Source of the DNA: Aulosira sp. ZfuVER01
GTDB taxonomy: Bacteria > Cyanobacteriota > Cyanobacteriia > Cyanobacteriales > Nostocaceae
Direction: 5' to 3'
Assembly (NCBI GenBank): GCA_034530615.2
Contig: JAVRCV020000071.1
Span: 124,335 to 188,334 of the forward strand
DNA: 64,000 bases
A program made the translations under genes and the position numbers. Each line of letters opens with the position of its first letter. Position 1 is the stretch's first letter. Shown here piece by piece: positions 1-64,000 of the stretch. The notes beneath the pieces were generated by a model. It made no database searches. It was not told where the DNA came from and saw only the letters and a program-made list of their open reading frames with translations.

Positions 1-844
1 GGCTTCCTGAAGTCAAAATCCTCTTAAAAGGAAGTACTATGACATCAGCTGCACTAAAAAAAAGATGTATTTGGCTATCTTCTACAAAATCTGGATGAAG
101 AAAAACTCTCTCTAAATTTGAGGCTTGCTCTTTAAGCTTTTGACCGTAAGCTTCATTCAATGGTTTTCCTACTATTAAGAGGCTATTTTCTTGCAAAAAT
201 TCTTTGTTGTCTTTCCAAACTTGCAGTAAGTCTTCAATCCCTTTGTAAGGTCGCAACATACCTAGGTTTAGATAAACACGCCCAGAGAGTGGAAGTCCAA
301 GTGCTTTTCTTGCTGCTACTGGATCGATTAAACTATCGTAAACTTCCCGATAATGCCCGTGGGGAATAACCTCAGTTTTTAAAGCGTTAACTTTATAGGT
401 TTGAGCAATATCTTCTAAAGCTGAAGATTGGTGAACAATAATTTGATCTACTAGTTTCAGTAAAATTCGTTGAGTCCACATCTCTAGAAGGGGAAACTGG
501 GAATCATGAGAAATTTGATTGTGGATTGTCCAAACTACTTTTACCCCAGCCCATTTAGTAAGTACAATATCAATTAACAATTTGATGCTATAAACAAGTT
601 TGCTGAGGCTATTTTTTCCTTTAAGGTAAGGGCTTAGCCAATGAATATGTAAGATATCTATTTGATTTGCGTTAGTTTTAACAACTCTGAAAATGGGAAA
701 TACTCGACGATAACCTGTAGGAAATAATACTTCTACTCCTTGACTTTGCAATACTTTCGCCAAGAGTGTTTGATAGGGGTTATCAACTCGGTAATCTGGC
801 ATCATCAAAACCCGTAAAGGTTCTATTGAAGTATTAAAACTCAT
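1..844 (-). CDS. Glycosyltransferase family 4, 3' end outside the window
   Basis: Manual minus-strand translation from ATG at 844 gives MSFNTSIEPLRVLMMPDYRVDNPYQTLL..., HIHW, VWTIHN, IPHGHY, LGMLRPYKG, ADVIVLPF..TSGS. Missing from the ORF track because it runs off the edge. Confidence 0.8.
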   Translation of the reverse strand, partial: MSFNTSIEPLRVLMMPDYRVDNPYQTLLAKVLQSQGVEVLFPTGYRRVFPIFRVVKTNANQIDILHIHWLSPYLKGKNSLSKLVYSIKLLIDIVLTKWAGVKVVWTIHNQISHDSQFPLLEMWTQRILLKLVDQIIVHQSSALEDIAQTYKVNALKTEVIPHGHYREVYDSLIDPVAARKALGLPLSGRVYLNLGMLRPYKGIEDLLQVWKDNKEFLQENSLLIVGKPLNEAYGQKLKEQASNLERVFLHPDFVEDSQIHLFFSAADVIVLPFKRILTSGS

Positions 845-984
845 GGCTGCAACTCTTTGAAGAATCGCTGCGTTACTAAATGTTGAATACCTTCGCTATA
901 CATTAACCGTATCTCGGTAGTGATCACTCCAGAAACCATGTTGATATTTTTCCTGGATTTTGAGTACCAAAGAACCAAGGGACA

Positions 985-2049
985 TCAGTGGCTAATCCTT
1001 GTTTTAGTCAATCCCAAAGCTTGGCGAAACATTCCCCATGTTGCGCGATGAGACAAATATGATGGATGCTGAACGAGCATACGCGAGGTTTCTGTAATAA
1101 ATTTACCTACCTGCCTAGTTTCATAAAAGCTGGCAACCTTGCGTAAATCCATAAAAAACTTGCACTCCGAAATCTTGTGTTTTACGTAGATCTGATCCTG
1201 TATGGATAACTTAGGTAGAAATTTGGGGATAATTTGGAAGTCTTCTTCTCTAAAAAGGCCCAGCCTACCTTTGGAGACAGTTTTACTCTGGCTATGTAAA
1301 CGAGCTTGGGCTAATACATCTGGGATAATTTTGGGCGTAATGTTGTCTACTAGCAATCGCATATTAAATTCCGAATCCATGCAGTAATGTAAAGATTCAT
1401 CAAAGAACCCGTAGTTCTTCAAAATTTTGGTTGACATGAAATTTGAAACCTGAATTGCAACACCTCTAATAGGGCCTTCCCAACGGATTAAGGCCTCCTT
1501 CACGCCAGAAAATGCTGAGGGAATCAGTCGTTCTAAAACAACACCAATTTCATTAATATATTCTGCATACCCAGTAACCCAATATATGCTTGAATCTTGT
1601 TTAAATTGAGCAGCAACTTTCTGAAATGTTCCCTTTTCATACCTATCATCACTATTTATGTATGCCCAGATATCTCCAGAAACTTTCTTCAAACCTTTGT
1701 TAATAGCATGGCTTTGCCCATTGTCTTTTTCACTCACCCAGTAGCTAAGATAATTAGCATACTTTTGAATAATTTCTATACTGTTGTCAGTGCTACCCCC
1801 ATCAATAATGATATATTCCAAATTTGGATAGTTTTGTAAAATTACAGAGCGAATAGTTTCTTCTAAAAATTGACCCTGGTTATAAGAAGGTGTAATAATA
1901 CTAATTTTTGGATAAAAATCGATATCAAGCTCTGAGTTAGATAAATTCTCTGTTTCTTGATTCCACGGAAAACCACTTTTTCCGTCCGGAGGCGGAGGTA
2001 GTTTTGATAGCAGTCCATTAAACATATTGTTGTTCAAATCCATAGACAT
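985..2049 (-). CDS. Glycosyltransferase family 2
   Basis: KISIITPSYNQG, IIIDGGSTD and YINSDD GT-A motifs. Confidence 0.9.
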   Translation of the reverse strand: MSMDLNNNMFNGLLSKLPPPPDGKSGFPWNQETENLSNSELDIDFYPKISIITPSYNQGQFLEETIRSVILQNYPNLEYIIIDGGSTDNSIEIIQKYANYLSYWVSEKDNGQSHAINKGLKKVSGDIWAYINSDDRYEKGTFQKVAAQFKQDSSIYWVTGYAEYINEIGVVLERLIPSAFSGVKEALIRWEGPIRGVAIQVSNFMSTKILKNYGFFDESLHYCMDSEFNMRLLVDNITPKIIPDVLAQARLHSQSKTVSKGRLGLFREEDFQIIPKFLPKLSIQDQIYVKHKISECKFFMDLRKVASFYETRQVGKFITETSRMLVQHPSYLSHRATWGMFRQALGLTKTRISH

Positions 2050-2412
2050 TTTTTAAAATATCAATAATGAGGTTTATCTGTTTAGCTTCTTAATACCCAA
2101 GTTTTAGCTCTATTCTAAGAAATTTCGAGAATGAAAAAGGTATGGATGACAAAGCATAGTTACACCAATTTAACCCAGCAATTTAAGTGGTTTTGTTGAT
2201 TCAATACAGAGATTTGTATTTGATTTAATAACAAATTCTGGTATAACCAATTTCTATTTAACTTTAGTCCTTGGCTAGAATAAAGAGGTGAATCTTGTAA
2301 GTAATCCGAGGTAATGCAAAAATATCAAATATTTTTACTGAGGAAGTATGTTGCTCTTCAGTCCAAGGTTAACCTACTTTATTAGGTAAAGATTGAGGTA
2401 GTTTATAGAACT

Positions 2413-2931
2413 TTATTTGCATACTTCTAGCTGTCGAAATTTATAATGTTTGGCAGGACTACCAAAAACGATTGAATATGGTTTAACATCTTTAGTCACA
2501 ACTGAATTAGCTCCAATGACAGCCCCTTTACCGATAGTCACACCAGGTAAGATCATTGAATGTGTGCCAATCCAAACATCATCTTCAATCACTACAGTTT
2601 TTAGAATACTGGTCTGGTGCATATCCTCTTGGTGATAATCATGGGTAACTGAGGTAATAGCAGTATGAGAGCCAATCATGACACGATCGCCAATTTGAAT
2701 TCCACCTTGGCACCACATATGTACATAAGTTCCAACTGAAACTTGGTTACCAATTTCAAGATTGCTGGGTCTGCTAATATAAAATGGAAAGAAAAAGTTG
2801 CATCCTTCTCCATAGCTTTTTAATTGTTTTATCAGGGTATCTTTTTGACTTTCAAGCAGATATTCATTAATTTTTTTAAAAATTTTAATTCGGATAGGAA
2901 TGATTAATTCTCTGAGTTTTTTAGCCAGCAT
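2413..2931 (-). CDS. Hexapeptide-repeat (LbH) sugar O-acetyltransferase
   Basis: VVIEDDVWIG..ILPGVTIGKGAVIGANSVVTKDV..GSPAK; overlaps the wzt stop. Confidence 0.9.
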   Translation of the reverse strand: MLAKKLRELIIPIRIKIFKKINEYLLESQKDTLIKQLKSYGEGCNFFFPFYISRPSNLEIGNQVSVGTYVHMWCQGGIQIGDRVMIGSHTAITSVTHDYHQEDMHQTSILKTVVIEDDVWIGTHSMILPGVTIGKGAVIGANSVVTKDVKPYSIVFGSPAKHYKFRQLEVCK

Positions 2932-4177
2932 ACCAATTACCCTGAATACTAATTTTACCTAAACGCTGATCGTATTTTTTTCCATTAATAAACGCAGGTT
3001 CTACATAAAAAGATTCTGCAAATTCTACCCAATCAATAAATTGTTTATTTTTATCAAAAATTCCTGAAGATATCATATATTTACCAGGCATTAGTTGATT
3101 AATGAATTCTACATTTATTCTGCCGAATTCTCTATTATATTTAATATTAGTACCACAATCTCTTTGGAAAAGACTGACTTGAACTTCACCATCTTCTAAG
3201 TTGTAAATAAGAACAAAAAATTCTAGTTCTTCAATTTCCGTATTTACTTTATAGTCAATTGAAATTTTCAGTTTATCAAAAATAGAAACGACAATATCAG
3301 AATCATTAAGATTATTTAATGTAATTTTTTCAATTTCTGCTCTAGCATCACCTTTTATGTGTCTGTATTTTTTTGTTTGCTCCTCGGAACTTTGGTTAAG
3401 TGCTCTTTGCATATACTGAGATATAACTTCAGCAGGATTTCCCTCATAAATTAGTTTCCCTTGAGATAATAAAAATGCACTAGTACAAAGTTGTTTGACT
3501 GTAGACATATTGTGGCTGACAAACAAAACAGTTCTACCTTGCTTACCTACTTCTTCCATCTTTCCCAAACATTTTTGTTGGAAAGCGGAATCGCCTACTG
3601 CTAATACTTCATCGACTATTAAAATCTCAGGTTCTAAATGAGCAGCTACAGCAAAAGCTAAACGGACATACATACCTGATGAATACCGTTTTACAGGTGT
3701 ATCTAAAAATTTCTCTACTTCTGCAAAAGCGACAATTTCATCAAATTTGCGCTGAATTTCTACTTTGCTCATGCCCAAAATTGCACCGTTGAGGAAAATA
3801 TTCTCTCTTCCGGTCAACTCTGGATGAAATCCAGTGCCTACTTCTAATAAGCTAGCAACTCTTCCTTGAATTTTAATCCTACCTTGAGTTGGCTCAGTAA
3901 TCCGGCTTAAAATTTTTAATAATGTTGATTTTCCTGCTCCATTCCGCCCAATAATCCCAACCCTATCTCCTTGCTGAATTTCAAACGAAACATCGTTGAG
4001 TGCCCAAAACTCTTCATGGAAAATTGGAATTTTTGATTTTTGCTTTTGAAACGGATTAAGTAAACTCTTAGCCTGATTGCTAATGATATCCCGCAGTGTA
4101 CTGTAGCGTTCCTGCTGTTGATGTCCAATAATATATTTTTTACTTAAGTTTTCAACTCTAATTACAGTTTCAGGCAT
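2921..4177 (-). CDS. wzt: Polysaccharide ABC exporter ATP-binding subunit with C-terminal Wzt_C-like domain
   Basis: GRNGAGKST, YSSGM, ILIVDEVLAVGD and VSH motifs; adjacent to the permease. Confidence 0.9.
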   Translation of the reverse strand: MPETVIRVENLSKKYIIGHQQQERYSTLRDIISNQAKSLLNPFQKQKSKIPIFHEEFWALNDVSFEIQQGDRVGIIGRNGAGKSTLLKILSRITEPTQGRIKIQGRVASLLEVGTGFHPELTGRENIFLNGAILGMSKVEIQRKFDEIVAFAEVEKFLDTPVKRYSSGMYVRLAFAVAAHLEPEILIVDEVLAVGDSAFQQKCLGKMEEVGKQGRTVLFVSHNMSTVKQLCTSAFLLSQGKLIYEGNPAEVISQYMQRALNQSSEEQTKKYRHIKGDARAEIEKITLNNLNDSDIVVSIFDKLKISIDYKVNTEIEELEFFVLIYNLEDGEVQVSLFQRDCGTNIKYNREFGRINVEFINQLMPGKYMISSGIFDKNKQFIDWVEFAESFYVEPAFINGKKYDQRLGKISIQGNWYAG

Positions 4178-4247
4178 GAGTTCTTTACTGTGTCACAATA
4201 ATCAATCGCTAGAATATTTGAATTAGTCGTAACTTTAAAGTTAGCTT

Positions 4248-5084
4248 TTAAATCACATCAGCAAATGTCTTTTCCATCTTGCGAAAATACCAAATTCCAG
4301 TAATGAAGAGTAAAGCTACAAGTCCTAAAGATAAAGTAAATCCAGGTACGTATAACTTTGATTCACCTCCCAAAATTGCCCAGCGAAAACCATCAATTAC
4401 TCCTACCATTGGGTTGAGTGAGTAGAGCAATCGCCACTTTTCTGGCACAATACCACTGCTAAATCCTACGGGTGAAATATAAAGACCGAACTGCACGATA
4501 AATGGCACAATAAAACGGAAATCTCGATACTTGACATTCAACGAAGCTAGCCATAATCCTGCACCCATTGAAGCAGTAAAGGCAATAGCAATAAACAAGG
4601 GTAATGTTAAAATTCGCCAACTGGGAACAAAGTTATACCATGCCATTAATGCCAATAAAATCATCCCCGAAATCAAAAAATCTACAAAGCTAACTACTAC
4701 TGTACTTGTAGGCACTATTAAGCGAGGAAAATAGACTTTGGAGATTAAATTAGCATTGCTAATTAAACTATTGCTACATTCTGAAAGCGAATTTGCGAAG
4801 AATTGCCAAGGCAACATCGCTGAAAAAACCAAAATTGGATAAGGCGCACCTTGGGAGGGTAACTTGGCTAATTGCCCAAACACAACTGTAAAAACTACCA
4901 TCGTCAGAAATGGACGAATTAGCGCCCAAGCAATGCCGATCGCAGTTTGCTTGTAACGCACCAGTATGTCACGCCATGCTAAAAAGCAAAATAACTCCCG
5001 ATAGCGCCATATATCTTTCCAATATTGTTGCTCTGTTCGTCCAGCTTCAATTACCAATTCTGGCTGAGAAATGGTGTCTTTCAT
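4248..5084 (-). CDS. wzm: Polysaccharide ABC-2 permease
   Basis: RDILVRYKQT, KVYFPR, YRD and LNP motifs; multiple TM segments. Confidence 0.9.
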   Translation of the reverse strand: MKDTISQPELVIEAGRTEQQYWKDIWRYRELFCFLAWRDILVRYKQTAIGIAWALIRPFLTMVVFTVVFGQLAKLPSQGAPYPILVFSAMLPWQFFANSLSECSNSLISNANLISKVYFPRLIVPTSTVVVSFVDFLISGMILLALMAWYNFVPSWRILTLPLFIAIAFTASMGAGLWLASLNVKYRDFRFIVPFIVQFGLYISPVGFSSGIVPEKWRLLYSLNPMVGVIDGFRWAILGGESKLYVPGFTLSLGLVALLFITGIWYFRKMEKTFADVI

Positions 5085-5294
5085 ATTATTTGCGTTGTAT
5101 TAAATAAGCTGGCTTAGTTTTTACCATTATCTACACGACATCTAAAATTCATCAAGCATACTTCATCTTTCAAGAGTGCAGTAACCGCGCCCCTGCTACA
5201 AAAAATAATAGGGACACAAATTGTTGTGTCCCTATTGTGGGTTTATAATAATTCGTTTGCAAGTTGTTGAGATGTATTATGCTCAACCTGTACT

Positions 5295-5657
5295 TTATGT
5301 AGGCGTTGATGCATTTACTTTGCGAGAATTCCGCTTACCAGTGCGCTTGCGTGCACCCCCAGCCATCTCATATTCATCACTACCTTTACCATATTTAGAA
5401 GCTACCCCAGTTAGCATCCGTTCTGATAAATCAGCAAGCGATCGCTCTGCTTGTGAAATCAGAGTACCTGTCTGATCGGCCGCTGACAAAGCCATATTAT
5501 GAGCTTCTAATTTTCTGTGTGTATCTTCAATTAATTCTGAAAATATTTCGACCGTTAGCCCATTTCCCAAATCTAGTGAGGCATCAATTGTCTTTAAACC
5601 AGCTATCCGACGCTGGGCTTTTTCTAAAATTATCGAAGTCCGCTTTGGTCTTCCCAT
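5295..5657 (-). CDS. Hypothetical helical protein with basic N- and C-termini
   Basis: ATG start; coherent helical sequence (LDLGNGLT, KYGKGSDEYEMAGG); function unknown. Confidence 0.7.
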   Translation of the reverse strand: MGRPKRTSIILEKAQRRIAGLKTIDASLDLGNGLTVEIFSELIEDTHRKLEAHNMALSAADQTGTLISQAERSLADLSERMLTGVASKYGKGSDEYEMAGGARKRTGKRNSRKVNASTPT

Positions 5658-5823
5658 AGCAGTATGTCCATGTTTGAAAGGCTACACATAAATTAACTTA
5701 TGCTTTACCAATACGGAACTAGTGTTAATTGGGAATCATCAGCGATCAAATGTTCTAGGGAATTGCGTAAATTTCCTAATTTAAGGGTTGTTTGTGGCGA
5801 TAAATTCCATATTTATGGCAAAA

Positions 5824-6050
5824 AATGCGACAAAACTTGTAAACACACCATTTTTTACAAAAAAAAATTAATCCAAAGCTGCAAATATTCGACTCAAACT
5901 TATAAATGCTCCATTTTTCATAATGAAAACTAATCCAAAGCTACAAAGATTCGACTCAAACTTATGAATACTCCACTATTCACAATAAATGCTGATACAA
6001 AGCTGTAAAGATTCGACTCAAACTTATAAATGCTTCATTTTTTACAATAC
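5824..6050. repeat. Non-coding tandem array, 62-bp period (3 good copies plus 1 degenerate)
   Basis: Core TTCGACTCAAACTTA at 5888, 5950 and 6012; degenerate TGCGACAAAACTTG at 5826. Confidence 0.85.
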
Positions 6051-6149
6051 AGCTTTGTTTATTTTGCATTTTCAAATGTCATTTTGATCGAAGCGAATTA
6101 TCTTTAAGCTTCTGCTTCGCTCAGAACGACAGATTTTTGAGCTTTTGTA

Positions 6150-6599
6150 TTAGTACATAAACTTAAAATCTTGAATGCTTCTGTGATTCATCATCCGGGA
6201 ATGTCTGCTAGTGAACTCTCCTACAGAAGGGTTTCCATTTGGATGCATTACCCCCGTTGCTTGTTGCCAAAGTTCTGGCGGTGCTACTGACAAGTCATAA
6301 ACAGAGTCACGCTTACAAATGTGATACCACTTGGTTTGTTGGCATTCTTCGCACCAAAAAGCTTCTAACCATTCACCTTCTAAAGGAACCGCTGTTTTAG
6401 CTGCTACTAACATTAAGGCTTCACGTCGTTTGACCCCCCGTTGTTGTAGCTGTCCTGCTTGTTCGGTAAATAACCCGTATTTTTGGCTCATACTATCCAT
6501 GTAGCACCCATGTACCGGACAATGTATAGCTCGCCGTTTAGAACGTTTCCGATTTCGATCACACCTTCTCTGCACTTTGGCCCTCCGTATCAGTAACAT
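6150..6599 (-). CDS. Cys/His-motif hypothetical protein (true start may be slightly downstream)
   Basis: CPVHGC and CEEC motifs; GNPSVGEFT C-terminus. Confidence 0.65.
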   Translation of the reverse strand: MLLIRRAKVQRRCDRNRKRSKRRAIHCPVHGCYMDSMSQKYGLFTEQAGQLQQRGVKRREALMLVAAKTAVPLEGEWLEAFWCEECQQTKWYHICKRDSVYDLSVAPPELWQQATGVMHPNGNPSVGEFTSRHSRMMNHRSIQDFKFMY

Positions 6600-6945
6600 T
6601 AAACAGATCGCAAGAAGGTTGCATTGAAGGGACTGAGATCTTAATGACCATCAAAGCCCACTCCTAAATCAACAATGAGTTATTGAGTTTGAGAAGAAAA
6701 ATTTGTGAACCAGTGCCAGTTCGGAGGAACAAGTTTCACTATCTTTTCTTGGAAAGCAGACATACGTAATTCTGCTTAGGGAGAGTCTGCGTTCGCTAAA
6801 TTGCAAAGCATAGTTCTCAAGAATAGCGTTCTTAAAGGGTAGACGCACTTTGTTTATATAGCCGTAATTTACGATTGTCAAGCCAATATTGAAGGTAAAT
6901 TAATACGATTTCAAGAAATCTTATACGTAATAACACTCAACACTC

Positions 6946-8385
6946 TTAGGAAATAGCCTGCCGCAATACTCTTAGATATTGTTTAGCAATGATTTCCGGC
7001 GTAAAATGCGACTGCAAATACTTACGGGAGGCAATACCCATGCGTTCTGCTAGTGGTTGGTTACTATTGAGAAGGCGAATAAATTCAGCTAATCCATAGC
7101 TGTCACCATTCTCAAAACTAGCGCCACATTGTGCATCTATAACCAGTTGTCTTAAGTAAGAATACTCTGAACAAATCACCGCTACTGGACGCCCTGTTGC
7201 CAAAGCTGGGTAAAGCTTACTAGGAGCAACTAGACTTTCCATCCCAGCTTCTACACTCACCAGAGATAGATCGCAAGCTGTCAAAGAATAAGGTAGTACT
7301 TCTTTGTCTTGATATGGCAGAAACAGGAAATTATCTAGTCCTAAATGATTGACTTCTTCGATAAAACTTTCATGTTTTGGCCCGCCGCCAATACAAACGA
7401 ACTGAATTGGCTCATCTTGTAGTTGTTTGGCTGCCTCTAAAATGGTGTCCATATCATGGCACCGACCCATATTACCGGAATAAAGTACGGTAAATTTGTT
7501 AACTAAGTTATGTTTCTTAGCAAACCAGTTATCTTTTTTTACAATCGGCACAATCAAGTCAGGATCTCCCCAACTGTGAATCACAGAAACTTTATCCGCT
7601 ACCTCTGGACAAGTTGCTAGTACTCGCTGCTTCATAGCCGGACTGAGAACAACTATCCCGCGTGCGTTTTGCCAAATCTTTCTGTTGAGCGCTTGCCAGA
7701 ATTTTGCTAACCAGTGATTGTTGGGAATTACCCCAAGAGCGACCGCAATGTCTGGATAGATGTCATAAATTAAACAAACGTAAGAAAGACCAAAACACAG
7801 GTGAGCTAGATATCCAATAATTGGCAAGAATGGCGGCGCTGAGGTCAGTAAAAATACATCGTGGCGACGGCAACATCTGGCTAAATGCAGCACTGCACGC
7901 AAGGTAAACAAGACCCCATTGATAGCTTTACCACGAACCCGTCGCGACCAAAGTTGAGCAGTGCGCGATCGCTGAATTCTGACTCGACCTACTTGTTCTA
8001 CTGCGGGAGCAGTAGAAGTCCCAAAGGCATATCCTGGTTGACCTGTAAACACTTCAATGTTTACACCTTGTTTACTTAACTGTCTCACCAGTTCTTCAAT
8101 TAACTGTCCCGTAGCAGCATAATCTGGGGGAAAAAACTCAGTGATCACAGATAAGTTCAGCGATTGACCGTACCAAGTTTCATTCACTCCTAAAGATTGA
8201 TGCGAAACTATGGAAGGAAATACAAATGTGGAAAAATTCTTCCTATTATGTTGTTTTCCATTGTCGAAGTTAACTTTCTCACTTGGCAAAAAATCTCTAT
8301 CAGCTTTAATAAATTGCTGATTCTGAGAAATTTTGGTAGTTGATTTGGTTAGCAACGATTTTTTCAGCCACTCACTGAATGTCAT
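6946..8385 (-). CDS. Glycosyltransferase family 4 (WcaI-like)
   Basis: EFFPPDYAATG, YDIYPD, YSGNMG and PSKLY motifs. Confidence 0.88.
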   Translation of the reverse strand: MTFSEWLKKSLLTKSTTKISQNQQFIKADRDFLPSEKVNFDNGKQHNRKNFSTFVFPSIVSHQSLGVNETWYGQSLNLSVITEFFPPDYAATGQLIEELVRQLSKQGVNIEVFTGQPGYAFGTSTAPAVEQVGRVRIQRSRTAQLWSRRVRGKAINGVLFTLRAVLHLARCCRRHDVFLLTSAPPFLPIIGYLAHLCFGLSYVCLIYDIYPDIAVALGVIPNNHWLAKFWQALNRKIWQNARGIVVLSPAMKQRVLATCPEVADKVSVIHSWGDPDLIVPIVKKDNWFAKKHNLVNKFTVLYSGNMGRCHDMDTILEAAKQLQDEPIQFVCIGGGPKHESFIEEVNHLGLDNFLFLPYQDKEVLPYSLTACDLSLVSVEAGMESLVAPSKLYPALATGRPVAVICSEYSYLRQLVIDAQCGASFENGDSYGLAEFIRLLNSNQPLAERMGIASRKYLQSHFTPEIIAKQYLRVLRQAIS

Positions 8386-10190
8386 TGGCTATATCGTCCT
8401 TCAAAATGATTTTTAGGCTTAGAGATAAACTTGACAGCTATTGAGCTAAAATCGGCTTTACTGCCCAATATTTGCTGCTCAGTTCCTTTATAGTCGATGT
8501 TTAAGTAAATTAGTGAAAAAGCAAGTTTTTTTTGAAAAAACAATATTATTTTTTGTTAAATTCTGTAGAAAATACTGATTTATATATCTTCTTTTGAGAG
8601 AAGTAAACCTACTTCAAGCTTCAGCAATTAATTGATAAATATTGCTTTAATCAAAGACAAAGCCCAATATTTACATTAGTAACAGATTCAAAATTTACCG
8701 AAATTGAGAGGAAATTTTTGAATTCTTGCCAGAGTAACTATTGCAATTTTTTTTGCTTAACGTATTAAATCATGCTTTAGATACCGCTTGTTTTGAGAAG
8801 CATTATCCCTCTTTAATCGCGTCTTCAACCCCTTAAAGACCCGAAAATAAGCATTTTGCGTTAGCTAAAGTAATGCTCTGCTGGCTTTCGTATACGTATT
8901 TTCCTAAGTCTAATACTATACCATATTTATTTTTATCGTCAATAATTAAATCAAAAATACATTGATTTTGTTATGGCTTCATGTTGGCTAATGTATATCA
9001 GTCGTCAACAAAAGACTATAGCAGATGAAAAAGTCTCTGCACCTAACAAGCGTGGGTAGATGTGAGCTTAACCAAATTCAAGTGTTGTAGCAAATAGACA
9101 ATAATTTAGAGAGAAGATTTTAGATTCAGGCATAATTCGTGCATATAAAGCTGATATAACTTTGCCGACAGAATAGCAAAAGTTTTCCAGACAGTCAAAA
9201 ATTAACTAATTAAATACCTGAATAATAACTAATCTAAATTTTTGATTCATAGGTAAGATAACTTATGACTCGGTTAGGGATAACGCTTTCCCATTATCCA
9301 GCCGTAAGCTGCTTACATACTACTGTTCCTGCTAGAAAATCATTACCCAACAAAACTTAATATTTGCGTCATATCATTATTAGCAAAAATGCAGTAGGCT
9401 ATCTACCAACCTAGCGAGCATTAACATAGCGATGAAATATTTCTAGAACTAACGAATCTCAATCTCAATCAAAATCTCCAAAGAAAAATCAATAAAAGCA
9501 AGAACTGGTAAGCATTTCCCGATGACATTCATTCCCCAACCCCTGATAAACTTTTGTTGTTACCCACTTTTGTAACCCTCTTCGGAATGGAATTCCCAGG
9601 CTAATAGCCTAAAGTTCTCTAAAGCAGACTGAGTAGACTGAGACTCTAAGTCGCTACATGGAAGTGCAAGGTGGGATATCGGTAAGCACTTTGCATTTAA
9701 CAAAGCTTGACAATTCATACTGTAACATCTTTTATACTTTTGTTTCTCAAACATACTCAGGCTTACTGAGAGAAGCCAGAATATACTTGCGCAAGTATAC
9801 TACTGTTCAGGTTAATACAATGCTTATTGTTAAGCTAAGTAAAAACAACAATACTCTAACTCAATGCAATTGACTAAAGTAGTAGCGATATCCGTATAAG
9901 ACGGACTCAATCACTCCTACATGGCACTTGATTAAAGCTAACATATAACAAGAGTATAAATACTGATGGTTATCATCGCCTAAAACATTGACTAGTTTTT
10001 GCTAATCTAAAACAGCTAGATAAATTCTTAATCTTTTGGAAGTCTCTGAGGAAAAGCAAATATATTTATACTCAAAAAGTAGTATTGACTTTTTCAATTC
10101 AACCCCTTAATTAGAATTACGATAGTGTGCCTTGGCTTGCTGAAGGCTGTAATGAAAACTTTTAACTATCTGATTACACAATAAGAAGTA

Positions 10191-12392
10191 ATGATGGAGA
10201 ATCATTTTACTAAAACCTCAAGTTACGAACGGAATGGAAGTTCTGCCTATCCAGTACTTTCATCTCAACTTCCTTCATGGTTTGAAAAGGAAAATAATGA
10301 TTGGGATTTGCGGCAATTCCTGGGTCTTATACAGCGGCGAGCATTAATTATTGCGGGAGTAGCCACTGTGGTGATGAGTGGTGTATCTTACTCCACACTA
10401 AATCAGAAACCAGTCTATGAAAGCAATTTTAGACTTTTAGTAGAACCTGTAAATGAAGAAAAATCTTTAGCACAACTCACGTTAGATCCTAGCGGCTCGG
10501 ACAAGGCAGGGAATTTAGATTACGAAAGTCAAATTCAAGTTCTCAAAAGTCCTGAGCTAATGGCAGGAATTGTCAAACAGATTCGATATTACTATCCAGA
10601 ACTTAGCTATGAATCTCTACTAAAATCTTTAACTATTCGCCGTTTAGGTGCAACTAAAATTATAGAAGTTAGCTATCGCAGTAACGATGTTACCAAGATA
10701 AAATTAGTATTAGATGTAATTGCTAAATCTTACTTAAACTACAGTCTGGAAAAGCGGCAAACTAAGTTAAGACAAGGAGTTCAGTTTGTTGATAAGCAGT
10801 TACCAAGCATAAAAAACCGCGTAGATCAGCTGCAAAAAGAATTACAACTTTTCCGCCAAAGATACGACTTTATTAGTCCAGATGCTCAAGCTTCACAAGT
10901 TGCATCTCAAGTAAATATATTGAGTAGTCAAAGACTAGCAATTGATCAGAAATTAGCAGAGTATCGTGCTAATTTTGATAGTTTAAAAGGACAAGAAGGA
11001 GAATTGTCTGCACTCAATAATGCACCTGTATATCAGCAATTATTTGTACAGATGCGTCAATTAGAAGCACAAATTTCTGGTGAATTAGCTCGCTTTCAAG
11101 AAGACAGCCCACCACTACAAGTCTTAAGACAAAAAAGAGACAATCTATTACCATTAATTCAACAAGAAGCACGGCGTTTTCTTGGAGTAAAGAATGCTGA
11201 GTTAGTAACGCAAATTCAAAGTTTGGAACTTCAAAGTCAAGAACTAAAAAAAGCGGAAGTTAAACTTGACAATGAAGTTAAACTTTTACCAGTTTTATCA
11301 AGAAAATATACTGAACTTCAGCGAGATTTACAAATCGCAACTGAGAGCTTAAATCGCTTTGTGGTCACTCGGGAAACTCTACAAATTCAGGTGGCTCAAA
11401 CAGAACTTCCTTGGGAGTTAATTCAAGAAGCACCTGAACCAGAAGACCCGATATCTCCTAATATTCAACGTAGTTTAACTATAGGAGTTATAGCTAGTTT
11501 ACTGTTAGGTTTTGGCATCAGCTTACTCGTAGAAAAAGTAGACAATACCTACCATAATGTTGGGGATTTAAAGGAAAATATTAAACTACCTTTGTTAGGA
11601 ATTTTACCGTTCGAGAAGAAAGTTCAAAATACTATTTACCACAATCTAGAACGTAGCAGTCTTTCAGAAAAAATTCCCTTTAGTTTTTCTCGAAGATTTT
11701 CTAAAGTGTCTAATATTTTACAGCAAAACTCCGCAAGCGATCGCTATTACGGTCAAGGTAAATTCTGGGAAGCCTTACAAGTTCTGTATTCAAATATTCA
11801 ACTACTCAATTCCGATCAACCAATTCATTCCTTAATTATTAGTTCAGCACTACCAGGAGATGGTAAGTCCACTGTTTCCTTCCAGCTAGCGCAGATAGCA
11901 GCCGCAATGGGTAAACGAGTACTGCTTGTGGATGCTGATTTACGCAGACCCCAAGTTCACCATCTAGCTGATTTAAATAACTTGTGGGGGTTAAGTAGTT
12001 TAATTTCGACAAACATACCAGCAGGGCAAGTAATCCGGCAAATGCCTGAGATGAACAATTTATCTGTGGTGACTTCAGGCCCCATACCACCCGATCCGGC
12101 AAGGCTGCTATCGTCAGAAAAGATGAAGCAACTAATGGGATATTTCCATAGAACCTTTGACTTAGTAATTTATGATGTTCCACCGATAGTCGGATTAGTT
12201 GATGCCAGAATGCTAGCACCCTACACTGATGGTGTTGTGCTAGTCGTGAGGTTAGATAAGACAGATAAATCCGGGTTGATGCAAGCTCAAGATAGCCTCA
12301 AAATTTCTCCAGTCAATGTCTTAGGTATTGTTGCTAATGGAGATAAGACTAAGTACAAAGGCTACAAACATTACTATAAGACTCATAGATGA
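10191..12392 (+). CDS. wzc: Polysaccharide co-polymerase / BY-kinase (Wzc/GumC family)
   Basis: Two TM segments flanking a coiled coil; GDGKST, LLVDADLRRP, IYDVPP; Tyr-rich tail KYKGYKHYY. Confidence 0.88.
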   Translation: MMENHFTKTSSYERNGSSAYPVLSSQLPSWFEKENNDWDLRQFLGLIQRRALIIAGVATVVMSGVSYSTLNQKPVYESNFRLLVEPVNEEKSLAQLTLDPSGSDKAGNLDYESQIQVLKSPELMAGIVKQIRYYYPELSYESLLKSLTIRRLGATKIIEVSYRSNDVTKIKLVLDVIAKSYLNYSLEKRQTKLRQGVQFVDKQLPSIKNRVDQLQKELQLFRQRYDFISPDAQASQVASQVNILSSQRLAIDQKLAEYRANFDSLKGQEGELSALNNAPVYQQLFVQMRQLEAQISGELARFQEDSPPLQVLRQKRDNLLPLIQQEARRFLGVKNAELVTQIQSLELQSQELKKAEVKLDNEVKLLPVLSRKYTELQRDLQIATESLNRFVVTRETLQIQVAQTELPWELIQEAPEPEDPISPNIQRSLTIGVIASLLLGFGISLLVEKVDNTYHNVGDLKENIKLPLLGILPFEKKVQNTIYHNLERSSLSEKIPFSFSRRFSKVSNILQQNSASDRYYGQGKFWEALQVLYSNIQLLNSDQPIHSLIISSALPGDGKSTVSFQLAQIAAAMGKRVLLVDADLRRPQVHHLADLNNLWGLSSLISTNIPAGQVIRQMPEMNNLSVVTSGPIPPDPARLLSSEKMKQLMGYFHRTFDLVIYDVPPIVGLVDARMLAPYTDGVVLVVRLDKTDKSGLMQAQDSLKISPVNVLGIVANGDKTKYKGYKHYYKTHR

Positions 12393-12449
12393 AAGGGAAC
12401 AAGCAATAGGCAATGCTAATTTGTTCTTTGTCCTCTCTTACAAAGTTCT

Positions 12450-12625
12450 GTTCGCCGGAAGCCGGTACTCAACGCCAGTTCGTTCAAGTCGGGAGACCCT
12501 TTCGGCAGTCACTCATAGGGGACTCGGGGCCCCCACGAAGTGGGGATTGGGGGAGAACCCCCAAGACCGCGCTGCCGACGCTCCTACGTCGCTACCGCTA
12601 CGCTAACACCACACGACTGGCTCGA
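12450..12625. repeat. Cluster of nested GC-rich short dispersed palindromic repeats
   Basis: GC-rich island of short palindromes (ggggactcggggcccc, tgggggagaaccccca) in AT-rich intergenic DNA. Confidence 0.6.
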
Positions 12626-12696
12626 CTTTGCGCTTTGTCATTAGTTATTTATTCCTCTGCCCTGCGATGCGTTATTGTGAATAATAGGCGCTTTAT

Positions 12697-13284
12697 ATGG
12701 GTAGAGCAATGCGCGTTGCAGTGATATTGAGCATAGCGATCGCAACCGTAACTGGAATTGCAGGATATACTTCACAATCGAGTCCAGCAATTCAGTTGCA
12801 AGATGGCACAGTATATTTTGCCGCACCGCCGCGCTTGGTTAGTGCAACTACTACCTTTAACGAAGTTTATGTCTGGGGTGCAACCTACTACTTTACTCTT
12901 AGCCTGCCAGAGAATGCCGGCGAACCACTGCAAAGAGTTACAATTAACCAGCGTGAGGGAGTAGATTACATTCGCTTCGACCTGAAAAACACTGTTGCTT
13001 TTGCAGAGAATAGCTCCCATGCAAAACAGAAGCTAGCATTAAAAGATGCAACTAGCGATCGCAAAACTCAAACCACATCACTAAGATTCGATCCACCAGT
13101 ATCTCCGGGAACAACCATTACAATTGCCCTTCAACCTTGGCAAAATCCCAGCGTTGCGGGTGTTTATTTATTTGGCGTCACAGCTTTTCCCGCAGGTGAA
13201 AAATCTCACGGACAATTTCTAGGCTTTGGGCGACTAAGTTTTTACAGCCACGGTCACTCTATATTTTCACCTTTTGGGTGGTGA
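12697..13284 (+). CDS. DUF2808-like exported protein
   Basis: Signal peptide; TYYFTLSLP..AGEPL, FDPPVSPG, NP..GVYLFGVTAFP. Confidence 0.75.
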   Translation: MGRAMRVAVILSIAIATVTGIAGYTSQSSPAIQLQDGTVYFAAPPRLVSATTTFNEVYVWGATYYFTLSLPENAGEPLQRVTINQREGVDYIRFDLKNTVAFAENSSHAKQKLALKDATSDRKTQTTSLRFDPPVSPGTTITIALQPWQNPSVAGVYLFGVTAFPAGEKSHGQFLGFGRLSFYSHGHSIFSPFGW

Positions 13285-13360
13285 TTGTAATTTGTCATTA
13301 GAAGCTGGAATGTACTTTCATTAAATCTCTTAATTTTGAATTTTGAATTTTGAATTGACA

Positions 13361-15946
13361 TTACTTCTCTTTAAAAGTCCAAACACCTTCATCCCAATCT
13401 GCATCTGATGGGGGTGATTCTATCCAATGTTGACAACGGCGCAGATGCAAAATAGCAGATTTGTCATAACTATCAATGTCTAGAACTTTAGCAAACTCGG
13501 CTTGAGCCAAGCTAAATTGGCGATTTATATAATACTCGCGTCCTTTGTGATAGCGCTCAATCACTTCTAGTTTTTGGCTACTAATGGGATCGGAACGCAA
13601 ACTTAAGAGTTCATAAATAGCTACTGGCTCATTTCTACCTTTAACACGAATATAATCTAATTCCCTTGCCCAAATATTATTACGGCAAGGTTTATAAGTG
13701 TTATCGCTAATAATAATGTCACAACCATATTGTTTGCTGACACTTTCTAGGCGAGAGCCGAGGTTAACACCATCACCGATGGCTGTAAATTCCATTCTTT
13801 TACTGGAGCCAATATTACCGCTGATCACAGTATCAGAATTAATCCCGATACCAATGTTAATTCTTGGCTTATTGCTAAGGTAGCGACGTTGATTAAAATC
13901 GTGCAATCTATGGCGCATTTCTAAAGCTGTTTGCACTGCCATCCAAGCGTGTTCTTCTAATGGTAAAGGAGAACCAAACACAGCCATGATGGCATCGCCA
14001 ATATATTTATCCAGAGTACCTTTATGTTTAAAAACTGCCTCTACCATTGATTCAAAATATTCATTGAGCATACTCACAACTTCTTCAGCTTCTAGATTTT
14101 CGGTTAAAGTTGTGTAGCCACGAATATCAGAAAATAGAATCGAAACTTCTTTGCGATCGCCTCCTAATTTAGCATCATCTAACTTCAGTAATTCTTCTGC
14201 TAATTCTTGGGTCATGTAGCGATACATGGTACTTTTTAGGCGCTTTTCATCGCTGATGTCTTCCATGACAACTAATGCGCCACTGACTTGTTTTTGATCG
14301 CTAGCATCAGCAATTGTATTAATCGACAAATTTATACTGTGCTGTTCTGTGCCAGGAGTTAAAAGAGTGCGATCTGGGTAATATTGCTGTCGGTGTTTAA
14401 AATCTGCCGCATTTAAAGCATTCTCACACCATTTACTAAAATTACCTTCTTTAATAGTGATGACATCTTGAATAGATAGACCTTCCAATCGGTCTTGTTC
14501 TTTTAAATCTAACAAGCGTTTAGCACTTTCGTTTGCCGCAATAATTAACCCAGCTTTATCAGTAGAAATTACACCATTAGAAAGGCTGCGCAAAATATCG
14601 CGCTGCATTTGTTCTTGTTGCTTAACTGTGGCAAATAACTGAGCATTTTGCAGCGCTACTCCTGCTTGAATATTAAAAGCTTCCATAAACTCTTCATCGT
14701 TATGATCGAAACTTGCTTGGAAGCATTCCGGAGCTTTTGGCCAAAGAGAATGATCGTAAGGTGGAAAATCCCCTGATTTTTTTTTATTGACTAACTGGGT
14801 AACGCCAATTAATTGCCGATCGGCATTAAACACTGGCATACAAAGTAAGCTACAGGTACGAAAGCTCGTTTCTTGGTCAATTTTTTTAGCTGTCTCCGAA
14901 TCTGGATGGTCATACAAGTCAAAAGGAATATTGAGTTTTTTACCCGATGCAGCTACTATGCCCGCAAAGCCTTTACCTATGGGAACTCGCAATTCTTTTG
15001 TTGTACCATCATCTTGAGTAATCTTTGTCCATAAATCTTGGCGATCGCGATCTATTAACCATAAGGTACTGCGATCGGCATTCATGAGTTCTTTGGCTTC
15101 TGCCATTACCCTTTTTAGGGTATCTTCTAAGTCAAGATTGCTTTGCGACAGCGACTTAATCGCTTTCATTAATGCTGCGGCTGCTCTTTGTTTCTGGGTT
15201 GCTACGTAAAAAGAGCGCGATGATTCTAAAATTAAGCGAATTGATGGTGCAAATTCTTGAAATAATTCTTCGTCCGCGTGAGTAAAGCCTTTGGTATCAA
15301 TTCGGTCTGCAATTGGTGCATCTAGAGTATGTATAGGTTTTAATTTATTCAGTAATTGTACTACCGCCACTAATTGTCCTTGTTCATTCAACAATGGCAA
15401 AGCCAGCATTGTATATGTACGGTAGCCAGTAATTTTTTCTTGTTCCCGCGCAAAGACAGAACGGGGGTCTTGATAAAAATCATAAGGAATATTGATGACT
15501 TTTTTGAAAGTTGCAACTTCCCCAGCAATTCCTTTATCTGCGGGAATGCGAATTTCTAAAGAGCGATCGCCTTCCCCCTCAGCTAAAATTGACCATAGTT
15601 GTTGCTTTTCTTCATCCAATAAAAAGATTGTAGTGCGGTCTGCACCTAGTAATTCTCCTGTTTTTAAAGTAATCGAATGCAACATTTCTTCGAGGATTGT
15701 GTCAAACCCATGAGAATCTAGTCTTGACAAAGTTTGATGAACAATCTGTAATTTCTGTTCGACTTCTTTAACAACTTGTTTAAAAGTTTCCTGAGTTAAG
15801 GGAGCCAGAAAAGAAGAAATAGTGCCTTGTCTTTTTGCCAGCGCACCTACAGGAGCAACATTCTCTTGTGAATAGCCATTTTCTGGATTGCGAACCCCAA
15901 TAATTAAATCGGCAGTCTCATCAATACTAGGTTGATGCGATGACAT
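13361..15946 (-). CDS. cyaB2: GAF-GAF-PAS class III adenylate cyclase (CyaB2 type)
   Basis: Two GAF domains with NK-x19-F-x3-DE and NK-x24-F-x3-DE (long inserts typical of CyaB2 rather than CyaB1); FSDIRGYT, DKYIGDAIMA, GDGVNLGSRLE. Confidence 0.8.
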   Translation of the reverse strand: MSSHQPSIDETADLIIGVRNPENGYSQENVAPVGALAKRQGTISSFLAPLTQETFKQVVKEVEQKLQIVHQTLSRLDSHGFDTILEEMLHSITLKTGELLGADRTTIFLLDEEKQQLWSILAEGEGDRSLEIRIPADKGIAGEVATFKKVINIPYDFYQDPRSVFAREQEKITGYRTYTMLALPLLNEQGQLVAVVQLLNKLKPIHTLDAPIADRIDTKGFTHADEELFQEFAPSIRLILESSRSFYVATQKQRAAAALMKAIKSLSQSNLDLEDTLKRVMAEAKELMNADRSTLWLIDRDRQDLWTKITQDDGTTKELRVPIGKGFAGIVAASGKKLNIPFDLYDHPDSETAKKIDQETSFRTCSLLCMPVFNADRQLIGVTQLVNKKKSGDFPPYDHSLWPKAPECFQASFDHNDEEFMEAFNIQAGVALQNAQLFATVKQQEQMQRDILRSLSNGVISTDKAGLIIAANESAKRLLDLKEQDRLEGLSIQDVITIKEGNFSKWCENALNAADFKHRQQYYPDRTLLTPGTEQHSINLSINTIADASDQKQVSGALVVMEDISDEKRLKSTMYRYMTQELAEELLKLDDAKLGGDRKEVSILFSDIRGYTTLTENLEAEEVVSMLNEYFESMVEAVFKHKGTLDKYIGDAIMAVFGSPLPLEEHAWMAVQTALEMRHRLHDFNQRRYLSNKPRINIGIGINSDTVISGNIGSSKRMEFTAIGDGVNLGSRLESVSKQYGCDIIISDNTYKPCRNNIWARELDYIRVKGRNEPVAIYELLSLRSDPISSQKLEVIERYHKGREYYINRQFSLAQAEFAKVLDIDSYDKSAILHLRRCQHWIESPPSDADWDEGVWTFKEK

Positions 15947-16266
15947 AATGAGCTTTATATATAGTGGTTATATTTTAGAAATGTTATTTAACTGTTGCTA
16001 TCTGCAACAATCTCTAGACATTATCCACAGTTTAATCTGTTGTTGAGCTAGCGTCATCCTGTAGAAAACTGGGTGAAATTAATAATTTATGATTCCAACT
16101 CTGCTGCTGTAAAGTTATTTCCACGGTTGTATGCCTCTTCCGATCTGCTAAAGGGTTGGTAATTAGCAAAATTTCAGTCAATTTTGTCGGTCATCTTCGT
16201 TCTCCGAAATTTAACGACAATCAAGGAATACCCTAATTCAGGCTAACTGTAAAGAGATTCTCCTGA

Positions 16267-16382
16267 TATAGCAATCCGATTTGATTCATAAACTTACTCG
16301 TAAGCACAGAGAACAGGAAAAAAGAAAAACAAGGGAATTCGATTTATACGGAGTAATTTACAAAAATCAAATAGTAGTCTTA
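16267..16382. mobile_element. Degenerate MITE-like inverted repeat
   Basis: TATAGCAATCCGATTTGATT ... AATCAAATAGTAGTCTTA imperfect arms. Confidence 0.35.
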
Positions 16383-17002
16383 AGATTCATTTAAGTATAG
16401 ATAAAAACATTATGGGTATTAGTAGCTCAAGTGCAATGTCTAACGACAAGCTGCTTTAAATCTAAACAAACTTCGCAGATATGACCTCTAGATTGATAAG
16501 ACTTGTGAAAGTCGTGTATCCATAATTCCCACAGAGCTTACTCAATTAACAGTTCCCAGTTTACTTGAAGTTTTGTAACAAATTTAGCGTACTGCATAAA
16601 AACTAGAGAAGAGATCGATATATATGCGGAGACATTGAATATACATCAACAAAGTCCCCAACGTTATAGTTTCATCTTTTCCCAGAGGTAAATTTGCAGA
16701 TGCTGCACACATTAGAGCGCCCACGCACCTTAGTCAAAAGTACTTATACTCCACCCAATCCCAAACCTTTATTACCTGACCTAGATCCACCATCGAAAAC
16801 TACCCAAACTGAAGAAGTGTCTGAGCCTAGCGAAACAGAAACATCTCAGCCTAGCGAGACTGAAGAATCTTCAGCGTCAGAGTAAATACTCATCTAACTT
16901 CAATCAGGGTCAACTACCAGGTACAATAGATTGCGAAAGCCTTACCAGACGCTAGTAATAGCGTTTTTTTTGGTCGTTCTTGAGCAGAGGCAAATTCTGG
17001 AG

Positions 17003-19456
17003 ATGGCTCAAATTAGCAAAGGTTGTGCTTGGCAACTGGGCTTAACAAATGTTGGGGGGTTGACCTTTGGCATTGGGTTTTTGATGACAAATCCGGCATT
17101 TGCCCAGAGTGCCATTACTCCCGATGATAGTCTCGGCAATGAGAGAACTCAAGTTATCCAAAACTACCTTGGTGGGGCTACGGAAGCGATCGCAGGCGGA
17201 GCAACTCGCAGTAACAATCTGTTCCACAGTTTATTAGAATTTAACGTTAGTGAAGGACGTTCAGCAGTTTTCTTAAGTCCTAACAGTAGTATTCAAAATA
17301 TTTTAGTGCGGGTTACTGGTAATAACCATTCTGAGATTTTGGGCAAACTTGCTACTCTTGGTTCTAATGCCAACTTATTTTTGATTAACCCCAATGGTGT
17401 ATTTTTTGGCGCAAATGCCACACTCGATATTGGTGGTTCATTTGTCGCTAGTACAGCAAACAGCATCCAATTTGCTGATGGCACAAATTTTAGCGCCACT
17501 ACTCCCCAAACCACACCTCTACTAACAGTCACTACACCAATTGGGTTGCAATTCGATCGGGCTGGGGGAGAGATTAATCATTACGGAGCTTTAGAAGTCA
17601 CCCCTGGTAAGACTTTAGCTCTAGTAGGCGGTAACATTAACCTGAATGGGAACGGTAAATTAGAAGAGAACCGTCGAACTCTCAAAGCTTTAAGCGGACA
17701 AATCGCTGTCGCTGGAATCTCAGGAGTAGGGACAGTAGGAATTAACCTCGATAGCCAAAACCAGCCTTTAACTATTCCCAGTAATATTACACCAGCAGAT
17801 ATATCACTGAAAAATCTAGTGGTCATCTTAGCCGATGGGCCAGGCGGTGGTTTTATTCAACTACAAGGTAGACAAATTAAACTTACTGATGGTTCTATAG
17901 TCCAAGCCGATACCCTAGGTAGTGAAAATGGTAGAGGTATTCTTGTTCAAGCAGAGCAATTAACTGTTCAAGACGGTTCCCAAATCAAAGCTGGTACTGT
18001 TCCCAAGTCAACAGGTTCCGGAGGAAGTTTAACTGTAAAAGCCACTGACTTTGTGCAAGTGAGTGGAACTATCCCTCAAGGTACACCCGATGTTGCTGGT
18101 TTCCCCAGTGGTTTATTCACTCAGACCTTTGGCGACGGCGCAGCAGGCCCGTTGACTATAGAAACAGGAAAATTAATTATTGAAGGTGGAGCTAACATAG
18201 CAACTAGTGCACGGCAGGGTAGAGGTAACGGAGGAACATTAAAAGTAACTGCCTCAGACTTGATTAAAATAAGTGGCGCTTCTTTTCTTGATTACCCTAG
18301 CGGCTTGTTTACTCAGACTCTAGATTTAGGAAACGCAGGTTCTTTGGAAGTTGACACCAGACAATTGATTGCCCAGGATGGAGGAGTGGTAACAGCTGGT
18401 ACAGGCACGAATAGTCAAGGCAAAGGTGGAAACTTGACGGTACGTGCTTCTGAGTTTATCGAATTAAGTGGGCGATCGCCAATTGATAAAGACCCCAGTG
18501 GCTTATTTGCTCGCAGTCGTGGTAGTGGAGATGCAGGTTCCTTGTTTGTGACTACAGAACAGTTAATTGTACGAAATGGGGCGCGAGTCACAGTAGAAGC
18601 CTTAGGTTCGGGAAATGCAGGTACATTAGCAGTTAACGCCCGTGAAATTCGTTTGGATAGACAAGGCGAATTAGTTGCGAAAACGATATCAGGTAATGGT
18701 GGCGATATTATTCTGCAACCACAGAATTTACTCCTGTTACGCAATAATAGTCAAATCTCAACTACAGCAGGTACTGCTGGTGGTGCTGGCAATGGTGGTA
18801 ATATCACCGTTAATACTCCTGATGGCTTTATCGTAGCTGTACCTGAGGAAAATAGCGATATCACAGCTAACGCTTTCACAGGTGCCGGCGGTAGAGTTGC
18901 AATCAATGCTTTTGGAATTTTTGGGCTAGAACAGCGCAGTCGAGAAGACTTAGTGGCACTTCTAAATACCAACAACCCAACTAAACTAGACCCGCAATTG
19001 TTACCTAGTAACGACATCACAGCAATTTCTCAGACAAACCCAACTTTAAGCGGCGTGGTCACTATCAATACACCGGATGTTGACCCAAATAGCGGTTTAG
19101 TCAACTTACCAACTCAACCAGTAGACTTAAAAGTAGCTCAAACTTGTAGAGCGATCGCAACTAACAATAAAAGCAGTTTTAGTGTAACTGGACGTGGTGG
19201 CATACCTTCCAGCCCGACAGAAACGCTTAATAATGAAGCTGTTCTAGCAGATTGGATTGCTTTAGATGGAGTCCGTCAAACCTCTGCGCAACCAACTGTC
19301 AACCAAAATTCCACTAAGCCTGATTCCACAAAGATTGTAGAAGCTACAGCATGGGCGATAAACCCCAAAGGAGAGGTAGTTCTCACCGCGAATAAATCCA
19401 ATTTGATAGGGCAAAATTCTTGGAACAAGCCAACTGACTGTAGTAAATCTCAATAA
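17003..19456 (+). CDS. Filamentous haemagglutinin / two-partner-secretion exoprotein
   Basis: NLFHS..FNV and NLFLINPNG TPS motifs; beta-helical G-x-G-G repeats. ATG at 17003 follows GGAG, while the track starts at TTG 16931. Confidence 0.85.
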   Translation: MAQISKGCAWQLGLTNVGGLTFGIGFLMTNPAFAQSAITPDDSLGNERTQVIQNYLGGATEAIAGGATRSNNLFHSLLEFNVSEGRSAVFLSPNSSIQNILVRVTGNNHSEILGKLATLGSNANLFLINPNGVFFGANATLDIGGSFVASTANSIQFADGTNFSATTPQTTPLLTVTTPIGLQFDRAGGEINHYGALEVTPGKTLALVGGNINLNGNGKLEENRRTLKALSGQIAVAGISGVGTVGINLDSQNQPLTIPSNITPADISLKNLVVILADGPGGGFIQLQGRQIKLTDGSIVQADTLGSENGRGILVQAEQLTVQDGSQIKAGTVPKSTGSGGSLTVKATDFVQVSGTIPQGTPDVAGFPSGLFTQTFGDGAAGPLTIETGKLIIEGGANIATSARQGRGNGGTLKVTASDLIKISGASFLDYPSGLFTQTLDLGNAGSLEVDTRQLIAQDGGVVTAGTGTNSQGKGGNLTVRASEFIELSGRSPIDKDPSGLFARSRGSGDAGSLFVTTEQLIVRNGARVTVEALGSGNAGTLAVNAREIRLDRQGELVAKTISGNGGDIILQPQNLLLLRNNSQISTTAGTAGGAGNGGNITVNTPDGFIVAVPEENSDITANAFTGAGGRVAINAFGIFGLEQRSREDLVALLNTNNPTKLDPQLLPSNDITAISQTNPTLSGVVTINTPDVDPNSGLVNLPTQPVDLKVAQTCRAIATNNKSSFSVTGRGGIPSSPTETLNNEAVLADWIALDGVRQTSAQPTVNQNSTKPDSTKIVEATAWAINPKGEVVLTANKSNLIGQNSWNKPTDCSKSQ

Positions 19457-19695
19457 TTGGGCATGGGGCATTTGTCATTTGGTCTTCTGTTCTTCATCCC
19501 CCTTGTCCCATGTCTCCCCACACTTCCCACACTTCCCACACTCCCTTTTCCCCCGACTACCTTCTGACACGAGCTACACTGCTACACACTTGTGAAATGA
19601 TGGACTTAATCAGCTTTTTGATGGCTATAAGAGCATAGAATTACAAGTTCTTCGATCAAGTAGCCGCCCTGTAGATGATGTAAAGAGAGGTATTT

Positions 19696-20049
19696 ATGAA
19701 CTGGATTAAGGTTCTTGCTGAAAATGAACTACCACCGAATGAGCGCAAAGTGGTGAAAGTAGAAAAACGCGCTATCTTACTAGTTCGCCATAACAACCAA
19801 ATTTACGCCTTAGAGAATTCCTGTCCTCACATGAAGCTACCTTTGCAGAAAGGTAAAATTACAGATGATGGAGCAATTGTCTGTCCTTTCCACCGTAGCG
19901 CCTTTGACCTTTCTAGCGGTAATCCTACGGAATGGATTACTTTTCCTCCTGGGATTAACAAGGTGATGGGTATGATTTCTAAGGAAAAAGCAATACCTGT
20001 TTTCCCCACCCGTGTGGAAGAAGGCAATATTTGGGTAGGTTTGCAATAA
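19696..20049 (+). CDS. Rieske [2Fe-2S] ferredoxin
   Basis: CPH...CPFH ligands; GAGG RBS. Confidence 0.9.
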   Translation: MNWIKVLAENELPPNERKVVKVEKRAILLVRHNNQIYALENSCPHMKLPLQKGKITDDGAIVCPFHRSAFDLSSGNPTEWITFPPGINKVMGMISKEKAIPVFPTRVEEGNIWVGLQ

Positions 20050-20064
20050 ATTACTGAAGCAAGG

Positions 20065-20175
20065 CAGATGGTGAGCCACTGCGGTGGACGGGTTTCCCGG
20101 CATAAAGGAGGCAGTGCGTTGGGCGGCTCTGCCGACTTGAAGCAACTGCCGTCAAGTGGCGAACCCGAAGGGCAG
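20065..20175. repeat. Short dispersed GC-rich repeat cluster
   Basis: GC-rich insert (gcggtggacgggtttcccggc...cccgaaggg) sharing motifs with 36755-36870. Confidence 0.55.
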
Positions 20176-20325
20176 AGGGCAGAAGGAAAGACAGGTAATT
20201 TTTGTTTTGAAGGTAGTCTTCTGTTCTCTGCCAGATGATTTAGAGTTTACGTTTGTACTCTCAACTCTGGAAACCAGAACACACAACTGACTTGTGAGTT
20301 TATTCATGGAAATATAAAAACATTA

Positions 20326-22614
20326 TCATTTAGGCATTTTTAAAACACTTTGAATCGTCTCTAGTAATTTGTTAAGAGTATAGGGTTTCATTAAAAAAGC
20401 TTGCACACCAATACTATTAACTTCTAAAAGTTTGCAATTGGATGTGAATCCACTGATAGCAATAATTTTGACGGAGGGATTTATTTGTTGTATGACTCTG
20501 GTCGCCATTAAACCATCTATTGACGGCATCTGTATATCCATCAAAACTACGCTGATGTCATCTTTATACTTAGTGTAGAGAGAAATAGCTTCTACTCCAT
20601 TACTAGCAGCGATTGCTTTGTAATTGTAGTCTCCTAATAATGTTTTAGTTACATCTTGAATTGATGTTTCGTCATCCACAACCAAAACTAATTCACCATT
20701 ACCTCTAGGTAAATCGCAATAATCAGCTTCTTGTGTTGCCGATTGCTCAATAGCAGGCAAATAAATATTAAATTTACTACCTCTTCCTACCTCGCTATCT
20801 ACTGTCATAAAACCACCGTGGTTTTTGACAATACCGATAACAGTAGAAAGCCCTAATCCAGTTCCTTTACCCAAATCTTTGGTTGTAAAAAAAGGTTCAA
20901 AAATTCGCTCCAAGAGATTTTTTGGTATGCCACATCCTGTATCTGAGACAGTAATTACAATATATGAGCCTACTTTCGCTTCCAAATTCATTCTGGCATA
21001 AGCTTCATCAACGAAAAAGTTGGCGGCGGAAATGCTGAGGATACCACCATCAGGCATGGCATCATAAGCATTGACACAGAGATTCATCAACACCTGATGT
21101 ATGTAAGTTGGATCTGCCCAGATTGTTAAAAGATTTTGTGTTGGTATATTAGTACAGACTTCAATTGATTTGGGAAATGTACTGCTGACAATCTGCTCAA
21201 TTTCCTTCAGCAGGTGTCTAATTTGTAAAGGAACCTGCTTACCTTGCGATCCTCGGGCAAAAGATGTAATTTGCTTGACTAATTCAGCACCACGTTTAGA
21301 GTTATCTTCCAAAATTTTCAGTAGTTGGCGATTTTTCTCATCCAGATTGGGAAGTTTACATAGCAGCAGTTGAGCAACTGTCAAAACGGGCGAGAGAATA
21401 TTATTTAAATCGTGGGCAATACCGCTGGCTAAAATGCCAAGACTCTCTAAGCGTTGTGCGCGATGAAACTGTTGCTCCAGTAATTTTTTCTCTGTGATAT
21501 CAGTATCAACGGTGAGGATAGATTGTGGTTGTCCGTCTTCTGAGTACATGAGAGTCCAGCGGCTAGAAACAATTAGTTCTTGCCCAGATTTCGTAATTTT
21601 ATTGAGATCGCCACACCATTCCCCTTGCTCAACAACAGTTCTGAAAGCTTCTTCTATTTGCGATGATATTTGTTGATACAAAAATTCGTGACAGTCTTTA
21701 GCAAGAATCTCTGCTGCTGTCCAGCCATACAACCGTTCAGCACCTTTACTCCAAAATAAGATTTCGTGCTCCAAATTGCGGACAAAAATTGCATCTGGCG
21801 AAATATCAATTAAGGCCGCTTGTTCGTGGATTTTCTGTTCTGCTTGTTTGCGTTCAGTAACATCTCTACCAACTGCTTGTAGCTCAATGACTTTCCCTTC
21901 CTGATTGCGGATAGCAGCAACCTCCCACTGCAACCAGCGGATACCGTTGACTGTGAATGCACGTTGCTCTCGTGTAGTTAAGCGATAAGGTGGCGATGTC
22001 AAGGCTTGAATGTTTGCCATGACATCAGGTAAATCTTCTGGATGAACAAACTGAAGTAGCCGCTGACCGCGAAACTCATCTGGTTTAAAGCCGAAGATTT
22101 CCCCTGTAACTTTATTGGCAAAGGTCAACCGACCATTCAGATCCATGCGAATAATGAGATCGGTTTGGCTCTCAACTAATTTACGATAAAGCTTTTCGCT
22201 CTTCTCTAGCTGTTCAATCAGGCGCGTTTTTTCTAAAACTTTTTGAATTGCAAGGCGAAAACTTACTGCTGTGATATTCTTTTTAATCAAATACTCAGCT
22301 GCACCGCTTTTCATGGCCTGTAATGCTATCTGTTCATTTCCCTGATCTGTCAGCATGATGACTGGTAGGTTTGTTAAATCCAATTGAATCTTTAAATCAC
22401 TTAAAAACTCCAGCCCATCCATATCTGGCAGCAAATAATCTATAACAATTACATCAGGCAATTGCTGCTGACACAATAAAAGTGCCTGTTTACCAGTCTC
22501 CGCTTCTAAAATCTTATAAGTGCGTTGCTGATCTCGCAGCAGATAGCGTCGGTAGGTTTCTCGATCTTCTAAAGACTCATCAACGAGCAAAATTATTTGC
22601 AAAATATCAGCCAT
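20326..22614 (-). CDS. Hybrid sensor histidine kinase REC-PAS-PAS-HisKA-HATPase-REC
   Basis: IAHDLNN H-box, NLCVNA, DTGCG, GTGLGL; receiver domains at both ends. Confidence 0.92.
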   Translation of the reverse strand: MADILQIILLVDESLEDRETYRRYLLRDQQRTYKILEAETGKQALLLCQQQLPDVIVIDYLLPDMDGLEFLSDLKIQLDLTNLPVIMLTDQGNEQIALQAMKSGAAEYLIKKNITAVSFRLAIQKVLEKTRLIEQLEKSEKLYRKLVESQTDLIIRMDLNGRLTFANKVTGEIFGFKPDEFRGQRLLQFVHPEDLPDVMANIQALTSPPYRLTTREQRAFTVNGIRWLQWEVAAIRNQEGKVIELQAVGRDVTERKQAEQKIHEQAALIDISPDAIFVRNLEHEILFWSKGAERLYGWTAAEILAKDCHEFLYQQISSQIEEAFRTVVEQGEWCGDLNKITKSGQELIVSSRWTLMYSEDGQPQSILTVDTDITEKKLLEQQFHRAQRLESLGILASGIAHDLNNILSPVLTVAQLLLCKLPNLDEKNRQLLKILEDNSKRGAELVKQITSFARGSQGKQVPLQIRHLLKEIEQIVSSTFPKSIEVCTNIPTQNLLTIWADPTYIHQVLMNLCVNAYDAMPDGGILSISAANFFVDEAYARMNLEAKVGSYIVITVSDTGCGIPKNLLERIFEPFFTTKDLGKGTGLGLSTVIGIVKNHGGFMTVDSEVGRGSKFNIYLPAIEQSATQEADYCDLPRGNGELVLVVDDETSIQDVTKTLLGDYNYKAIAASNGVEAISLYTKYKDDISVVLMDIQMPSIDGLMATRVIQQINPSVKIIAISGFTSNCKLLEVNSIGVQAFLMKPYTLNKLLETIQSVLKMPK

Positions 22615-23518
22615 TGCTCCCTCCGGGAATCTACCTAAAAATTAAAGCGAGCTAGCAAGATCGAAAATGCGATCGCCATTTCCTTACTACTTCAAAAGAA
22701 AGCTTTGGTTTACCTGTGTTAACATCACCTGCGTATGAGAACACAGATGTAAAAATATTTTGAACAATCATGTAGGCTCGATTACTACATGGTTCATATC
22801 GCATCTACTAGAAAACTTGTCGTCAAGACTGAGGCAAATACGGGGAAATGCACAGATGCAGTGAAATTTTATGGAGAAAAATTAGACAGACATGATATGA
22901 ACTATTAGTTCAGAAGCGATCGCTTGATTGAGTTCGTTGCAAAGGAAGTCTACACACAGCAATGAATCGGAGTGGTTTAACTTACTTGTAATATAGATCA
23001 ACTGACTCTGTATTTAAAATCAAGGCTGAGGAGTAGGGATTAATGTATTAAGTTCCTCCCTTAGGTAGATTTAAATTCAATTTACGCAAAAATTTTGAGA
23101 ATCTTGTGAGGATGAATATTATTTAAAGTTTTTTTGGCTGAGATGTCAGATTAATTCTGCATATATAAAAATTAATTTCAATATGTGAGCGAATTTATAC
23201 GAATAGGGAGCGATCGCAGAATCGCCCCAGAAGGACACGAAAAGATTTTCTAATGTCAAAGTGTCCCTGTTTTATGAGATTATGTCTCCAACACTACAAA
23301 TTTTCCTAAATTTTCTGGCTTACGTACCAGCTAAGTAGTTTTTTTACAAATTAATCAAGTCTTTACTCTGAGAACACAAAGATACATTGGGCACTAATGA
23401 CGATTAGCTACGTCAATGATTTTAGATTGCTGAGTCTGCTTCAGTTCGTCTGAGGTCAAGATTTCAATGCACAGGGGAATGCATAACTACCAGTTAACTA
23501 ATTCTCTAGTAAGCATAA

Positions 23519-24844
23519 ATGCTTGTAGACTATATGACTAGTAGACTCAATAAAAAAAGCATCCAATGGCGCGTGTGGTTAGCTAACGCATCATTCAAAC
23601 CTATGAAACTAATTTTGAAATTAATTTTTCCTTTTCAAAGTTGGCGACTTAGACACGCGGCAACTTTTACTCAGACATTGCGCAAGCGATTTTTCCCGAT
23701 ACTAGTCTTGATATCGTGTATTACGGTATTACTGGTAGATAATCTTACCCCTGCGATCGCTCAGACTCCGCAGCTACCTCGTGAAGAAATTCGCGGGGTT
23801 TGGATGACTAACAACGATATTGACATCCTCAAGGAAAGATCCAAAGTACAGGAGGCCGTTACTCAACTGCGACGGCTCAACTTTAACACTATCTATCCTG
23901 TAATCTGGAATTCTGGTTATGTAATGTATCCCAGCGCCGTGGCCAAGCGTACAGGTATCCAACCCTTTGTTTTGCGAGGCTCAGACGGACATGATATTCT
24001 TGCAGACTTAATCAACCAATCCCATCGTCAAGGGCTGCTTGTCATACCTTGGTTTGAGTTTGGCTTCATGGCTCCGCCATCATCAGAATTGGTAATGGAG
24101 CATCCAAATTGGTTTACGAAAAAGCGGGATGGTAGTCAAACTTCGATTAGTGCTGCTGGTGAGGTAATGTGGCTCAATCCTTTCCATCCAGAAGTGCAGC
24201 AGTTTATCACTAGTCTCGTGCTAGAAAACATCACCCAATACGATGTTGATGGCATTCAGTTTGACGATCACATGAGTTTGCCAGTTGAATTTGGCTACGA
24301 TCCATACACAGTTGCTTTGTACACTCAAGAAACCAAGAAGAAACCTCCAGCTAATCCTCAAGATCAAGCATGGATGCGCTGGCGGGCAGACAAAATCACA
24401 GCGTTTATGGTAAAACTCAACCAAGCTGTGAAAGCTCAAAAACCTCGGGCAGTTTTCTCCGTTTCTCCCAATTACTACGACTTTGCTTACAAGTTTCAAC
24501 TACAAGATTGGCTCAACTGGATACGGCTGGATATTGTGGATGAGCTAATTGTGCAAATTTATCGTCCTAATCTTCAAGGTTTTATTAGCAATCTTTCCCG
24601 TCCAGAAATTATAGAATCGCAGAAATCGATTCCCACTGGTGTGGGAATTATGGCAGGGTTGCGAACTAATCCCGTACCAATACAACAAATTCAAGCTCAA
24701 GTACGGGCTGCTCAAGAAAAGGGTTTAGGCGTAACTTTCTTTTACTATGAAAGCCTTTGGGAATCTGCCCCAGAATCAGTTGCAGAAAGACAAGCTGGAT
24801 TTCAATCCCTTTTCCGCTCTCCTGCGCTCCGCGCCAGAATTTAA
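23519..24844 (+). CDS. Glycosyl hydrolase-like 10 (DUF187/GHL10) protein; start uncertain
   Basis: EIRGVW, IPWFEFG, WLNPFHPEV, YDVDGIQFDDH. Confidence 0.85.
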   Translation: MLVDYMTSRLNKKSIQWRVWLANASFKPMKLILKLIFPFQSWRLRHAATFTQTLRKRFFPILVLISCITVLLVDNLTPAIAQTPQLPREEIRGVWMTNNDIDILKERSKVQEAVTQLRRLNFNTIYPVIWNSGYVMYPSAVAKRTGIQPFVLRGSDGHDILADLINQSHRQGLLVIPWFEFGFMAPPSSELVMEHPNWFTKKRDGSQTSISAAGEVMWLNPFHPEVQQFITSLVLENITQYDVDGIQFDDHMSLPVEFGYDPYTVALYTQETKKKPPANPQDQAWMRWRADKITAFMVKLNQAVKAQKPRAVFSVSPNYYDFAYKFQLQDWLNWIRLDIVDELIVQIYRPNLQGFISNLSRPEIIESQKSIPTGVGIMAGLRTNPVPIQQIQAQVRAAQEKGLGVTFFYYESLWESAPESVAERQAGFQSLFRSPALRARI

Positions 24845-24857
24845 TCGTCACTGTCAA

Positions 24858-24882
24858 GTAGAGTGGGCAGTGCCCACCCTAC
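24858..24882. repeat. REP-like palindrome between convergent genes (possible terminator)
   Basis: GTAGAGTGGGCAGTGCCCACCCTAC. Confidence 0.5.
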
Positions 24883-24916
24883 ATTGAAACGGATTGTTGG
24901 TGCAATCGGAGATTTT

Positions 24917-25915
24917 CTATGACATTAACTTTGCATCCCAGGTATACAATCCGACTTTTTCAGGAACTCTAGAGAATCGCCCTGTGCGATAACCTCGTGA
25001 TAACTCATTTAGCACCTTGCTTTTGATCTCTCGGATTTCATCAGCATCTAGTTCTCCATAAAGTCCAGCAATAACTTCCGCAACAGAGAAAATTTTTCCC
25101 GAATTTTGCTTTAACAGAGAGGTGATGGCATCAATCAAAAATTGACCCTCAAATACTTTGAGCATCGGTACTATTTTTGTCTTGGGAAGGATTACTGGTT
25201 TCTTTTTTTTCTGTTGGATATTTTTGACAGAACCATTGCTATTACTTGAAGAGAGCAACTTTAAATCCAAGGTATAACAACCAGGTTCGTCAGGAATTCC
25301 AAACCAACTATTGCCTCTACCCTGTGTAAGTGAGGATTGGACTCTACCTTTAACGACTTTGAAGATATGTGGCTCTAAATCACCATATAGCGATCGCACA
25401 ATGAAATCTATATGGCATACAGTACCACTATGTTCTTGTAAGACTTTTTTGATAGCTTCTATCCGATTGATACAGTGTTGATACTCAGGTAGCATAGGAT
25501 AGTCTTGCCCCTTGATAGATTGCTCTTTAAGTTCAGGGGAAGAGTTGCTAGTTGAATTTGTACTTACAGGTTGGTCATTGTTGAGATTTGTTGGCTCCAC
25601 ATTGCTAGAGTCTGAAGGTTCTAATTGAGTTGACTCTATCAAGTTGGAATCGTTGTCAGAAATGCTAGCTGGCGATAATCTCTTCTCTGTATTTAGAGTA
25701 GATGTTTCATCCGTCACATCAAGTGTGGCAATCTGATTGTTAGGATCTGATGTTGACCAGTTAGACAACAAAGCTTCTACATGATTGAGATGCGATCGCG
25801 CCTGTGTATATAAGCGTTCATACTCTTCTACAATGCGAGCATAGTAGTCTCTTAATTCCAAAAGTGGAGAGAGGAAAGCGTCAGGTGGAGGTTCTAATTG
25901 TCCCTTTACAGTCAT
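24917..25915 (-). CDS. Hypothetical protein: N-terminal coiled coil plus two repeated putative winged-helix domains
   Basis: Internal duplication PML...AI..L....G.......I...LYG.L......K..V...L..G......P...G.YT.D. Confidence 0.7.
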   Translation of the reverse strand: MTVKGQLEPPPDAFLSPLLELRDYYARIVEEYERLYTQARSHLNHVEALLSNWSTSDPNNQIATLDVTDETSTLNTEKRLSPASISDNDSNLIESTQLEPSDSSNVEPTNLNNDQPVSTNSTSNSSPELKEQSIKGQDYPMLPEYQHCINRIEAIKKVLQEHSGTVCHIDFIVRSLYGDLEPHIFKVVKGRVQSSLTQGRGNSWFGIPDEPGCYTLDLKLLSSSNSNGSVKNIQQKKKKPVILPKTKIVPMLKVFEGQFLIDAITSLLKQNSGKIFSVAEVIAGLYGELDADEIREIKSKVLNELSRGYRTGRFSRVPEKVGLYTWDAKLMS

Positions 25916-25925
25916 AAGGTGTTAA

Positions 25926-26171
25926 TCAATCTAAATCAGATTTACTTTTGTATGTCATTGGTCTAGGCTTGGCTTTAGCCGCTGGTTGCTGCGGTTTTTT
26001 TGGCGCTTGGGGAGGGCGACATTGCTCACAATATAATGGTCGAGGCCCAAAAGTCTCGCGTTTTGTACTCTCATTGCACTGCTTGCAGATAAAGTGAAAA
26101 ACTCGAGTGTGAATTTCTCTTTTGTGTGCCCTGACTGTATACTCTCTAACGTCTATTAACTTACTAGCCAT
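25926..26171 (-). CDS. Small zinc-ribbon protein
   Basis: CKQC...CEQC; 10 bp upstream of the next gene. Confidence 0.7.
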
Positions 26172-26316
26172 AATAACGAGTTGTGAATTTCTGTCCTATC
26201 AATATAGCTATTCAAGCAAATGAAATAGCATCAGTGTGTATCAACTTGCCAATTTTGGGCAAATTTCCTACTTGAGCTATAGACTCTGTTGTAAATCAGA
26301 ATTATTTACCATCTCC

Positions 26317-26473
26317 AGAGGCTGTCTCAAAAGTCTTTACTGATACACCAAGTTATTAGAGATTCCTCTAAATCGTCCTCTAAAAAGGGAGATTTTAAGG
26401 CTGTACTTCCTCCCTTTCAAAGTTGGCTGGGGAGTAAGAACAAAATATCTAATTATTTCAAGATACATCCTCT
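26317..26473. mobile_element. Degenerate MITE-like element
   Basis: Imperfect ends AGAGGCTGTCTCAAAAG ... GATACATCCTCT with internal C-run/G-run hairpin remnants. Confidence 0.35.
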
Positions 26474-27046
26474 TTGAAGAATTTGGTTCTAAAGTGATTC
26501 ATACTCTAGTGAGCTTTATTGGAGCAAGAGTTATGTTTCATAGCAACCTCTAATGACCTTAGTTAAATGAGCAGCCTACTATGAATTACAAGCTATACAC
26601 AACAAATGTTTTAGCTTAGTTTACAAAAAGTCTACTTTCTCGCCCATCCTTTGGGTTAAGTTTGTCAGTTTAAGGCAAGACGAGAACATAAATACTCTAT
26701 GCTTGCTGTACTAAGCTAGCCTCATTTTGGACAATTTAAATTTGGTGTCATAGAATTCTGACTCACCGAAACAGGGCTGAGTAGCGAGTAATTGACCTAT
26801 TTTCTTTCTCAGCACTCAGTACTCACAACTGGGAACTCTTGAACTTGATGCGCTCCAGCTATGACTTGCGATAGATGTAAGCATAGTTATAGCATCTGCT
26901 TTAGTCTAAAATCTGGGAAAAAATTAATATTACAATTGCCTGATGCCTGCGATCGCACAGCTAGAGGTGGCACCATCATTAGGCAATATTGCTCACATCA
27001 GTCTTGTTATTATGGCAATAAGCCGCTACAACAAGGAGTTTAAGCC

Positions 27047-27685
27047 ATGTTTGCCCTCGTCTCCTTAGAAAAAATTCAATTACCATCTGGATCTGTAGTG
27101 CGGTTGCCTGCAACCTGGCAAGAGTATCAAATCCTCTGCCAACAACGAGGAGATGGCTCAATCCCGCGCATCAAATACCGGGATGGAGAAGTATTGCTGA
27201 TGTCACCTTTGCCTATTCATGGTCAAGATGCCAACCTGCTTGCTGACATTGTTAAAACCTTGCTGGATAGCGATGAACGGGAATACGATGCGTTTACACC
27301 TGTGACGATGGAACTGCCCGAAGAAAGCGGCATTGAGCCTGATTATTGTTTCTACATCGACAATTGGCAAGCGGTTTCCGGCAAACAGCGGATCGACTGG
27401 CAACAAGATCCATCGCCGGATCTCGTCATCGAAATTGACGTGACCAGTTATTCTGATGTCCAAGATTATCTTCCCTACCGCGTTCCTGAAGTTTGGTTAT
27501 TCAAAAAGCAGCGCTTATTGGTTTATCAATTGCAAGGAGACGAATACCAACTGCAAACCAAAAGCCGCTATTTTCCAGAGTTTGATTTGCAAAGTGCGAT
27601 CGCTCGCTGTGTCCAAATTGCCTATGAACGTAATACCAGCGCAGCTATCCGTCATCTTAGACAGCAGCTAAAGGACATTTCTTAA
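27047..27685 (+). CDS. Uma2 family (PD-(D/E)xK) endonuclease
   Basis: IEPDYCFY, PDLVIEID, VPEVW. Confidence 0.88.
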   Translation: MFALVSLEKIQLPSGSVVRLPATWQEYQILCQQRGDGSIPRIKYRDGEVLLMSPLPIHGQDANLLADIVKTLLDSDEREYDAFTPVTMELPEESGIEPDYCFYIDNWQAVSGKQRIDWQQDPSPDLVIEIDVTSYSDVQDYLPYRVPEVWLFKKQRLLVYQLQGDEYQLQTKSRYFPEFDLQSAIARCVQIAYERNTSAAIRHLRQQLKDIS

Positions 27686-27707
27686 TTAGCTTTTAAGATT
27701 TTCCTAG

Positions 27708-28607
27708 TTAATAAGTACATTTAGCCAAAGTATAAAAGTCAAATTTCTTCAGCATTTCTAAAAAAGTGAATACAGCCGGAATATGGAGTCCATTAGATAA
27801 GACAGCAACTCCCATCACTCTTTCTAACGGTATTGGTAAACTATATACCTGGACATTTTGTGGAATCGGCACAGCTGCTAGGCGAGGAATAATCGCGGCT
27901 CTCAACCCCTGATTGACTAAGCTGACAATAGTAGAGTCTTCTTGAATATCACTATTAGTATTCATAAAATTTGCTACATTTTTCAGGTGGTTGTGTAGAG
28001 AGCGTCCACAGGGTAAGCAAGACAGCAAAACTGGGGAATATACAGCAATATCTTCCCAAGTAATTGTCGGATTGCTGACTTTAGCTTTTGGTGGTAGCAA
28101 AGCTACATATTCATCCCTGATAATTTCCCATACCTCAAACTCATCACTGGTAGGTAGATAAGTAATGCCAATATCGGCACGCCCTTCGCGCAAACATTGT
28201 TCTACCTCAAGGTAAGAAAGGCACTCTATGATAGTTACAGCTACTTCTGGGAATTGATCGTGAAACTGCGCGATCGCTTTTGGTAGCAAATGGGTCGCAA
28301 CACTGCGAAAAGCTGCAATTCGTACATGACCACCATGTAAACCTTTATGCAGATTTGCTTCCCGTTGCATCATCTCTAGATGTTGCAATGACTGACGGGC
28401 ATGATATAAGATGCGCTCTCCAGCAGGTGTAAGGACAGCACCATGACGACCTCGAGCAAATAAAGGTACACCCAATTCTTCTTCTAAGGTGGCGATCGCA
28501 TGACTAATTGCTGGTTGCGAAAGTTGCAATTCTAAAGCTGCCTCACTGAAGTTACCACAATCTGCTACTGCAACTACAGCTCGAAGTTGGGAGAGTTTCA
28601 TGGTCAA
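27708..28607 (-). CDS. LysR family transcriptional regulator
   Basis: FSEAALELQLSQPAISHAIATLEEELG HTH. Confidence 0.93.
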   Translation of the reverse strand: MTMKLSQLRAVVAVADCGNFSEAALELQLSQPAISHAIATLEEELGVPLFARGRHGAVLTPAGERILYHARQSLQHLEMMQREANLHKGLHGGHVRIAAFRSVATHLLPKAIAQFHDQFPEVAVTIIECLSYLEVEQCLREGRADIGITYLPTSDEFEVWEIIRDEYVALLPPKAKVSNPTITWEDIAVYSPVLLSCLPCGRSLHNHLKNVANFMNTNSDIQEDSTIVSLVNQGLRAAIIPRLAAVPIPQNVQVYSLPIPLERVMGVAVLSNGLHIPAVFTFLEMLKKFDFYTLAKCTY

Positions 28608-28673
28608 TTGCTGAGATAGGGTGAGAAAAATCCTGATTTAATTGTCTCAAAAAGATTGTATTCGTGTTTTTTA

Positions 28674-28698
28674 TATCTATAAATGCCATTTATAGATA
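28674..28698. promoter_or_regulatory. Putative LysR operator (perfect 12-1-12 palindrome containing T-N11-A)
   Basis: TATCTATAAATG-C-CATTTATAGATA between the divergent lysR gene and the 28778 ORF. Confidence 0.65.
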
Positions 28699-28777
28699 CC
28701 ATACAAGCCATGTTTTGATTGTTAGCTCAAGGGTTGTTACAGTTCTTATGTAATAAGCATCTATCGGGGATAATCCT

Positions 28778-29050
28778 ATGAGAAATGAAATTAGATGTCT
28801 GCAACCCGAAGAGATAGAAATAACTTCTAGAACCAGAAATATCTTCACTTCTGTCTGCCAAGCCTTGCATGGTTTTTGGAAAAATGCAATTCAAACACTA
28901 CTAGCCTCTGACGAATTAGAAGTTATACAAAAAGTTGACCGCCACGGTAATATCTATTGGCAAGCTTACGACCCTGTAACAGGAAAATCCTTCTCTTCCG
29001 GTTCGGAAGTCGATGTATCTATGTGGATTGAACAGCTTTACAGACATTAA
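28778..29050 (+). CDS. Hypothetical protein, first gene of the LysR-divergent operon
   Basis: ATG start; WQAYDPVTG..SE....WIE; 8 bp from the GST gene. Confidence 0.7.
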   Translation: MRNEIRCLQPEEIEITSRTRNIFTSVCQALHGFWKNAIQTLLASDELEVIQKVDRHGNIYWQAYDPVTGKSFSSGSEVDVSMWIEQLYRH

Positions 29051-29058
29051 AAATCAAC

Positions 29059-29727
29059 ATGACGCAACTTACCTTAGTAATTGGTAATAAAAATTATTCA
29101 TCTTGGTCATTACGTCCTTGGATAACTTTGAAGCATTTCGGAATGCAATTTGATGAAATTCGCATTCCTCTCTACACCCCAGAAACTGAATCCAAACTTC
29201 AGCAATATTCGCCTTCAGGAAAAGTGCCAGTTCTATTACACAATAATCAAAGTATCTGGGACTCTCTAGCTATTTGCGAATACTTAGCTGAAGAATTTCC
29301 TCATCTGCATTTCTGGCCAGAAGATAAAACTGCAAGGGCATTAGCTCGTTCTATTAGTGCAGAAATGCACTCAGGATTTCTTAATCTTCGGCAGAATATG
29401 CCGATGAATTGTCGTGCTAAATTACCAGGTAAAGGTCTAACAGTAGAGGTGCAAAAAGATATTGACCGTATTAAAACTATTTGGCAAGAATGCCGTCAAA
29501 AATTTGCAGCAGATGGTGATATGTTATTTGGCAAGTTCACAATTGCCGATGCGATGTTTGCTCCTGTAGTCTTAAGGTTTGCCACTTACGAGGTGCGATT
29601 AGATAATTTTTCTCAAAAATATGTGGAGGAAATTTTAGAACTTCCGGCAATGCAAGAGTGGATACAAGCAGCTAAAAAAGAGACAGAAGTTCTTCCTCAA
29701 TACGAGTTGTATAGCAATTCATTTTAA
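29059..29727 (+). CDS. Glutathione S-transferase family protein
   Basis: NKNYSSWSLRPW, SPSGKVP, DSLAICEYL, EMHSGF. Confidence 0.92.
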   Translation: MTQLTLVIGNKNYSSWSLRPWITLKHFGMQFDEIRIPLYTPETESKLQQYSPSGKVPVLLHNNQSIWDSLAICEYLAEEFPHLHFWPEDKTARALARSISAEMHSGFLNLRQNMPMNCRAKLPGKGLTVEVQKDIDRIKTIWQECRQKFAADGDMLFGKFTIADAMFAPVVLRFATYEVRLDNFSQKYVEEILELPAMQEWIQAAKKETEVLPQYELYSNSF

Positions 29728-31661
29728 TCTTTGAGTAATCGCAAACCACTCAAGGTCACAATAACTGTCGAACCTTCATGTCCTAAAACACCAAATGGTA
29801 GCGTCATATTGCCCGCGAAATTGAAAATCAACAAAATCACTACGAAACTGAGGGCAAACACAATATTTTGCTTGACAATGCCTTGAGCGCGGCGACCCAG
29901 ACGAATTGCGTGTTCTAATCGCTCCAAGCGATCAGCCATTAACACAATATCTGCGGTTTCTAGCGCCACATCGCTGCCTGCGGTTCCCATTGCAATTCCT
30001 ACTGATGCCTGAGCTAAGGCGGGTGCGTCATTGATACCATCCCCAACCATTGCTACTGTCTGGTATTGCTTCTGTAATTGTCGAATTGCATCCACTTTGT
30101 CTTCTGGTAAGAGTTCTGCGTGAACTTGGTCTACCCCAAGCTGTTGAGCAATACTATGAGCAGTGCGTGAATTATCCCCACTTAGCATGACAATTCGCTC
30201 AATTCCCAGTCGTTTTAATCGAGCGATCGCTGTCGCTGCTGTTGGTCGTATTGTATCGGCAACGGCAATGATGCCAAGGACTTTTCCTGCGTAGGCAACC
30301 CATACCACCGTTTTCCCTTCTGCTTCCCACTGCTGGCTTTGCTCAATCAGCGCTTTTGAAATATGCTCCACTTTTGCCTGGACAAAACTAGCTTTTCCCA
30401 CAACCGCTACCTGACAATTCACTTCTCCAGTAATTCCCAGTCCTGCTTGCGCCTGACCGTTGACAGCTTTTATCTGTAGGAGATTCTGTTGACGAGCAGC
30501 CTGAACAATCGCCTCCCCAATTGGGTGTTCGGACAAACTTTCTAATGCCGCCGCCACTTGCAGCAGTTGCTCGGTAGATTGCTGGGTTGCCAAGACATTA
30601 ACAACTTCAACTTTACCAGTCGTCAGCGTTCCAGTTTTATCAAAAGCGATCGCCCTGACTTGCCCAATCTGTTCTAACTGTGCTCCATTCTTGAACAAAA
30701 TTCCATGCCGCGCACCATTAGCAATTCCCGATAGCAAAGTTGGCATAATCGATGCCATTAATGCACAAGGCGATGCAACCACCAGAAAAATCAAGGCTCG
30801 ATAAATAGTGTCTTCCCAGTTCCAGCCAACCACAAACGGAGGCAAAGTGCCTAGTAAGATCCCTGCAATTACAATCACCTTGGCATAGCCGCGCTCAAAT
30901 CGTTCCATAAATTGCTGAGAGGGAGGTGCTTCGGTTTGGGCTTGTTGGATGAGACGAATGACTCGCCCAATTAAACTACTTTCTGGGGGCTGGTCAATTT
31001 TCAGCCGCAGTGCCCCATTGCCATTAATCGTCCCTGCAAAGACTTCATCACCAATTGTTTTCTCAACCGGAATCGATTCTCCATTAATCGAAGCCTGGTT
31101 CAGGGTACTAAACCCTTCGATTACCACACCATCGGTAGGCACCAATTCTCCTGGTTTGACCAACACGCGATCGCCAATTTTGAGTTCAGAAATTGGTACG
31201 GTTCGTTCTTGCCCGTTCTGTATCACTCTTGCGGTATCGGCGGTTAAACTCATCAACCCCTGAATACTCCGTTCCGTTCGCTGCATGGCATATCCTTCCA
31301 GCGCACCACTAATCGCAAAAATCAGGATTAAAACGGCACCATCCACAATCATGTAATATTCTCGTCGCCATAGTCCCAGAATTGCAGCCCCTAGAGCAGC
31401 CACAATCATCAGCAAGTCTACATCCAGTTCTTTTTCTGCAAACAGAGTTGTGAAACCTTCACGGGCGCTCTCAAACCCGCCAACTACATAAGCAGCCATG
31501 AGGATGAATAAGGCGATTCCCAGCCATCCGAGATTGAGCATTTGCCAGCCCAGGAAAACCAAAACCGCACAAGCGATCGCCGCGACTGCATCGGGGTGTT
31601 CCTTCAGGAGGTTGGGAAAGCTTTGGTGGGAAGGAGAAATAAAAACCATGTCTTCAAGCAT
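29724..31661 (-). CDS. coaT: Cobalt-type P1B-4 heavy-metal ATPase
   Basis: SPC intramembrane motif, DKTGT, GDGINDAP, HEGST; no N-terminal metal-binding domain; divergent from coaR. Confidence 0.88.
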   Translation of the reverse strand: MLEDMVFISPSHQSFPNLLKEHPDAVAAIACAVLVFLGWQMLNLGWLGIALFILMAAYVVGGFESAREGFTTLFAEKELDVDLLMIVAALGAAILGLWRREYYMIVDGAVLILIFAISGALEGYAMQRTERSIQGLMSLTADTARVIQNGQERTVPISELKIGDRVLVKPGELVPTDGVVIEGFSTLNQASINGESIPVEKTIGDEVFAGTINGNGALRLKIDQPPESSLIGRVIRLIQQAQTEAPPSQQFMERFERGYAKVIVIAGILLGTLPPFVVGWNWEDTIYRALIFLVVASPCALMASIMPTLLSGIANGARHGILFKNGAQLEQIGQVRAIAFDKTGTLTTGKVEVVNVLATQQSTEQLLQVAAALESLSEHPIGEAIVQAARQQNLLQIKAVNGQAQAGLGITGEVNCQVAVVGKASFVQAKVEHISKALIEQSQQWEAEGKTVVWVAYAGKVLGIIAVADTIRPTAATAIARLKRLGIERIVMLSGDNSRTAHSIAQQLGVDQVHAELLPEDKVDAIRQLQKQYQTVAMVGDGINDAPALAQASVGIAMGTAGSDVALETADIVLMADRLERLEHAIRLGRRAQGIVKQNIVFALSFVVILLIFNFAGNMTLPFGVLGHEGSTVIVTLSGLRLLKD

Positions 31662-31683
31662 CGAATCGATATCCTTCCAGCTT

Positions 31684-31715
31684 AAACATTGACATTAGTG
31701 TCAATGTCAATGTTT
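31684..31715. promoter_or_regulatory. CoaR operator (perfect 13-6-13 inverted repeat)
   Basis: AAACATTGACATT-AGTGTC-AATGTCAATGTTT; each arm contains TTGACA. Confidence 0.85.
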
Positions 31716-31731
31716 TGAGTAAGCTGAAGAT

Positions 31732-32850
31732 ATGAAAACTAAACACTTGACGATTAAAGAACTTACCCAAGCAGTTGGCGGCGGTGTAACCCCACGGATG
31801 GTGCGGCACTATCACACCTTGGGGTTACTACCACCTGTAAAACGCTCAGAAGGCAACTATCGCCTTTACACTCAGCAGGATGTGCAACGATTGCAGCGCT
31901 TAGTAGCCCTGAAACAACAAGGTTTTCAGTTGTCGCATATTCACCAGCTATTAGAGAGTCATTCAGAGGAAACGATTGATCCGACTCCGACATTGATGGC
32001 TCAATTGCAGCAGCAGTATCATTCCGTGATTCAACAAATTACTCGGTTGCGCCAAACTGCATCTGCATTGGAGGCATTACTAGGACGCGATCGCGATTGT
32101 CAGATTACGCAAGCCGAAGCACTGGCACAACTCAAGCAATTGGAAGTTGATGCTCAGGAGGGTTTGGGTAAGTTAGATCAACTTTGGCTGAACCTAGATG
32201 CGGAGACAACAACTCACCCCGAAGTTTTTCAGGAATCGTTACAGCGTCTACTTCCTGATTTGTCTGGTTATTCTGAAATCACAGTACATCTGTTGCATCA
32301 ACTCGTGTTGGCGTGCGGAGATGTGAGCTTAGTCAATTTTGTTCGATTGAGTCCAGATGCGATCGCTGCTGCACGGGATGCGCTCAACGTTGGGTGTTCG
32401 GTAGTAACAGATTTGACAGCCGTAGCCGCCACCCTCGATCAAACTCGGTTAGCCCATTTAGGATGCCGCATCGAAGCACTGATTGACGATCCTCACATTA
32501 CAGGCGCAAGCGAGGCAGAACAGGCCTTTTGGGATCGTGACCTTTGGCAGAAACAATTGCAACAAATTCCCCAAGGCTGTGTACTTATAATTGGATATGC
32601 CCCTTCAGTACTCCTCACTGCCTGTAAGTTGATTGAGCAACAGCAAATTCAACCCGCCCTTGTAATTGGAATGCCAATCGGATTTAGCCATGCCCCAGCA
32701 GCAAAGCGACGACTGATGGCAACACAAATTCCTTACATCACAATTCAAGGTAGTCTCGGCGGTGGGCTTCTAGCCGCGATGACGTTAAACGCACTGGTTG
32801 AAACATTTATTGAAAAGCCAGATTGTCACTGCTATCTATCTCGCCCTTAG
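31732..32850 (+). CDS. coaR: MerR-family cobalt sensor fused to a precorrin isomerase (CobH)-like domain
   Basis: MerR HTH (RMVRHYH..GLL..RSEGNYRLY), CobH-like IGYAPS/IGMPIGF, C-terminal CHC motif. Confidence 0.88.
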   Translation: MKTKHLTIKELTQAVGGGVTPRMVRHYHTLGLLPPVKRSEGNYRLYTQQDVQRLQRLVALKQQGFQLSHIHQLLESHSEETIDPTPTLMAQLQQQYHSVIQQITRLRQTASALEALLGRDRDCQITQAEALAQLKQLEVDAQEGLGKLDQLWLNLDAETTTHPEVFQESLQRLLPDLSGYSEITVHLLHQLVLACGDVSLVNFVRLSPDAIAAARDALNVGCSVVTDLTAVAATLDQTRLAHLGCRIEALIDDPHITGASEAEQAFWDRDLWQKQLQQIPQGCVLIIGYAPSVLLTACKLIEQQQIQPALVIGMPIGFSHAPAAKRRLMATQIPYITIQGSLGGGLLAAMTLNALVETFIEKPDCHCYLSRP

Positions 32851-32917
32851 CACCAAACCATCAAACTGTAAATATTTTTGTCCAACTACTTAGTGACTAA
32901 ATCTCCCAGCTTGTTCT

Positions 32918-33478
32918 TCAATTCCCCGATAAGTTACTCAATGGAGTTGCTAAACCATCAATACTCACAAGATTTTTTTGCTGTTGATATTCTCTAACTC
33001 CCTCTTCGCCTTTTTTAGTTGCCCAATTTACTAAAGTTTGACGCTGTCCTTGATATTCATAGAGTGGTACACCAAAGCCACAAGAAGTTTGTACCCGCTC
33101 AATATCAGCTATGATAATTTGACGAGATCCAGGCAGGGAAGGAAACAGAGACTCAACAGAGTGCCAATCTGGAGTACCTGGTAAAATGGTGTATCCTCTA
33201 CCATAAAGGCGCAAAATCCGTGCAGGTTCTTGAAAAGCACAAAACAGAAAGGTAATGCGTCCATTTTCTTGCAGATGGGCTGAGGTTTCGTTACCACTAC
33301 CTGTTAAATCTAAGTAACCTACTCGGTTGGGAGAAAGAATGCGAAAAGTTCCCATTCCTTTAGGAGACAGATTAACGTGACCTGTAGGACTTAAAGGCGC
33401 ACTACCTACAAAAAAAAGGTGTTGAGCAGCAATAAATTCTTGTAGTTCTTCTGTGATACAGTCAAAAAGTTTAGCCAT
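32918..33478 (-). CDS. Pyridoxamine 5'-phosphate oxidase-like FMN-binding protein
   Basis: NLSPKG, DLTGSGNET, QTSCGFGVP. Confidence 0.85.
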   Translation of the reverse strand: MAKLFDCITEELQEFIAAQHLFFVGSAPLSPTGHVNLSPKGMGTFRILSPNRVGYLDLTGSGNETSAHLQENGRITFLFCAFQEPARILRLYGRGYTILPGTPDWHSVESLFPSLPGSRQIIIADIERVQTSCGFGVPLYEYQGQRQTLVNWATKKGEEGVREYQQQKNLVSIDGLATPLSNLSGN

Positions 33479-33596
33479 AAACTGTTTGATATCAAGTAAG
33501 TTTATAAATTTTCTATGTCCTTAGCCTATTTCTTAGCTAGAGATTAAGCAAGGGTTAACTATCAAATTCATCCCGATCGGTTCGTAGTGAGTTACG

Positions 33597-34550
33597 ATGC
33601 CATTAACCTTTCAGCCTCCCACCATACAACCTATCCATAGCGCTATTGCCCAACAGGCTGGAGTTGAATTATCTGTCCTCCGCCTCGATTGTATGCACCC
33701 GTGGGTTAATGGCAATAAGTGGTTCAAGCTGAAGTACAACATCTTGGAGGCTAAACAGAGAAATTTCACGACGCTGCTGACATTTGGTGGTGCTTATTCT
33801 AACCATATCTTTGCCACCGCCGCCGCCGGAAATCTTTTCGGCTTCCGCACTATTGGGATGATTCGGGGAGAGGAGAGATTGCCTCTTAACCCAACACTGA
33901 GTTTTGCCGTGCAACAAGGGATGCAGCTTTTCTACCTCGACCGCGAGAAATACCGACAGCGACACACTACAGCATTACAAGCGGAATTACAGCAACGCTT
34001 CGGTGAGGTATTTATCATTCCCGAAGGTGGCAGCAATCTCAACGGTGTACGCGGTTGCATGGAAATATTGAACACAGCAGCATTTGATATCGTATGTGTG
34101 GCTTGTGGTACAGGTACTACCTTAGCCGGAATTATCCTTTCGTTACACAAAAACCAGCGCGCTATCGGCTTTCCGGTTCTCAAAGACAGGGCATTTCTCG
34201 CGTCGGAAATAGATAGTTGGTTGAAGGATTACCTCGCTTCTGGTTTACCAATTGTTGATGAAGCGATCGCATCTTGGCAACTAATTTGTGATTACCACAT
34301 GGGTGGCTATGCCAAAGTCAACGAAGAACTATTACTATTTAGCCAGCAGTTTACCCAAGAACACGGCATACCTTTAGATTATGTATACACTGCCAAAATG
34401 TTTTATGGAGTGATGGATTTGCTCAAGCAGGGATTTTCTCCTCCAGGTCGGCTACTGTTGATCCATACTGGCGGCTTGCAGGGTAATCTCGGCATAGAGA
34501 AGCGGTTACTTCAATTGGGAAGTATGGATACTTCCCCAAGAAATCATTGA
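33597..34550 (+). CDS. ACC deaminase / D-cysteine desulfhydrase family PLP enzyme
   Basis: GNKWFKL, GGAYSNH, CGTGTT, LDYVYTAK, HTGG. Confidence 0.88.
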   Translation: MPLTFQPPTIQPIHSAIAQQAGVELSVLRLDCMHPWVNGNKWFKLKYNILEAKQRNFTTLLTFGGAYSNHIFATAAAGNLFGFRTIGMIRGEERLPLNPTLSFAVQQGMQLFYLDREKYRQRHTTALQAELQQRFGEVFIIPEGGSNLNGVRGCMEILNTAAFDIVCVACGTGTTLAGIILSLHKNQRAIGFPVLKDRAFLASEIDSWLKDYLASGLPIVDEAIASWQLICDYHMGGYAKVNEELLLFSQQFTQEHGIPLDYVYTAKMFYGVMDLLKQGFSPPGRLLLIHTGGLQGNLGIEKRLLQLGSMDTSPRNH

Positions 34551-35350
34551 AGTTTCAAAAACTTATCCAAGGCTGCTACCATGCTAGGCGGCCAGCGGCG
34601 AGTATTTGTCACCCAATTGATATCTTTGTAGCGGTTATCCAGTCCAACGGCTGCTACCCAGTTACTCTCGGCTTCGCCTTTTTGTCCAGTCACCCAATAA
34701 GCAGCTGTGAGTGCAGCACGCATATCGGCAAACTTAGGATATTTACGGACAATATTTCGCATTTCCCGAATAGCTGGCTCGATTTGTCCGGTTTCATAAA
34801 GCGCTAGGGCATAGTTAGCGCGAGCAAAAGCAAAGTTAGGGGCGATTTCGACTGATTTTTTATAATCTGCGATCGCATCTTCCCATTCTCCCAGACCTGC
34901 TTTGGCATTGCCGCGATTGTTATAAGCCATTGCATCCTTGGGATCGAGTTCTAGGACATGATTATAATCTGCGATCGCATCTTCCCATTTGCCCAAACCT
35001 TCCAACGCTGTGCCGCGATTCAAATAAGGATCGGTGACATTTGGGGCTAGTTCTATAGCTTTGTTGTAATCTGTCAGTGCTGCTTCTAATTTGTTCTGAC
35101 TTACCCTAGAGTTACCACGATTACTCCAAGCACCTGCATTGGTGGGAAATTGCTCAATTATCTGCGTCCAGTAAATTTCAGCCGTGACAAAATCACCCTG
35201 ATTGGTAGCCGCAAAAGCTTTATTCGCCAACTCATCCCCTTGTTGTAACTGCTCTTGAGTCACACTAGGAGGTTGGGATACTGCCATGACTGGTGTACCC
35301 CAGCCAAACACAAGCAACAGACTGAGAAAAATACTAATTAACTGAATCAT
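34544..35350 (-). CDS. Exported TPR-repeat protein
   Basis: Signal peptide; repeated NRG...AIADY TPR units. Confidence 0.88.
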   Translation of the reverse strand: MIQLISIFLSLLLVFGWGTPVMAVSQPPSVTQEQLQQGDELANKAFAATNQGDFVTAEIYWTQIIEQFPTNAGAWSNRGNSRVSQNKLEAALTDYNKAIELAPNVTDPYLNRGTALEGLGKWEDAIADYNHVLELDPKDAMAYNNRGNAKAGLGEWEDAIADYKKSVEIAPNFAFARANYALALYETGQIEPAIREMRNIVRKYPKFADMRAALTAAYWVTGQKGEAESNWVAAVGLDNRYKDINWVTNTRRWPPSMVAALDKFLKLQ

Positions 35351-35364
35351 AATTTAATGCGAAT

Positions 35365-35592
35365 GGGGCATGGGGCATAGGGCATGGGGCATAGGGGTGG
35401 GACAAGGAAGATGTAGACGCGATAGCGGCTACTCTGCGAGAACGCTTACAGCGTTAGCGACGTACTTCTACGGAGAAGCAAGCTACACGAAACGTCTTTC
35501 CTTGGGAGAAGGAGCATCACCCACAGGGTGGGAGAAATGACAAATCACTCTTCCCTATTGCCTTTTGAGCAATGCCCAATGCCCAATGCCCT
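35365..35592. repeat. Heptamer tandem repeats (GGGGCAT-like, then AATGCCC) flanking a nested short dispersed repeat cluster
   Basis: tggggcatggggcatagggcatggggcat ... aatgcccaatgcccaatgccc. Confidence 0.65.
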
Positions 35593-35611
35593 TGACTTCT
35601 ATCTAAAATCA

Positions 35612-36712
35612 TTACAGCAAAGACATCTGTTCATTAGGTGGCTTGAAACCTAAATGCTTATATGCTGCGGTTGTCGCCACCCTACCACGGGGAGTCCGGC
35701 TGAGATAGCCAATTTGCATTAGATAAGGTTCATACACTTCTTCAATGGTTTGGGTATCTTCGCCTGTGGCGGCGGCAATTGTTTCTAATCCCACAGGCCC
35801 GCCATTAAATTGTTCAATTATTACACTCAACATTTTGCGGTCTGTCCAATCTAAACCACATGGGTCTACTTGGAATAGTTGCAATGCTTCCCCTGCAATA
35901 CTTTCATTAATTTCCCCTGATATTTTTACTTCCGCATAATCACGTACTCGTTTAAGTAATCTATTTGCTATGCGTGGTGTTCCCCGCGATCGCCGGGCAA
36001 TTTCTGTGGCACCATCTTCTGTAATCGGGGTTTGAAGTAGTTGGGCAGTACGCAGTACAATTTGGCTAAGTTCCGGGACTTCGTAAAATCGCAGTTTTTG
36101 GACTAAGCCAAAGCGATCGCGTAGTGGTGAAGTTAAAGCACCTACACGAGTTGTAGCTCCCACTAGGGTAAATTTTGCCAGAGGTAAACTGCGGATGCGA
36201 GCGCTGGAACCTTTGCCAATGGTAATATCTAGGCGATAATCTTCCATTGCGGGATAGAGAATTTCTTCAGTCATCCGCGATAGGCGATGAATTTCATCCA
36301 CAAATAGAATATCCCCTGGCTTTAAGTTCACCAGTAGCCCTACAATATCCCGTGGACGTTCTAGTGCTGGCGCACTTGTAATTTTGTAGTTTACCCCCAT
36401 CTCCGATGCTAAAATCATTGCCATTGTGGTTTTACCCAATCCCGGCGGCCCGTATAGTAGCAAATGATCCAGCACTTCACCTCTTGACTTGGCAGCTTTG
36501 ATGGCAATATCTAGCACATCTTTTAAGTCTTTCTGCCCAATGTAATCGGCAAAGCGCTGCGGCCGAATACTTTCTTCTTGCTTACCTTGTTCATCAATCG
36601 CAGCTTCGGCTTGCAGAAGTTCTTCGCTTACAGAAGCTTTCGCTGGCTCCTGCTGCTTTTTTGGTTGTCCATTAGGTTCTTGGGGCTGTTTTTTCGAGGA
36701 GATAATCGCCAT
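35612..36712 (-). CDS. ruvB: Holliday junction branch migration helicase RuvB
   Basis: [33 protein letters not shown]. Confidence 0.97.
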
Positions 36713-36754
36713 AATTCAGCTATCAACTTTAACTTGGGGACTGTGTAAGCGCCA

Positions 36755-36870
36755 TTTTGGTGAGTCCAGTCGGCGGTGTCGGTTTCCATCCCGTCGAACT
36801 GGCGTTCTCCGAAGGAGTTCTCAAAGAGTACCCGTAGGGTAGCAACATAGGAGCGTCACCCGAAGGGCTA
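36755..36870. repeat. Short dispersed GC-rich repeat cluster
   Basis: ggtgagtccag...ctccgaaggag...acccgtagggt...cccgaaggg mini-hairpins. Confidence 0.55.
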
Positions 36871-36973
36871 CAAAACTAGACATAAACAAGGCATACAAAG
36901 ATTTTCGCAAGAGAACACGCACGCCCATTTAAAATTTAAATTCCGGACAATTACCAGGAGTTAAAAAAATATT

Positions 36974-37747
36974 ATGTTATCTAAAAGAATCTTACCGTGC
37001 TTAGATGTGAAGGCGGGACGGGTTGTAAAAGGAGTTAACTTTGTTAACCTGCAAGATGCAGGCGATCCGGTAGAACTGGCAAAGGTTTACAATGATGCCG
37101 GTGCTGATGAGTTAGTGTTTCTGGATATTACCGCGACTCATGAAGACCGAGACACGATTATTGATGTGGTTTACCGAACTGCTGAACAGGTCTTCATTCC
37201 GTTGACTGTGGGTGGTGGTATTCAATCCTTAGAAAATGTTAAAGGTTTGTTACGAGCTGGAGCAGACAAGGTTAGTATTAATTCTGCGGCAGTACGCGAA
37301 CCAGACTTGATTAATCGGGCAAGCGATCGCTTTGGTAATCAGTGCATAGTTGTTGCTATTGATGCCAGACGCAGATTAGACCCCGAAAACCCAGGTTGGG
37401 ATGTGTATGTGCGAGGTGGTAGGGAAAATACAGGTAAAGATGCCTTACTTTGGGCACAAGAAGTCGAAAAGCGTGGAGCTGGAGAACTACTGGTGACAAG
37501 TATGGATGCTGATGGTACTCAAGCTGGTTACGACTTGGAATTGACAAAATCTATCGCTAATGCAGTACAAATTCCCGTGATTGCTTCTGGTGGTGCTGGC
37601 AATTGCGAACATATCCATGCTGCACTGACTCAAGGAAAAGCAGAAGCAGCATTGCTCGCATCTCTTTTACATTATGGGCAATTGAGCGTAGAACAAATCA
37701 AAAATTATTTGCGCGATCGCTCTGTTCCAGTAAGAATGCTTACCTAA
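36974..37747 (+). CDS. hisF: Imidazole glycerol phosphate synthase cyclase subunit
   Basis: [34 protein letters not shown]. Confidence 0.97.
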
Positions 37748-37847
37748 ACTATGATTTATCCTTATATGCACATCTATCCTAGGTCAGAGACGCTTCCCCA
37801 AAACAGTGTTAATATAAATTAACTAGTATGAATAAATATTAATAAAT

Positions 37848-38039
37848 ATGTTGATTCCTATTTTGCTATTTGACGTGGCGCTAGTGGCTTGGTCACTGCA
37901 CCTAATGGAGAGAGCCTTTGAGAGTAAAGAATTCTCTTTGATGTTGGCTGGTACCTTAGTTGCCCTGGCGGCTGCGGCTATGTTAGTAGTCTACTTCTTA
38001 ATGGGGCACTGTATGAGCTACTTGCTGCAAGTATCTTAG
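37848..38039 (+). CDS. Small two-TM membrane protein
   Basis: Two hydrophobic segments; ATG start. Confidence 0.6.
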   Translation: MLIPILLFDVALVAWSLHLMERAFESKEFSLMLAGTLVALAAAAMLVVYFLMGHCMSYLLQVS

Positions 38040-38104
38040 TAAACTGCTGAGTGTTGATTTCTGTAATCCAGCAATCATGCTTTACATTAATCATATTTTT
38101 CTAA

Positions 38105-38133
38105 TTGACAAACGTCATCTAGTTAGGCATAAT
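38105..38133 (+). promoter_or_regulatory. Sigma70-type promoter of the tRNA
   Basis: TTGACA-N17-CATAAT ending 16 bp before the tRNA. Confidence 0.75.
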
Positions 38134-38149
38134 AGATAACGCATCTCAA

Positions 38150-38222
38150 GGGGTTATAGCTCAGTTGGTAGAGCACTTCAATGGCATTGAAGGGGTCAGC
38201 GGTTCGAATCCGCTTAGCTCCA
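38150..38222 (+). tRNA. tRNA-Ala(GGC), CCA not encoded
   Basis: GGGGTTA/TAGCTCC-A acceptor stem, D-arm AGCTCAGTTGGTAGAGC, anticodon arm CTTCA-ATGGCAT-TGAAG, T-loop GGTTCGAATCC. Confidence 0.97.
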
Positions 38223-38254
38223 TTTGTACATTAAATTATTATTTTAGTGTCTTT

Positions 38255-38328
38255 TGTGACTTGAAGAAGAAATTGGACAAGTTGTCCAACTTTACCTTCC
38301 ACATAAAGTTGTCCAACTTTACCTTCCA
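38255..38328. repeat. tRNA-proximal transposon end with putative TnsB sites
   Basis: Terminal site 38261-38280 plus two identical TTGTCCAACTTTACCTTCCA at 38282 and 38309. Confidence 0.88.
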
Positions 38329-38362
38329 AAGCTCTGGAAAATGTCTAAAAGCTGAAAGTTCA

Positions 38363-39721
38363 TCACAGGCTAATATTACGCTGAACTTCCATTAAGGTTT
38401 CTCGAACTCTTTTATATCTTAAATAACCAGGATGATCCAGCTGCTGAGCAACCCGAACCTCAGAAGGATAATATCCTTCCTCACATAGTCTCTGAGCAAC
38501 ACACCGTACTTGCTGACAGGACTTCTCTACTTCATTTTCAAAAGCTGCTTTGCGGTAACAAATATATCTAGCAGATATCTGATTACTTAGTTCCTTAAAA
38601 TTTTTGTATATAGTTCTTCTTTGACATCCTAAACGTCTAGCAACCTCTTCCATTGAAGGCGGAGGAAACTCATCATTAGCCAGTATGGCTTCTAAATCTT
38701 GCTTAACCTTATCAAAATTAAAAGACTGAGTTCTAGCAGTTGTTTGAGACTGAACTGGGGGAAGATTAAATGCTGTGTTGTTAGGTTGCTCATGCTCAAA
38801 ACACAATTCATTCGTCAAAAATTGAATTAATGAAACTTTAACAAAGTAACAAATCTTAAGTAGAGCATGAATAGATGGTAGATTTTGACCTTGGCACCAT
38901 AACCATAGACTATTTTTTGGAACTTGTATTTGACGAGCAAATTGAGCAATATTTCCTTGCGTAAATTGCTCAACACAAGTTTTTAATGATTGTCTAATTC
39001 GCTGTGGTGATAAAGATAGTTCTATTAAAGGGAGACAAGCTATTAAATCTTCCAGAGAATTATTAATCCATACATACCATTCTTGAGCCTGTAATGATAT
39101 AAATTCATCTTTTTGAATTTTCATCTCAATAGAACTACCAAGCCATTTATCACAAATTGAACAATACCCTGGACGTGACCGCCAAGCTAGAGGATAATTT
39201 GCTTTATGACAATGAGGACATTGTTGGTGTAAAGGAAACGAATGCACAGAACATAACTTAACTTCGTTGAGTGACCAAAGTAAAGGTTCATATATAATTG
39301 TCCCAGATTGCAACCAATCATGATAACAATGAGGACACCATGCTCGACTACGACGTAGTAAATTTATAGAAGGTACTAAATTTGATAGTCCTAGCAAAGT
39401 CAAAAAACGCAGATTAGATTGTAAAGTTAATTGTTCAAAAACATTGACTAAATCTTCAGCCATAACTCCTGTACCATTCAGCGCAGCAGTATGACTATAT
39501 ATCTTGTGTAGGTTAGCGCTGCTATATTTCTTATGAGTAAGCGGAGCAATAATATCTTCCATCAAAACACCTGGAAAAAGATGATGGGCAGCAGCAATTC
39601 TAGCTATGTAACTAGTTAAACTTTCAACCCATTGCGTTTTCATACCAACAGGTTTTAAATGATATAAATAACTAGAAGGCAAGGTGTTTAATGAATTCAG
39701 TATCCATGAACCGTAAAGCAT
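38363..39721 (-). CDS. tnsD: TnsD-like target selector (TniQ domain plus C-terminal HTH repeats)
   Basis: ESLTSYIARIA; WCPHC/CSVH/CPHC/CSIC zinc ligands; HTH-like GNIAQFARQIQVPK and PSMEEVARRLGCQRRTIY. Confidence 0.8.
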   Translation of the reverse strand: MLYGSWILNSLNTLPSSYLYHLKPVGMKTQWVESLTSYIARIAAAHHLFPGVLMEDIIAPLTHKKYSSANLHKIYSHTAALNGTGVMAEDLVNVFEQLTLQSNLRFLTLLGLSNLVPSINLLRRSRAWCPHCYHDWLQSGTIIYEPLLWSLNEVKLCSVHSFPLHQQCPHCHKANYPLAWRSRPGYCSICDKWLGSSIEMKIQKDEFISLQAQEWYVWINNSLEDLIACLPLIELSLSPQRIRQSLKTCVEQFTQGNIAQFARQIQVPKNSLWLWCQGQNLPSIHALLKICYFVKVSLIQFLTNELCFEHEQPNNTAFNLPPVQSQTTARTQSFNFDKVKQDLEAILANDEFPPPSMEEVARRLGCQRRTIYKNFKELSNQISARYICYRKAAFENEVEKSCQQVRCVAQRLCEEGYYPSEVRVAQQLDHPGYLRYKRVRETLMEVQRNISL

Positions 39722-39837
39722 ATATATTTTTGTTTCAATTTTGCAAAAAATATATTAATTTTTTCTTTTAAAATAAGACTATTATAATTTTAATTTAAAA
39801 ATATCAATAATATTTAAGAGTCGCTTTTTTTGCTAAT

Positions 39838-40809
39838 TCATATATTCAATAAAAACTTTAAAATAGGTAATTTATTTTTATAGCAAGAAGAACAAAGCCT
39901 ATCAAGTTTTATTTTCCTTGATTTTCTAAAGATATAAAGCGAAATATTGATTAGTTCTTTGCCATCTGAGTCAGATGATAAATTGTCTAGCAAACGAAAA
40001 TTTGAATTGACTCCCAGTATATATTTAAAAGCATTTAAATCAACATCATCGTAAATTAACCAGGTTTTAAGGTAAGGAGCTATAGATATTAATTCACCTA
40101 TATTATAAATAATATAATTTTGATAATCTAAATATTCTTTGGTTAATTCTCTTTGATATTGATTTCTATTTCGAGGAGACTCCCCCAGCCAATTTTTACA
40201 TATTGGACAATAACCTACAAACACATCGCTAAATAATACTGATGATGATTGATTGCAATATGGGCATATTTCTAGTAATCTTCGCTGGTGTATATAACAA
40301 ATATCAATATTTGCAAAAAACCATATTAAAGGTTCATAAATAGTGGTTGCATTTTGCCTCCATTCATTAAAGCAATCAGGACACCATGCTCGGTACTGGC
40401 GACATAATCTTTTTTCATGTATTACTTCAGACCAGGGAATAAATGTTGTATAGTATATATCTTCTCTCAAAGTAAGTTGTGCAAGAGCCTCTAGAATATT
40501 GATTGTCATAAAAGTCATGCCATTTAAACTAGGTCTACTATTTCGATTACCTAATAATTTACTTATTGGCTTATCTTTAAAATCCTTGACAAACTCATCT
40601 CCTTTTAATTGTCTAGCGATTTCTTCCATTATTAATTGCCGTGGGGAGACACAATGATGAAAAGCTAGACGAGTAATATAGCTACTTAAGCTCTCTGTAT
40701 ATGGAGTAGCAACTCCTATAGGTTCTAAGCTATAAAGTTTACTCCTAGCGGGAATTTCTGGTATGGTTAAATCCCAAGAATCATAAAGAGCTAAATTATT
40801 CTTATTCAT
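39838..40809 (-). CDS. tniQ: Short TniQ family protein
   Basis: ESLSSYITRLA; WCPDC/CYIH/CPYC/CPIC; start abuts the tnsC stop. Confidence 0.85.
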   Translation of the reverse strand: MNKNNLALYDSWDLTIPEIPARSKLYSLEPIGVATPYTESLSSYITRLAFHHCVSPRQLIMEEIARQLKGDEFVKDFKDKPISKLLGNRNSRPSLNGMTFMTINILEALAQLTLREDIYYTTFIPWSEVIHEKRLCRQYRAWCPDCFNEWRQNATTIYEPLIWFFANIDICYIHQRRLLEICPYCNQSSSVLFSDVFVGYCPICKNWLGESPRNRNQYQRELTKEYLDYQNYIIYNIGELISIAPYLKTWLIYDDVDLNAFKYILGVNSNFRLLDNLSSDSDGKELINISLYIFRKSRKIKLDRLCSSCYKNKLPILKFLLNI

Positions 40810-41940
40810 TTAATCCTGCCCAACTTTATATCTGATAGGTTTTGGTTTTCCAATTGTTTTATTTGTTTTTTCTACTTGATTATTTTGATTATTAAATTCT
40901 TTATTTAAATTAGTTTCCTCCCTGTTTTGAATTAGTCTTAGTTCACGGCGTAGCTCATCAATTTCCTGTTCGGAATCTTGCAATTTTTGCTCTCCTACTT
41001 TAACAGCTTTGATAATTTTTAGACACTGGCTCACTGGGCGAGCGTGGAGTTGTAAATCTTTTAAAGTAATAGTACGAGCGTGTTCATCTTGCTCTAAAAC
41101 ATATTCAAGGGTTTCGGAAAGCCAGTCTTTCAGCATTCCTACACAGCCTATACTACGTTCATAAAGAAACTCCCAATGCTTTTCTAAATCAGGAGTATTT
41201 GATAAAGGAAGTTGTTGTTCAAAAGTTTTCAGTAAATTTTTAAAGGATTTCTCGTCTATAGAATATTCAGGATGATATCGTTGGAAATGAACTGTTTTAG
41301 TTCTTCTGCATAATTGATCTCCTAAATCGATTAAAGGTAAAAGGTCATAAGTGCCAGTTAGAATTATTTTAGTATTTGCTAGATTAGCTAACGATTTAAG
41401 GACTTCAGGTTGATCTTTTAATTTCTGCCCACTTGATAATAATGCTAGATGATGAGCTTCATCAATATAAAAAGCGTCAGGATTACGATTAATCAATGCT
41501 GATTCTACAGCACGTCTCCATTTAGCTTTAGAGTCTCGCTCGTTAACTTTTTCATCTTCATAAGTAATTTTCTTGTCTATCAGAGGCTCATTGACAGCTT
41601 TGAGAAGACGAATATAAAAGTCTTTCCAGTCAAATTGACTAAACTCTGGAGATTTTGCTTCTACACCAAAAACTGGAATTTTACCTTTATGAATTTCTAA
41701 TTGAGGTAAAGCAGCTTCGTTCAGTTTCTGCACCAAGCGACGAAGTAAGGTAGTTTTGCCAACTCCTGTAGCCCCAACAACGAAAATGAGCGATGTTCCA
41801 GGAGCTTTGTAAATAGCTCTCATTAAAGTTTGAAAAGCTTTAACTAAATGCGGATGCGCCATTGTGTAATTAGTAAAATACTCAGTTCTTTCTTTAACTG
41901 GTTGTTCTAGCAAATGTTTAGGAAATCCAGATTTTTCCAT
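40810..41940 (-). CDS. tnsC: TnsC AAA+ ATPase
   Basis: GATGVGKT, FYIDEAHH, QLCRR; lies between the transposase and tniQ. Confidence 0.88.
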   Translation of the reverse strand: MEKSGFPKHLLEQPVKERTEYFTNYTMAHPHLVKAFQTLMRAIYKAPGTSLIFVVGATGVGKTTLLRRLVQKLNEAALPQLEIHKGKIPVFGVEAKSPEFSQFDWKDFYIRLLKAVNEPLIDKKITYEDEKVNERDSKAKWRRAVESALINRNPDAFYIDEAHHLALLSSGQKLKDQPEVLKSLANLANTKIILTGTYDLLPLIDLGDQLCRRTKTVHFQRYHPEYSIDEKSFKNLLKTFEQQLPLSNTPDLEKHWEFLYERSIGCVGMLKDWLSETLEYVLEQDEHARTITLKDLQLHARPVSQCLKIIKAVKVGEQKLQDSEQEIDELRRELRLIQNREETNLNKEFNNQNNQVEKTNKTIGKPKPIRYKVGQD

Positions 41941-41942
41941 AA

Positions 41943-44702
41943 CTAAAAATCCTCATAGTATTCAAAATTATTAGGATCATCTTCTTCAAGATGTGAAATT
42001 TGTATTGATTCCTCCGCATCGGTCTTAGCATCAATATCAATTGTTACTGTCCTATGAGGATGAGATAAATTTTTACCTTCTATAATGTCAAGTACGATTC
42101 GGTTTTCAAGGGCTTGCAAGCGACTTTTAAGTAATTCGCCTTCTAAAGCTTGGGCAGATTGTAAGTGCTTGATGAGGTCTGTATCTGAAATTTCAACCCG
42201 CTTTGCATGACCGGATTTCCGTTGACGCAAGTCAGCACTAATGACTTTGAGTTCTTTTTCAGTTCGACCTTGCAAGTATTGATAGTGATCAGAAACACAT
42301 TCCCGCCAATACCCTTTTACATAAGCCTGGACAATACCTACATTAAAAGGGTTAATTTTTACATCGACAGACGTTTTTTCAACTTCTGGATCGCGAAATT
42401 CCGTACACCAGTAATAAATATTGTTAATCTTAATGCCCCTGCCTGGTTGAACAACTCTAGTATCTCCATTTTCTGGTGAAGGTAATGTGAGAATTTCTAA
42501 TGTTGCGTCATAGTCAATACGACGCATTTCTCGTCTTCCACCCAGAGCAATACCTATTTCATAAGCTTGGTAAGGGCTTTGACCAAGGGAAGAATGCTCA
42601 CGTTTGTCGTAGATTTCATAAGACCAATGTTCAAGACTTTGATATAATTCTCCAATTGTCCAAACTGCTTGATTTTTAGGATTCACTGCTTTAGTAACTT
42701 GGCGACGTTTTTGCAGAATCTGGGTATTGCCTTGAAGTTCGTGTATCCAGAGAGTGTTAGTTGTTCCAAATACTCGCTCGACAGGATTACCGTAACGAGG
42801 TTCACCGGGAGGTCGATATTTGTGATGACATTTGTAATAAGCCAACAGTTGTTTGAAGTAAATGCTATGAAATTCTCTACCGTTATCAGTGACTATTGTT
42901 TGAGGTAAACGTTTAAAATGTTGGACACAAATGCGAATGACCATCATACAACTTCGATAGCTAGGCTCTTCAAATGATAGGTAAACCGCAAGAATTCGCT
43001 TACAGTAGCCATCAACCATGAAAGTTGCCCAACATCGACCTAATAACTTGATTTCATCAAGAGAAATTGCGGAACTTATATTACAAGTAGTTAAAGAAAT
43101 TAGAGAACTTACTAAATCGACATCCAGGGGAGTATGGTCAATATGAGCGTTTTCCCAAGGCAAATCACCATTACGTGGTATTCCTTCGGTACTATGGAAA
43201 GGTTTTGACTGTTTAGCAACTCGGCTTCCATAACGAGCTTTCACAAGTTGATAATTATTTTTGAGTTTGATTTGAAGGCGGAACGTCTTATCTGAGGGTG
43301 GTTCAAATGGTGGGTTGTGTTTCTTGCAAGCTTCTTTAAAATCTCGATAGACGGCAGTAATGCGTCGGTTTGTAGCAGTAAAATAATTTTCTTCAATAAA
43401 CTCATTCATGAAAGCGACTAGGGCTACATCAAGTTTTTGATGATGTCCCTTATCAAGATGTTGAGGTAAAAGACCCAGATAGCCATTTCCCTTACCGTAG
43501 AGTTTTTCTGCTTCTCGATAGCGATCGCGCCAACGTCGGATAGAACGGTTGACTTTGGTAATAGGTGGCGCATCATCTTCAAAATAGAGCTTGATTTGGT
43601 CATAGCGTTCATTGGCTGTTTGAATATCTTTAGGTCTAGCACGACTGAGTACTGCTTGAATTTCAGCTAGAGAATCCGACTCAACTGAAACTTCTGAAGT
43701 AGTAATGTGTCCCTGCAAGAACAACTCATCAAATTCTTTGTTGAGTAAGCTTGTAGTTTTGCCGTCAGATCGTTTCAGGTACACTCTCTCTTGACCAGCA
43801 TTAGTAATTTCCCAGTATTCACCATCCCAGGAAAGAGATTTACCTACATCAACTTTGAGAGTATTAATGCCAAATTTCCCAGTATTTGCGGTAATAGTTA
43901 ACGAATTTTCTTGATATGCCTGAGCGAGTTCTTTAGTAGAAAAAACTCTAACTTTATCAGGTTCAGCTAGAGTAGCAGTGTCAAAGTTAATGAAAATTTT
44001 TTCTGTGGCAATTAACCAATTAAGATCATCGGGGTTAGTGCTATCGATGGAAATTAGTAATTGACTATAGGTAATTCCTGGCTGTGTTTGGACTTGATCA
44101 AGAATTGACTGAAAAATAAATTTCTCAGAAAATTGCTGCTTTTGCTGAAAATATGGCTCTAGCCAAATCCAGTTTCGTAACCGAATAGGACTAATTTCGG
44201 CAGAGGTTCTCACACGGTAATTGAGTCCGTATTTTCGAGCATATTCCTCCCCTGGAGGACAATGCCAATTTCCATCCTCATCTTGAATGTAACGATTAGG
44301 TTGTTCTTCTGTTAGCTTAAGAAGTTCTTCTTCAGGTTTAAATTCTTCCCAACCTATCCAGTTGTTTTCAATAACAAAAAAGTCAGGTGTATGACGAGTG
44401 CGAACTTTTCTGTCGGTTTTGCTAAAGTAAATTAGTTCAATTGCTGGGGGTTGGTCATAATATTCTAAAACTTCTTTGCCATGTTCTAAATTTTCAATGA
44501 TATGACCTAATTCACCTCGATGGGACTCAAATTGAATTGTTCTACCCATCTTGTCACTACAGTAATTACCACAGACGTTACCATAATTGCCTTGAACTGC
44601 ACGAGAAGGTTCTGATACTCTAATGTGGGCAATCAGTTGGCAAGTGCTATTAGAAAATTTGAGTTGATAGCATAAAGCTTCAAACTCTTCTAGAGACAGC
44701 AT
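41943..44702 (-). CDS. tnsAB: TnsA-TnsB fusion transposase
   Basis: N-terminal TnsA motifs (QFESHRGE, HTPDFFV, EEFKP); C-terminal DDE motifs (HIDHT, VTDNGREF, PVERVFG). Confidence 0.9.
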   Translation of the reverse strand: MLSLEEFEALCYQLKFSNSTCQLIAHIRVSEPSRAVQGNYGNVCGNYCSDKMGRTIQFESHRGELGHIIENLEHGKEVLEYYDQPPAIELIYFSKTDRKVRTRHTPDFFVIENNWIGWEEFKPEEELLKLTEEQPNRYIQDEDGNWHCPPGEEYARKYGLNYRVRTSAEISPIRLRNWIWLEPYFQQKQQFSEKFIFQSILDQVQTQPGITYSQLLISIDSTNPDDLNWLIATEKIFINFDTATLAEPDKVRVFSTKELAQAYQENSLTITANTGKFGINTLKVDVGKSLSWDGEYWEITNAGQERVYLKRSDGKTTSLLNKEFDELFLQGHITTSEVSVESDSLAEIQAVLSRARPKDIQTANERYDQIKLYFEDDAPPITKVNRSIRRWRDRYREAEKLYGKGNGYLGLLPQHLDKGHHQKLDVALVAFMNEFIEENYFTATNRRITAVYRDFKEACKKHNPPFEPPSDKTFRLQIKLKNNYQLVKARYGSRVAKQSKPFHSTEGIPRNGDLPWENAHIDHTPLDVDLVSSLISLTTCNISSAISLDEIKLLGRCWATFMVDGYCKRILAVYLSFEEPSYRSCMMVIRICVQHFKRLPQTIVTDNGREFHSIYFKQLLAYYKCHHKYRPPGEPRYGNPVERVFGTTNTLWIHELQGNTQILQKRRQVTKAVNPKNQAVWTIGELYQSLEHWSYEIYDKREHSSLGQSPYQAYEIGIALGGRREMRRIDYDATLEILTLPSPENGDTRVVQPGRGIKINNIYYWCTEFRDPEVEKTSVDVKINPFNVGIVQAYVKGYWRECVSDHYQYLQGRTEKELKVISADLRQRKSGHAKRVEISDTDLIKHLQSAQALEGELLKSRLQALENRIVLDIIEGKNLSHPHRTVTIDIDAKTDAEESIQISHLEEDDPNNFEYYEDF

Positions 44703-44853
44703 GAATTTAGATATATATAATACTTCAGTTTAGAAAAAGACAATTGACAGATTTTTTCAGTTTCAAAAAACTTACAAAATCGTAGTTAAACATTAAAAAT
44801 TGAGAAATTTCTCAACAAGAACAAAAGCTGCTATTGAGTAAAAATTAGGAATA

Positions 44854-44873
44854 GACGTGGTTTTAACCACGTC
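44854..44873. terminator. Hairpin between the 44905 ORF and tnsAB
   Basis: GACGTGGT-TTTA-ACCACGTC. Confidence 0.4.
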
Positions 44874-44904
44874 CTTAAGTGGAAAAATAATTGAACAAAG
44901 TCTT

Positions 44905-45207
44905 CTAAGCTACGTCTACTACTAGTAAACTATTAACAGCGATGATGATTACCTGTGCTGCAAAAGCAGAATCACAAAATTGTCTGTCTTCGCTATTACA
45001 GGGTTGTGCTACCCACTTACCCTCCAGATTTTGGTAAAAAGTACCAAGAAGTTGGGAACCATTCCAGACTCGGTAAAGTTCTCCAAAAACCTCGGATACC
45101 GAGTCGATTTCAATTTCTAGTGCTACTGGAGCAGTAAGTTGGTCAATATACTTCTCAAACTCTGATTGAGCCGAGGCTGAGTCGCTAAACTCATCTTGTA
45201 CAATCAT
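44905..45207 (-). CDS. Small acidic hypothetical protein
   Basis: ATG preceded by GAGG; LYRVW...LLGTFY...W. Confidence 0.65.
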   Translation of the reverse strand: MIVQDEFSDSASAQSEFEKYIDQLTAPVALEIEIDSVSEVFGELYRVWNGSQLLGTFYQNLEGKWVAQPCNSEDRQFCDSAFAAQVIIIAVNSLLVVDVA

Positions 45208-45235
45208 GTAAGTAACCTCATTGATGGGGTTGAAT

Positions 45236-45278
45236 AAAAGGCGATCGCATTACTCTTGGCGGAGGGCGATCGCCTTTT
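45236..45278. other. 13-bp-stem hairpin built from two HIP1 sites in the leader of the 45207 ORF
   Basis: AAAAGGCGATCGC-N17-GCGATCGCCTTTT. Confidence 0.7.
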
Positions 45279-45337
45279 TAATTCTAGATTTATTTTAGCT
45301 ACTATAGTAACCAATATCAATATATGTATGGAAAACT

Positions 45338-45631
45338 TTATTCAGTCACTTCTACCGTGCTAAGAAAATCCTTTAAGGAAATACCCAAAGCCAAGCAAAC
45401 AGCCTCTAATACTTTAATAGAAACACTTTCGGATTCGGCGTACTCTAATTTTTTCAGGTTTTGGTGAGAGCATTCCCCACCCTTAGCAGCAATCTCATCT
45501 ACCAGTTGCTGTCGGGACTTTTTACCACGCAAACGCCTTAAAGCCTCGGCTCTGTCATTATTCCAGGTAACAGAAACAACGTCTGCAACATAAATATACA
45601 TTTTAGTTTTTCTATTCCTCTCATTGCTCAT
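45338..45631 (-). CDS. XRE-family HTH transcriptional regulator
   Basis: LRRLRGKKSRQQL...SHQNLKKLE...VSIKVLEAVCLALGISL. Confidence 0.8.
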   Translation of the reverse strand: MSNERNRKTKMYIYVADVVSVTWNNDRAEALRRLRGKKSRQQLVDEIAAKGGECSHQNLKKLEYAESESVSIKVLEAVCLALGISLKDFLSTVEVTE

Positions 45632-45859
45632 ATAATAGCTACAGCAGTAAACAAAACTTATAAATTTGGGTTACTACAGTTTACAAACTATGAGCATCTA
45701 CGCGCTGGCTCACCAATTTTCATGCTTTGGAGTAAAGTCTGACCTGCGGCAGGCAAGCTCAGCATTGCCTTCAGATGGAATATCCCAAATAATGGTAAAG
45801 AATCAATTACATGAAATTGGCACTAAAGTTCTTACTTATCAAAGAATCAGTATCTAAAT

Positions 45860-46393
45860 TTATGGGGTACTTATATCCTTCATAAGTTGGCGGTAATCAG
45901 CGTATCCTAATTTCTTAGCAAGACTAATCGCATAAAGCTTGGCTCTTTCAATTTTCTTTGCTTCTATTGCTTCTGCCAGTTTCTCAGTCAAGATTAATGT
46001 GGACTCTTGATCGAGCTTTTCTTTCTGAGCAATGGCTAAAAGTTTTTGAGATTCGGCTATTGTTTCTTCAGAAGACCCTCCTAATTGAAAAACAATTCCA
46101 GCACCACTCTCGCTGCCGTAGGGTGTAGTTCTGAGCATTATAAAACCACACAATTGCTTGTTGCACGAAGGGGGTGTGAGAGGATTAGAAAAACCATTAA
46201 AACCATTAAAACCATTAAGTTGTACTCCGTTTTGCTGGATAGAAGTTGTATCTTGAGGTTCGGTGTTGGAGTTATCAGTCAGTGTTGGTGCAGAGTTAGT
46301 TCCAGAGTCAGCGATCGCTTTACCTATTCCCACAAAAAAGCATAAATAAATCACCAACATTGATGCTAGTTTTTCAAAGATATCTTTATTCAT
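45860..46393 (-). CDS. Exported hypothetical protein
   Basis: Hydrophobic N-terminus ending AIA; helical C-terminus. Confidence 0.65.
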   Translation of the reverse strand: MNKDIFEKLASMLVIYLCFFVGIGKAIADSGTNSAPTLTDNSNTEPQDTTSIQQNGVQLNGFNGFNGFSNPLTPPSCNKQLCGFIMLRTTPYGSESGAGIVFQLGGSSEETIAESQKLLAIAQKEKLDQESTLILTEKLAEAIEAKKIERAKLYAISLAKKLGYADYRQLMKDISTP

Positions 46394-46421
46394 AGTTGCA
46401 CCTGTTAAGAAAAGAAATTAG

Positions 46422-46459
46422 GTAAAAGCCGCAACAAAAACTTCCGTTGCGGCTTTTAC
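46422..46459. terminator. Intrinsic terminator-like hairpin
   Basis: GTAAAAGCCGCAAC-N10-GTTGCGGCTTTTAC just after the stop of the 46469 ORF. Confidence 0.7.
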
Positions 46460-46468
46460 TTCAAGGGC

Positions 46469-47464
46469 TTAACGGCTTGCGCGATCGCATAACTGAGTAC
46501 CTCCCGACGAAGCGAAACAGGATGTACGCATTTTCGCTGCCTCTCCATCTGCAATCGGTGATAAAGAAGCAACGGTATAGTAATAAACACCTTTGAGGGT
46601 ATCTCCTGTTCCATCAAGGTCACGCAAGGTCAGCGAATTGCTGGTTGCAACCTGTTGTCCGCTCCAGACTCTAGGGGGTAAATTCCCAACTGAACCGCGA
46701 TACATTTGCCAATAAACTGTGCGGCCAGACAGGTTTTGTGCTTGAACGGTTAAGTCAACAGAGGCTATAGAAACGCTCAACTGACTAATAGGAGATTGGA
46801 AAGTAGTAGCTTGTGGTTGGGTAACTGTACTGTTGCTAGAAGTAAGCTTAGTATATAAAGCGGGAAGTGTTTTAGTAAAACCTACACCATCCACTACTTC
46901 GTTTTGGGTAGGCAAGCCAAAGTGAAGGTGAAGGTGAATCCCTTTGCTTACTGCACACTTAGGATCATTAGGCTTGTCAGCGGCAACAACACCAATCTGT
47001 TCACCTGCACGAAACTGACGATTGTTATAGATATTTCTAGAGTTCCCTTGAACATGGAACAAAGTATATTGCCTGGGCTTAGTATTATTAGGTTGTTGAT
47101 TAGCTTGTTCAAGCATAATTGCGTAGTGGTTAGAAGTCCCTTTTGCAACACAATACCAGACCACTTTTGAATCAACAGGTGCGAGGACTGGAGTACCTGC
47201 TGGAAGCTCAATATCAAATGCTGACTTGCCTAAACCATCGATGTGCAATGTCTGGGACAATATACCAGAAACTCCTCCTTGCCAAGGAAATTTGCCAAGA
47301 GTATTTGCTTGTGCTTGGGCAGCAATAACACTTGTTAGAAGAATCGTAGAAGCGATCCCAGCAGAAGTTACAGTTCCAAAGATGGGATTTTTAAGTAATT
47401 GTTGCATATTAGCTCCAAATGTTTTGTGAATAGAGGTGTTTGCTTTTTGTCTTGGCTCAATCAC
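46469..47464 (-). CDS. Secreted M23-family metallopeptidase-like protein with extra C-terminal domain (start may be ATG 47407)
   Basis: Signal peptide (AQA); AFDIELPAGTPVLAP, YTLFHV, GEQIG, GIHLHLHF. Confidence 0.65.
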   Translation of the reverse strand: MIEPRQKANTSIHKTFGANMQQLLKNPIFGTVTSAGIASTILLTSVIAAQAQANTLGKFPWQGGVSGILSQTLHIDGLGKSAFDIELPAGTPVLAPVDSKVVWYCVAKGTSNHYAIMLEQANQQPNNTKPRQYTLFHVQGNSRNIYNNRQFRAGEQIGVVAADKPNDPKCAVSKGIHLHLHFGLPTQNEVVDGVGFTKTLPALYTKLTSSNSTVTQPQATTFQSPISQLSVSIASVDLTVQAQNLSGRTVYWQMYRGSVGNLPPRVWSGQQVATSNSLTLRDLDGTGDTLKGVYYYTVASLSPIADGEAAKMRTSCFASSGGTQLCDRASR

Positions 47465-47674
47465 CTTGACGGTTTTAAGTTGTCGCTCAACACTGGGTTG
47501 TGTTTTGCGATGAGATAGTTATAAATCGGGACAAATAGCCGTCCGCAATAGGGATATTAAAATTCGTAGAAACCTTGCTGAATAAGCTTTTTCAATGGGG
47601 ACAGTAATGGGGATATGGGGACATTTGTGTATGATCTTAAAAAGATTTAGATATTTAATGGATATTTAAAATAC

Positions 47675-50600
47675 ATGGCTGATGGGGATTCACTCGGAGA
47701 AGAAACTCAAACAAGAGCATGGGCTTTTGTGTATGCACTGTTTACGACACATGAAAACCCTGAAGCAGATATAACTCAGGGGCAAATAAAGATCGTGCGG
47801 AAGAATTGGAGAGATGATCGTAAAAATGGACATCCCACACTCGTTGTAACTGCTTATAAAAATGACTTACTTAAAGTAATCGGAAAACAGAAACAAATTT
47901 TAGGCAACCTAAAATTTAATGGTGATCACTTTTCCTCTGCATATAACACATGGCTTGCAAAAAGAGAGCCGCTTGATATTCTCACAGATTTGCGAGAGGT
48001 TAATCGTGGATCGAAAGCAAACCTCTACCCATTTGAGCTAAGGCTGTGGAGTACGGTGCTAGAGGATAACAAGCGTGAATTTGACAAGGCATGGGAAGAA
48101 GGAAAACAGCGGAAAAAAGGAGGAGATAGTAGCTTTATATATGATGTTTTTTCCGAAAAATGTCCCTATCAAGGCTTATTTGCTTTTAAAAAAGAGGATG
48201 CGCCTTTTTTCTTTGGGCGTGAAAATTTTATTCAAACTTTAGTAAATGCGGTACAAGCAAAACCGCTAGTGGCAGTTGTTGGTAATTCTGGAATTGGTAA
48301 ATCATCGGTAATTTTTGCTGGGCTTATTCCTACATTAGAGGAACTAGGAACATGGAATATAGCAACTTTCAGACCAACTAATAGTCCTTTTTACGGACTG
48401 GCTAAGGCATTACTTGAATTATTTGAACCAGAGATGCATACGTTAGAACGAGTAATCAAAGCTAAAAAATATGTAGAGAATTTCAAAAAAGAAGATTTAA
48501 CTTTAAAAAATATTTTAGAATTTAAGTTCCAAGAATTTTCTTCTAAAGAGCGGTTTTTAATAGTCATTGATCAATTTGAAGAACTTTACACACTTTCTTT
48601 TGAGGATGAAAGAAATCTTTTTCTAGATCAATTATTAGAAGTAATCGAAATAGAAAGTAAAAAACGAATACCTGATGTTATTTTAGTTATTACTTTGAGA
48701 GCAGATTTTTATGGATATGCTCTATCCCATCCAGCTTTAGGGAAAGCTTTGCAAAAATGGAAGCCAGAAAATCTGCTAAGGATGAATATTGATGAGTTAA
48801 AAGAGGCTATTGAAAAACCTGCGAAGGTAGCAGGATTAAAAATTCAATATGGACTAACGAAAATTATCCTGGATGCTATCAAGAACAATCAGGGTGAATT
48901 ACCTTTACTAGAGTTTACCCTAGAAAAACTATGGGAAAAGCGTAGTAATGGTCAATTAACAATTTCCGCCTATGATGAAATTGGGGGAGTAGAGAAAGCC
49001 TTAGCTAATCATGCTGAAGAAGTTTACAACAAGTTAGACGAAGAAGAGAAGAAGCAAGCCAAGCATATATTTACTCAATTAGTACGTTTTGGAGAAAATA
49101 CAGATAATACCCGTCGTCTGGCTACCCGTGATGAAATTGGGGAAGAAAACTGGAAATTAGTAACTAGATTAGCTAGTTCAGAGCGCGAATTAGAAGCTCG
49201 GTTAGTAATTACAGGTTACGATGAATCTAAACAAAAACCGACTGTAGAGGTAGTTCATGAAGCTTTAATTAGAGGTTGGGAACGTTTGCGGAATTGGATG
49301 GAAGAAGACCGGGAATTTAGAAAATGGCAAGATAGGTTACGCACGGAAAAAGATATCTGGGAAAATAGTGGTCAAGATAGTGGTGCTTTGTTAAGAGGAG
49401 CATTACTGGTAGAAGCTGAAGAATGGTTAAAACAAAAAAGTGAAAATATTACTAACCAAAAAGAAATAGAATTTATTATAGCTAGTCGTCAGTATCAAGA
49501 ACAGGAAGATATTGAACGAATTCAAGAGTTGTTAAATTTATCTCAAAAGGAATTACAGTTAAAACAACAGTTAAATTCCTTGGTTATTGCTGTTAAAGCA
49601 GGTGTCAAGTTACGCAATATTAAAGAGCCTTCACAGGAATTAAAGAATAATGTTATTGAAAGGCTACAACAAGGAAGTTATGAGATTAGCGAAAGGAATC
49701 AACTTGTCAGTCATATAAATGAAGTAGTTGGTGTTAATTTTAGCCCTGATGGACAAATAATTGCTTCTGCCAGTGACGATCACACGATTAAACTTTGGAA
49801 CTTAGATGGTCAGATTTTAAACACCCTAGAAGGACATACTGATCAGGTCTGGGGAGTAAGTTTTAGTCCTAATGGACAAATAATTGCTTCTGCTAGTGCT
49901 GATAAAACCGTAAGATTATGGAACTTAGATGGTCAGCTTTTAAACACCCTAGAAGGACATACTGATCGGGTCTATGGAATAAGTTTTAGTCCTGATGGAC
50001 AAATAATTGCTTCTGGTAGTATTGACAAAACTGTCAAATTATGGAGTGTGGATGGGAAACTCTTAAATATCCTAGAAGGACATAGTGAACAAGTCTGGGG
50101 AGTAAGTTTTAGCCCTGATGGACAAATAATTGCTTCTGCTAGTGATGACAAAACTGTTAGATTATGGAGTGTGGATGGGAAAATTTTAAACACCCTAGAA
50201 GGACATACTGAGCAAGTCTGGAGAGTAAGTTTTAGCCCTGATGGACAAATAATTGCTTCTGCTAGTTTTGACAAAACTGTCAAATTATGGGGTGTGGATG
50301 GGAAACTTTTAAACACTCTAAAAGGACATACTAATAGAGTCTATGGAGTAAGTTTTAGCCCTGATGGACAAATAATTGCTTCTACTAGTGTTGACAAAAC
50401 TATCAGATTATGGAGTGTGGACGGGAAACTCTTGAACACCCTAGAAGGACATAACGAAACAGTCTATGGAGTAAGTTTTAGCCCTGATGGACAAATAATT
50501 GCTTCTGCTAGTGTTGATAAAACTGTTAGATTATGGTGTCTGGATAAGACGCTATTGAGTACCCTAGAAGGACATAATGATCCAGTTTATGAAGCAAGTT

Positions 50601-51550
50601 TTAGTCCTGATGGACAAATAATTGCTTCTGCTAGTTTTGATAAAACCGTCAGATTATGGGGTGTGGATGGGAAACTCTTAAATACCCTAGAAGGACATAG
50701 CAATCCAGTCTATGGAGTAAGTTTTAGTCCTGATGGAACAATAATTGCTTCTGCTAGTTTTGACAAAACTGTCAAATTATGGGGTGTGGATGGGAAACTC
50801 TTAAATACTCTAGAAGGACATACTGATCGGGTCTATGGAGTAAGTTTTAGTCCTAATGGACAAATGATTGCTTCTGCTAGTGTTGATAAAACAGTAAGAT
50901 TATGGCACTCAAATGGAATGCTCTTGAAAACCTTAGAAAGACATACTGATGCGGTCTGGGGAGTGAGTTTTAGCCCCGATGGACAAATGATTGCTTCTGG
51001 TAGTGTTGATAAAACAGTAAGATTATGGAGTGTAGATGGGACCTTATTGAATACCCTAGAAGGACATAGCGATCAAGCTTGGGGAGTAAGTTTTAGTCCT
51101 AATGGGCAAATAATTGCTTCTGCCAGTTTTGATAAAACAGTAAAATTATGGAGTGTAGATGGGACACTATTAAGAACACTAGAAGGACATAGTGATCCAG
51201 TCTATGGAGTAAGTTTTAGTCCCGATGGACAAATAATTGCTTCTGCCAGTTTTGATAAAACAGTAAAATTATGGAGTGTAGATGGGACACTATTAAGAAC
51301 ACTAGAAGGACATAGTGATCCAGTCTATGGAGTAAGTTTTAGTCCTGATGGACAAATAATTGCTTCTGCCAGTTTTGATAAAACAGTAAAATTATGGCGT
51401 ATCGATCCTAAAGATTTAATCTTAGACCCAGATGTTAAATTAAATAACTTACTCAAAAAAGGTTGTAATTGGATTAGGGAATATCTGAAAACTAATCCTA
51501 ATGTTAGCGAAAGAGACAGACATCTCTGTGACAATATTTGCTCTCCTTAA
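47675..51550 (+). CDS. NLR-like protein: uncharacterised N-terminal domain, nSTAND-type NTPase and 14 WD40 repeats
   Basis: CPYQGL..F...FFGRE, GNSGIGKSS, IVIDQFEE, TLRADF, LPLLEF, VHEALIRGW; 14 x 41-aa GH...W repeats. Confidence 0.88.
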   Translation: MADGDSLGEETQTRAWAFVYALFTTHENPEADITQGQIKIVRKNWRDDRKNGHPTLVVTAYKNDLLKVIGKQKQILGNLKFNGDHFSSAYNTWLAKREPLDILTDLREVNRGSKANLYPFELRLWSTVLEDNKREFDKAWEEGKQRKKGGDSSFIYDVFSEKCPYQGLFAFKKEDAPFFFGRENFIQTLVNAVQAKPLVAVVGNSGIGKSSVIFAGLIPTLEELGTWNIATFRPTNSPFYGLAKALLELFEPEMHTLERVIKAKKYVENFKKEDLTLKNILEFKFQEFSSKERFLIVIDQFEELYTLSFEDERNLFLDQLLEVIEIESKKRIPDVILVITLRADFYGYALSHPALGKALQKWKPENLLRMNIDELKEAIEKPAKVAGLKIQYGLTKIILDAIKNNQGELPLLEFTLEKLWEKRSNGQLTISAYDEIGGVEKALANHAEEVYNKLDEEEKKQAKHIFTQLVRFGENTDNTRRLATRDEIGEENWKLVTRLASSERELEARLVITGYDESKQKPTVEVVHEALIRGWERLRNWMEEDREFRKWQDRLRTEKDIWENSGQDSGALLRGALLVEAEEWLKQKSENITNQKEIEFIIASRQYQEQEDIERIQELLNLSQKELQLKQQLNSLVIAVKAGVKLRNIKEPSQELKNNVIERLQQGSYEISERNQLVSHINEVVGVNFSPDGQIIASASDDHTIKLWNLDGQILNTLEGHTDQVWGVSFSPNGQIIASASADKTVRLWNLDGQLLNTLEGHTDRVYGISFSPDGQIIASGSIDKTVKLWSVDGKLLNILEGHSEQVWGVSFSPDGQIIASASDDKTVRLWSVDGKILNTLEGHTEQVWRVSFSPDGQIIASASFDKTVKLWGVDGKLLNTLKGHTNRVYGVSFSPDGQIIASTSVDKTIRLWSVDGKLLNTLEGHNETVYGVSFSPDGQIIASASVDKTVRLWCLDKTLLSTLEGHNDPVYEASFSPDGQIIASASFDKTVRLWGVDGKLLNTLEGHSNPVYGVSFSPDGTIIASASFDKTVKLWGVDGKLLNTLEGHTDRVYGVSFSPNGQMIASASVDKTVRLWHSNGMLLKTLERHTDAVWGVSFSPDGQMIASGSVDKTVRLWSVDGTLLNTLEGHSDQAWGVSFSPNGQIIASASFDKTVKLWSVDGTLLRTLEGHSDPVYGVSFSPDGQIIASASFDKTVKLWSVDGTLLRTLEGHSDPVYGVSFSPDGQIIASASFDKTVKLWRIDPKDLILDPDVKLNNLLKKGCNWIREYLKTNPNVSERDRHLCDNICSP
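49703..51400 (+). repeat. 123-bp coding tandem repeats (WD40), highly similar at DNA level
   Basis: Recurring agttttagtcctgatggacaaataattgcttctg; last units near identical. Confidence 0.9.
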
Positions 51551-51596
51551 TCAACGCCATAAAGAGAACTAACTCATATAGTAGAAAATATTTTTC

Positions 51597-54500
51597 CTAT
51601 TGATTACTTTGTCCACTCTTGGTTATTCGCTTATAAACCTCCCCAACTAGCCAATCTGACACTACCTTCCGAAAATCACGGTCATTCATGTAACGTGCAA
51701 AAATCGCTTCATTTTGATCAACTCGCTCAACAAAAAGAGACTCTAGCATCTGATTAAAAAGCAAGGCGAATTTATCAGCAGAGTTAACCCGTGCTGCTTG
51801 TTGTAATTCATCAGAATTAGCAGCAGTTTCCACAATCTGATCAAAAAATAATTGATCTGCTTGGTTGAAATCAGTACCAAAACGATTATTGATGATGTCG
51901 ATTAGCTGTGATAGTTTAACAGTATCTCCTCGAAAAATACCTGTGCCAACATCTTTCGGCCCATCGAGTGGACGGGCATTACCTTTGCTTAACTCTATTG
52001 AACCTTCACTAATTTTCTGTAGGCGGTAATACTCTAGCTGGACTTCGCTATCAAAATCATACTGTGCTTCCTGTGGACGACGCGGCAGTTTAGATGATAG
52101 GTGACGCAAAAAAATGTAGAGGCGTTCTAAATCGGAGTCTTGGTAGGGTATAACCTGACTCAAGAAGGCGTAAAGATTACGAAAAGCTGTGAGTTTTTTA
52201 CGCCAAACTTGAGCTTCCTCTGGTTTTTCGTTAAGGAACGCACGAAAGCGGTCAACGGCTGGGTCTAGTGCTGCATTCATTGCTTGATGATCAGCCGGAC
52301 TTTGACGCTGTTTCGGTTTAAAGTAGATTTCGCAAAAGCCTTCAACTTCTTGATGCAGATATATTCCTAAAGCTTCAAGTTCGCTTTGGAGTTGGTAAAG
52401 TTGTTGAGGATCTGCTTCTGCTCCTAATTCAGCCCCCTCATAAAACTGCTGGAATGCTTGGCGAATTTCTTCTCTGTCGTTAATAAAATCTAGGATAAAT
52501 GTATCTTCTTTGAGTGGGTGAATGCGGTTAAGGCGAGAAAGGGTCTGTACTGCTTGAATTCCCCCTAATTTCCTGTCAATATACATGGTGTGTAGCAAGG
52601 GTTGGTCAAAGCCAGTTTGATATTTTTCGGCTACGAGTAAAACCTGAAATTCACTGGTAGCAAATCGTTCTGGCAATTCTTTCTCTCGAATGCCTTTATT
52701 CATCTCCTCTTCAGTGTAAGTTCTGTCTTTAATCTTGTCGTCTGCGACTATGCCGGAAAAGGCAACCAGTGTTTTGATAGGATAACCTTTTTCTTTGATG
52801 TATTTGTCGAAACCTTGTTTGTAGCGCACTGCATCAATGCGAGAGCTAGTTACTACCATTGCTTTAGCTCTACCACCAATTTTATGCCGAGTAAACGTGT
52901 TGAAGTGTTCCACCATTACTTCTGTCTTCTGGGCAATATTATGGGGATGTAGGCGCATGAAACGAGCCAGGGAACGAGCAGCATTTTTGCGTTCTACGTT
53001 GGGGTCGTTTTTACTGGCTTTGATTAAGTTGAAGTAGACTTTATAAGTAGTGTAATTCCGCAAGACATCCATGATAAAGCCTTCTTCTATGGCTTGACGC
53101 ATGGTGTAGCGGTGAAAAGCTTCTCCTTGACGACCAAAGAATTTCAGGGTTTGGTGTTTCGGTGTAGCAGTAAAAGCGAAAAAACTCAGGTTGGACTGAT
53201 GGGAACGCCTGACTAGACTGAGGAAAAGTTCTTCTAGATGTTCTAGTCCTTCTTCCTGAGCGCGGTTTCGTGCTTCTGCTTGCAATGCTTCGCCGCCAAG
53301 TACCCCTTTTAACTCAGTTACAGTTTCACCAGACTGGGAACTGTGCGCTTCATCAATAATTACAGCGCAACGACGGGTAGGTAGAACTCCGCTACTTTGT
53401 TCGTTGCGTTCCTCTGCCAGCTTAACCAACTGGCGACTCACAAAGGGAAATTTCTGTAGGGTGGTGATGATGATGGGAACGGCATTTTCTAAAGCTTGTG
53501 CCAACTGTCGGGAGTTTTCGTCAATTTTCTCAACAACGCCTTGACGATGCTCAAATTGATAAATGGTGTCTTGTAATTGTTGGTCAAGTACGCGGCGATC
53601 GCTAATTACAATTACACTATCAAAAACACGCTGGTTTTGGTCGTTGTATAAGGAAGCAAGGCGATGAGTCAGCCAACCTATGGTGTTACTTTTGCCACTC
53701 CCTGCTGAATGTTCAATTAAATAGTTGTTTCCTACGCCTTCATTCTTTGCAGCATCTACCAGTAACCGCACAGCCTGAAGTTGATGATAGCGAGGAAATA
53801 TCATGGTTTCTTTTTTAAACCTGCGCCCGTCATCGTCTCGTTTATCTTCTGTTTGTAAATGGAGAAACCGAGCCAGAAGGTCAAGTAAACTGTCCCGTTG
53901 CAAAACTTCTTCCCACAGGTACGCAGTGCGGTAATTACGTCCTTCTATGTCTGGTGGATTACCTGCCCCGCCATCATATCCTTTGTTAAAGGGCAGAAAG
54001 TGGGTAGCTTCTCCCGCTAGGCGTGTTGCCATCCAAACATCTTCGGTATCTACAGCGAAATGTACTAAGCTACGGCGTTTAAACTCGAAGATAGTTTCTC
54101 TGGGATCGCGGTCTTGGCGGTATTGCTGTTTGGCATTTTCTACAGTTTGCCCTGTAAGTGGATTCTTCAGTTCTAGGGTGACAATTGGGATACCATTTAA
54201 GCTAAGGGTGATGTCGAGCGATCGCTTTTTTTCCCGTTCACTGTATTCTAGTTGTCGAGTAATACCCACATAGTTGGCAGCATAACGGGTTTCTAATTCC
54301 GAGTTTAGTCCGTGGGCAGCTTTGAAGTAAGCTATACGCAGAGTTCGACCATAGCATTTGAACCCATGACGGAGAGTGTGTAGTGACCCGTAGGTGTCCA
54401 TCCATTTACACAGGTCTGTCAGCACTTGCTCACCTGTTTTTTCTTTGTGCAGTGCTTCTAGTTTCTGCCATTCTTTGGGTTGAGTCTGCTGGATAAATGC

Positions 54501-54629
54501 GATCGCTATATTGGGAAACAAGGCGCGAGTGCGATCAAATTTATCTAAAACTTTGATATAGCCGTGACTGAGAAAGTGATTTTCAATTACATTCTCAAAA
54601 GCTGTCTCGGTGTGTTTGGCTATATTCAT
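51597..54629 (-). CDS. hsdR: Type I restriction enzyme R subunit
   Basis: LELKN nuclease motif, HSAGSGKS, IIDEAHSSQ, FTATP, QTGFD, QTLSRLNR. Confidence 0.93.
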   Translation of the reverse strand: MNIAKHTETAFENVIENHFLSHGYIKVLDKFDRTRALFPNIAIAFIQQTQPKEWQKLEALHKEKTGEQVLTDLCKWMDTYGSLHTLRHGFKCYGRTLRIAYFKAAHGLNSELETRYAANYVGITRQLEYSEREKKRSLDITLSLNGIPIVTLELKNPLTGQTVENAKQQYRQDRDPRETIFEFKRRSLVHFAVDTEDVWMATRLAGEATHFLPFNKGYDGGAGNPPDIEGRNYRTAYLWEEVLQRDSLLDLLARFLHLQTEDKRDDDGRRFKKETMIFPRYHQLQAVRLLVDAAKNEGVGNNYLIEHSAGSGKSNTIGWLTHRLASLYNDQNQRVFDSVIVISDRRVLDQQLQDTIYQFEHRQGVVEKIDENSRQLAQALENAVPIIITTLQKFPFVSRQLVKLAEERNEQSSGVLPTRRCAVIIDEAHSSQSGETVTELKGVLGGEALQAEARNRAQEEGLEHLEELFLSLVRRSHQSNLSFFAFTATPKHQTLKFFGRQGEAFHRYTMRQAIEEGFIMDVLRNYTTYKVYFNLIKASKNDPNVERKNAARSLARFMRLHPHNIAQKTEVMVEHFNTFTRHKIGGRAKAMVVTSSRIDAVRYKQGFDKYIKEKGYPIKTLVAFSGIVADDKIKDRTYTEEEMNKGIREKELPERFATSEFQVLLVAEKYQTGFDQPLLHTMYIDRKLGGIQAVQTLSRLNRIHPLKEDTFILDFINDREEIRQAFQQFYEGAELGAEADPQQLYQLQSELEALGIYLHQEVEGFCEIYFKPKQRQSPADHQAMNAALDPAVDRFRAFLNEKPEEAQVWRKKLTAFRNLYAFLSQVIPYQDSDLERLYIFLRHLSSKLPRRPQEAQYDFDSEVQLEYYRLQKISEGSIELSKGNARPLDGPKDVGTGIFRGDTVKLSQLIDIINNRFGTDFNQADQLFFDQIVETAANSDELQQAARVNSADKFALLFNQMLESLFVERVDQNEAIFARYMNDRDFRKVVSDWLVGEVYKRITKSGQSNQ

Positions 54630-55390
54630 TTTCGCCTCTTTTGAGGTTGGGTTTTGTTTTTATTTTTTGCCTTAGATTTAGCAATATACTCCAGTCTTTT
54701 AATATGTTTTTCTAATGCTTGTATTAATACAAAACAGAAAGGTTCTAATTTACCTTCCTGCTGAAATTGTAGCTTTTTAAGTCTGCTACGTGCATCTTGA
54801 ATACGAAGATCATTTTTTAAACCGAGAGTACCTTGAATTGCAGCTTTACGGAACTTTGTAAGGTCATGATGATCAAGTCCCAACTTCTTGATAGTCGTTT
54901 CTGCTGCTCGATCCCCTTGATTATATTTAATCTCGCCTTTTAAACTGAATAAGAAACGTGTTTCACAAGACCGATCTAATGGAGATACAAATAAATTTTG
55001 TTCTCCTTTGTTGTGATCAGGCCAATTTCCTTTCTGCTCACCGCCATATGGTGTTTTATGTTCAGCATTCGGTCCTGGATAGGAAGCAACCATGTTAGTA
55101 TATGTGACTTCTTCCTCGGCATTACAATAGTCCTGAGCTTTCACATGATCAATATGACAGTCACACTTATGATATGTTGTTCCATTTTCTTCTATTTCTA
55201 TATAGCCGTTGATACGCATACCGCTATAAGCACATAACCAGCCTTGTTCTTCGACTAAGGAATCAGTTACAGCTTTTGTGACATTTTTATTTTGACGCAT
55301 CAAATCGTAGCCAAAGTTAATATCTTGGGCATAAAATACACGCCACTCAGTCAACTCACGAGGTTCATTCTTCTTATGAATCCATCTCAT
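54626..55390 (-). CDS. HNH nuclease, PtuB / TIGR02646-like
   Basis: N-terminal KKNEP..L..W, EQGWLCAY, HIDH...YTNMVAS; overlaps the ATPase stop and the hsdR start. Confidence 0.75.
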   Translation of the reverse strand: MRWIHKKNEPRELTEWRVFYAQDINFGYDLMRQNKNVTKAVTDSLVEEQGWLCAYSGMRINGYIEIEENGTTYHKCDCHIDHVKAQDYCNAEEEVTYTNMVASYPGPNAEHKTPYGGEQKGNWPDHNKGEQNLFVSPLDRSCETRFLFSLKGEIKYNQGDRAAETTIKKLGLDHHDLTKFRKAAIQGTLGLKNDLRIQDARSRLKKLQFQQEGKLEPFCFVLIQALEKHIKRLEYIAKSKAKNKNKTQPQKRRK

Positions 55391-56735
55391 CTTCTAAATC
55401 CACATCATCCGCTAAATCTTCAAGATTATTAATACTGGCTTCAAGACGAATCACCTCATCGTCATTTCCTTGAATCATGGCTTTCAATTGTTCCAGCCTG
55501 TTGCGGGCTAGTTCGAGTTCACCTTCTTCTAGAGCATCTTCTACAAGGTTTATCTGAGCTTGGGTAGTTGCATTACGTGATGCAGTTCCCATCAATTGCT
55601 CAAGTATCCAGTTTGAAGCTAAACCAAATCCTTGAAGTCCCTTTTTAATTACAACAATTCCGTTATCTTCCTTTGAAATTAAGGTTAAGCCTGGTGGCTT
55701 GACTTCACCTACAATTTGCGGTGAGTGTGTGGTAGCAATAAACTGACATTTTGGAAATGTTTTAATTAGTTGCTCTACTATGGTGCGTTGCCAAACTGGG
55801 TGTAAGTGCAAGTCTAATTCATCAATTAGCACAACAGCTTGACCATCCCCCAAAGGATCTTCCGATTCAGGATTAGCTTGTGATAGTCGTTTTGCTAAAT
55901 CTAGCACCAGTGCCAGAATACCTCTTTCACCATCTGACAATTGACGCACATCGAGAGCCACTCCCTCTTTGTCCATGACTAATGTAGTTTCTGGTTCGCG
56001 TACAGCACGAAGATGAGTACATTTGTCCAAAAAGGTAGTGACAGCATACTCTAAAACATTGAGGTGTTGCTGTGCCAATTCTCTTCCCTCTTTTACTAGT
56101 GCCTCTTGCACCAATAACCAGTCAGCAAACTCACGAAGACGTAATTCTCGTCCACTCAGTGCTTCTGCGAAAGCGGCAGCTTGACCACCAACACTAATCT
56201 GTTTGCTGGGTGCAGCCATGCTAGAAAGTGAGCGGCGGGTTGAGAAATAAACTCCAAGAGGTTGAATTTTAGCTGTCTTTACCTGCTTCGATATGCTCTT
56301 CTCATTAGGATTTAAGTCGTAACGTTCTGCTGAGTTATATACCTGTTGCTGTAGCCTTCGTTGTTTAATTCTTTTACGTCTGTCTAAGTAATGAGGTAAT
56401 TGCTCCTCTTCATCTTTTTGTGATGTTTGTTCGCCATATTCTTCACGTGGTTGATGTACTAAGTATTCAAAAGAAATGCCCACTGCATCAAACTGGAGTT
56501 CAGCAGTGAAAGCACCACTATTAATTTTGATATCGCTGGCAGTAAAAGCAATTGGCCTACTTTTAGAAGCAGTGAACTTAGGTAATACCTGCGATAGCAA
56601 AATCCGCAGTGCATCAAGTACAGTGGATTTTCCAACCCCGTTGATTCCTACCAGTAAATTCATACCAGGGTGGAAATCAAAAGTTACCTGTTCAAAGACA
56701 CGAAACTGAGTAAGTGTAAGTTGTCTAATTATCAT
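55374..56735 (-). CDS. ABC/AAA ATPase, PtuA (Septu)-like
   Basis: GINGVGKST, LSDGE, VLIDELDLHLHP, ATTHSP; probable start MIIRQLTL at 56735. Confidence 0.8.
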   Translation of the reverse strand: MIIRQLTLTQFRVFEQVTFDFHPGMNLLVGINGVGKSTVLDALRILLSQVLPKFTASKSRPIAFTASDIKINSGAFTAELQFDAVGISFEYLVHQPREEYGEQTSQKDEEEQLPHYLDRRKRIKQRRLQQQVYNSAERYDLNPNEKSISKQVKTAKIQPLGVYFSTRRSLSSMAAPSKQISVGGQAAAFAEALSGRELRLREFADWLLVQEALVKEGRELAQQHLNVLEYAVTTFLDKCTHLRAVREPETTLVMDKEGVALDVRQLSDGERGILALVLDLAKRLSQANPESEDPLGDGQAVVLIDELDLHLHPVWQRTIVEQLIKTFPKCQFIATTHSPQIVGEVKPPGLTLISKEDNGIVVIKKGLQGFGLASNWILEQLMGTASRNATTQAQINLVEDALEEGELELARNRLEQLKAMIQGNDDEVIRLEASINNLEDLADDVDLEDEMDS

Positions 56736-56920
56736 GTCTAAATTGTTACATTTATTTGCTTCATTACTGGTGCTGTAATCAGCGAAGCAAAACGCCAATC
56801 CTGATAGTTTATGACTCTAAACAGTATATTTCCATAATTTATTAATTTTACTTGTTGTTTATTTAAGAATTAATGAGTTATGTGTGTGTAAATATAAAAA
56901 ATTACTACACTTTTTAAGTA

Positions 56921-57036
56921 TATAGCGTTTCCTAGTCTGCTGAGGTACAAATTTATCGGTGTTTATCTGTGTTCATCCTCTTCTATTGGCGGTTAATTCT
57001 TTGTTACAATACCTCACGAGTATGGGAATTGCTATA
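56921..57036. mobile_element. MITE-like element immediately after the hsdS stop
   Basis: 27-bp imperfect inverted arms (20/27 match) TATAGC...TGAGGTA / TACCTCA...GCTATA. Confidence 0.6.
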
Positions 57037-58359
57037 CTATGCTTTTACTTTAATTTGTCCTGTGACTGCTGCTGTAATTAGAGCAGTATGACGTTCACGT
57101 AATAGTTTAATTGTACTAATAGCTACTTTTCTTAACCTATCTATCTCTGATGTTGCTACTTTCAGGTATTCGATAATAGCTTTTCGTTCTTCTGAAGGAG
57201 GTACTACGATTGGTAATTCCTTCACATTAGTTGCTGAGATTGAAGCAAGATTAGTGCTTTGTTTAGACCGGGATTCAAAGTAAGCTTTTAAATAATTTGA
57301 GCTAATTATAGTAGTTAACCAATCAGGTTCAATGTTGTAGCATCGCAGTGCAAAAACATGGTTTTGATGCAAGCAAGGCTCAATAGAGCCATCCCAAACA
57401 GCACCACGCCCCAACTTATCAGCATCACCACCTTCATTCATTAAGACATCACCTTTTTCCAGTTTGAATGAAGATATTTCTTCTGGTAACACTTCGATTT
57501 GAGCTATATCTGATAAATCGAGATATCCATCTTGAACATTAGCAACACGGAGATACGGTACAAGAATGGGTTCACGATTCCCAAAATTGCGCCCTTTAGT
57601 TACTCCCGTTCTCAATTCGCCTAAAAACTTAAGGTTGATAACTTTCCAATGCTTAGGTACAGAGTTCAAGAAATCAAAACTCAAACGTTGCATAGGAACA
57701 TCAGGATTCAGTCCATAAGTGACAATATGAGTAATTAGGGCTTGGCGTTTTTCCTCAAGTAATTCAAGCAGACTCTCCTTAGCTGAAATAAGAGTATTTA
57801 TTTTAGCGGTTTCATGATCAAGGTAATTTGCGATCGCACATTGCTCAGACAGGGGAGGCAGCCAGATCCACATCTGACTAAATTTTTCGACAGTAAAGTG
57901 AGCAATTGTTGCTTTGTTGCAAATAACATCAAGCCATTCGTGCGACGTTGCGTGTAAAAGCAAGTATCTTAGAAAACGCAAATCTCCTGTCTGCCTTGGG
58001 CGAACTAGATGGAGAGCATTTTGAATAATACAATTTCTAGGTAGTTCATCTGTTACAATTACAGCACGTCCAACCTCACCACCTTCACAAACAAGAAGGT
58101 CGCCCTTTCTCACTCGTAGCATCTCAATTTCACCAGGGGATGCCCACATTGTTGGTAATTCTTCAGTCAACACCTGATCCCACTGAATATGCTGTGCTTT
58201 CAAGTAAGGTACTTCGACATCTTCTGAAGACTGTGCAGAATTTTGAAGCATTTTACCTAGCGTAATTTCATAGTGGTGCTTAATCTGAGTAAATCGCCAA
58301 TTTTTTATATATGCTGGTTGCCACGGTGCTTCTAGTTTTAGAAATTTATCCTCTATCAA
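57037..58359 (-). CDS. hsdS: Type I R-M specificity subunit
   Basis: Two TRDs with PPLSEQ..IA.YLD and PPSEERKAI; ALITAAVTG; TTG start overlapping the hsdM stop. Confidence 0.92.
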   Translation of the reverse strand: MIEDKFLKLEAPWQPAYIKNWRFTQIKHHYEITLGKMLQNSAQSSEDVEVPYLKAQHIQWDQVLTEELPTMWASPGEIEMLRVRKGDLLVCEGGEVGRAVIVTDELPRNCIIQNALHLVRPRQTGDLRFLRYLLLHATSHEWLDVICNKATIAHFTVEKFSQMWIWLPPLSEQCAIANYLDHETAKINTLISAKESLLELLEEKRQALITHIVTYGLNPDVPMQRLSFDFLNSVPKHWKVINLKFLGELRTGVTKGRNFGNREPILVPYLRVANVQDGYLDLSDIAQIEVLPEEISSFKLEKGDVLMNEGGDADKLGRGAVWDGSIEPCLHQNHVFALRCYNIEPDWLTTIISSNYLKAYFESRSKQSTNLASISATNVKELPIVVPPSEERKAIIEYLKVATSEIDRLRKVAISTIKLLRERHTALITAAVTGQIKVKA

Positions 58360-60383
58360 GCTATTACCTCACGTAGCAAACGCATAAACTCTTCTTCCAT
58401 ATGCTTAATGTCAGCATCAATTTCAGCTAATGGACGAGGAGGCGTGTACTTGTAAAAATGCCGATTAAAGTTTATCTCATAAGCACTACGAATTTTTTCA
58501 CCATCTGCCCATGCATCATTTACGTGTGGCTTAACCTCACGGTGAAAATAACCCACAATTTCATCTGTCAAACGCACATTTTCAAAATCCCGTAGTTGCG
58601 TATCCGGCTCATACCTAAACTCTACTTTTCCTTTAGTATCGCGAAACCAACCCCAAACACGTGCATGAGGTTCGTCAGTCGCTTTACGGTGTTTGAGAAT
58701 AACTCCCTCAGCTTCTGGATGACGCTTTGTAAAAACATCCCGAAACAACTTACTTTCTGTCTTTTTCCACTTGCTGCCACGCTGCTTTAGTAAAGCATTC
58801 ATTAACTTGTCAAACTCGCTCCAATTAGGACGGGGTTCTCTTCCTAATTCTTTATCTATTGCTTGTACATCATCTAGCAAGTGCGGAACAGCATCTAAAA
58901 ATCGGCTTTTGCGTTCCACATCCATTTGGTAGAGCAAACGTAGCGGTCTTTCAATAGGAACGCGATTATAGCCAAAGTCTTCATTATCGAAAATCTTGCT
59001 AGTTTCACTTTCGACAAACTCACCATATTCCCGCACCACTGCGGCGATATCTTCTTCACTCATGTAACGGCGTTTGTCACCTAAACTACGGCGCATAGGC
59101 TGACAACGAGTGCGAGAGTCAATTAATTGAATTTTTCGTTTGCGGTGTTGCTGCTTGCGATTAGTGACAATCCAAATATAAGTACCAATACCAGTGTTAT
59201 AAAACATTTGCTCTGGTAGGGCTATAATCGCTTCTAACCAATCATTTTCAATCACCCACTTGCGAATTTCACTTTCACCACTACCCGCACCACCAGTAAA
59301 CAAAGGTGAACCATTAAAAACAATTGCTAAACGTGAACCATATTTCTTTGCTTCGGGCTGATACGGCTCAAACTTACTAATCATGTGCTGTAAAAATAGC
59401 AACGAACCATCATTAACTCGTGGCAAACCTGCACCAAACCTGCCAGCAAAACCTAACTTTTCGTGTTGCCGTTGTACTTCTTTTTGTTGCCTTTTCCAGT
59501 CAACACCAAACGGGGGATTGGCAAGAAAATAATCAAAATGTTCACCCTCGTATTGATCATTAATCAGCGAATCACCGTAACGAATCTTGCTTTCTTTATT
59601 GCTCTTAAGCAACAAATCTGAAGCTGCAATAGCATAGGCACGGGGGTTAAAATCCTGCCCGAACACATATAATTTGGCACTTGGATTATGTTCACGTAAG
59701 TAATTCTGTGCCTCAGCCAGCATCCCACCAGTACCGCAAGTAGGGTCAAGTAGTTTGCGGATAATCCCCGGTTTAGTCAAAACATCATCATCAGGGTCGA
59801 ACAAAATATCCACCATCAAGCGGATCACTTCTCGTGGTGTAAAGTGATCACCTGCTGTTTCATTAGCCGCTTCATTAAATCGGCGAATTAAATCCTCAAA
59901 CAGTAGCCCCATGCCAATGTTGTCCAATACATCAGGATGGAGGTTGACATCACAAAACTTAGATACAACGAGGTAGAGAATGTTTGCCTCATGCATCTTC
60001 TCAATTTCAGCAGTAAACTCAAATCGCTCGAATATTTCGTAAACGTTCTTCGAGAAACCTTTGATATAATCACTGAGATGTTGATCTATATTATCGGGAT
60101 CACCCTTAAGCTGCTTAAAATCCAGTTCTGAATGATTATGAAAATGCTGCCCGGCTACGTTGTCCAAAATTGCATCCGGGACATTACCATTGGATTTATC
60201 CTTCCGTTTGTGATATTCCGCTAGTACCTGGTGTTTAGTTGACGAAAGCACACAGTCAAAACGACGCAGCACCGTCATTGGTAACATTACACGCTCATAT
60301 TGCGGTGGGCGGTATGGCCCCCGCAATAAGTCAGCAATTTGCCAAATAAAGTTGGAGAGTTGGTGATGGTCAGTCATGTGCAT
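58356..60383 (-). CDS. hsdM: Type I R-M m6A methyltransferase
   Basis: IWQIADLLRG, HFTPREV, DPTCGTGG, ANPPF. Confidence 0.95.
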   Translation of the reverse strand: MHMTDHHQLSNFIWQIADLLRGPYRPPQYERVMLPMTVLRRFDCVLSSTKHQVLAEYHKRKDKSNGNVPDAILDNVAGQHFHNHSELDFKQLKGDPDNIDQHLSDYIKGFSKNVYEIFERFEFTAEIEKMHEANILYLVVSKFCDVNLHPDVLDNIGMGLLFEDLIRRFNEAANETAGDHFTPREVIRLMVDILFDPDDDVLTKPGIIRKLLDPTCGTGGMLAEAQNYLREHNPSAKLYVFGQDFNPRAYAIAASDLLLKSNKESKIRYGDSLINDQYEGEHFDYFLANPPFGVDWKRQQKEVQRQHEKLGFAGRFGAGLPRVNDGSLLFLQHMISKFEPYQPEAKKYGSRLAIVFNGSPLFTGGAGSGESEIRKWVIENDWLEAIIALPEQMFYNTGIGTYIWIVTNRKQQHRKRKIQLIDSRTRCQPMRRSLGDKRRYMSEEDIAAVVREYGEFVESETSKIFDNEDFGYNRVPIERPLRLLYQMDVERKSRFLDAVPHLLDDVQAIDKELGREPRPNWSEFDKLMNALLKQRGSKWKKTESKLFRDVFTKRHPEAEGVILKHRKATDEPHARVWGWFRDTKGKVEFRYEPDTQLRDFENVRLTDEIVGYFHREVKPHVNDAWADGEKIRSAYEINFNRHFYKYTPPRPLAEIDADIKHMEEEFMRLLREVIA

Positions 60384-60704
60384 TTATCTCGATCTGCCTA
60401 TTGTATCGATATTTGAGGTGGGCAGAAAGATAATTTCAAGACCAACTAATAAATTGTAACGATATATTTAGACTGGATGAGTCAGGGGAAATAGAAGATG
60501 CGATCGCTCCCCGATACCTTACATAGTTAAGTTAAGTGATTGAGGTAACAACTTGTGCAGAAGGTGTTTATAAGAGTAACACAGACTAATAATCTAAATG
60601 CACATTAATCTCAAATTGTCAATTCACAGAAGAGAATTTACCTTACATATAGTTCTTTTTCGGAGTAGCGCAGGCAGAGTCACTCTGTCTAAATTTTATG
60701 ACGA

Positions 60705-60862
60705 TTGTCCATTTCTTATTTCCAAATCTCCACGATTGTCCAGTTTCATGTTCAAAATATATCTCATGGCTATTAGCAAGGCTAACGGAGGAATTAGAGT
60801 TTCAGCCCCTAAGTTGTCCATCATCTTCTTCCAACACTGTCCAATTTCTTCTTCAAGTCACA
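60705..60862. repeat. Distal transposon end with four putative TnsB sites
   Basis: 20-bp (T/C)TGTCCA-N8-TTC(C/A)A at 60705, 60736, 60814 and 60837, then GTCACA. Confidence 0.88.
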
Positions 60863-60991
60863 TCTTTGGAAGCATAACTTTGCTGCTATAGAATGCTTAT
60901 GCTTCCAATGAGATTTGGTAGAGTTATGGCGATATTGCTCTAGTTTTTCCACCGCACAATCACCTCTATAATGGGTTCATATTTTAGAAGA

Positions 60992-62149
60992 TTAAATTTT
61001 AAAATACCAACTACGGCAATACATGAAATAAAGAATCAACCACCAAAAACATACGGTTGTTATAGCGAAAAATAGAGAACCATTCAGCGCACCTGCCCAA
61101 GGTTTAAATAAATGCTCGTAAATCCAAGTATATGTAGTTGAGGCATCGCTACCATTACCGATGTGAGTTTTAATTAATATTCTGGCGACAAAACCAGACC
61201 CTACAAAAGCGAAGATTGCATTTAATCCCATCACTTCAAAAGGAAAACCTAGCCACTTCCAACCTCGGACTTCTATTAATTCATAACAAGCAGCCAGCAA
61301 TAACAGCGCAAAACCTGCGGTGAAAATAACATAAGAACTTGTCCATAATTGTTTGTTGATGGGGAAGAAAAATCCCCAAAAATGCCCGACTAAAACGCAA
61401 ATAATCCCAAAAATAGCTAAATTGATACTAGTGCGGCTTTGCTGAGGTTGTCGCCGCAGCCATTCCCCAGTAAAGTAACCAGCGAGAACGGTAACAATAG
61501 CAGGTAAGGTACTCAGTAAACCCTCTGGATCGAAGGGTTTTCCTGCTAATAAGTGTTGCTGTCCCAAAATTAAGCGATCGCAATACCCTACTAAATTACC
61601 TTCTATTGTCAAGTTACCAGCACCATAACCGGGAACGGGAATGAGTTGCATTGCTCCCCAGTAGCCAATGAGCAAGATTGCCGCTAGTATCCATAATGAA
61701 CGGCGCTCAAGGTTGAGTACTGCGATCGCACTTATTAGATAAGCTAGAGCGATCCGTTGCAATACACCCATAATCCGAATTGTGGCAAACTTGGAAGCAG
61801 GCGCACCATTCAGCCAGAAATCTAAAGTTAAGGAAAATAACGCTAAAAATAATCCCAGTCCAAATAAAATTAAAGCTCTACGTCCAATTCGCCAATAAAC
61901 AGCCTGAGTCGGACGATTTTCTTTTGTATATTTGAACAGGGAAAAAGGCATCGCCACGCCGACAATGAACATAAAAAAAGGAAAGACGAAATCTGTGGGT
62001 GTGTAACCGTTCCACTCAGCGTGTTCTAGTGGCGGATAAATCTCATCCCAACTGCCGGGATTATTGACTAGAATCATTGAGGCGATCGCAAAACCACGAA
62101 ATACATCCAGAGATTTAAGACGTTGAGGTAGGGTCAATTGCTTCTCCAA
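60992..62149 (-). CDS. Heparan-alpha-glucosaminide N-acetyltransferase / NagX-like membrane protein
   Basis: RLKSLDVFRG, HAEWNG, FPFFMFIVG, GVLQRI, DPEGLLST, PINKQLWTSSY. Confidence 0.87.
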   Translation of the reverse strand: MEKQLTLPQRLKSLDVFRGFAIASMILVNNPGSWDEIYPPLEHAEWNGYTPTDFVFPFFMFIVGVAMPFSLFKYTKENRPTQAVYWRIGRRALILFGLGLFLALFSLTLDFWLNGAPASKFATIRIMGVLQRIALAYLISAIAVLNLERRSLWILAAILLIGYWGAMQLIPVPGYGAGNLTIEGNLVGYCDRLILGQQHLLAGKPFDPEGLLSTLPAIVTVLAGYFTGEWLRRQPQQSRTSINLAIFGIICVLVGHFWGFFFPINKQLWTSSYVIFTAGFALLLLAACYELIEVRGWKWLGFPFEVMGLNAIFAFVGSGFVARILIKTHIGNGSDASTTYTWIYEHLFKPWAGALNGSLFFAITTVCFWWLILYFMYCRSWYFKI

Positions 62150-62177
62150 TAGTTTATATGCCTAGTTCAGACTGCTA

Positions 62178-63749
62178 TTGATTTTTCTTAAAACTTTAGT
62201 GTATCTAATGTCGACTTACTTAAAAGCAACTTTTCTTAGCGGATTACTACTTCTAGTTAGCCCCTCTGTCAAGTCTACAGAAGTTCCTCAGCCTCAATCT
62301 CTCCCCCCTCAGCCAACACGCGAGTTCCGTGGGGTATGGGTTGCTTCTGTAGCTAATATTGACTGGCCTTCCCGTCCGGGATTGACAACATCTCAGCAGC
62401 AAGCAGAATTAATTGCGATGCTAGATCGCGCTGTCGCCTTAAAGCTGAATGCAGTCATCTTACAAGTACGTCCTGCTGCTGATGCGCTGTACGCCTCTCC
62501 CTATGAACCTTGGTCGGAATTTTTGACCGGACAGATGGGTAAACCACCCTCACCTGATTACGATCCCTTAGCTTTTGCTGTGGAAGAAGCCCATAAACGT
62601 GGTATAGAATTGCACGCTTGGTTTAATCCCTACCGCGCCCACCATCCTCAATCCAAATCGCCAATTTCTGCAAACCATGTCAGCAAACTTCATCCTCAAT
62701 GGGTGAAGCAATATGGTAAGTATCTCTGGCTAGATCCTGGGGAAGCAGAAGTTCAAGATTATACTCTCAATGTGATTATGGATGTCGTTAAGCGCTACGA
62801 CATCGATGCAGTTCATCTTGACGATTATTTCTATCCTTATCCAGAACGAGATGCTAATAAGCGAGCGATCGATTTTCCCGATGCACCAAGTTGGGATAAA
62901 TACCTGAAAGCCGGAGGAACACTCAACCGCGACGACTGGAGGCGGGAAAACATCAATACATTTGTACAGCATCTCTATCAAGCAATCAAAAAGGAGAAGC
63001 CTTGGGTCAAGTTAGGTATTAGTCCCTTCGGTATCTGGCGACCAGGCTATCCAGCCCAGACAAAGAGTGTTGATAGTGGCGGGACTTTTGATGCCTACAA
63101 TCAACTATATGCTGATTCCCGCCAATGGTTAGTTAACGGGTGGTTAGACTATTTTGCACCGCAGTTATATTGGAAGATTGAGAAAACTCAACAAAGTTAT
63201 CCGGTGTTGCTGAATTGGTGGCTCAGACAAAACCCACTAGGAAGACATATCTGGCCGGGTAATTTTACTAGTCGTATAGGCGATCGCACTTCAGCTGCTT
63301 GGCCTGCAAATGAAATTCTCTATCAAATTAAAACAACACGAGGTTTTGCCGGAGCAACGGGTAATATTCACTACAGTATGAAGCCTTTAATGCAAAATCG
63401 CGATCGCATTTCCGATTTGCTAGAAAAGCAAGCTTACTCTACCCCCGCCCTAGTTCCCGCTTCTCCCTGGTTAGACAAGACACCACCTACTCAACCTGCA
63501 CTGAAAATTGATCGAGATGCAACTACAGGTAAAATCAACAAACTCACCTGGCAATCTACAGGTCAAGAGAATGCTTGGCTGTGGGTATTGCAGACTAGAA
63601 CTGGCAATCAATGGAGTACAAAAATTATCCCGGGATGGCAAAATTCCTACTTATTTAATAGTCATGATTCTCAACCACAGGTTGATAGTGTAGCTATTTC
63701 CGCAGTTAATCGCTACGGCACTCAGGGACAACCTGTTATTGGCAATTAA
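62178..63749 (+). CDS. GHL10 (YddW-like) glycoside hydrolase with C-terminal beta domain (start probably ATG 62208)
   Basis: REFRGVWVASVANIDWPS, HAWFNPYR, HLDDYFYPY, DYFAPQLYW. Confidence 0.9.
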   Translation: MIFLKTLVYLMSTYLKATFLSGLLLLVSPSVKSTEVPQPQSLPPQPTREFRGVWVASVANIDWPSRPGLTTSQQQAELIAMLDRAVALKLNAVILQVRPAADALYASPYEPWSEFLTGQMGKPPSPDYDPLAFAVEEAHKRGIELHAWFNPYRAHHPQSKSPISANHVSKLHPQWVKQYGKYLWLDPGEAEVQDYTLNVIMDVVKRYDIDAVHLDDYFYPYPERDANKRAIDFPDAPSWDKYLKAGGTLNRDDWRRENINTFVQHLYQAIKKEKPWVKLGISPFGIWRPGYPAQTKSVDSGGTFDAYNQLYADSRQWLVNGWLDYFAPQLYWKIEKTQQSYPVLLNWWLRQNPLGRHIWPGNFTSRIGDRTSAAWPANEILYQIKTTRGFAGATGNIHYSMKPLMQNRDRISDLLEKQAYSTPALVPASPWLDKTPPTQPALKIDRDATTGKINKLTWQSTGQENAWLWVLQTRTGNQWSTKIIPGWQNSYLFNSHDSQPQVDSVAISAVNRYGTQGQPVIGN

Positions 63750-63751
63750 GC

Positions 63752-63950
63752 TCACAAATCCTGATACTCCATCTGCACCGCACAATTTCTCCCTTTTGCT
63801 TTTGCTTGGTACAGTCCTTGGTCAGCAGCAGCAATTAAGCTAGCAGCAGATGATTGACTATCAGGAGTGATAGTTGCTACACCCAGACTTAGGGTGATAA
63901 ATTCACTTGTTAGAGAATTGGGATGAGGCAGTTGTAATGCACTAATATTA
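63752..63950 (-). pseudogene. 3' fragment of a GGDEF diguanylate cyclase, interrupted upstream
   Basis: Manual translation gives NISALQLPHPNS..FITLSLGVA...LIAAADQGLYQAKAKGRN...stop; in-frame stops at about 63962-63967 upstream. Confidence 0.7.
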
Positions 63951-64000
63951 CCCCTCTTTTGTTACTACGGGAGGAGTATAATCAGGAAGGAAATCGGAAA

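Follow-up and report, generated by a model that had tools for sequence, protein, structure and literature searches.

Introduction

Tn7-like elements that pair a fused TnsAB transposase with insertion at tRNA genes often encode a second TniQ. Hsieh and Peters distinguish six branches of such elements, and the text of their paper (PMC9881144) describes the second TniQs of two branches, type I-B2 and type I-D, as being without C-terminal DNA-binding domains. Two TniQ-domain proteins are the usual complement of tRNA elements according to the accessible text of PMC11837452, and Faure et al. catalogued 998 dual loci, including many short, partnerless TniQs that, in the available wording of that study (PMC10293859), might recruit a partner in trans; the same source treats these proteins as an open question in the field. 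Cas-less dual-TniQ elements at tRNAs have thus been published already, so the layout considered here is not new in kind. The accessible text of a review (PMC11406308) calls the non-Cas systems unstudied and lists Tn5469 as untargeted; Tn5469 is described as cargo-free, with a single TniQ. In I-B and I-D CASTs, as an earlier note on the present DNA rightly stated, the short TniQ partners Cascade and TnsD finds the fixed site; in tests of McCAST and CyCAST, homing distances of 29 +/- 1 bp and 30-33 bp behind the tRNA were obtained.

The unusual part of the element described below is its short TniQ. A search of the openly readable literature text turned up no account of a tailless TniQ that accompanies a TnsD in the absence of Cas. 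Here one intact backbone carries both a TniQ without a tail and a TnsD of the tRNA type; its attachment site is clear, and minimal elements are among its near kin. The question of whether untargeted transposition can be licensed by a TniQ core alone bears on the first co-option of CRISPR guidance and on off-target insertion in engineered CASTs.

A complete Tn7-like element behind tRNA-Ala(GGC)

The window, that is, the whole stretch of 64,000 nt that was analyzed, is the final 64 kb of its source contig; the assembly is 99.99% complete by markers and comprises 83 contigs. As the earlier note had stated, the entire element is visible: it spans 22,608 bp (38255-60862), both ends lie inside the window, the 25-bp inverted ends (38255-38279 and 60838-60862) are perfect, and the same 5 bases at 38250-38254 and 60863-60867 constitute a target duplication. 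The end nearest tRNA-Ala(GGC) is separated from it by 32 bases. The Tn7-like core consists of four minus-strand genes, tnsAB, tnsC, tniQ and tnsD; fused TnsAB, TnsC, TGT/ACA ends and the 5-bp duplication are all present. The features are as follows.

38150..38222, plus strand: tRNA-Ala(GGC), attachment gene, outside the element (ARAGORN, Rfam)
38250..38254, no strand: target-site duplication, 5 bp, tRNA side (sequence repeat)
38255..38328, no strand: tRNA-proximal end, 25-bp terminal inverted repeat and two 23-bp direct repeats (repeat search)
38363..39721, minus strand: tnsD, 452 aa, tRNA-targeting selector (full-length match to PmcTnsD 8v32_J)
39838..40809, minus strand: tniQ, 323 aa, core only (Pfam, alignment, predicted model)
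40810..41940, minus strand: tnsC, 376 aa, AAA+ ATPase with Walker A and B (Pfam, motifs)
41943..44702, minus strand: tnsAB fusion, 919 aa (Pfam Tn7_TnsA-like_N, rve, Mu-transpos_C; motifs)
44905..45207, minus strand: hypothetical protein, 100 aa (homologs compared)
45338..45631, minus strand: XRE/Cro-type HTH regulator, 97 aa (Pfam HTH_26)
45860..47464, minus strand: cargo, 177-aa hypothetical protein and 331-aa M23-like protein (Pfam M23 match below cut-off)
47675..51550, plus strand: cargo, nSTAND1 NTPase with WD40 repeats, 1291 aa (Pfam)
51597..60383, minus strand: cargo, type I restriction-modification hsdM, hsdS, hsdR and PtuA/PtuB pair (Pfam, NCBIfam, PADLOC)
60701..60862, no strand: distal end, repeated sites at 60705, 60736 and 60814 and 25-bp terminal inverted repeat (repeat search, end comparison)
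60863..60930, no strand: second duplication copy (60863-60867), then tip of an older, different Tn7-like end (94% over 66 bp versus L135)

A motif check found the TnsA nuclease motifs and the DDE motifs of TnsAB both present, and the two 23-bp direct repeats at the tRNA-proximal end are likely TnsB sites. A plus-strand ORF of 97 aa (60598-60891) overlaps the distal end; it has no Pfam match and is probably not a gene. The numbers of promoters and terminators did not differ from chance expectation.

The tip at the far flank matches the tRNA-proximal end of an element (L135) located at the same tRNA in a congener. The present element inserted two bases inside the tip of this older Tn7-like end (38248-38254 and 60863-60930), kin of the congener's element; neither a partner end nor tns genes of the older element were found in the assembly. 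The sequence behind tRNA-Ala(GGC) differs among 14 congeners, two of which harbor other dual-TniQ elements there (L060/L135 and L149/L137).

The cargo totals about 16 kb and includes defence genes, among which the PtuA/PtuB (Septu-like) genes (54626-56798) sit between hsdS and hsdR. The 100-aa protein is cyanobacterial and belongs to no known family. Its relatives with 65-69% identity (L060, L149, L192) are encoded either ahead of tnsAB or within islands that follow tRNA-Ala; since its homologs are found also in long-TniQ elements and at one locus without tns matches, it is not specific to the short TniQ. In a rhizosphere metagenome (run X4), short low-depth contigs are 81-99% like tnsC, tnsAB and nearby genes (window 40940-45650); these contigs are too fragmented for the selectors to be visible.

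The earlier note's statement that the element contains no cas gene, CRISPR array or tnsE was borne out. No cas or tnsE family was detected among its ORFs by Pfam (14 ORFs of at least 80 aa), PADLOC (10 of these) or NCBIfam (nine), and no array by repeat search or Rfam; cas6, cas8, cas7, cas5 and the I-D Cascade genes are all absent between the element ends. A tblastn search for remnants with 10 I-B2 and I-D Cas proteins returned only two matches of 27-34 aa (E ~0.04), both inside other genes. The host has canonical I-D (Cas3', Cas1, Cas4), III-A and III-B systems, all on other contigs, and its CRISPR spacers gave zero matches to the element. An I-B2 Cascade was not found in the host by tblastn (no matches with 12 Cas queries, positive controls detected); this search superseded one with MYXAN Cas families, which found no matches and whose controls were equally silent.

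The long selector

TnsD aligns over residues 3-450 with the TnsD of PmcCAST (8v32_J; E 1.4e-108) and scores 57.7 bits on Pfam TniQ (cut-off 27). The "HTH-like extensions" that the earlier note ascribed to it correspond to Pfam HTH matches at 259-293 and 343-383 that are sub-threshold only; what held up is the full-length TnsD match. By its sequence, the long selector would be an ordinary tRNA TnsD, and homing to tRNA-Ala(GGC) is likely; full-length TnsD and the 32-bp spacing agree with the published insertion distance of ~29-33 bp. In the tree the protein clusters at 96/85 with the TnsDs of four further elements at tRNA-Ala. Of these, L049 has an I-B2 system as partner, L141 an I-D system, and L060 and L149 a long TniQ each, so the homing module has been swapped between second pathways.

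Position and duplication are observed; for the mechanism, PmcCAST, McCAST and CyCAST serve as the guide. TnsD would bind the 3' part of tRNA-Ala(GGC) and load TnsC, whereupon TnsAB would insert the element ~32 bp downstream of the tRNA.

The short TniQ ends with its core

Both selector ORFs are as the earlier note gave them, the 323-aa TniQ directly abutting tnsC, and both exceed the Pfam TniQ cut-off (65.7 bits for the short protein). The AT-rich C-terminal region was also confirmed: tniQ has 30.5% GC overall, and 24-29% in 120-base blocks over codons 161-320. The protein retains each of the eight zinc-finger ligands, as well as the remaining invariant columns.

In the predicted model (pLDDT 81, with a weak stretch at 267-275), the last residue, 323, corresponds to PmcTniQ residue 311 of 329 via an alignment of 303 residues (Z 29.2, rmsd 5.0) and to PmcTnsD residue 316 of 462 (Z 29.1, rmsd 3.5, 287 aligned). 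The model of a TniQ from a minimal element (L195; see below) ends at PmcTniQ 310 and PmcTnsD 315 (Z 26.5, rmsd 3.2, 273 aligned). The 10 I-B2-type TniQs that were compared all extend 15-19 residues beyond this point, and long TniQs 117-217 residues; the short TniQ has none. PmcTniQ 309-329 is the effector-recognition region according to the available text of a preprint (10.64898/2026.05.29.728539), and this region is missing. Stopping at Pmc 311, the short TniQ is thus without the I-B2 Cascade-binding tail as well as the TnsD DNA-binding tail, and is modelled as a bare zinc-finger, TnsC-loading core that stops at the end of the helical domain.

The sequence of the C-terminal domain fits no known group: it scores 13 bits on the I-B2 profile (versus 134 for the control), 17 on the long-TniQ profile and 11 on the TnsD profile (controls, 78-134), 3.7 bits on a minimal-family profile, and gives zero signal on the I-D profile. 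Identity is 33-36% to minimal-family TniQs and 38% to an I-B2 TniQ. From the 33-36% identity and the 3.7 bits, the protein is not a close orthologue of the minimal TniQs. Pairwise global alignments leave 0-13 residues of the minimal TniQs past its end; the shared end point is based on the multiple alignment and on two predicted models from overlapping alignments.

Protein searches with the short TniQ (22 matches among 1252 candidates; best 150 of 3590 in the representative search) yielded a sole full-length relative among the matches listed, P0002, of 324 aa and 45% identity. P0002 lies 0.78 changes per site away, stops at the same alignment column and keeps all zinc ligands, so the short form did not arise by a recent truncation. 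Its contig is at most 1,899 bp long, and the neighbourhood could hold cas genes. The C-terminal region alone retrieved only itself among 52 candidates, and pattern scans with the short TniQ gave zero matches. In genome searches, at least 38 of 401, 153 of 389 and 33 of 401 genomes were matched among the matches listed, the best non-self score there being 237-250 bits against 647-747 for self. In contigs of three public runs, a possible source of this DNA, tniQ shows zero differing letters relative to the window. Another version of the short TniQ in the database, P0171, departs from it close to the C-terminus (window 39838-39850) and runs to 331 aa, as an allele or through an assembly error.

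The tniQ-tnsD spacer bears no convincing likeness to 14 tnsD upstream regions (the AT-rich L051 reached 64, shuffled sequences up to 62). A predicted TniQ-TnsD complex scored 0.01, which is no answer and counts neither for nor against pairing.

Minimal elements provide the closest backbone

A search with TnsC uncovered nearer backbones at 11 plus 18 loci, mostly elements of ~4.95 kb. In a tree of 31 TnsCs, the window's protein falls in a clade of eight (100/99) with five ~4.95-kb elements and two loci, L179 and L220, of which not both ends were located. In all seven partners tnsC is followed by a single short TniQ, and the stretch in view gives no match to tnsD or cas; the next branch consists of long-TniQ elements. 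Identity to the single-short-TniQ elements is 58-68% for TnsAB and 59-68% for TnsC, as opposed to 29-50% for TnsC of I-B2 and I-D loci, and the element ends are 85-89% identical over 72-77 bp to minimal-element ends. By sequence, then, the closest backbone is one that the earlier note overlooked: minimal elements whose tailless TniQ, placed right after tnsC and sharing the structural end point, would have no partner in cis. The window element differs from them in adding tnsD and cargo, and in being single-copy at a tRNA.

Members of this minimal family (L194-L198, L205-L218, L221-L225) are ~4.95 kb long, cargo-free and multi-copy, and consist of tnsAB, tnsC and one TniQ of ~315-330 aa. Over 21 loci, the flanks include 11 distinct sequences on the tnsAB side and 16 on the tniQ side (two of the 16 being homologous sites), with 5-bp duplications in seven cases. 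None of the 21 lies at tRNA homing distance; on its tnsAB side, one copy has a tRNA-Leu 112 bp away. Six distinct tniQ-side flanks occur within one genome, and in one Nostoc strain copies 98.5-98.7% identical are carried by three plasmids, one copy splitting a plasmid dnaB gene. A tailless TniQ without a partner in cis thus goes with dispersed mobility; it may also be the cause of the dispersal. About ten plasmid matches of ~300-450 bp contain both minimal-family ends only and are probably miniature derivatives.

An F. diplosiphon element of 4,904 bp, by its size probably Tn5469, encodes a TniQ of 272 aa and has ends that differ from those of the window element. Eleven rows of Table S1 of PMC9881144, in the portion available, list the ~4.95-kb family in one Tolypothrix genome.

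Kinship of the short TniQ

In a first TniQ tree (67 cores, 248 columns; bootstrap not fully settled), which did not include the minimal TniQs, the short TniQ and P0002 (100/99) stand beside the I-B2 TniQs (99/84), adjoining the I-B2 clade proper (100/98) from outside; the I-D clade (100/100) excludes the short TniQ. One locus, L054, had been labelled "Cas" in this tree by size only; two of its ORFs were scanned and are not Cas, and it was left out of later trees. AU tests on 24 of the 67 rows rejected grouping with the I-D TniQs (p 0.027) and with the two nearest long TniQs (p 0.025), as well as an origin by in-place duplication of the element's own tnsD (p 4e-6).

When minimal TniQs were added (LG+G4), the short-TniQ lineage, the minimal family and the I-B2 TniQs formed one clade, with support of 97/96 on 19 rows and 92/94 when two long-branch rows were kept. 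Within the clade, the three lineages amount to a trichotomy: the short TniQ joins the I-B2 TniQs at 69/50, with p values of 0.25 for its joining the minimal TniQs, which is not rejected, and 0.32 for the other alternative.

The layout was also sought in a survey of 58 hand-picked loci in which tnsC is followed by a TniQ-family gene; counts from this sample are not frequencies, and most ends are unmapped. Eighteen were long-TniQ plus TnsD tandems without a cas match in the fetched stretch and two were short tandems, one with an I-D-clade TniQ and nearby cas genes, the other a broken long gene; a tailless TniQ with TnsD and no cas occurred in none of the 58. The long tandems share with the window element the traits of the non-Cas second-TniQ elements in the text of PMC9881144, namely fused TnsAB, TnsC, tRNA TnsD, cargo and no Cas, but their first TniQs measure 437-768 aa (18 fetched), as against 323 aa here, and the short TniQ falls outside them. 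By that text, proteins without C-terminal DNA-binding domains occur only in the I-B2 and I-D branches. Three candidates for the same layout were discarded: the TniQs of L139 and L140 belong to the I-D clade, L139 having cas genes nearby, and in L146 a stop interrupts a long TniQ.

Compared with type I-B2 CASTs (PmcCAST, Tn7744), which furnish the best PDB matches of both selectors, the element shares fold, wider TniQ clade and tRNA homing, but has neither cas6/8/7/5 genes nor an array, its TniQ is ~18 C-terminal residues shorter, and the helical-domain sequence differs. With type I-D CASTs (McCAST, CyCAST) it has in common the TnsAB fusion and tRNA homing at a similar distance (29-33 bp), and several fetched examples share the tRNA-Ala(GGC) site; no I-D Cascade lies inside its ends, however, and its TniQ is outside their clade.

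Proposed origin and second pathway

Judged by its layout, the element would behave as a dual-pathway tRNA element, and by its sequence it belongs to neither CAST type. The account that we favor, at roughly an even chance, is that an IS-like backbone of tnsAB, tnsC and a core tniQ later gained a tRNA-Ala tnsD and defence cargo, and that it now combines tRNA homing with a second route of low specificity. The short TniQ would most likely load TnsC with little sequence specificity, as the lone TniQ of the minimal elements appears to do, and this route would serve dispersal to plasmids and other sites; by competing for TnsC, the protein may also damp homing. This account supposes that the minimal elements need their TniQ and no host factor. 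An assembly-wide search found a single copy of the element, at the tRNA, so the second pathway is not seen at work.

A more tentative possibility is that the element represents a living pre-CAST stage. The tailless TniQ, of the lineage from which the I-B2 TniQ would have arisen by gaining a short C-terminal helix and Cascade, would drive a real second pathway beside TnsD homing, one that is partner-free or host-assisted and reaches plasmids. If so, untargeted and RNA-guided TniQs would differ mainly by a reshaped helical domain and ~18 residues.

It is doubtful that the element is instead a degenerate CAST, an I-B2 relative that deleted a Cascade-and-cargo block between tniQ and tnsD and kept TniQ as a relic or homing damper. 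A cas block does occupy that position in I-B2 loci (L045/L046, L051, L055), and a single deletion there would give the layout of the window; the position of TniQ in trees without minimal TniQs, the sister relationship (97/91) of TnsD to that of the I-B2 element at tRNA-Ala (L049) and the AT-rich, divergent C-terminal region of TniQ are in keeping with such an event. Yet no cas or array remnant persists in the element, the C-terminal domain is barely recognized by the I-B2 profile, distant P0002 lacks the tail from the same point onward, and the core branch of the short TniQ is of unremarkable length (0.32, against a median of 0.46). Single-TniQ elements are the source of TnsC and of the ends, and tniQ-tnsD gaps of 106-120 bp are found also in cas-less long-TniQ tandems. 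The first option of the earlier note, a CAST relative that lost or never gained Cascade, fits as to kinship, the clade holding I-B2 TniQs; the evidence favors "never gained" over "lost".

We regard it as quite improbable that the core TniQ is an adaptor giving a specific second target, with a partner encoded in the cargo or acting in trans; in the latter case the host could supply some DNA-binding protein or complex, perhaps its canonical I-D Cascade. The proposal of Faure et al., the precedents of TnsF (Tn6022) and TnsP (PAST), a C-terminal domain resembling no known group and a canonical I-D system in the host speak for it. A host Cascade is nevertheless a weak candidate, as the host yielded no I-B2 type, TniQ is not of the I-D clade, lacks C-terminal signal on the I-D profile and has no PmcCAST-type tail. 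For other partners, no cargo gene tracks with the short TniQ (one orthologue, P0002, being available for comparison), and the minimal relatives leave no room for a partner in cis. The earlier note had offered a host Cascade or a cargo protein as an undescribed second pathway; both the trans-partner idea and the layout are already in print.

A purely regulatory TniQ that tunes homing, or an obligate TniQ-TnsD pair, the earlier note's second option and itself unlikely, is very improbable: although tniQ and tnsD are adjacent in one orientation, and a regulatory effect is plausible given that TniQ lowers TnsD homing in McCAST and, by ~13-fold (0.008% to 0.0006%), in CyCAST, TnsABC and TnsD suffice in these tested relatives, TnsD is full length, single-TnsD elements exist at tRNAs (L182, L183, L186), other TnsDs in its clade have I-B2, I-D or long TniQs as partners, and in-place duplication was rejected.

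Other loci in the survey

At tRNA-Leu, three loci (L139, L159, L160) have a short I-D-clade TniQ in tandem with TnsD; within ~35 kb follow two cas1 genes, two arrays, a type III-B module and then an I-D Cascade, the ends being unmapped. At L177, located at tRNA-Ala, the first TniQ is 768 aa long and tnsAB/tnsC are doubled and broken. Type I-D CAST-like loci (L141-L145, L150, L151, L153) are at tRNA-Ala(GGC) in six of eight cases.
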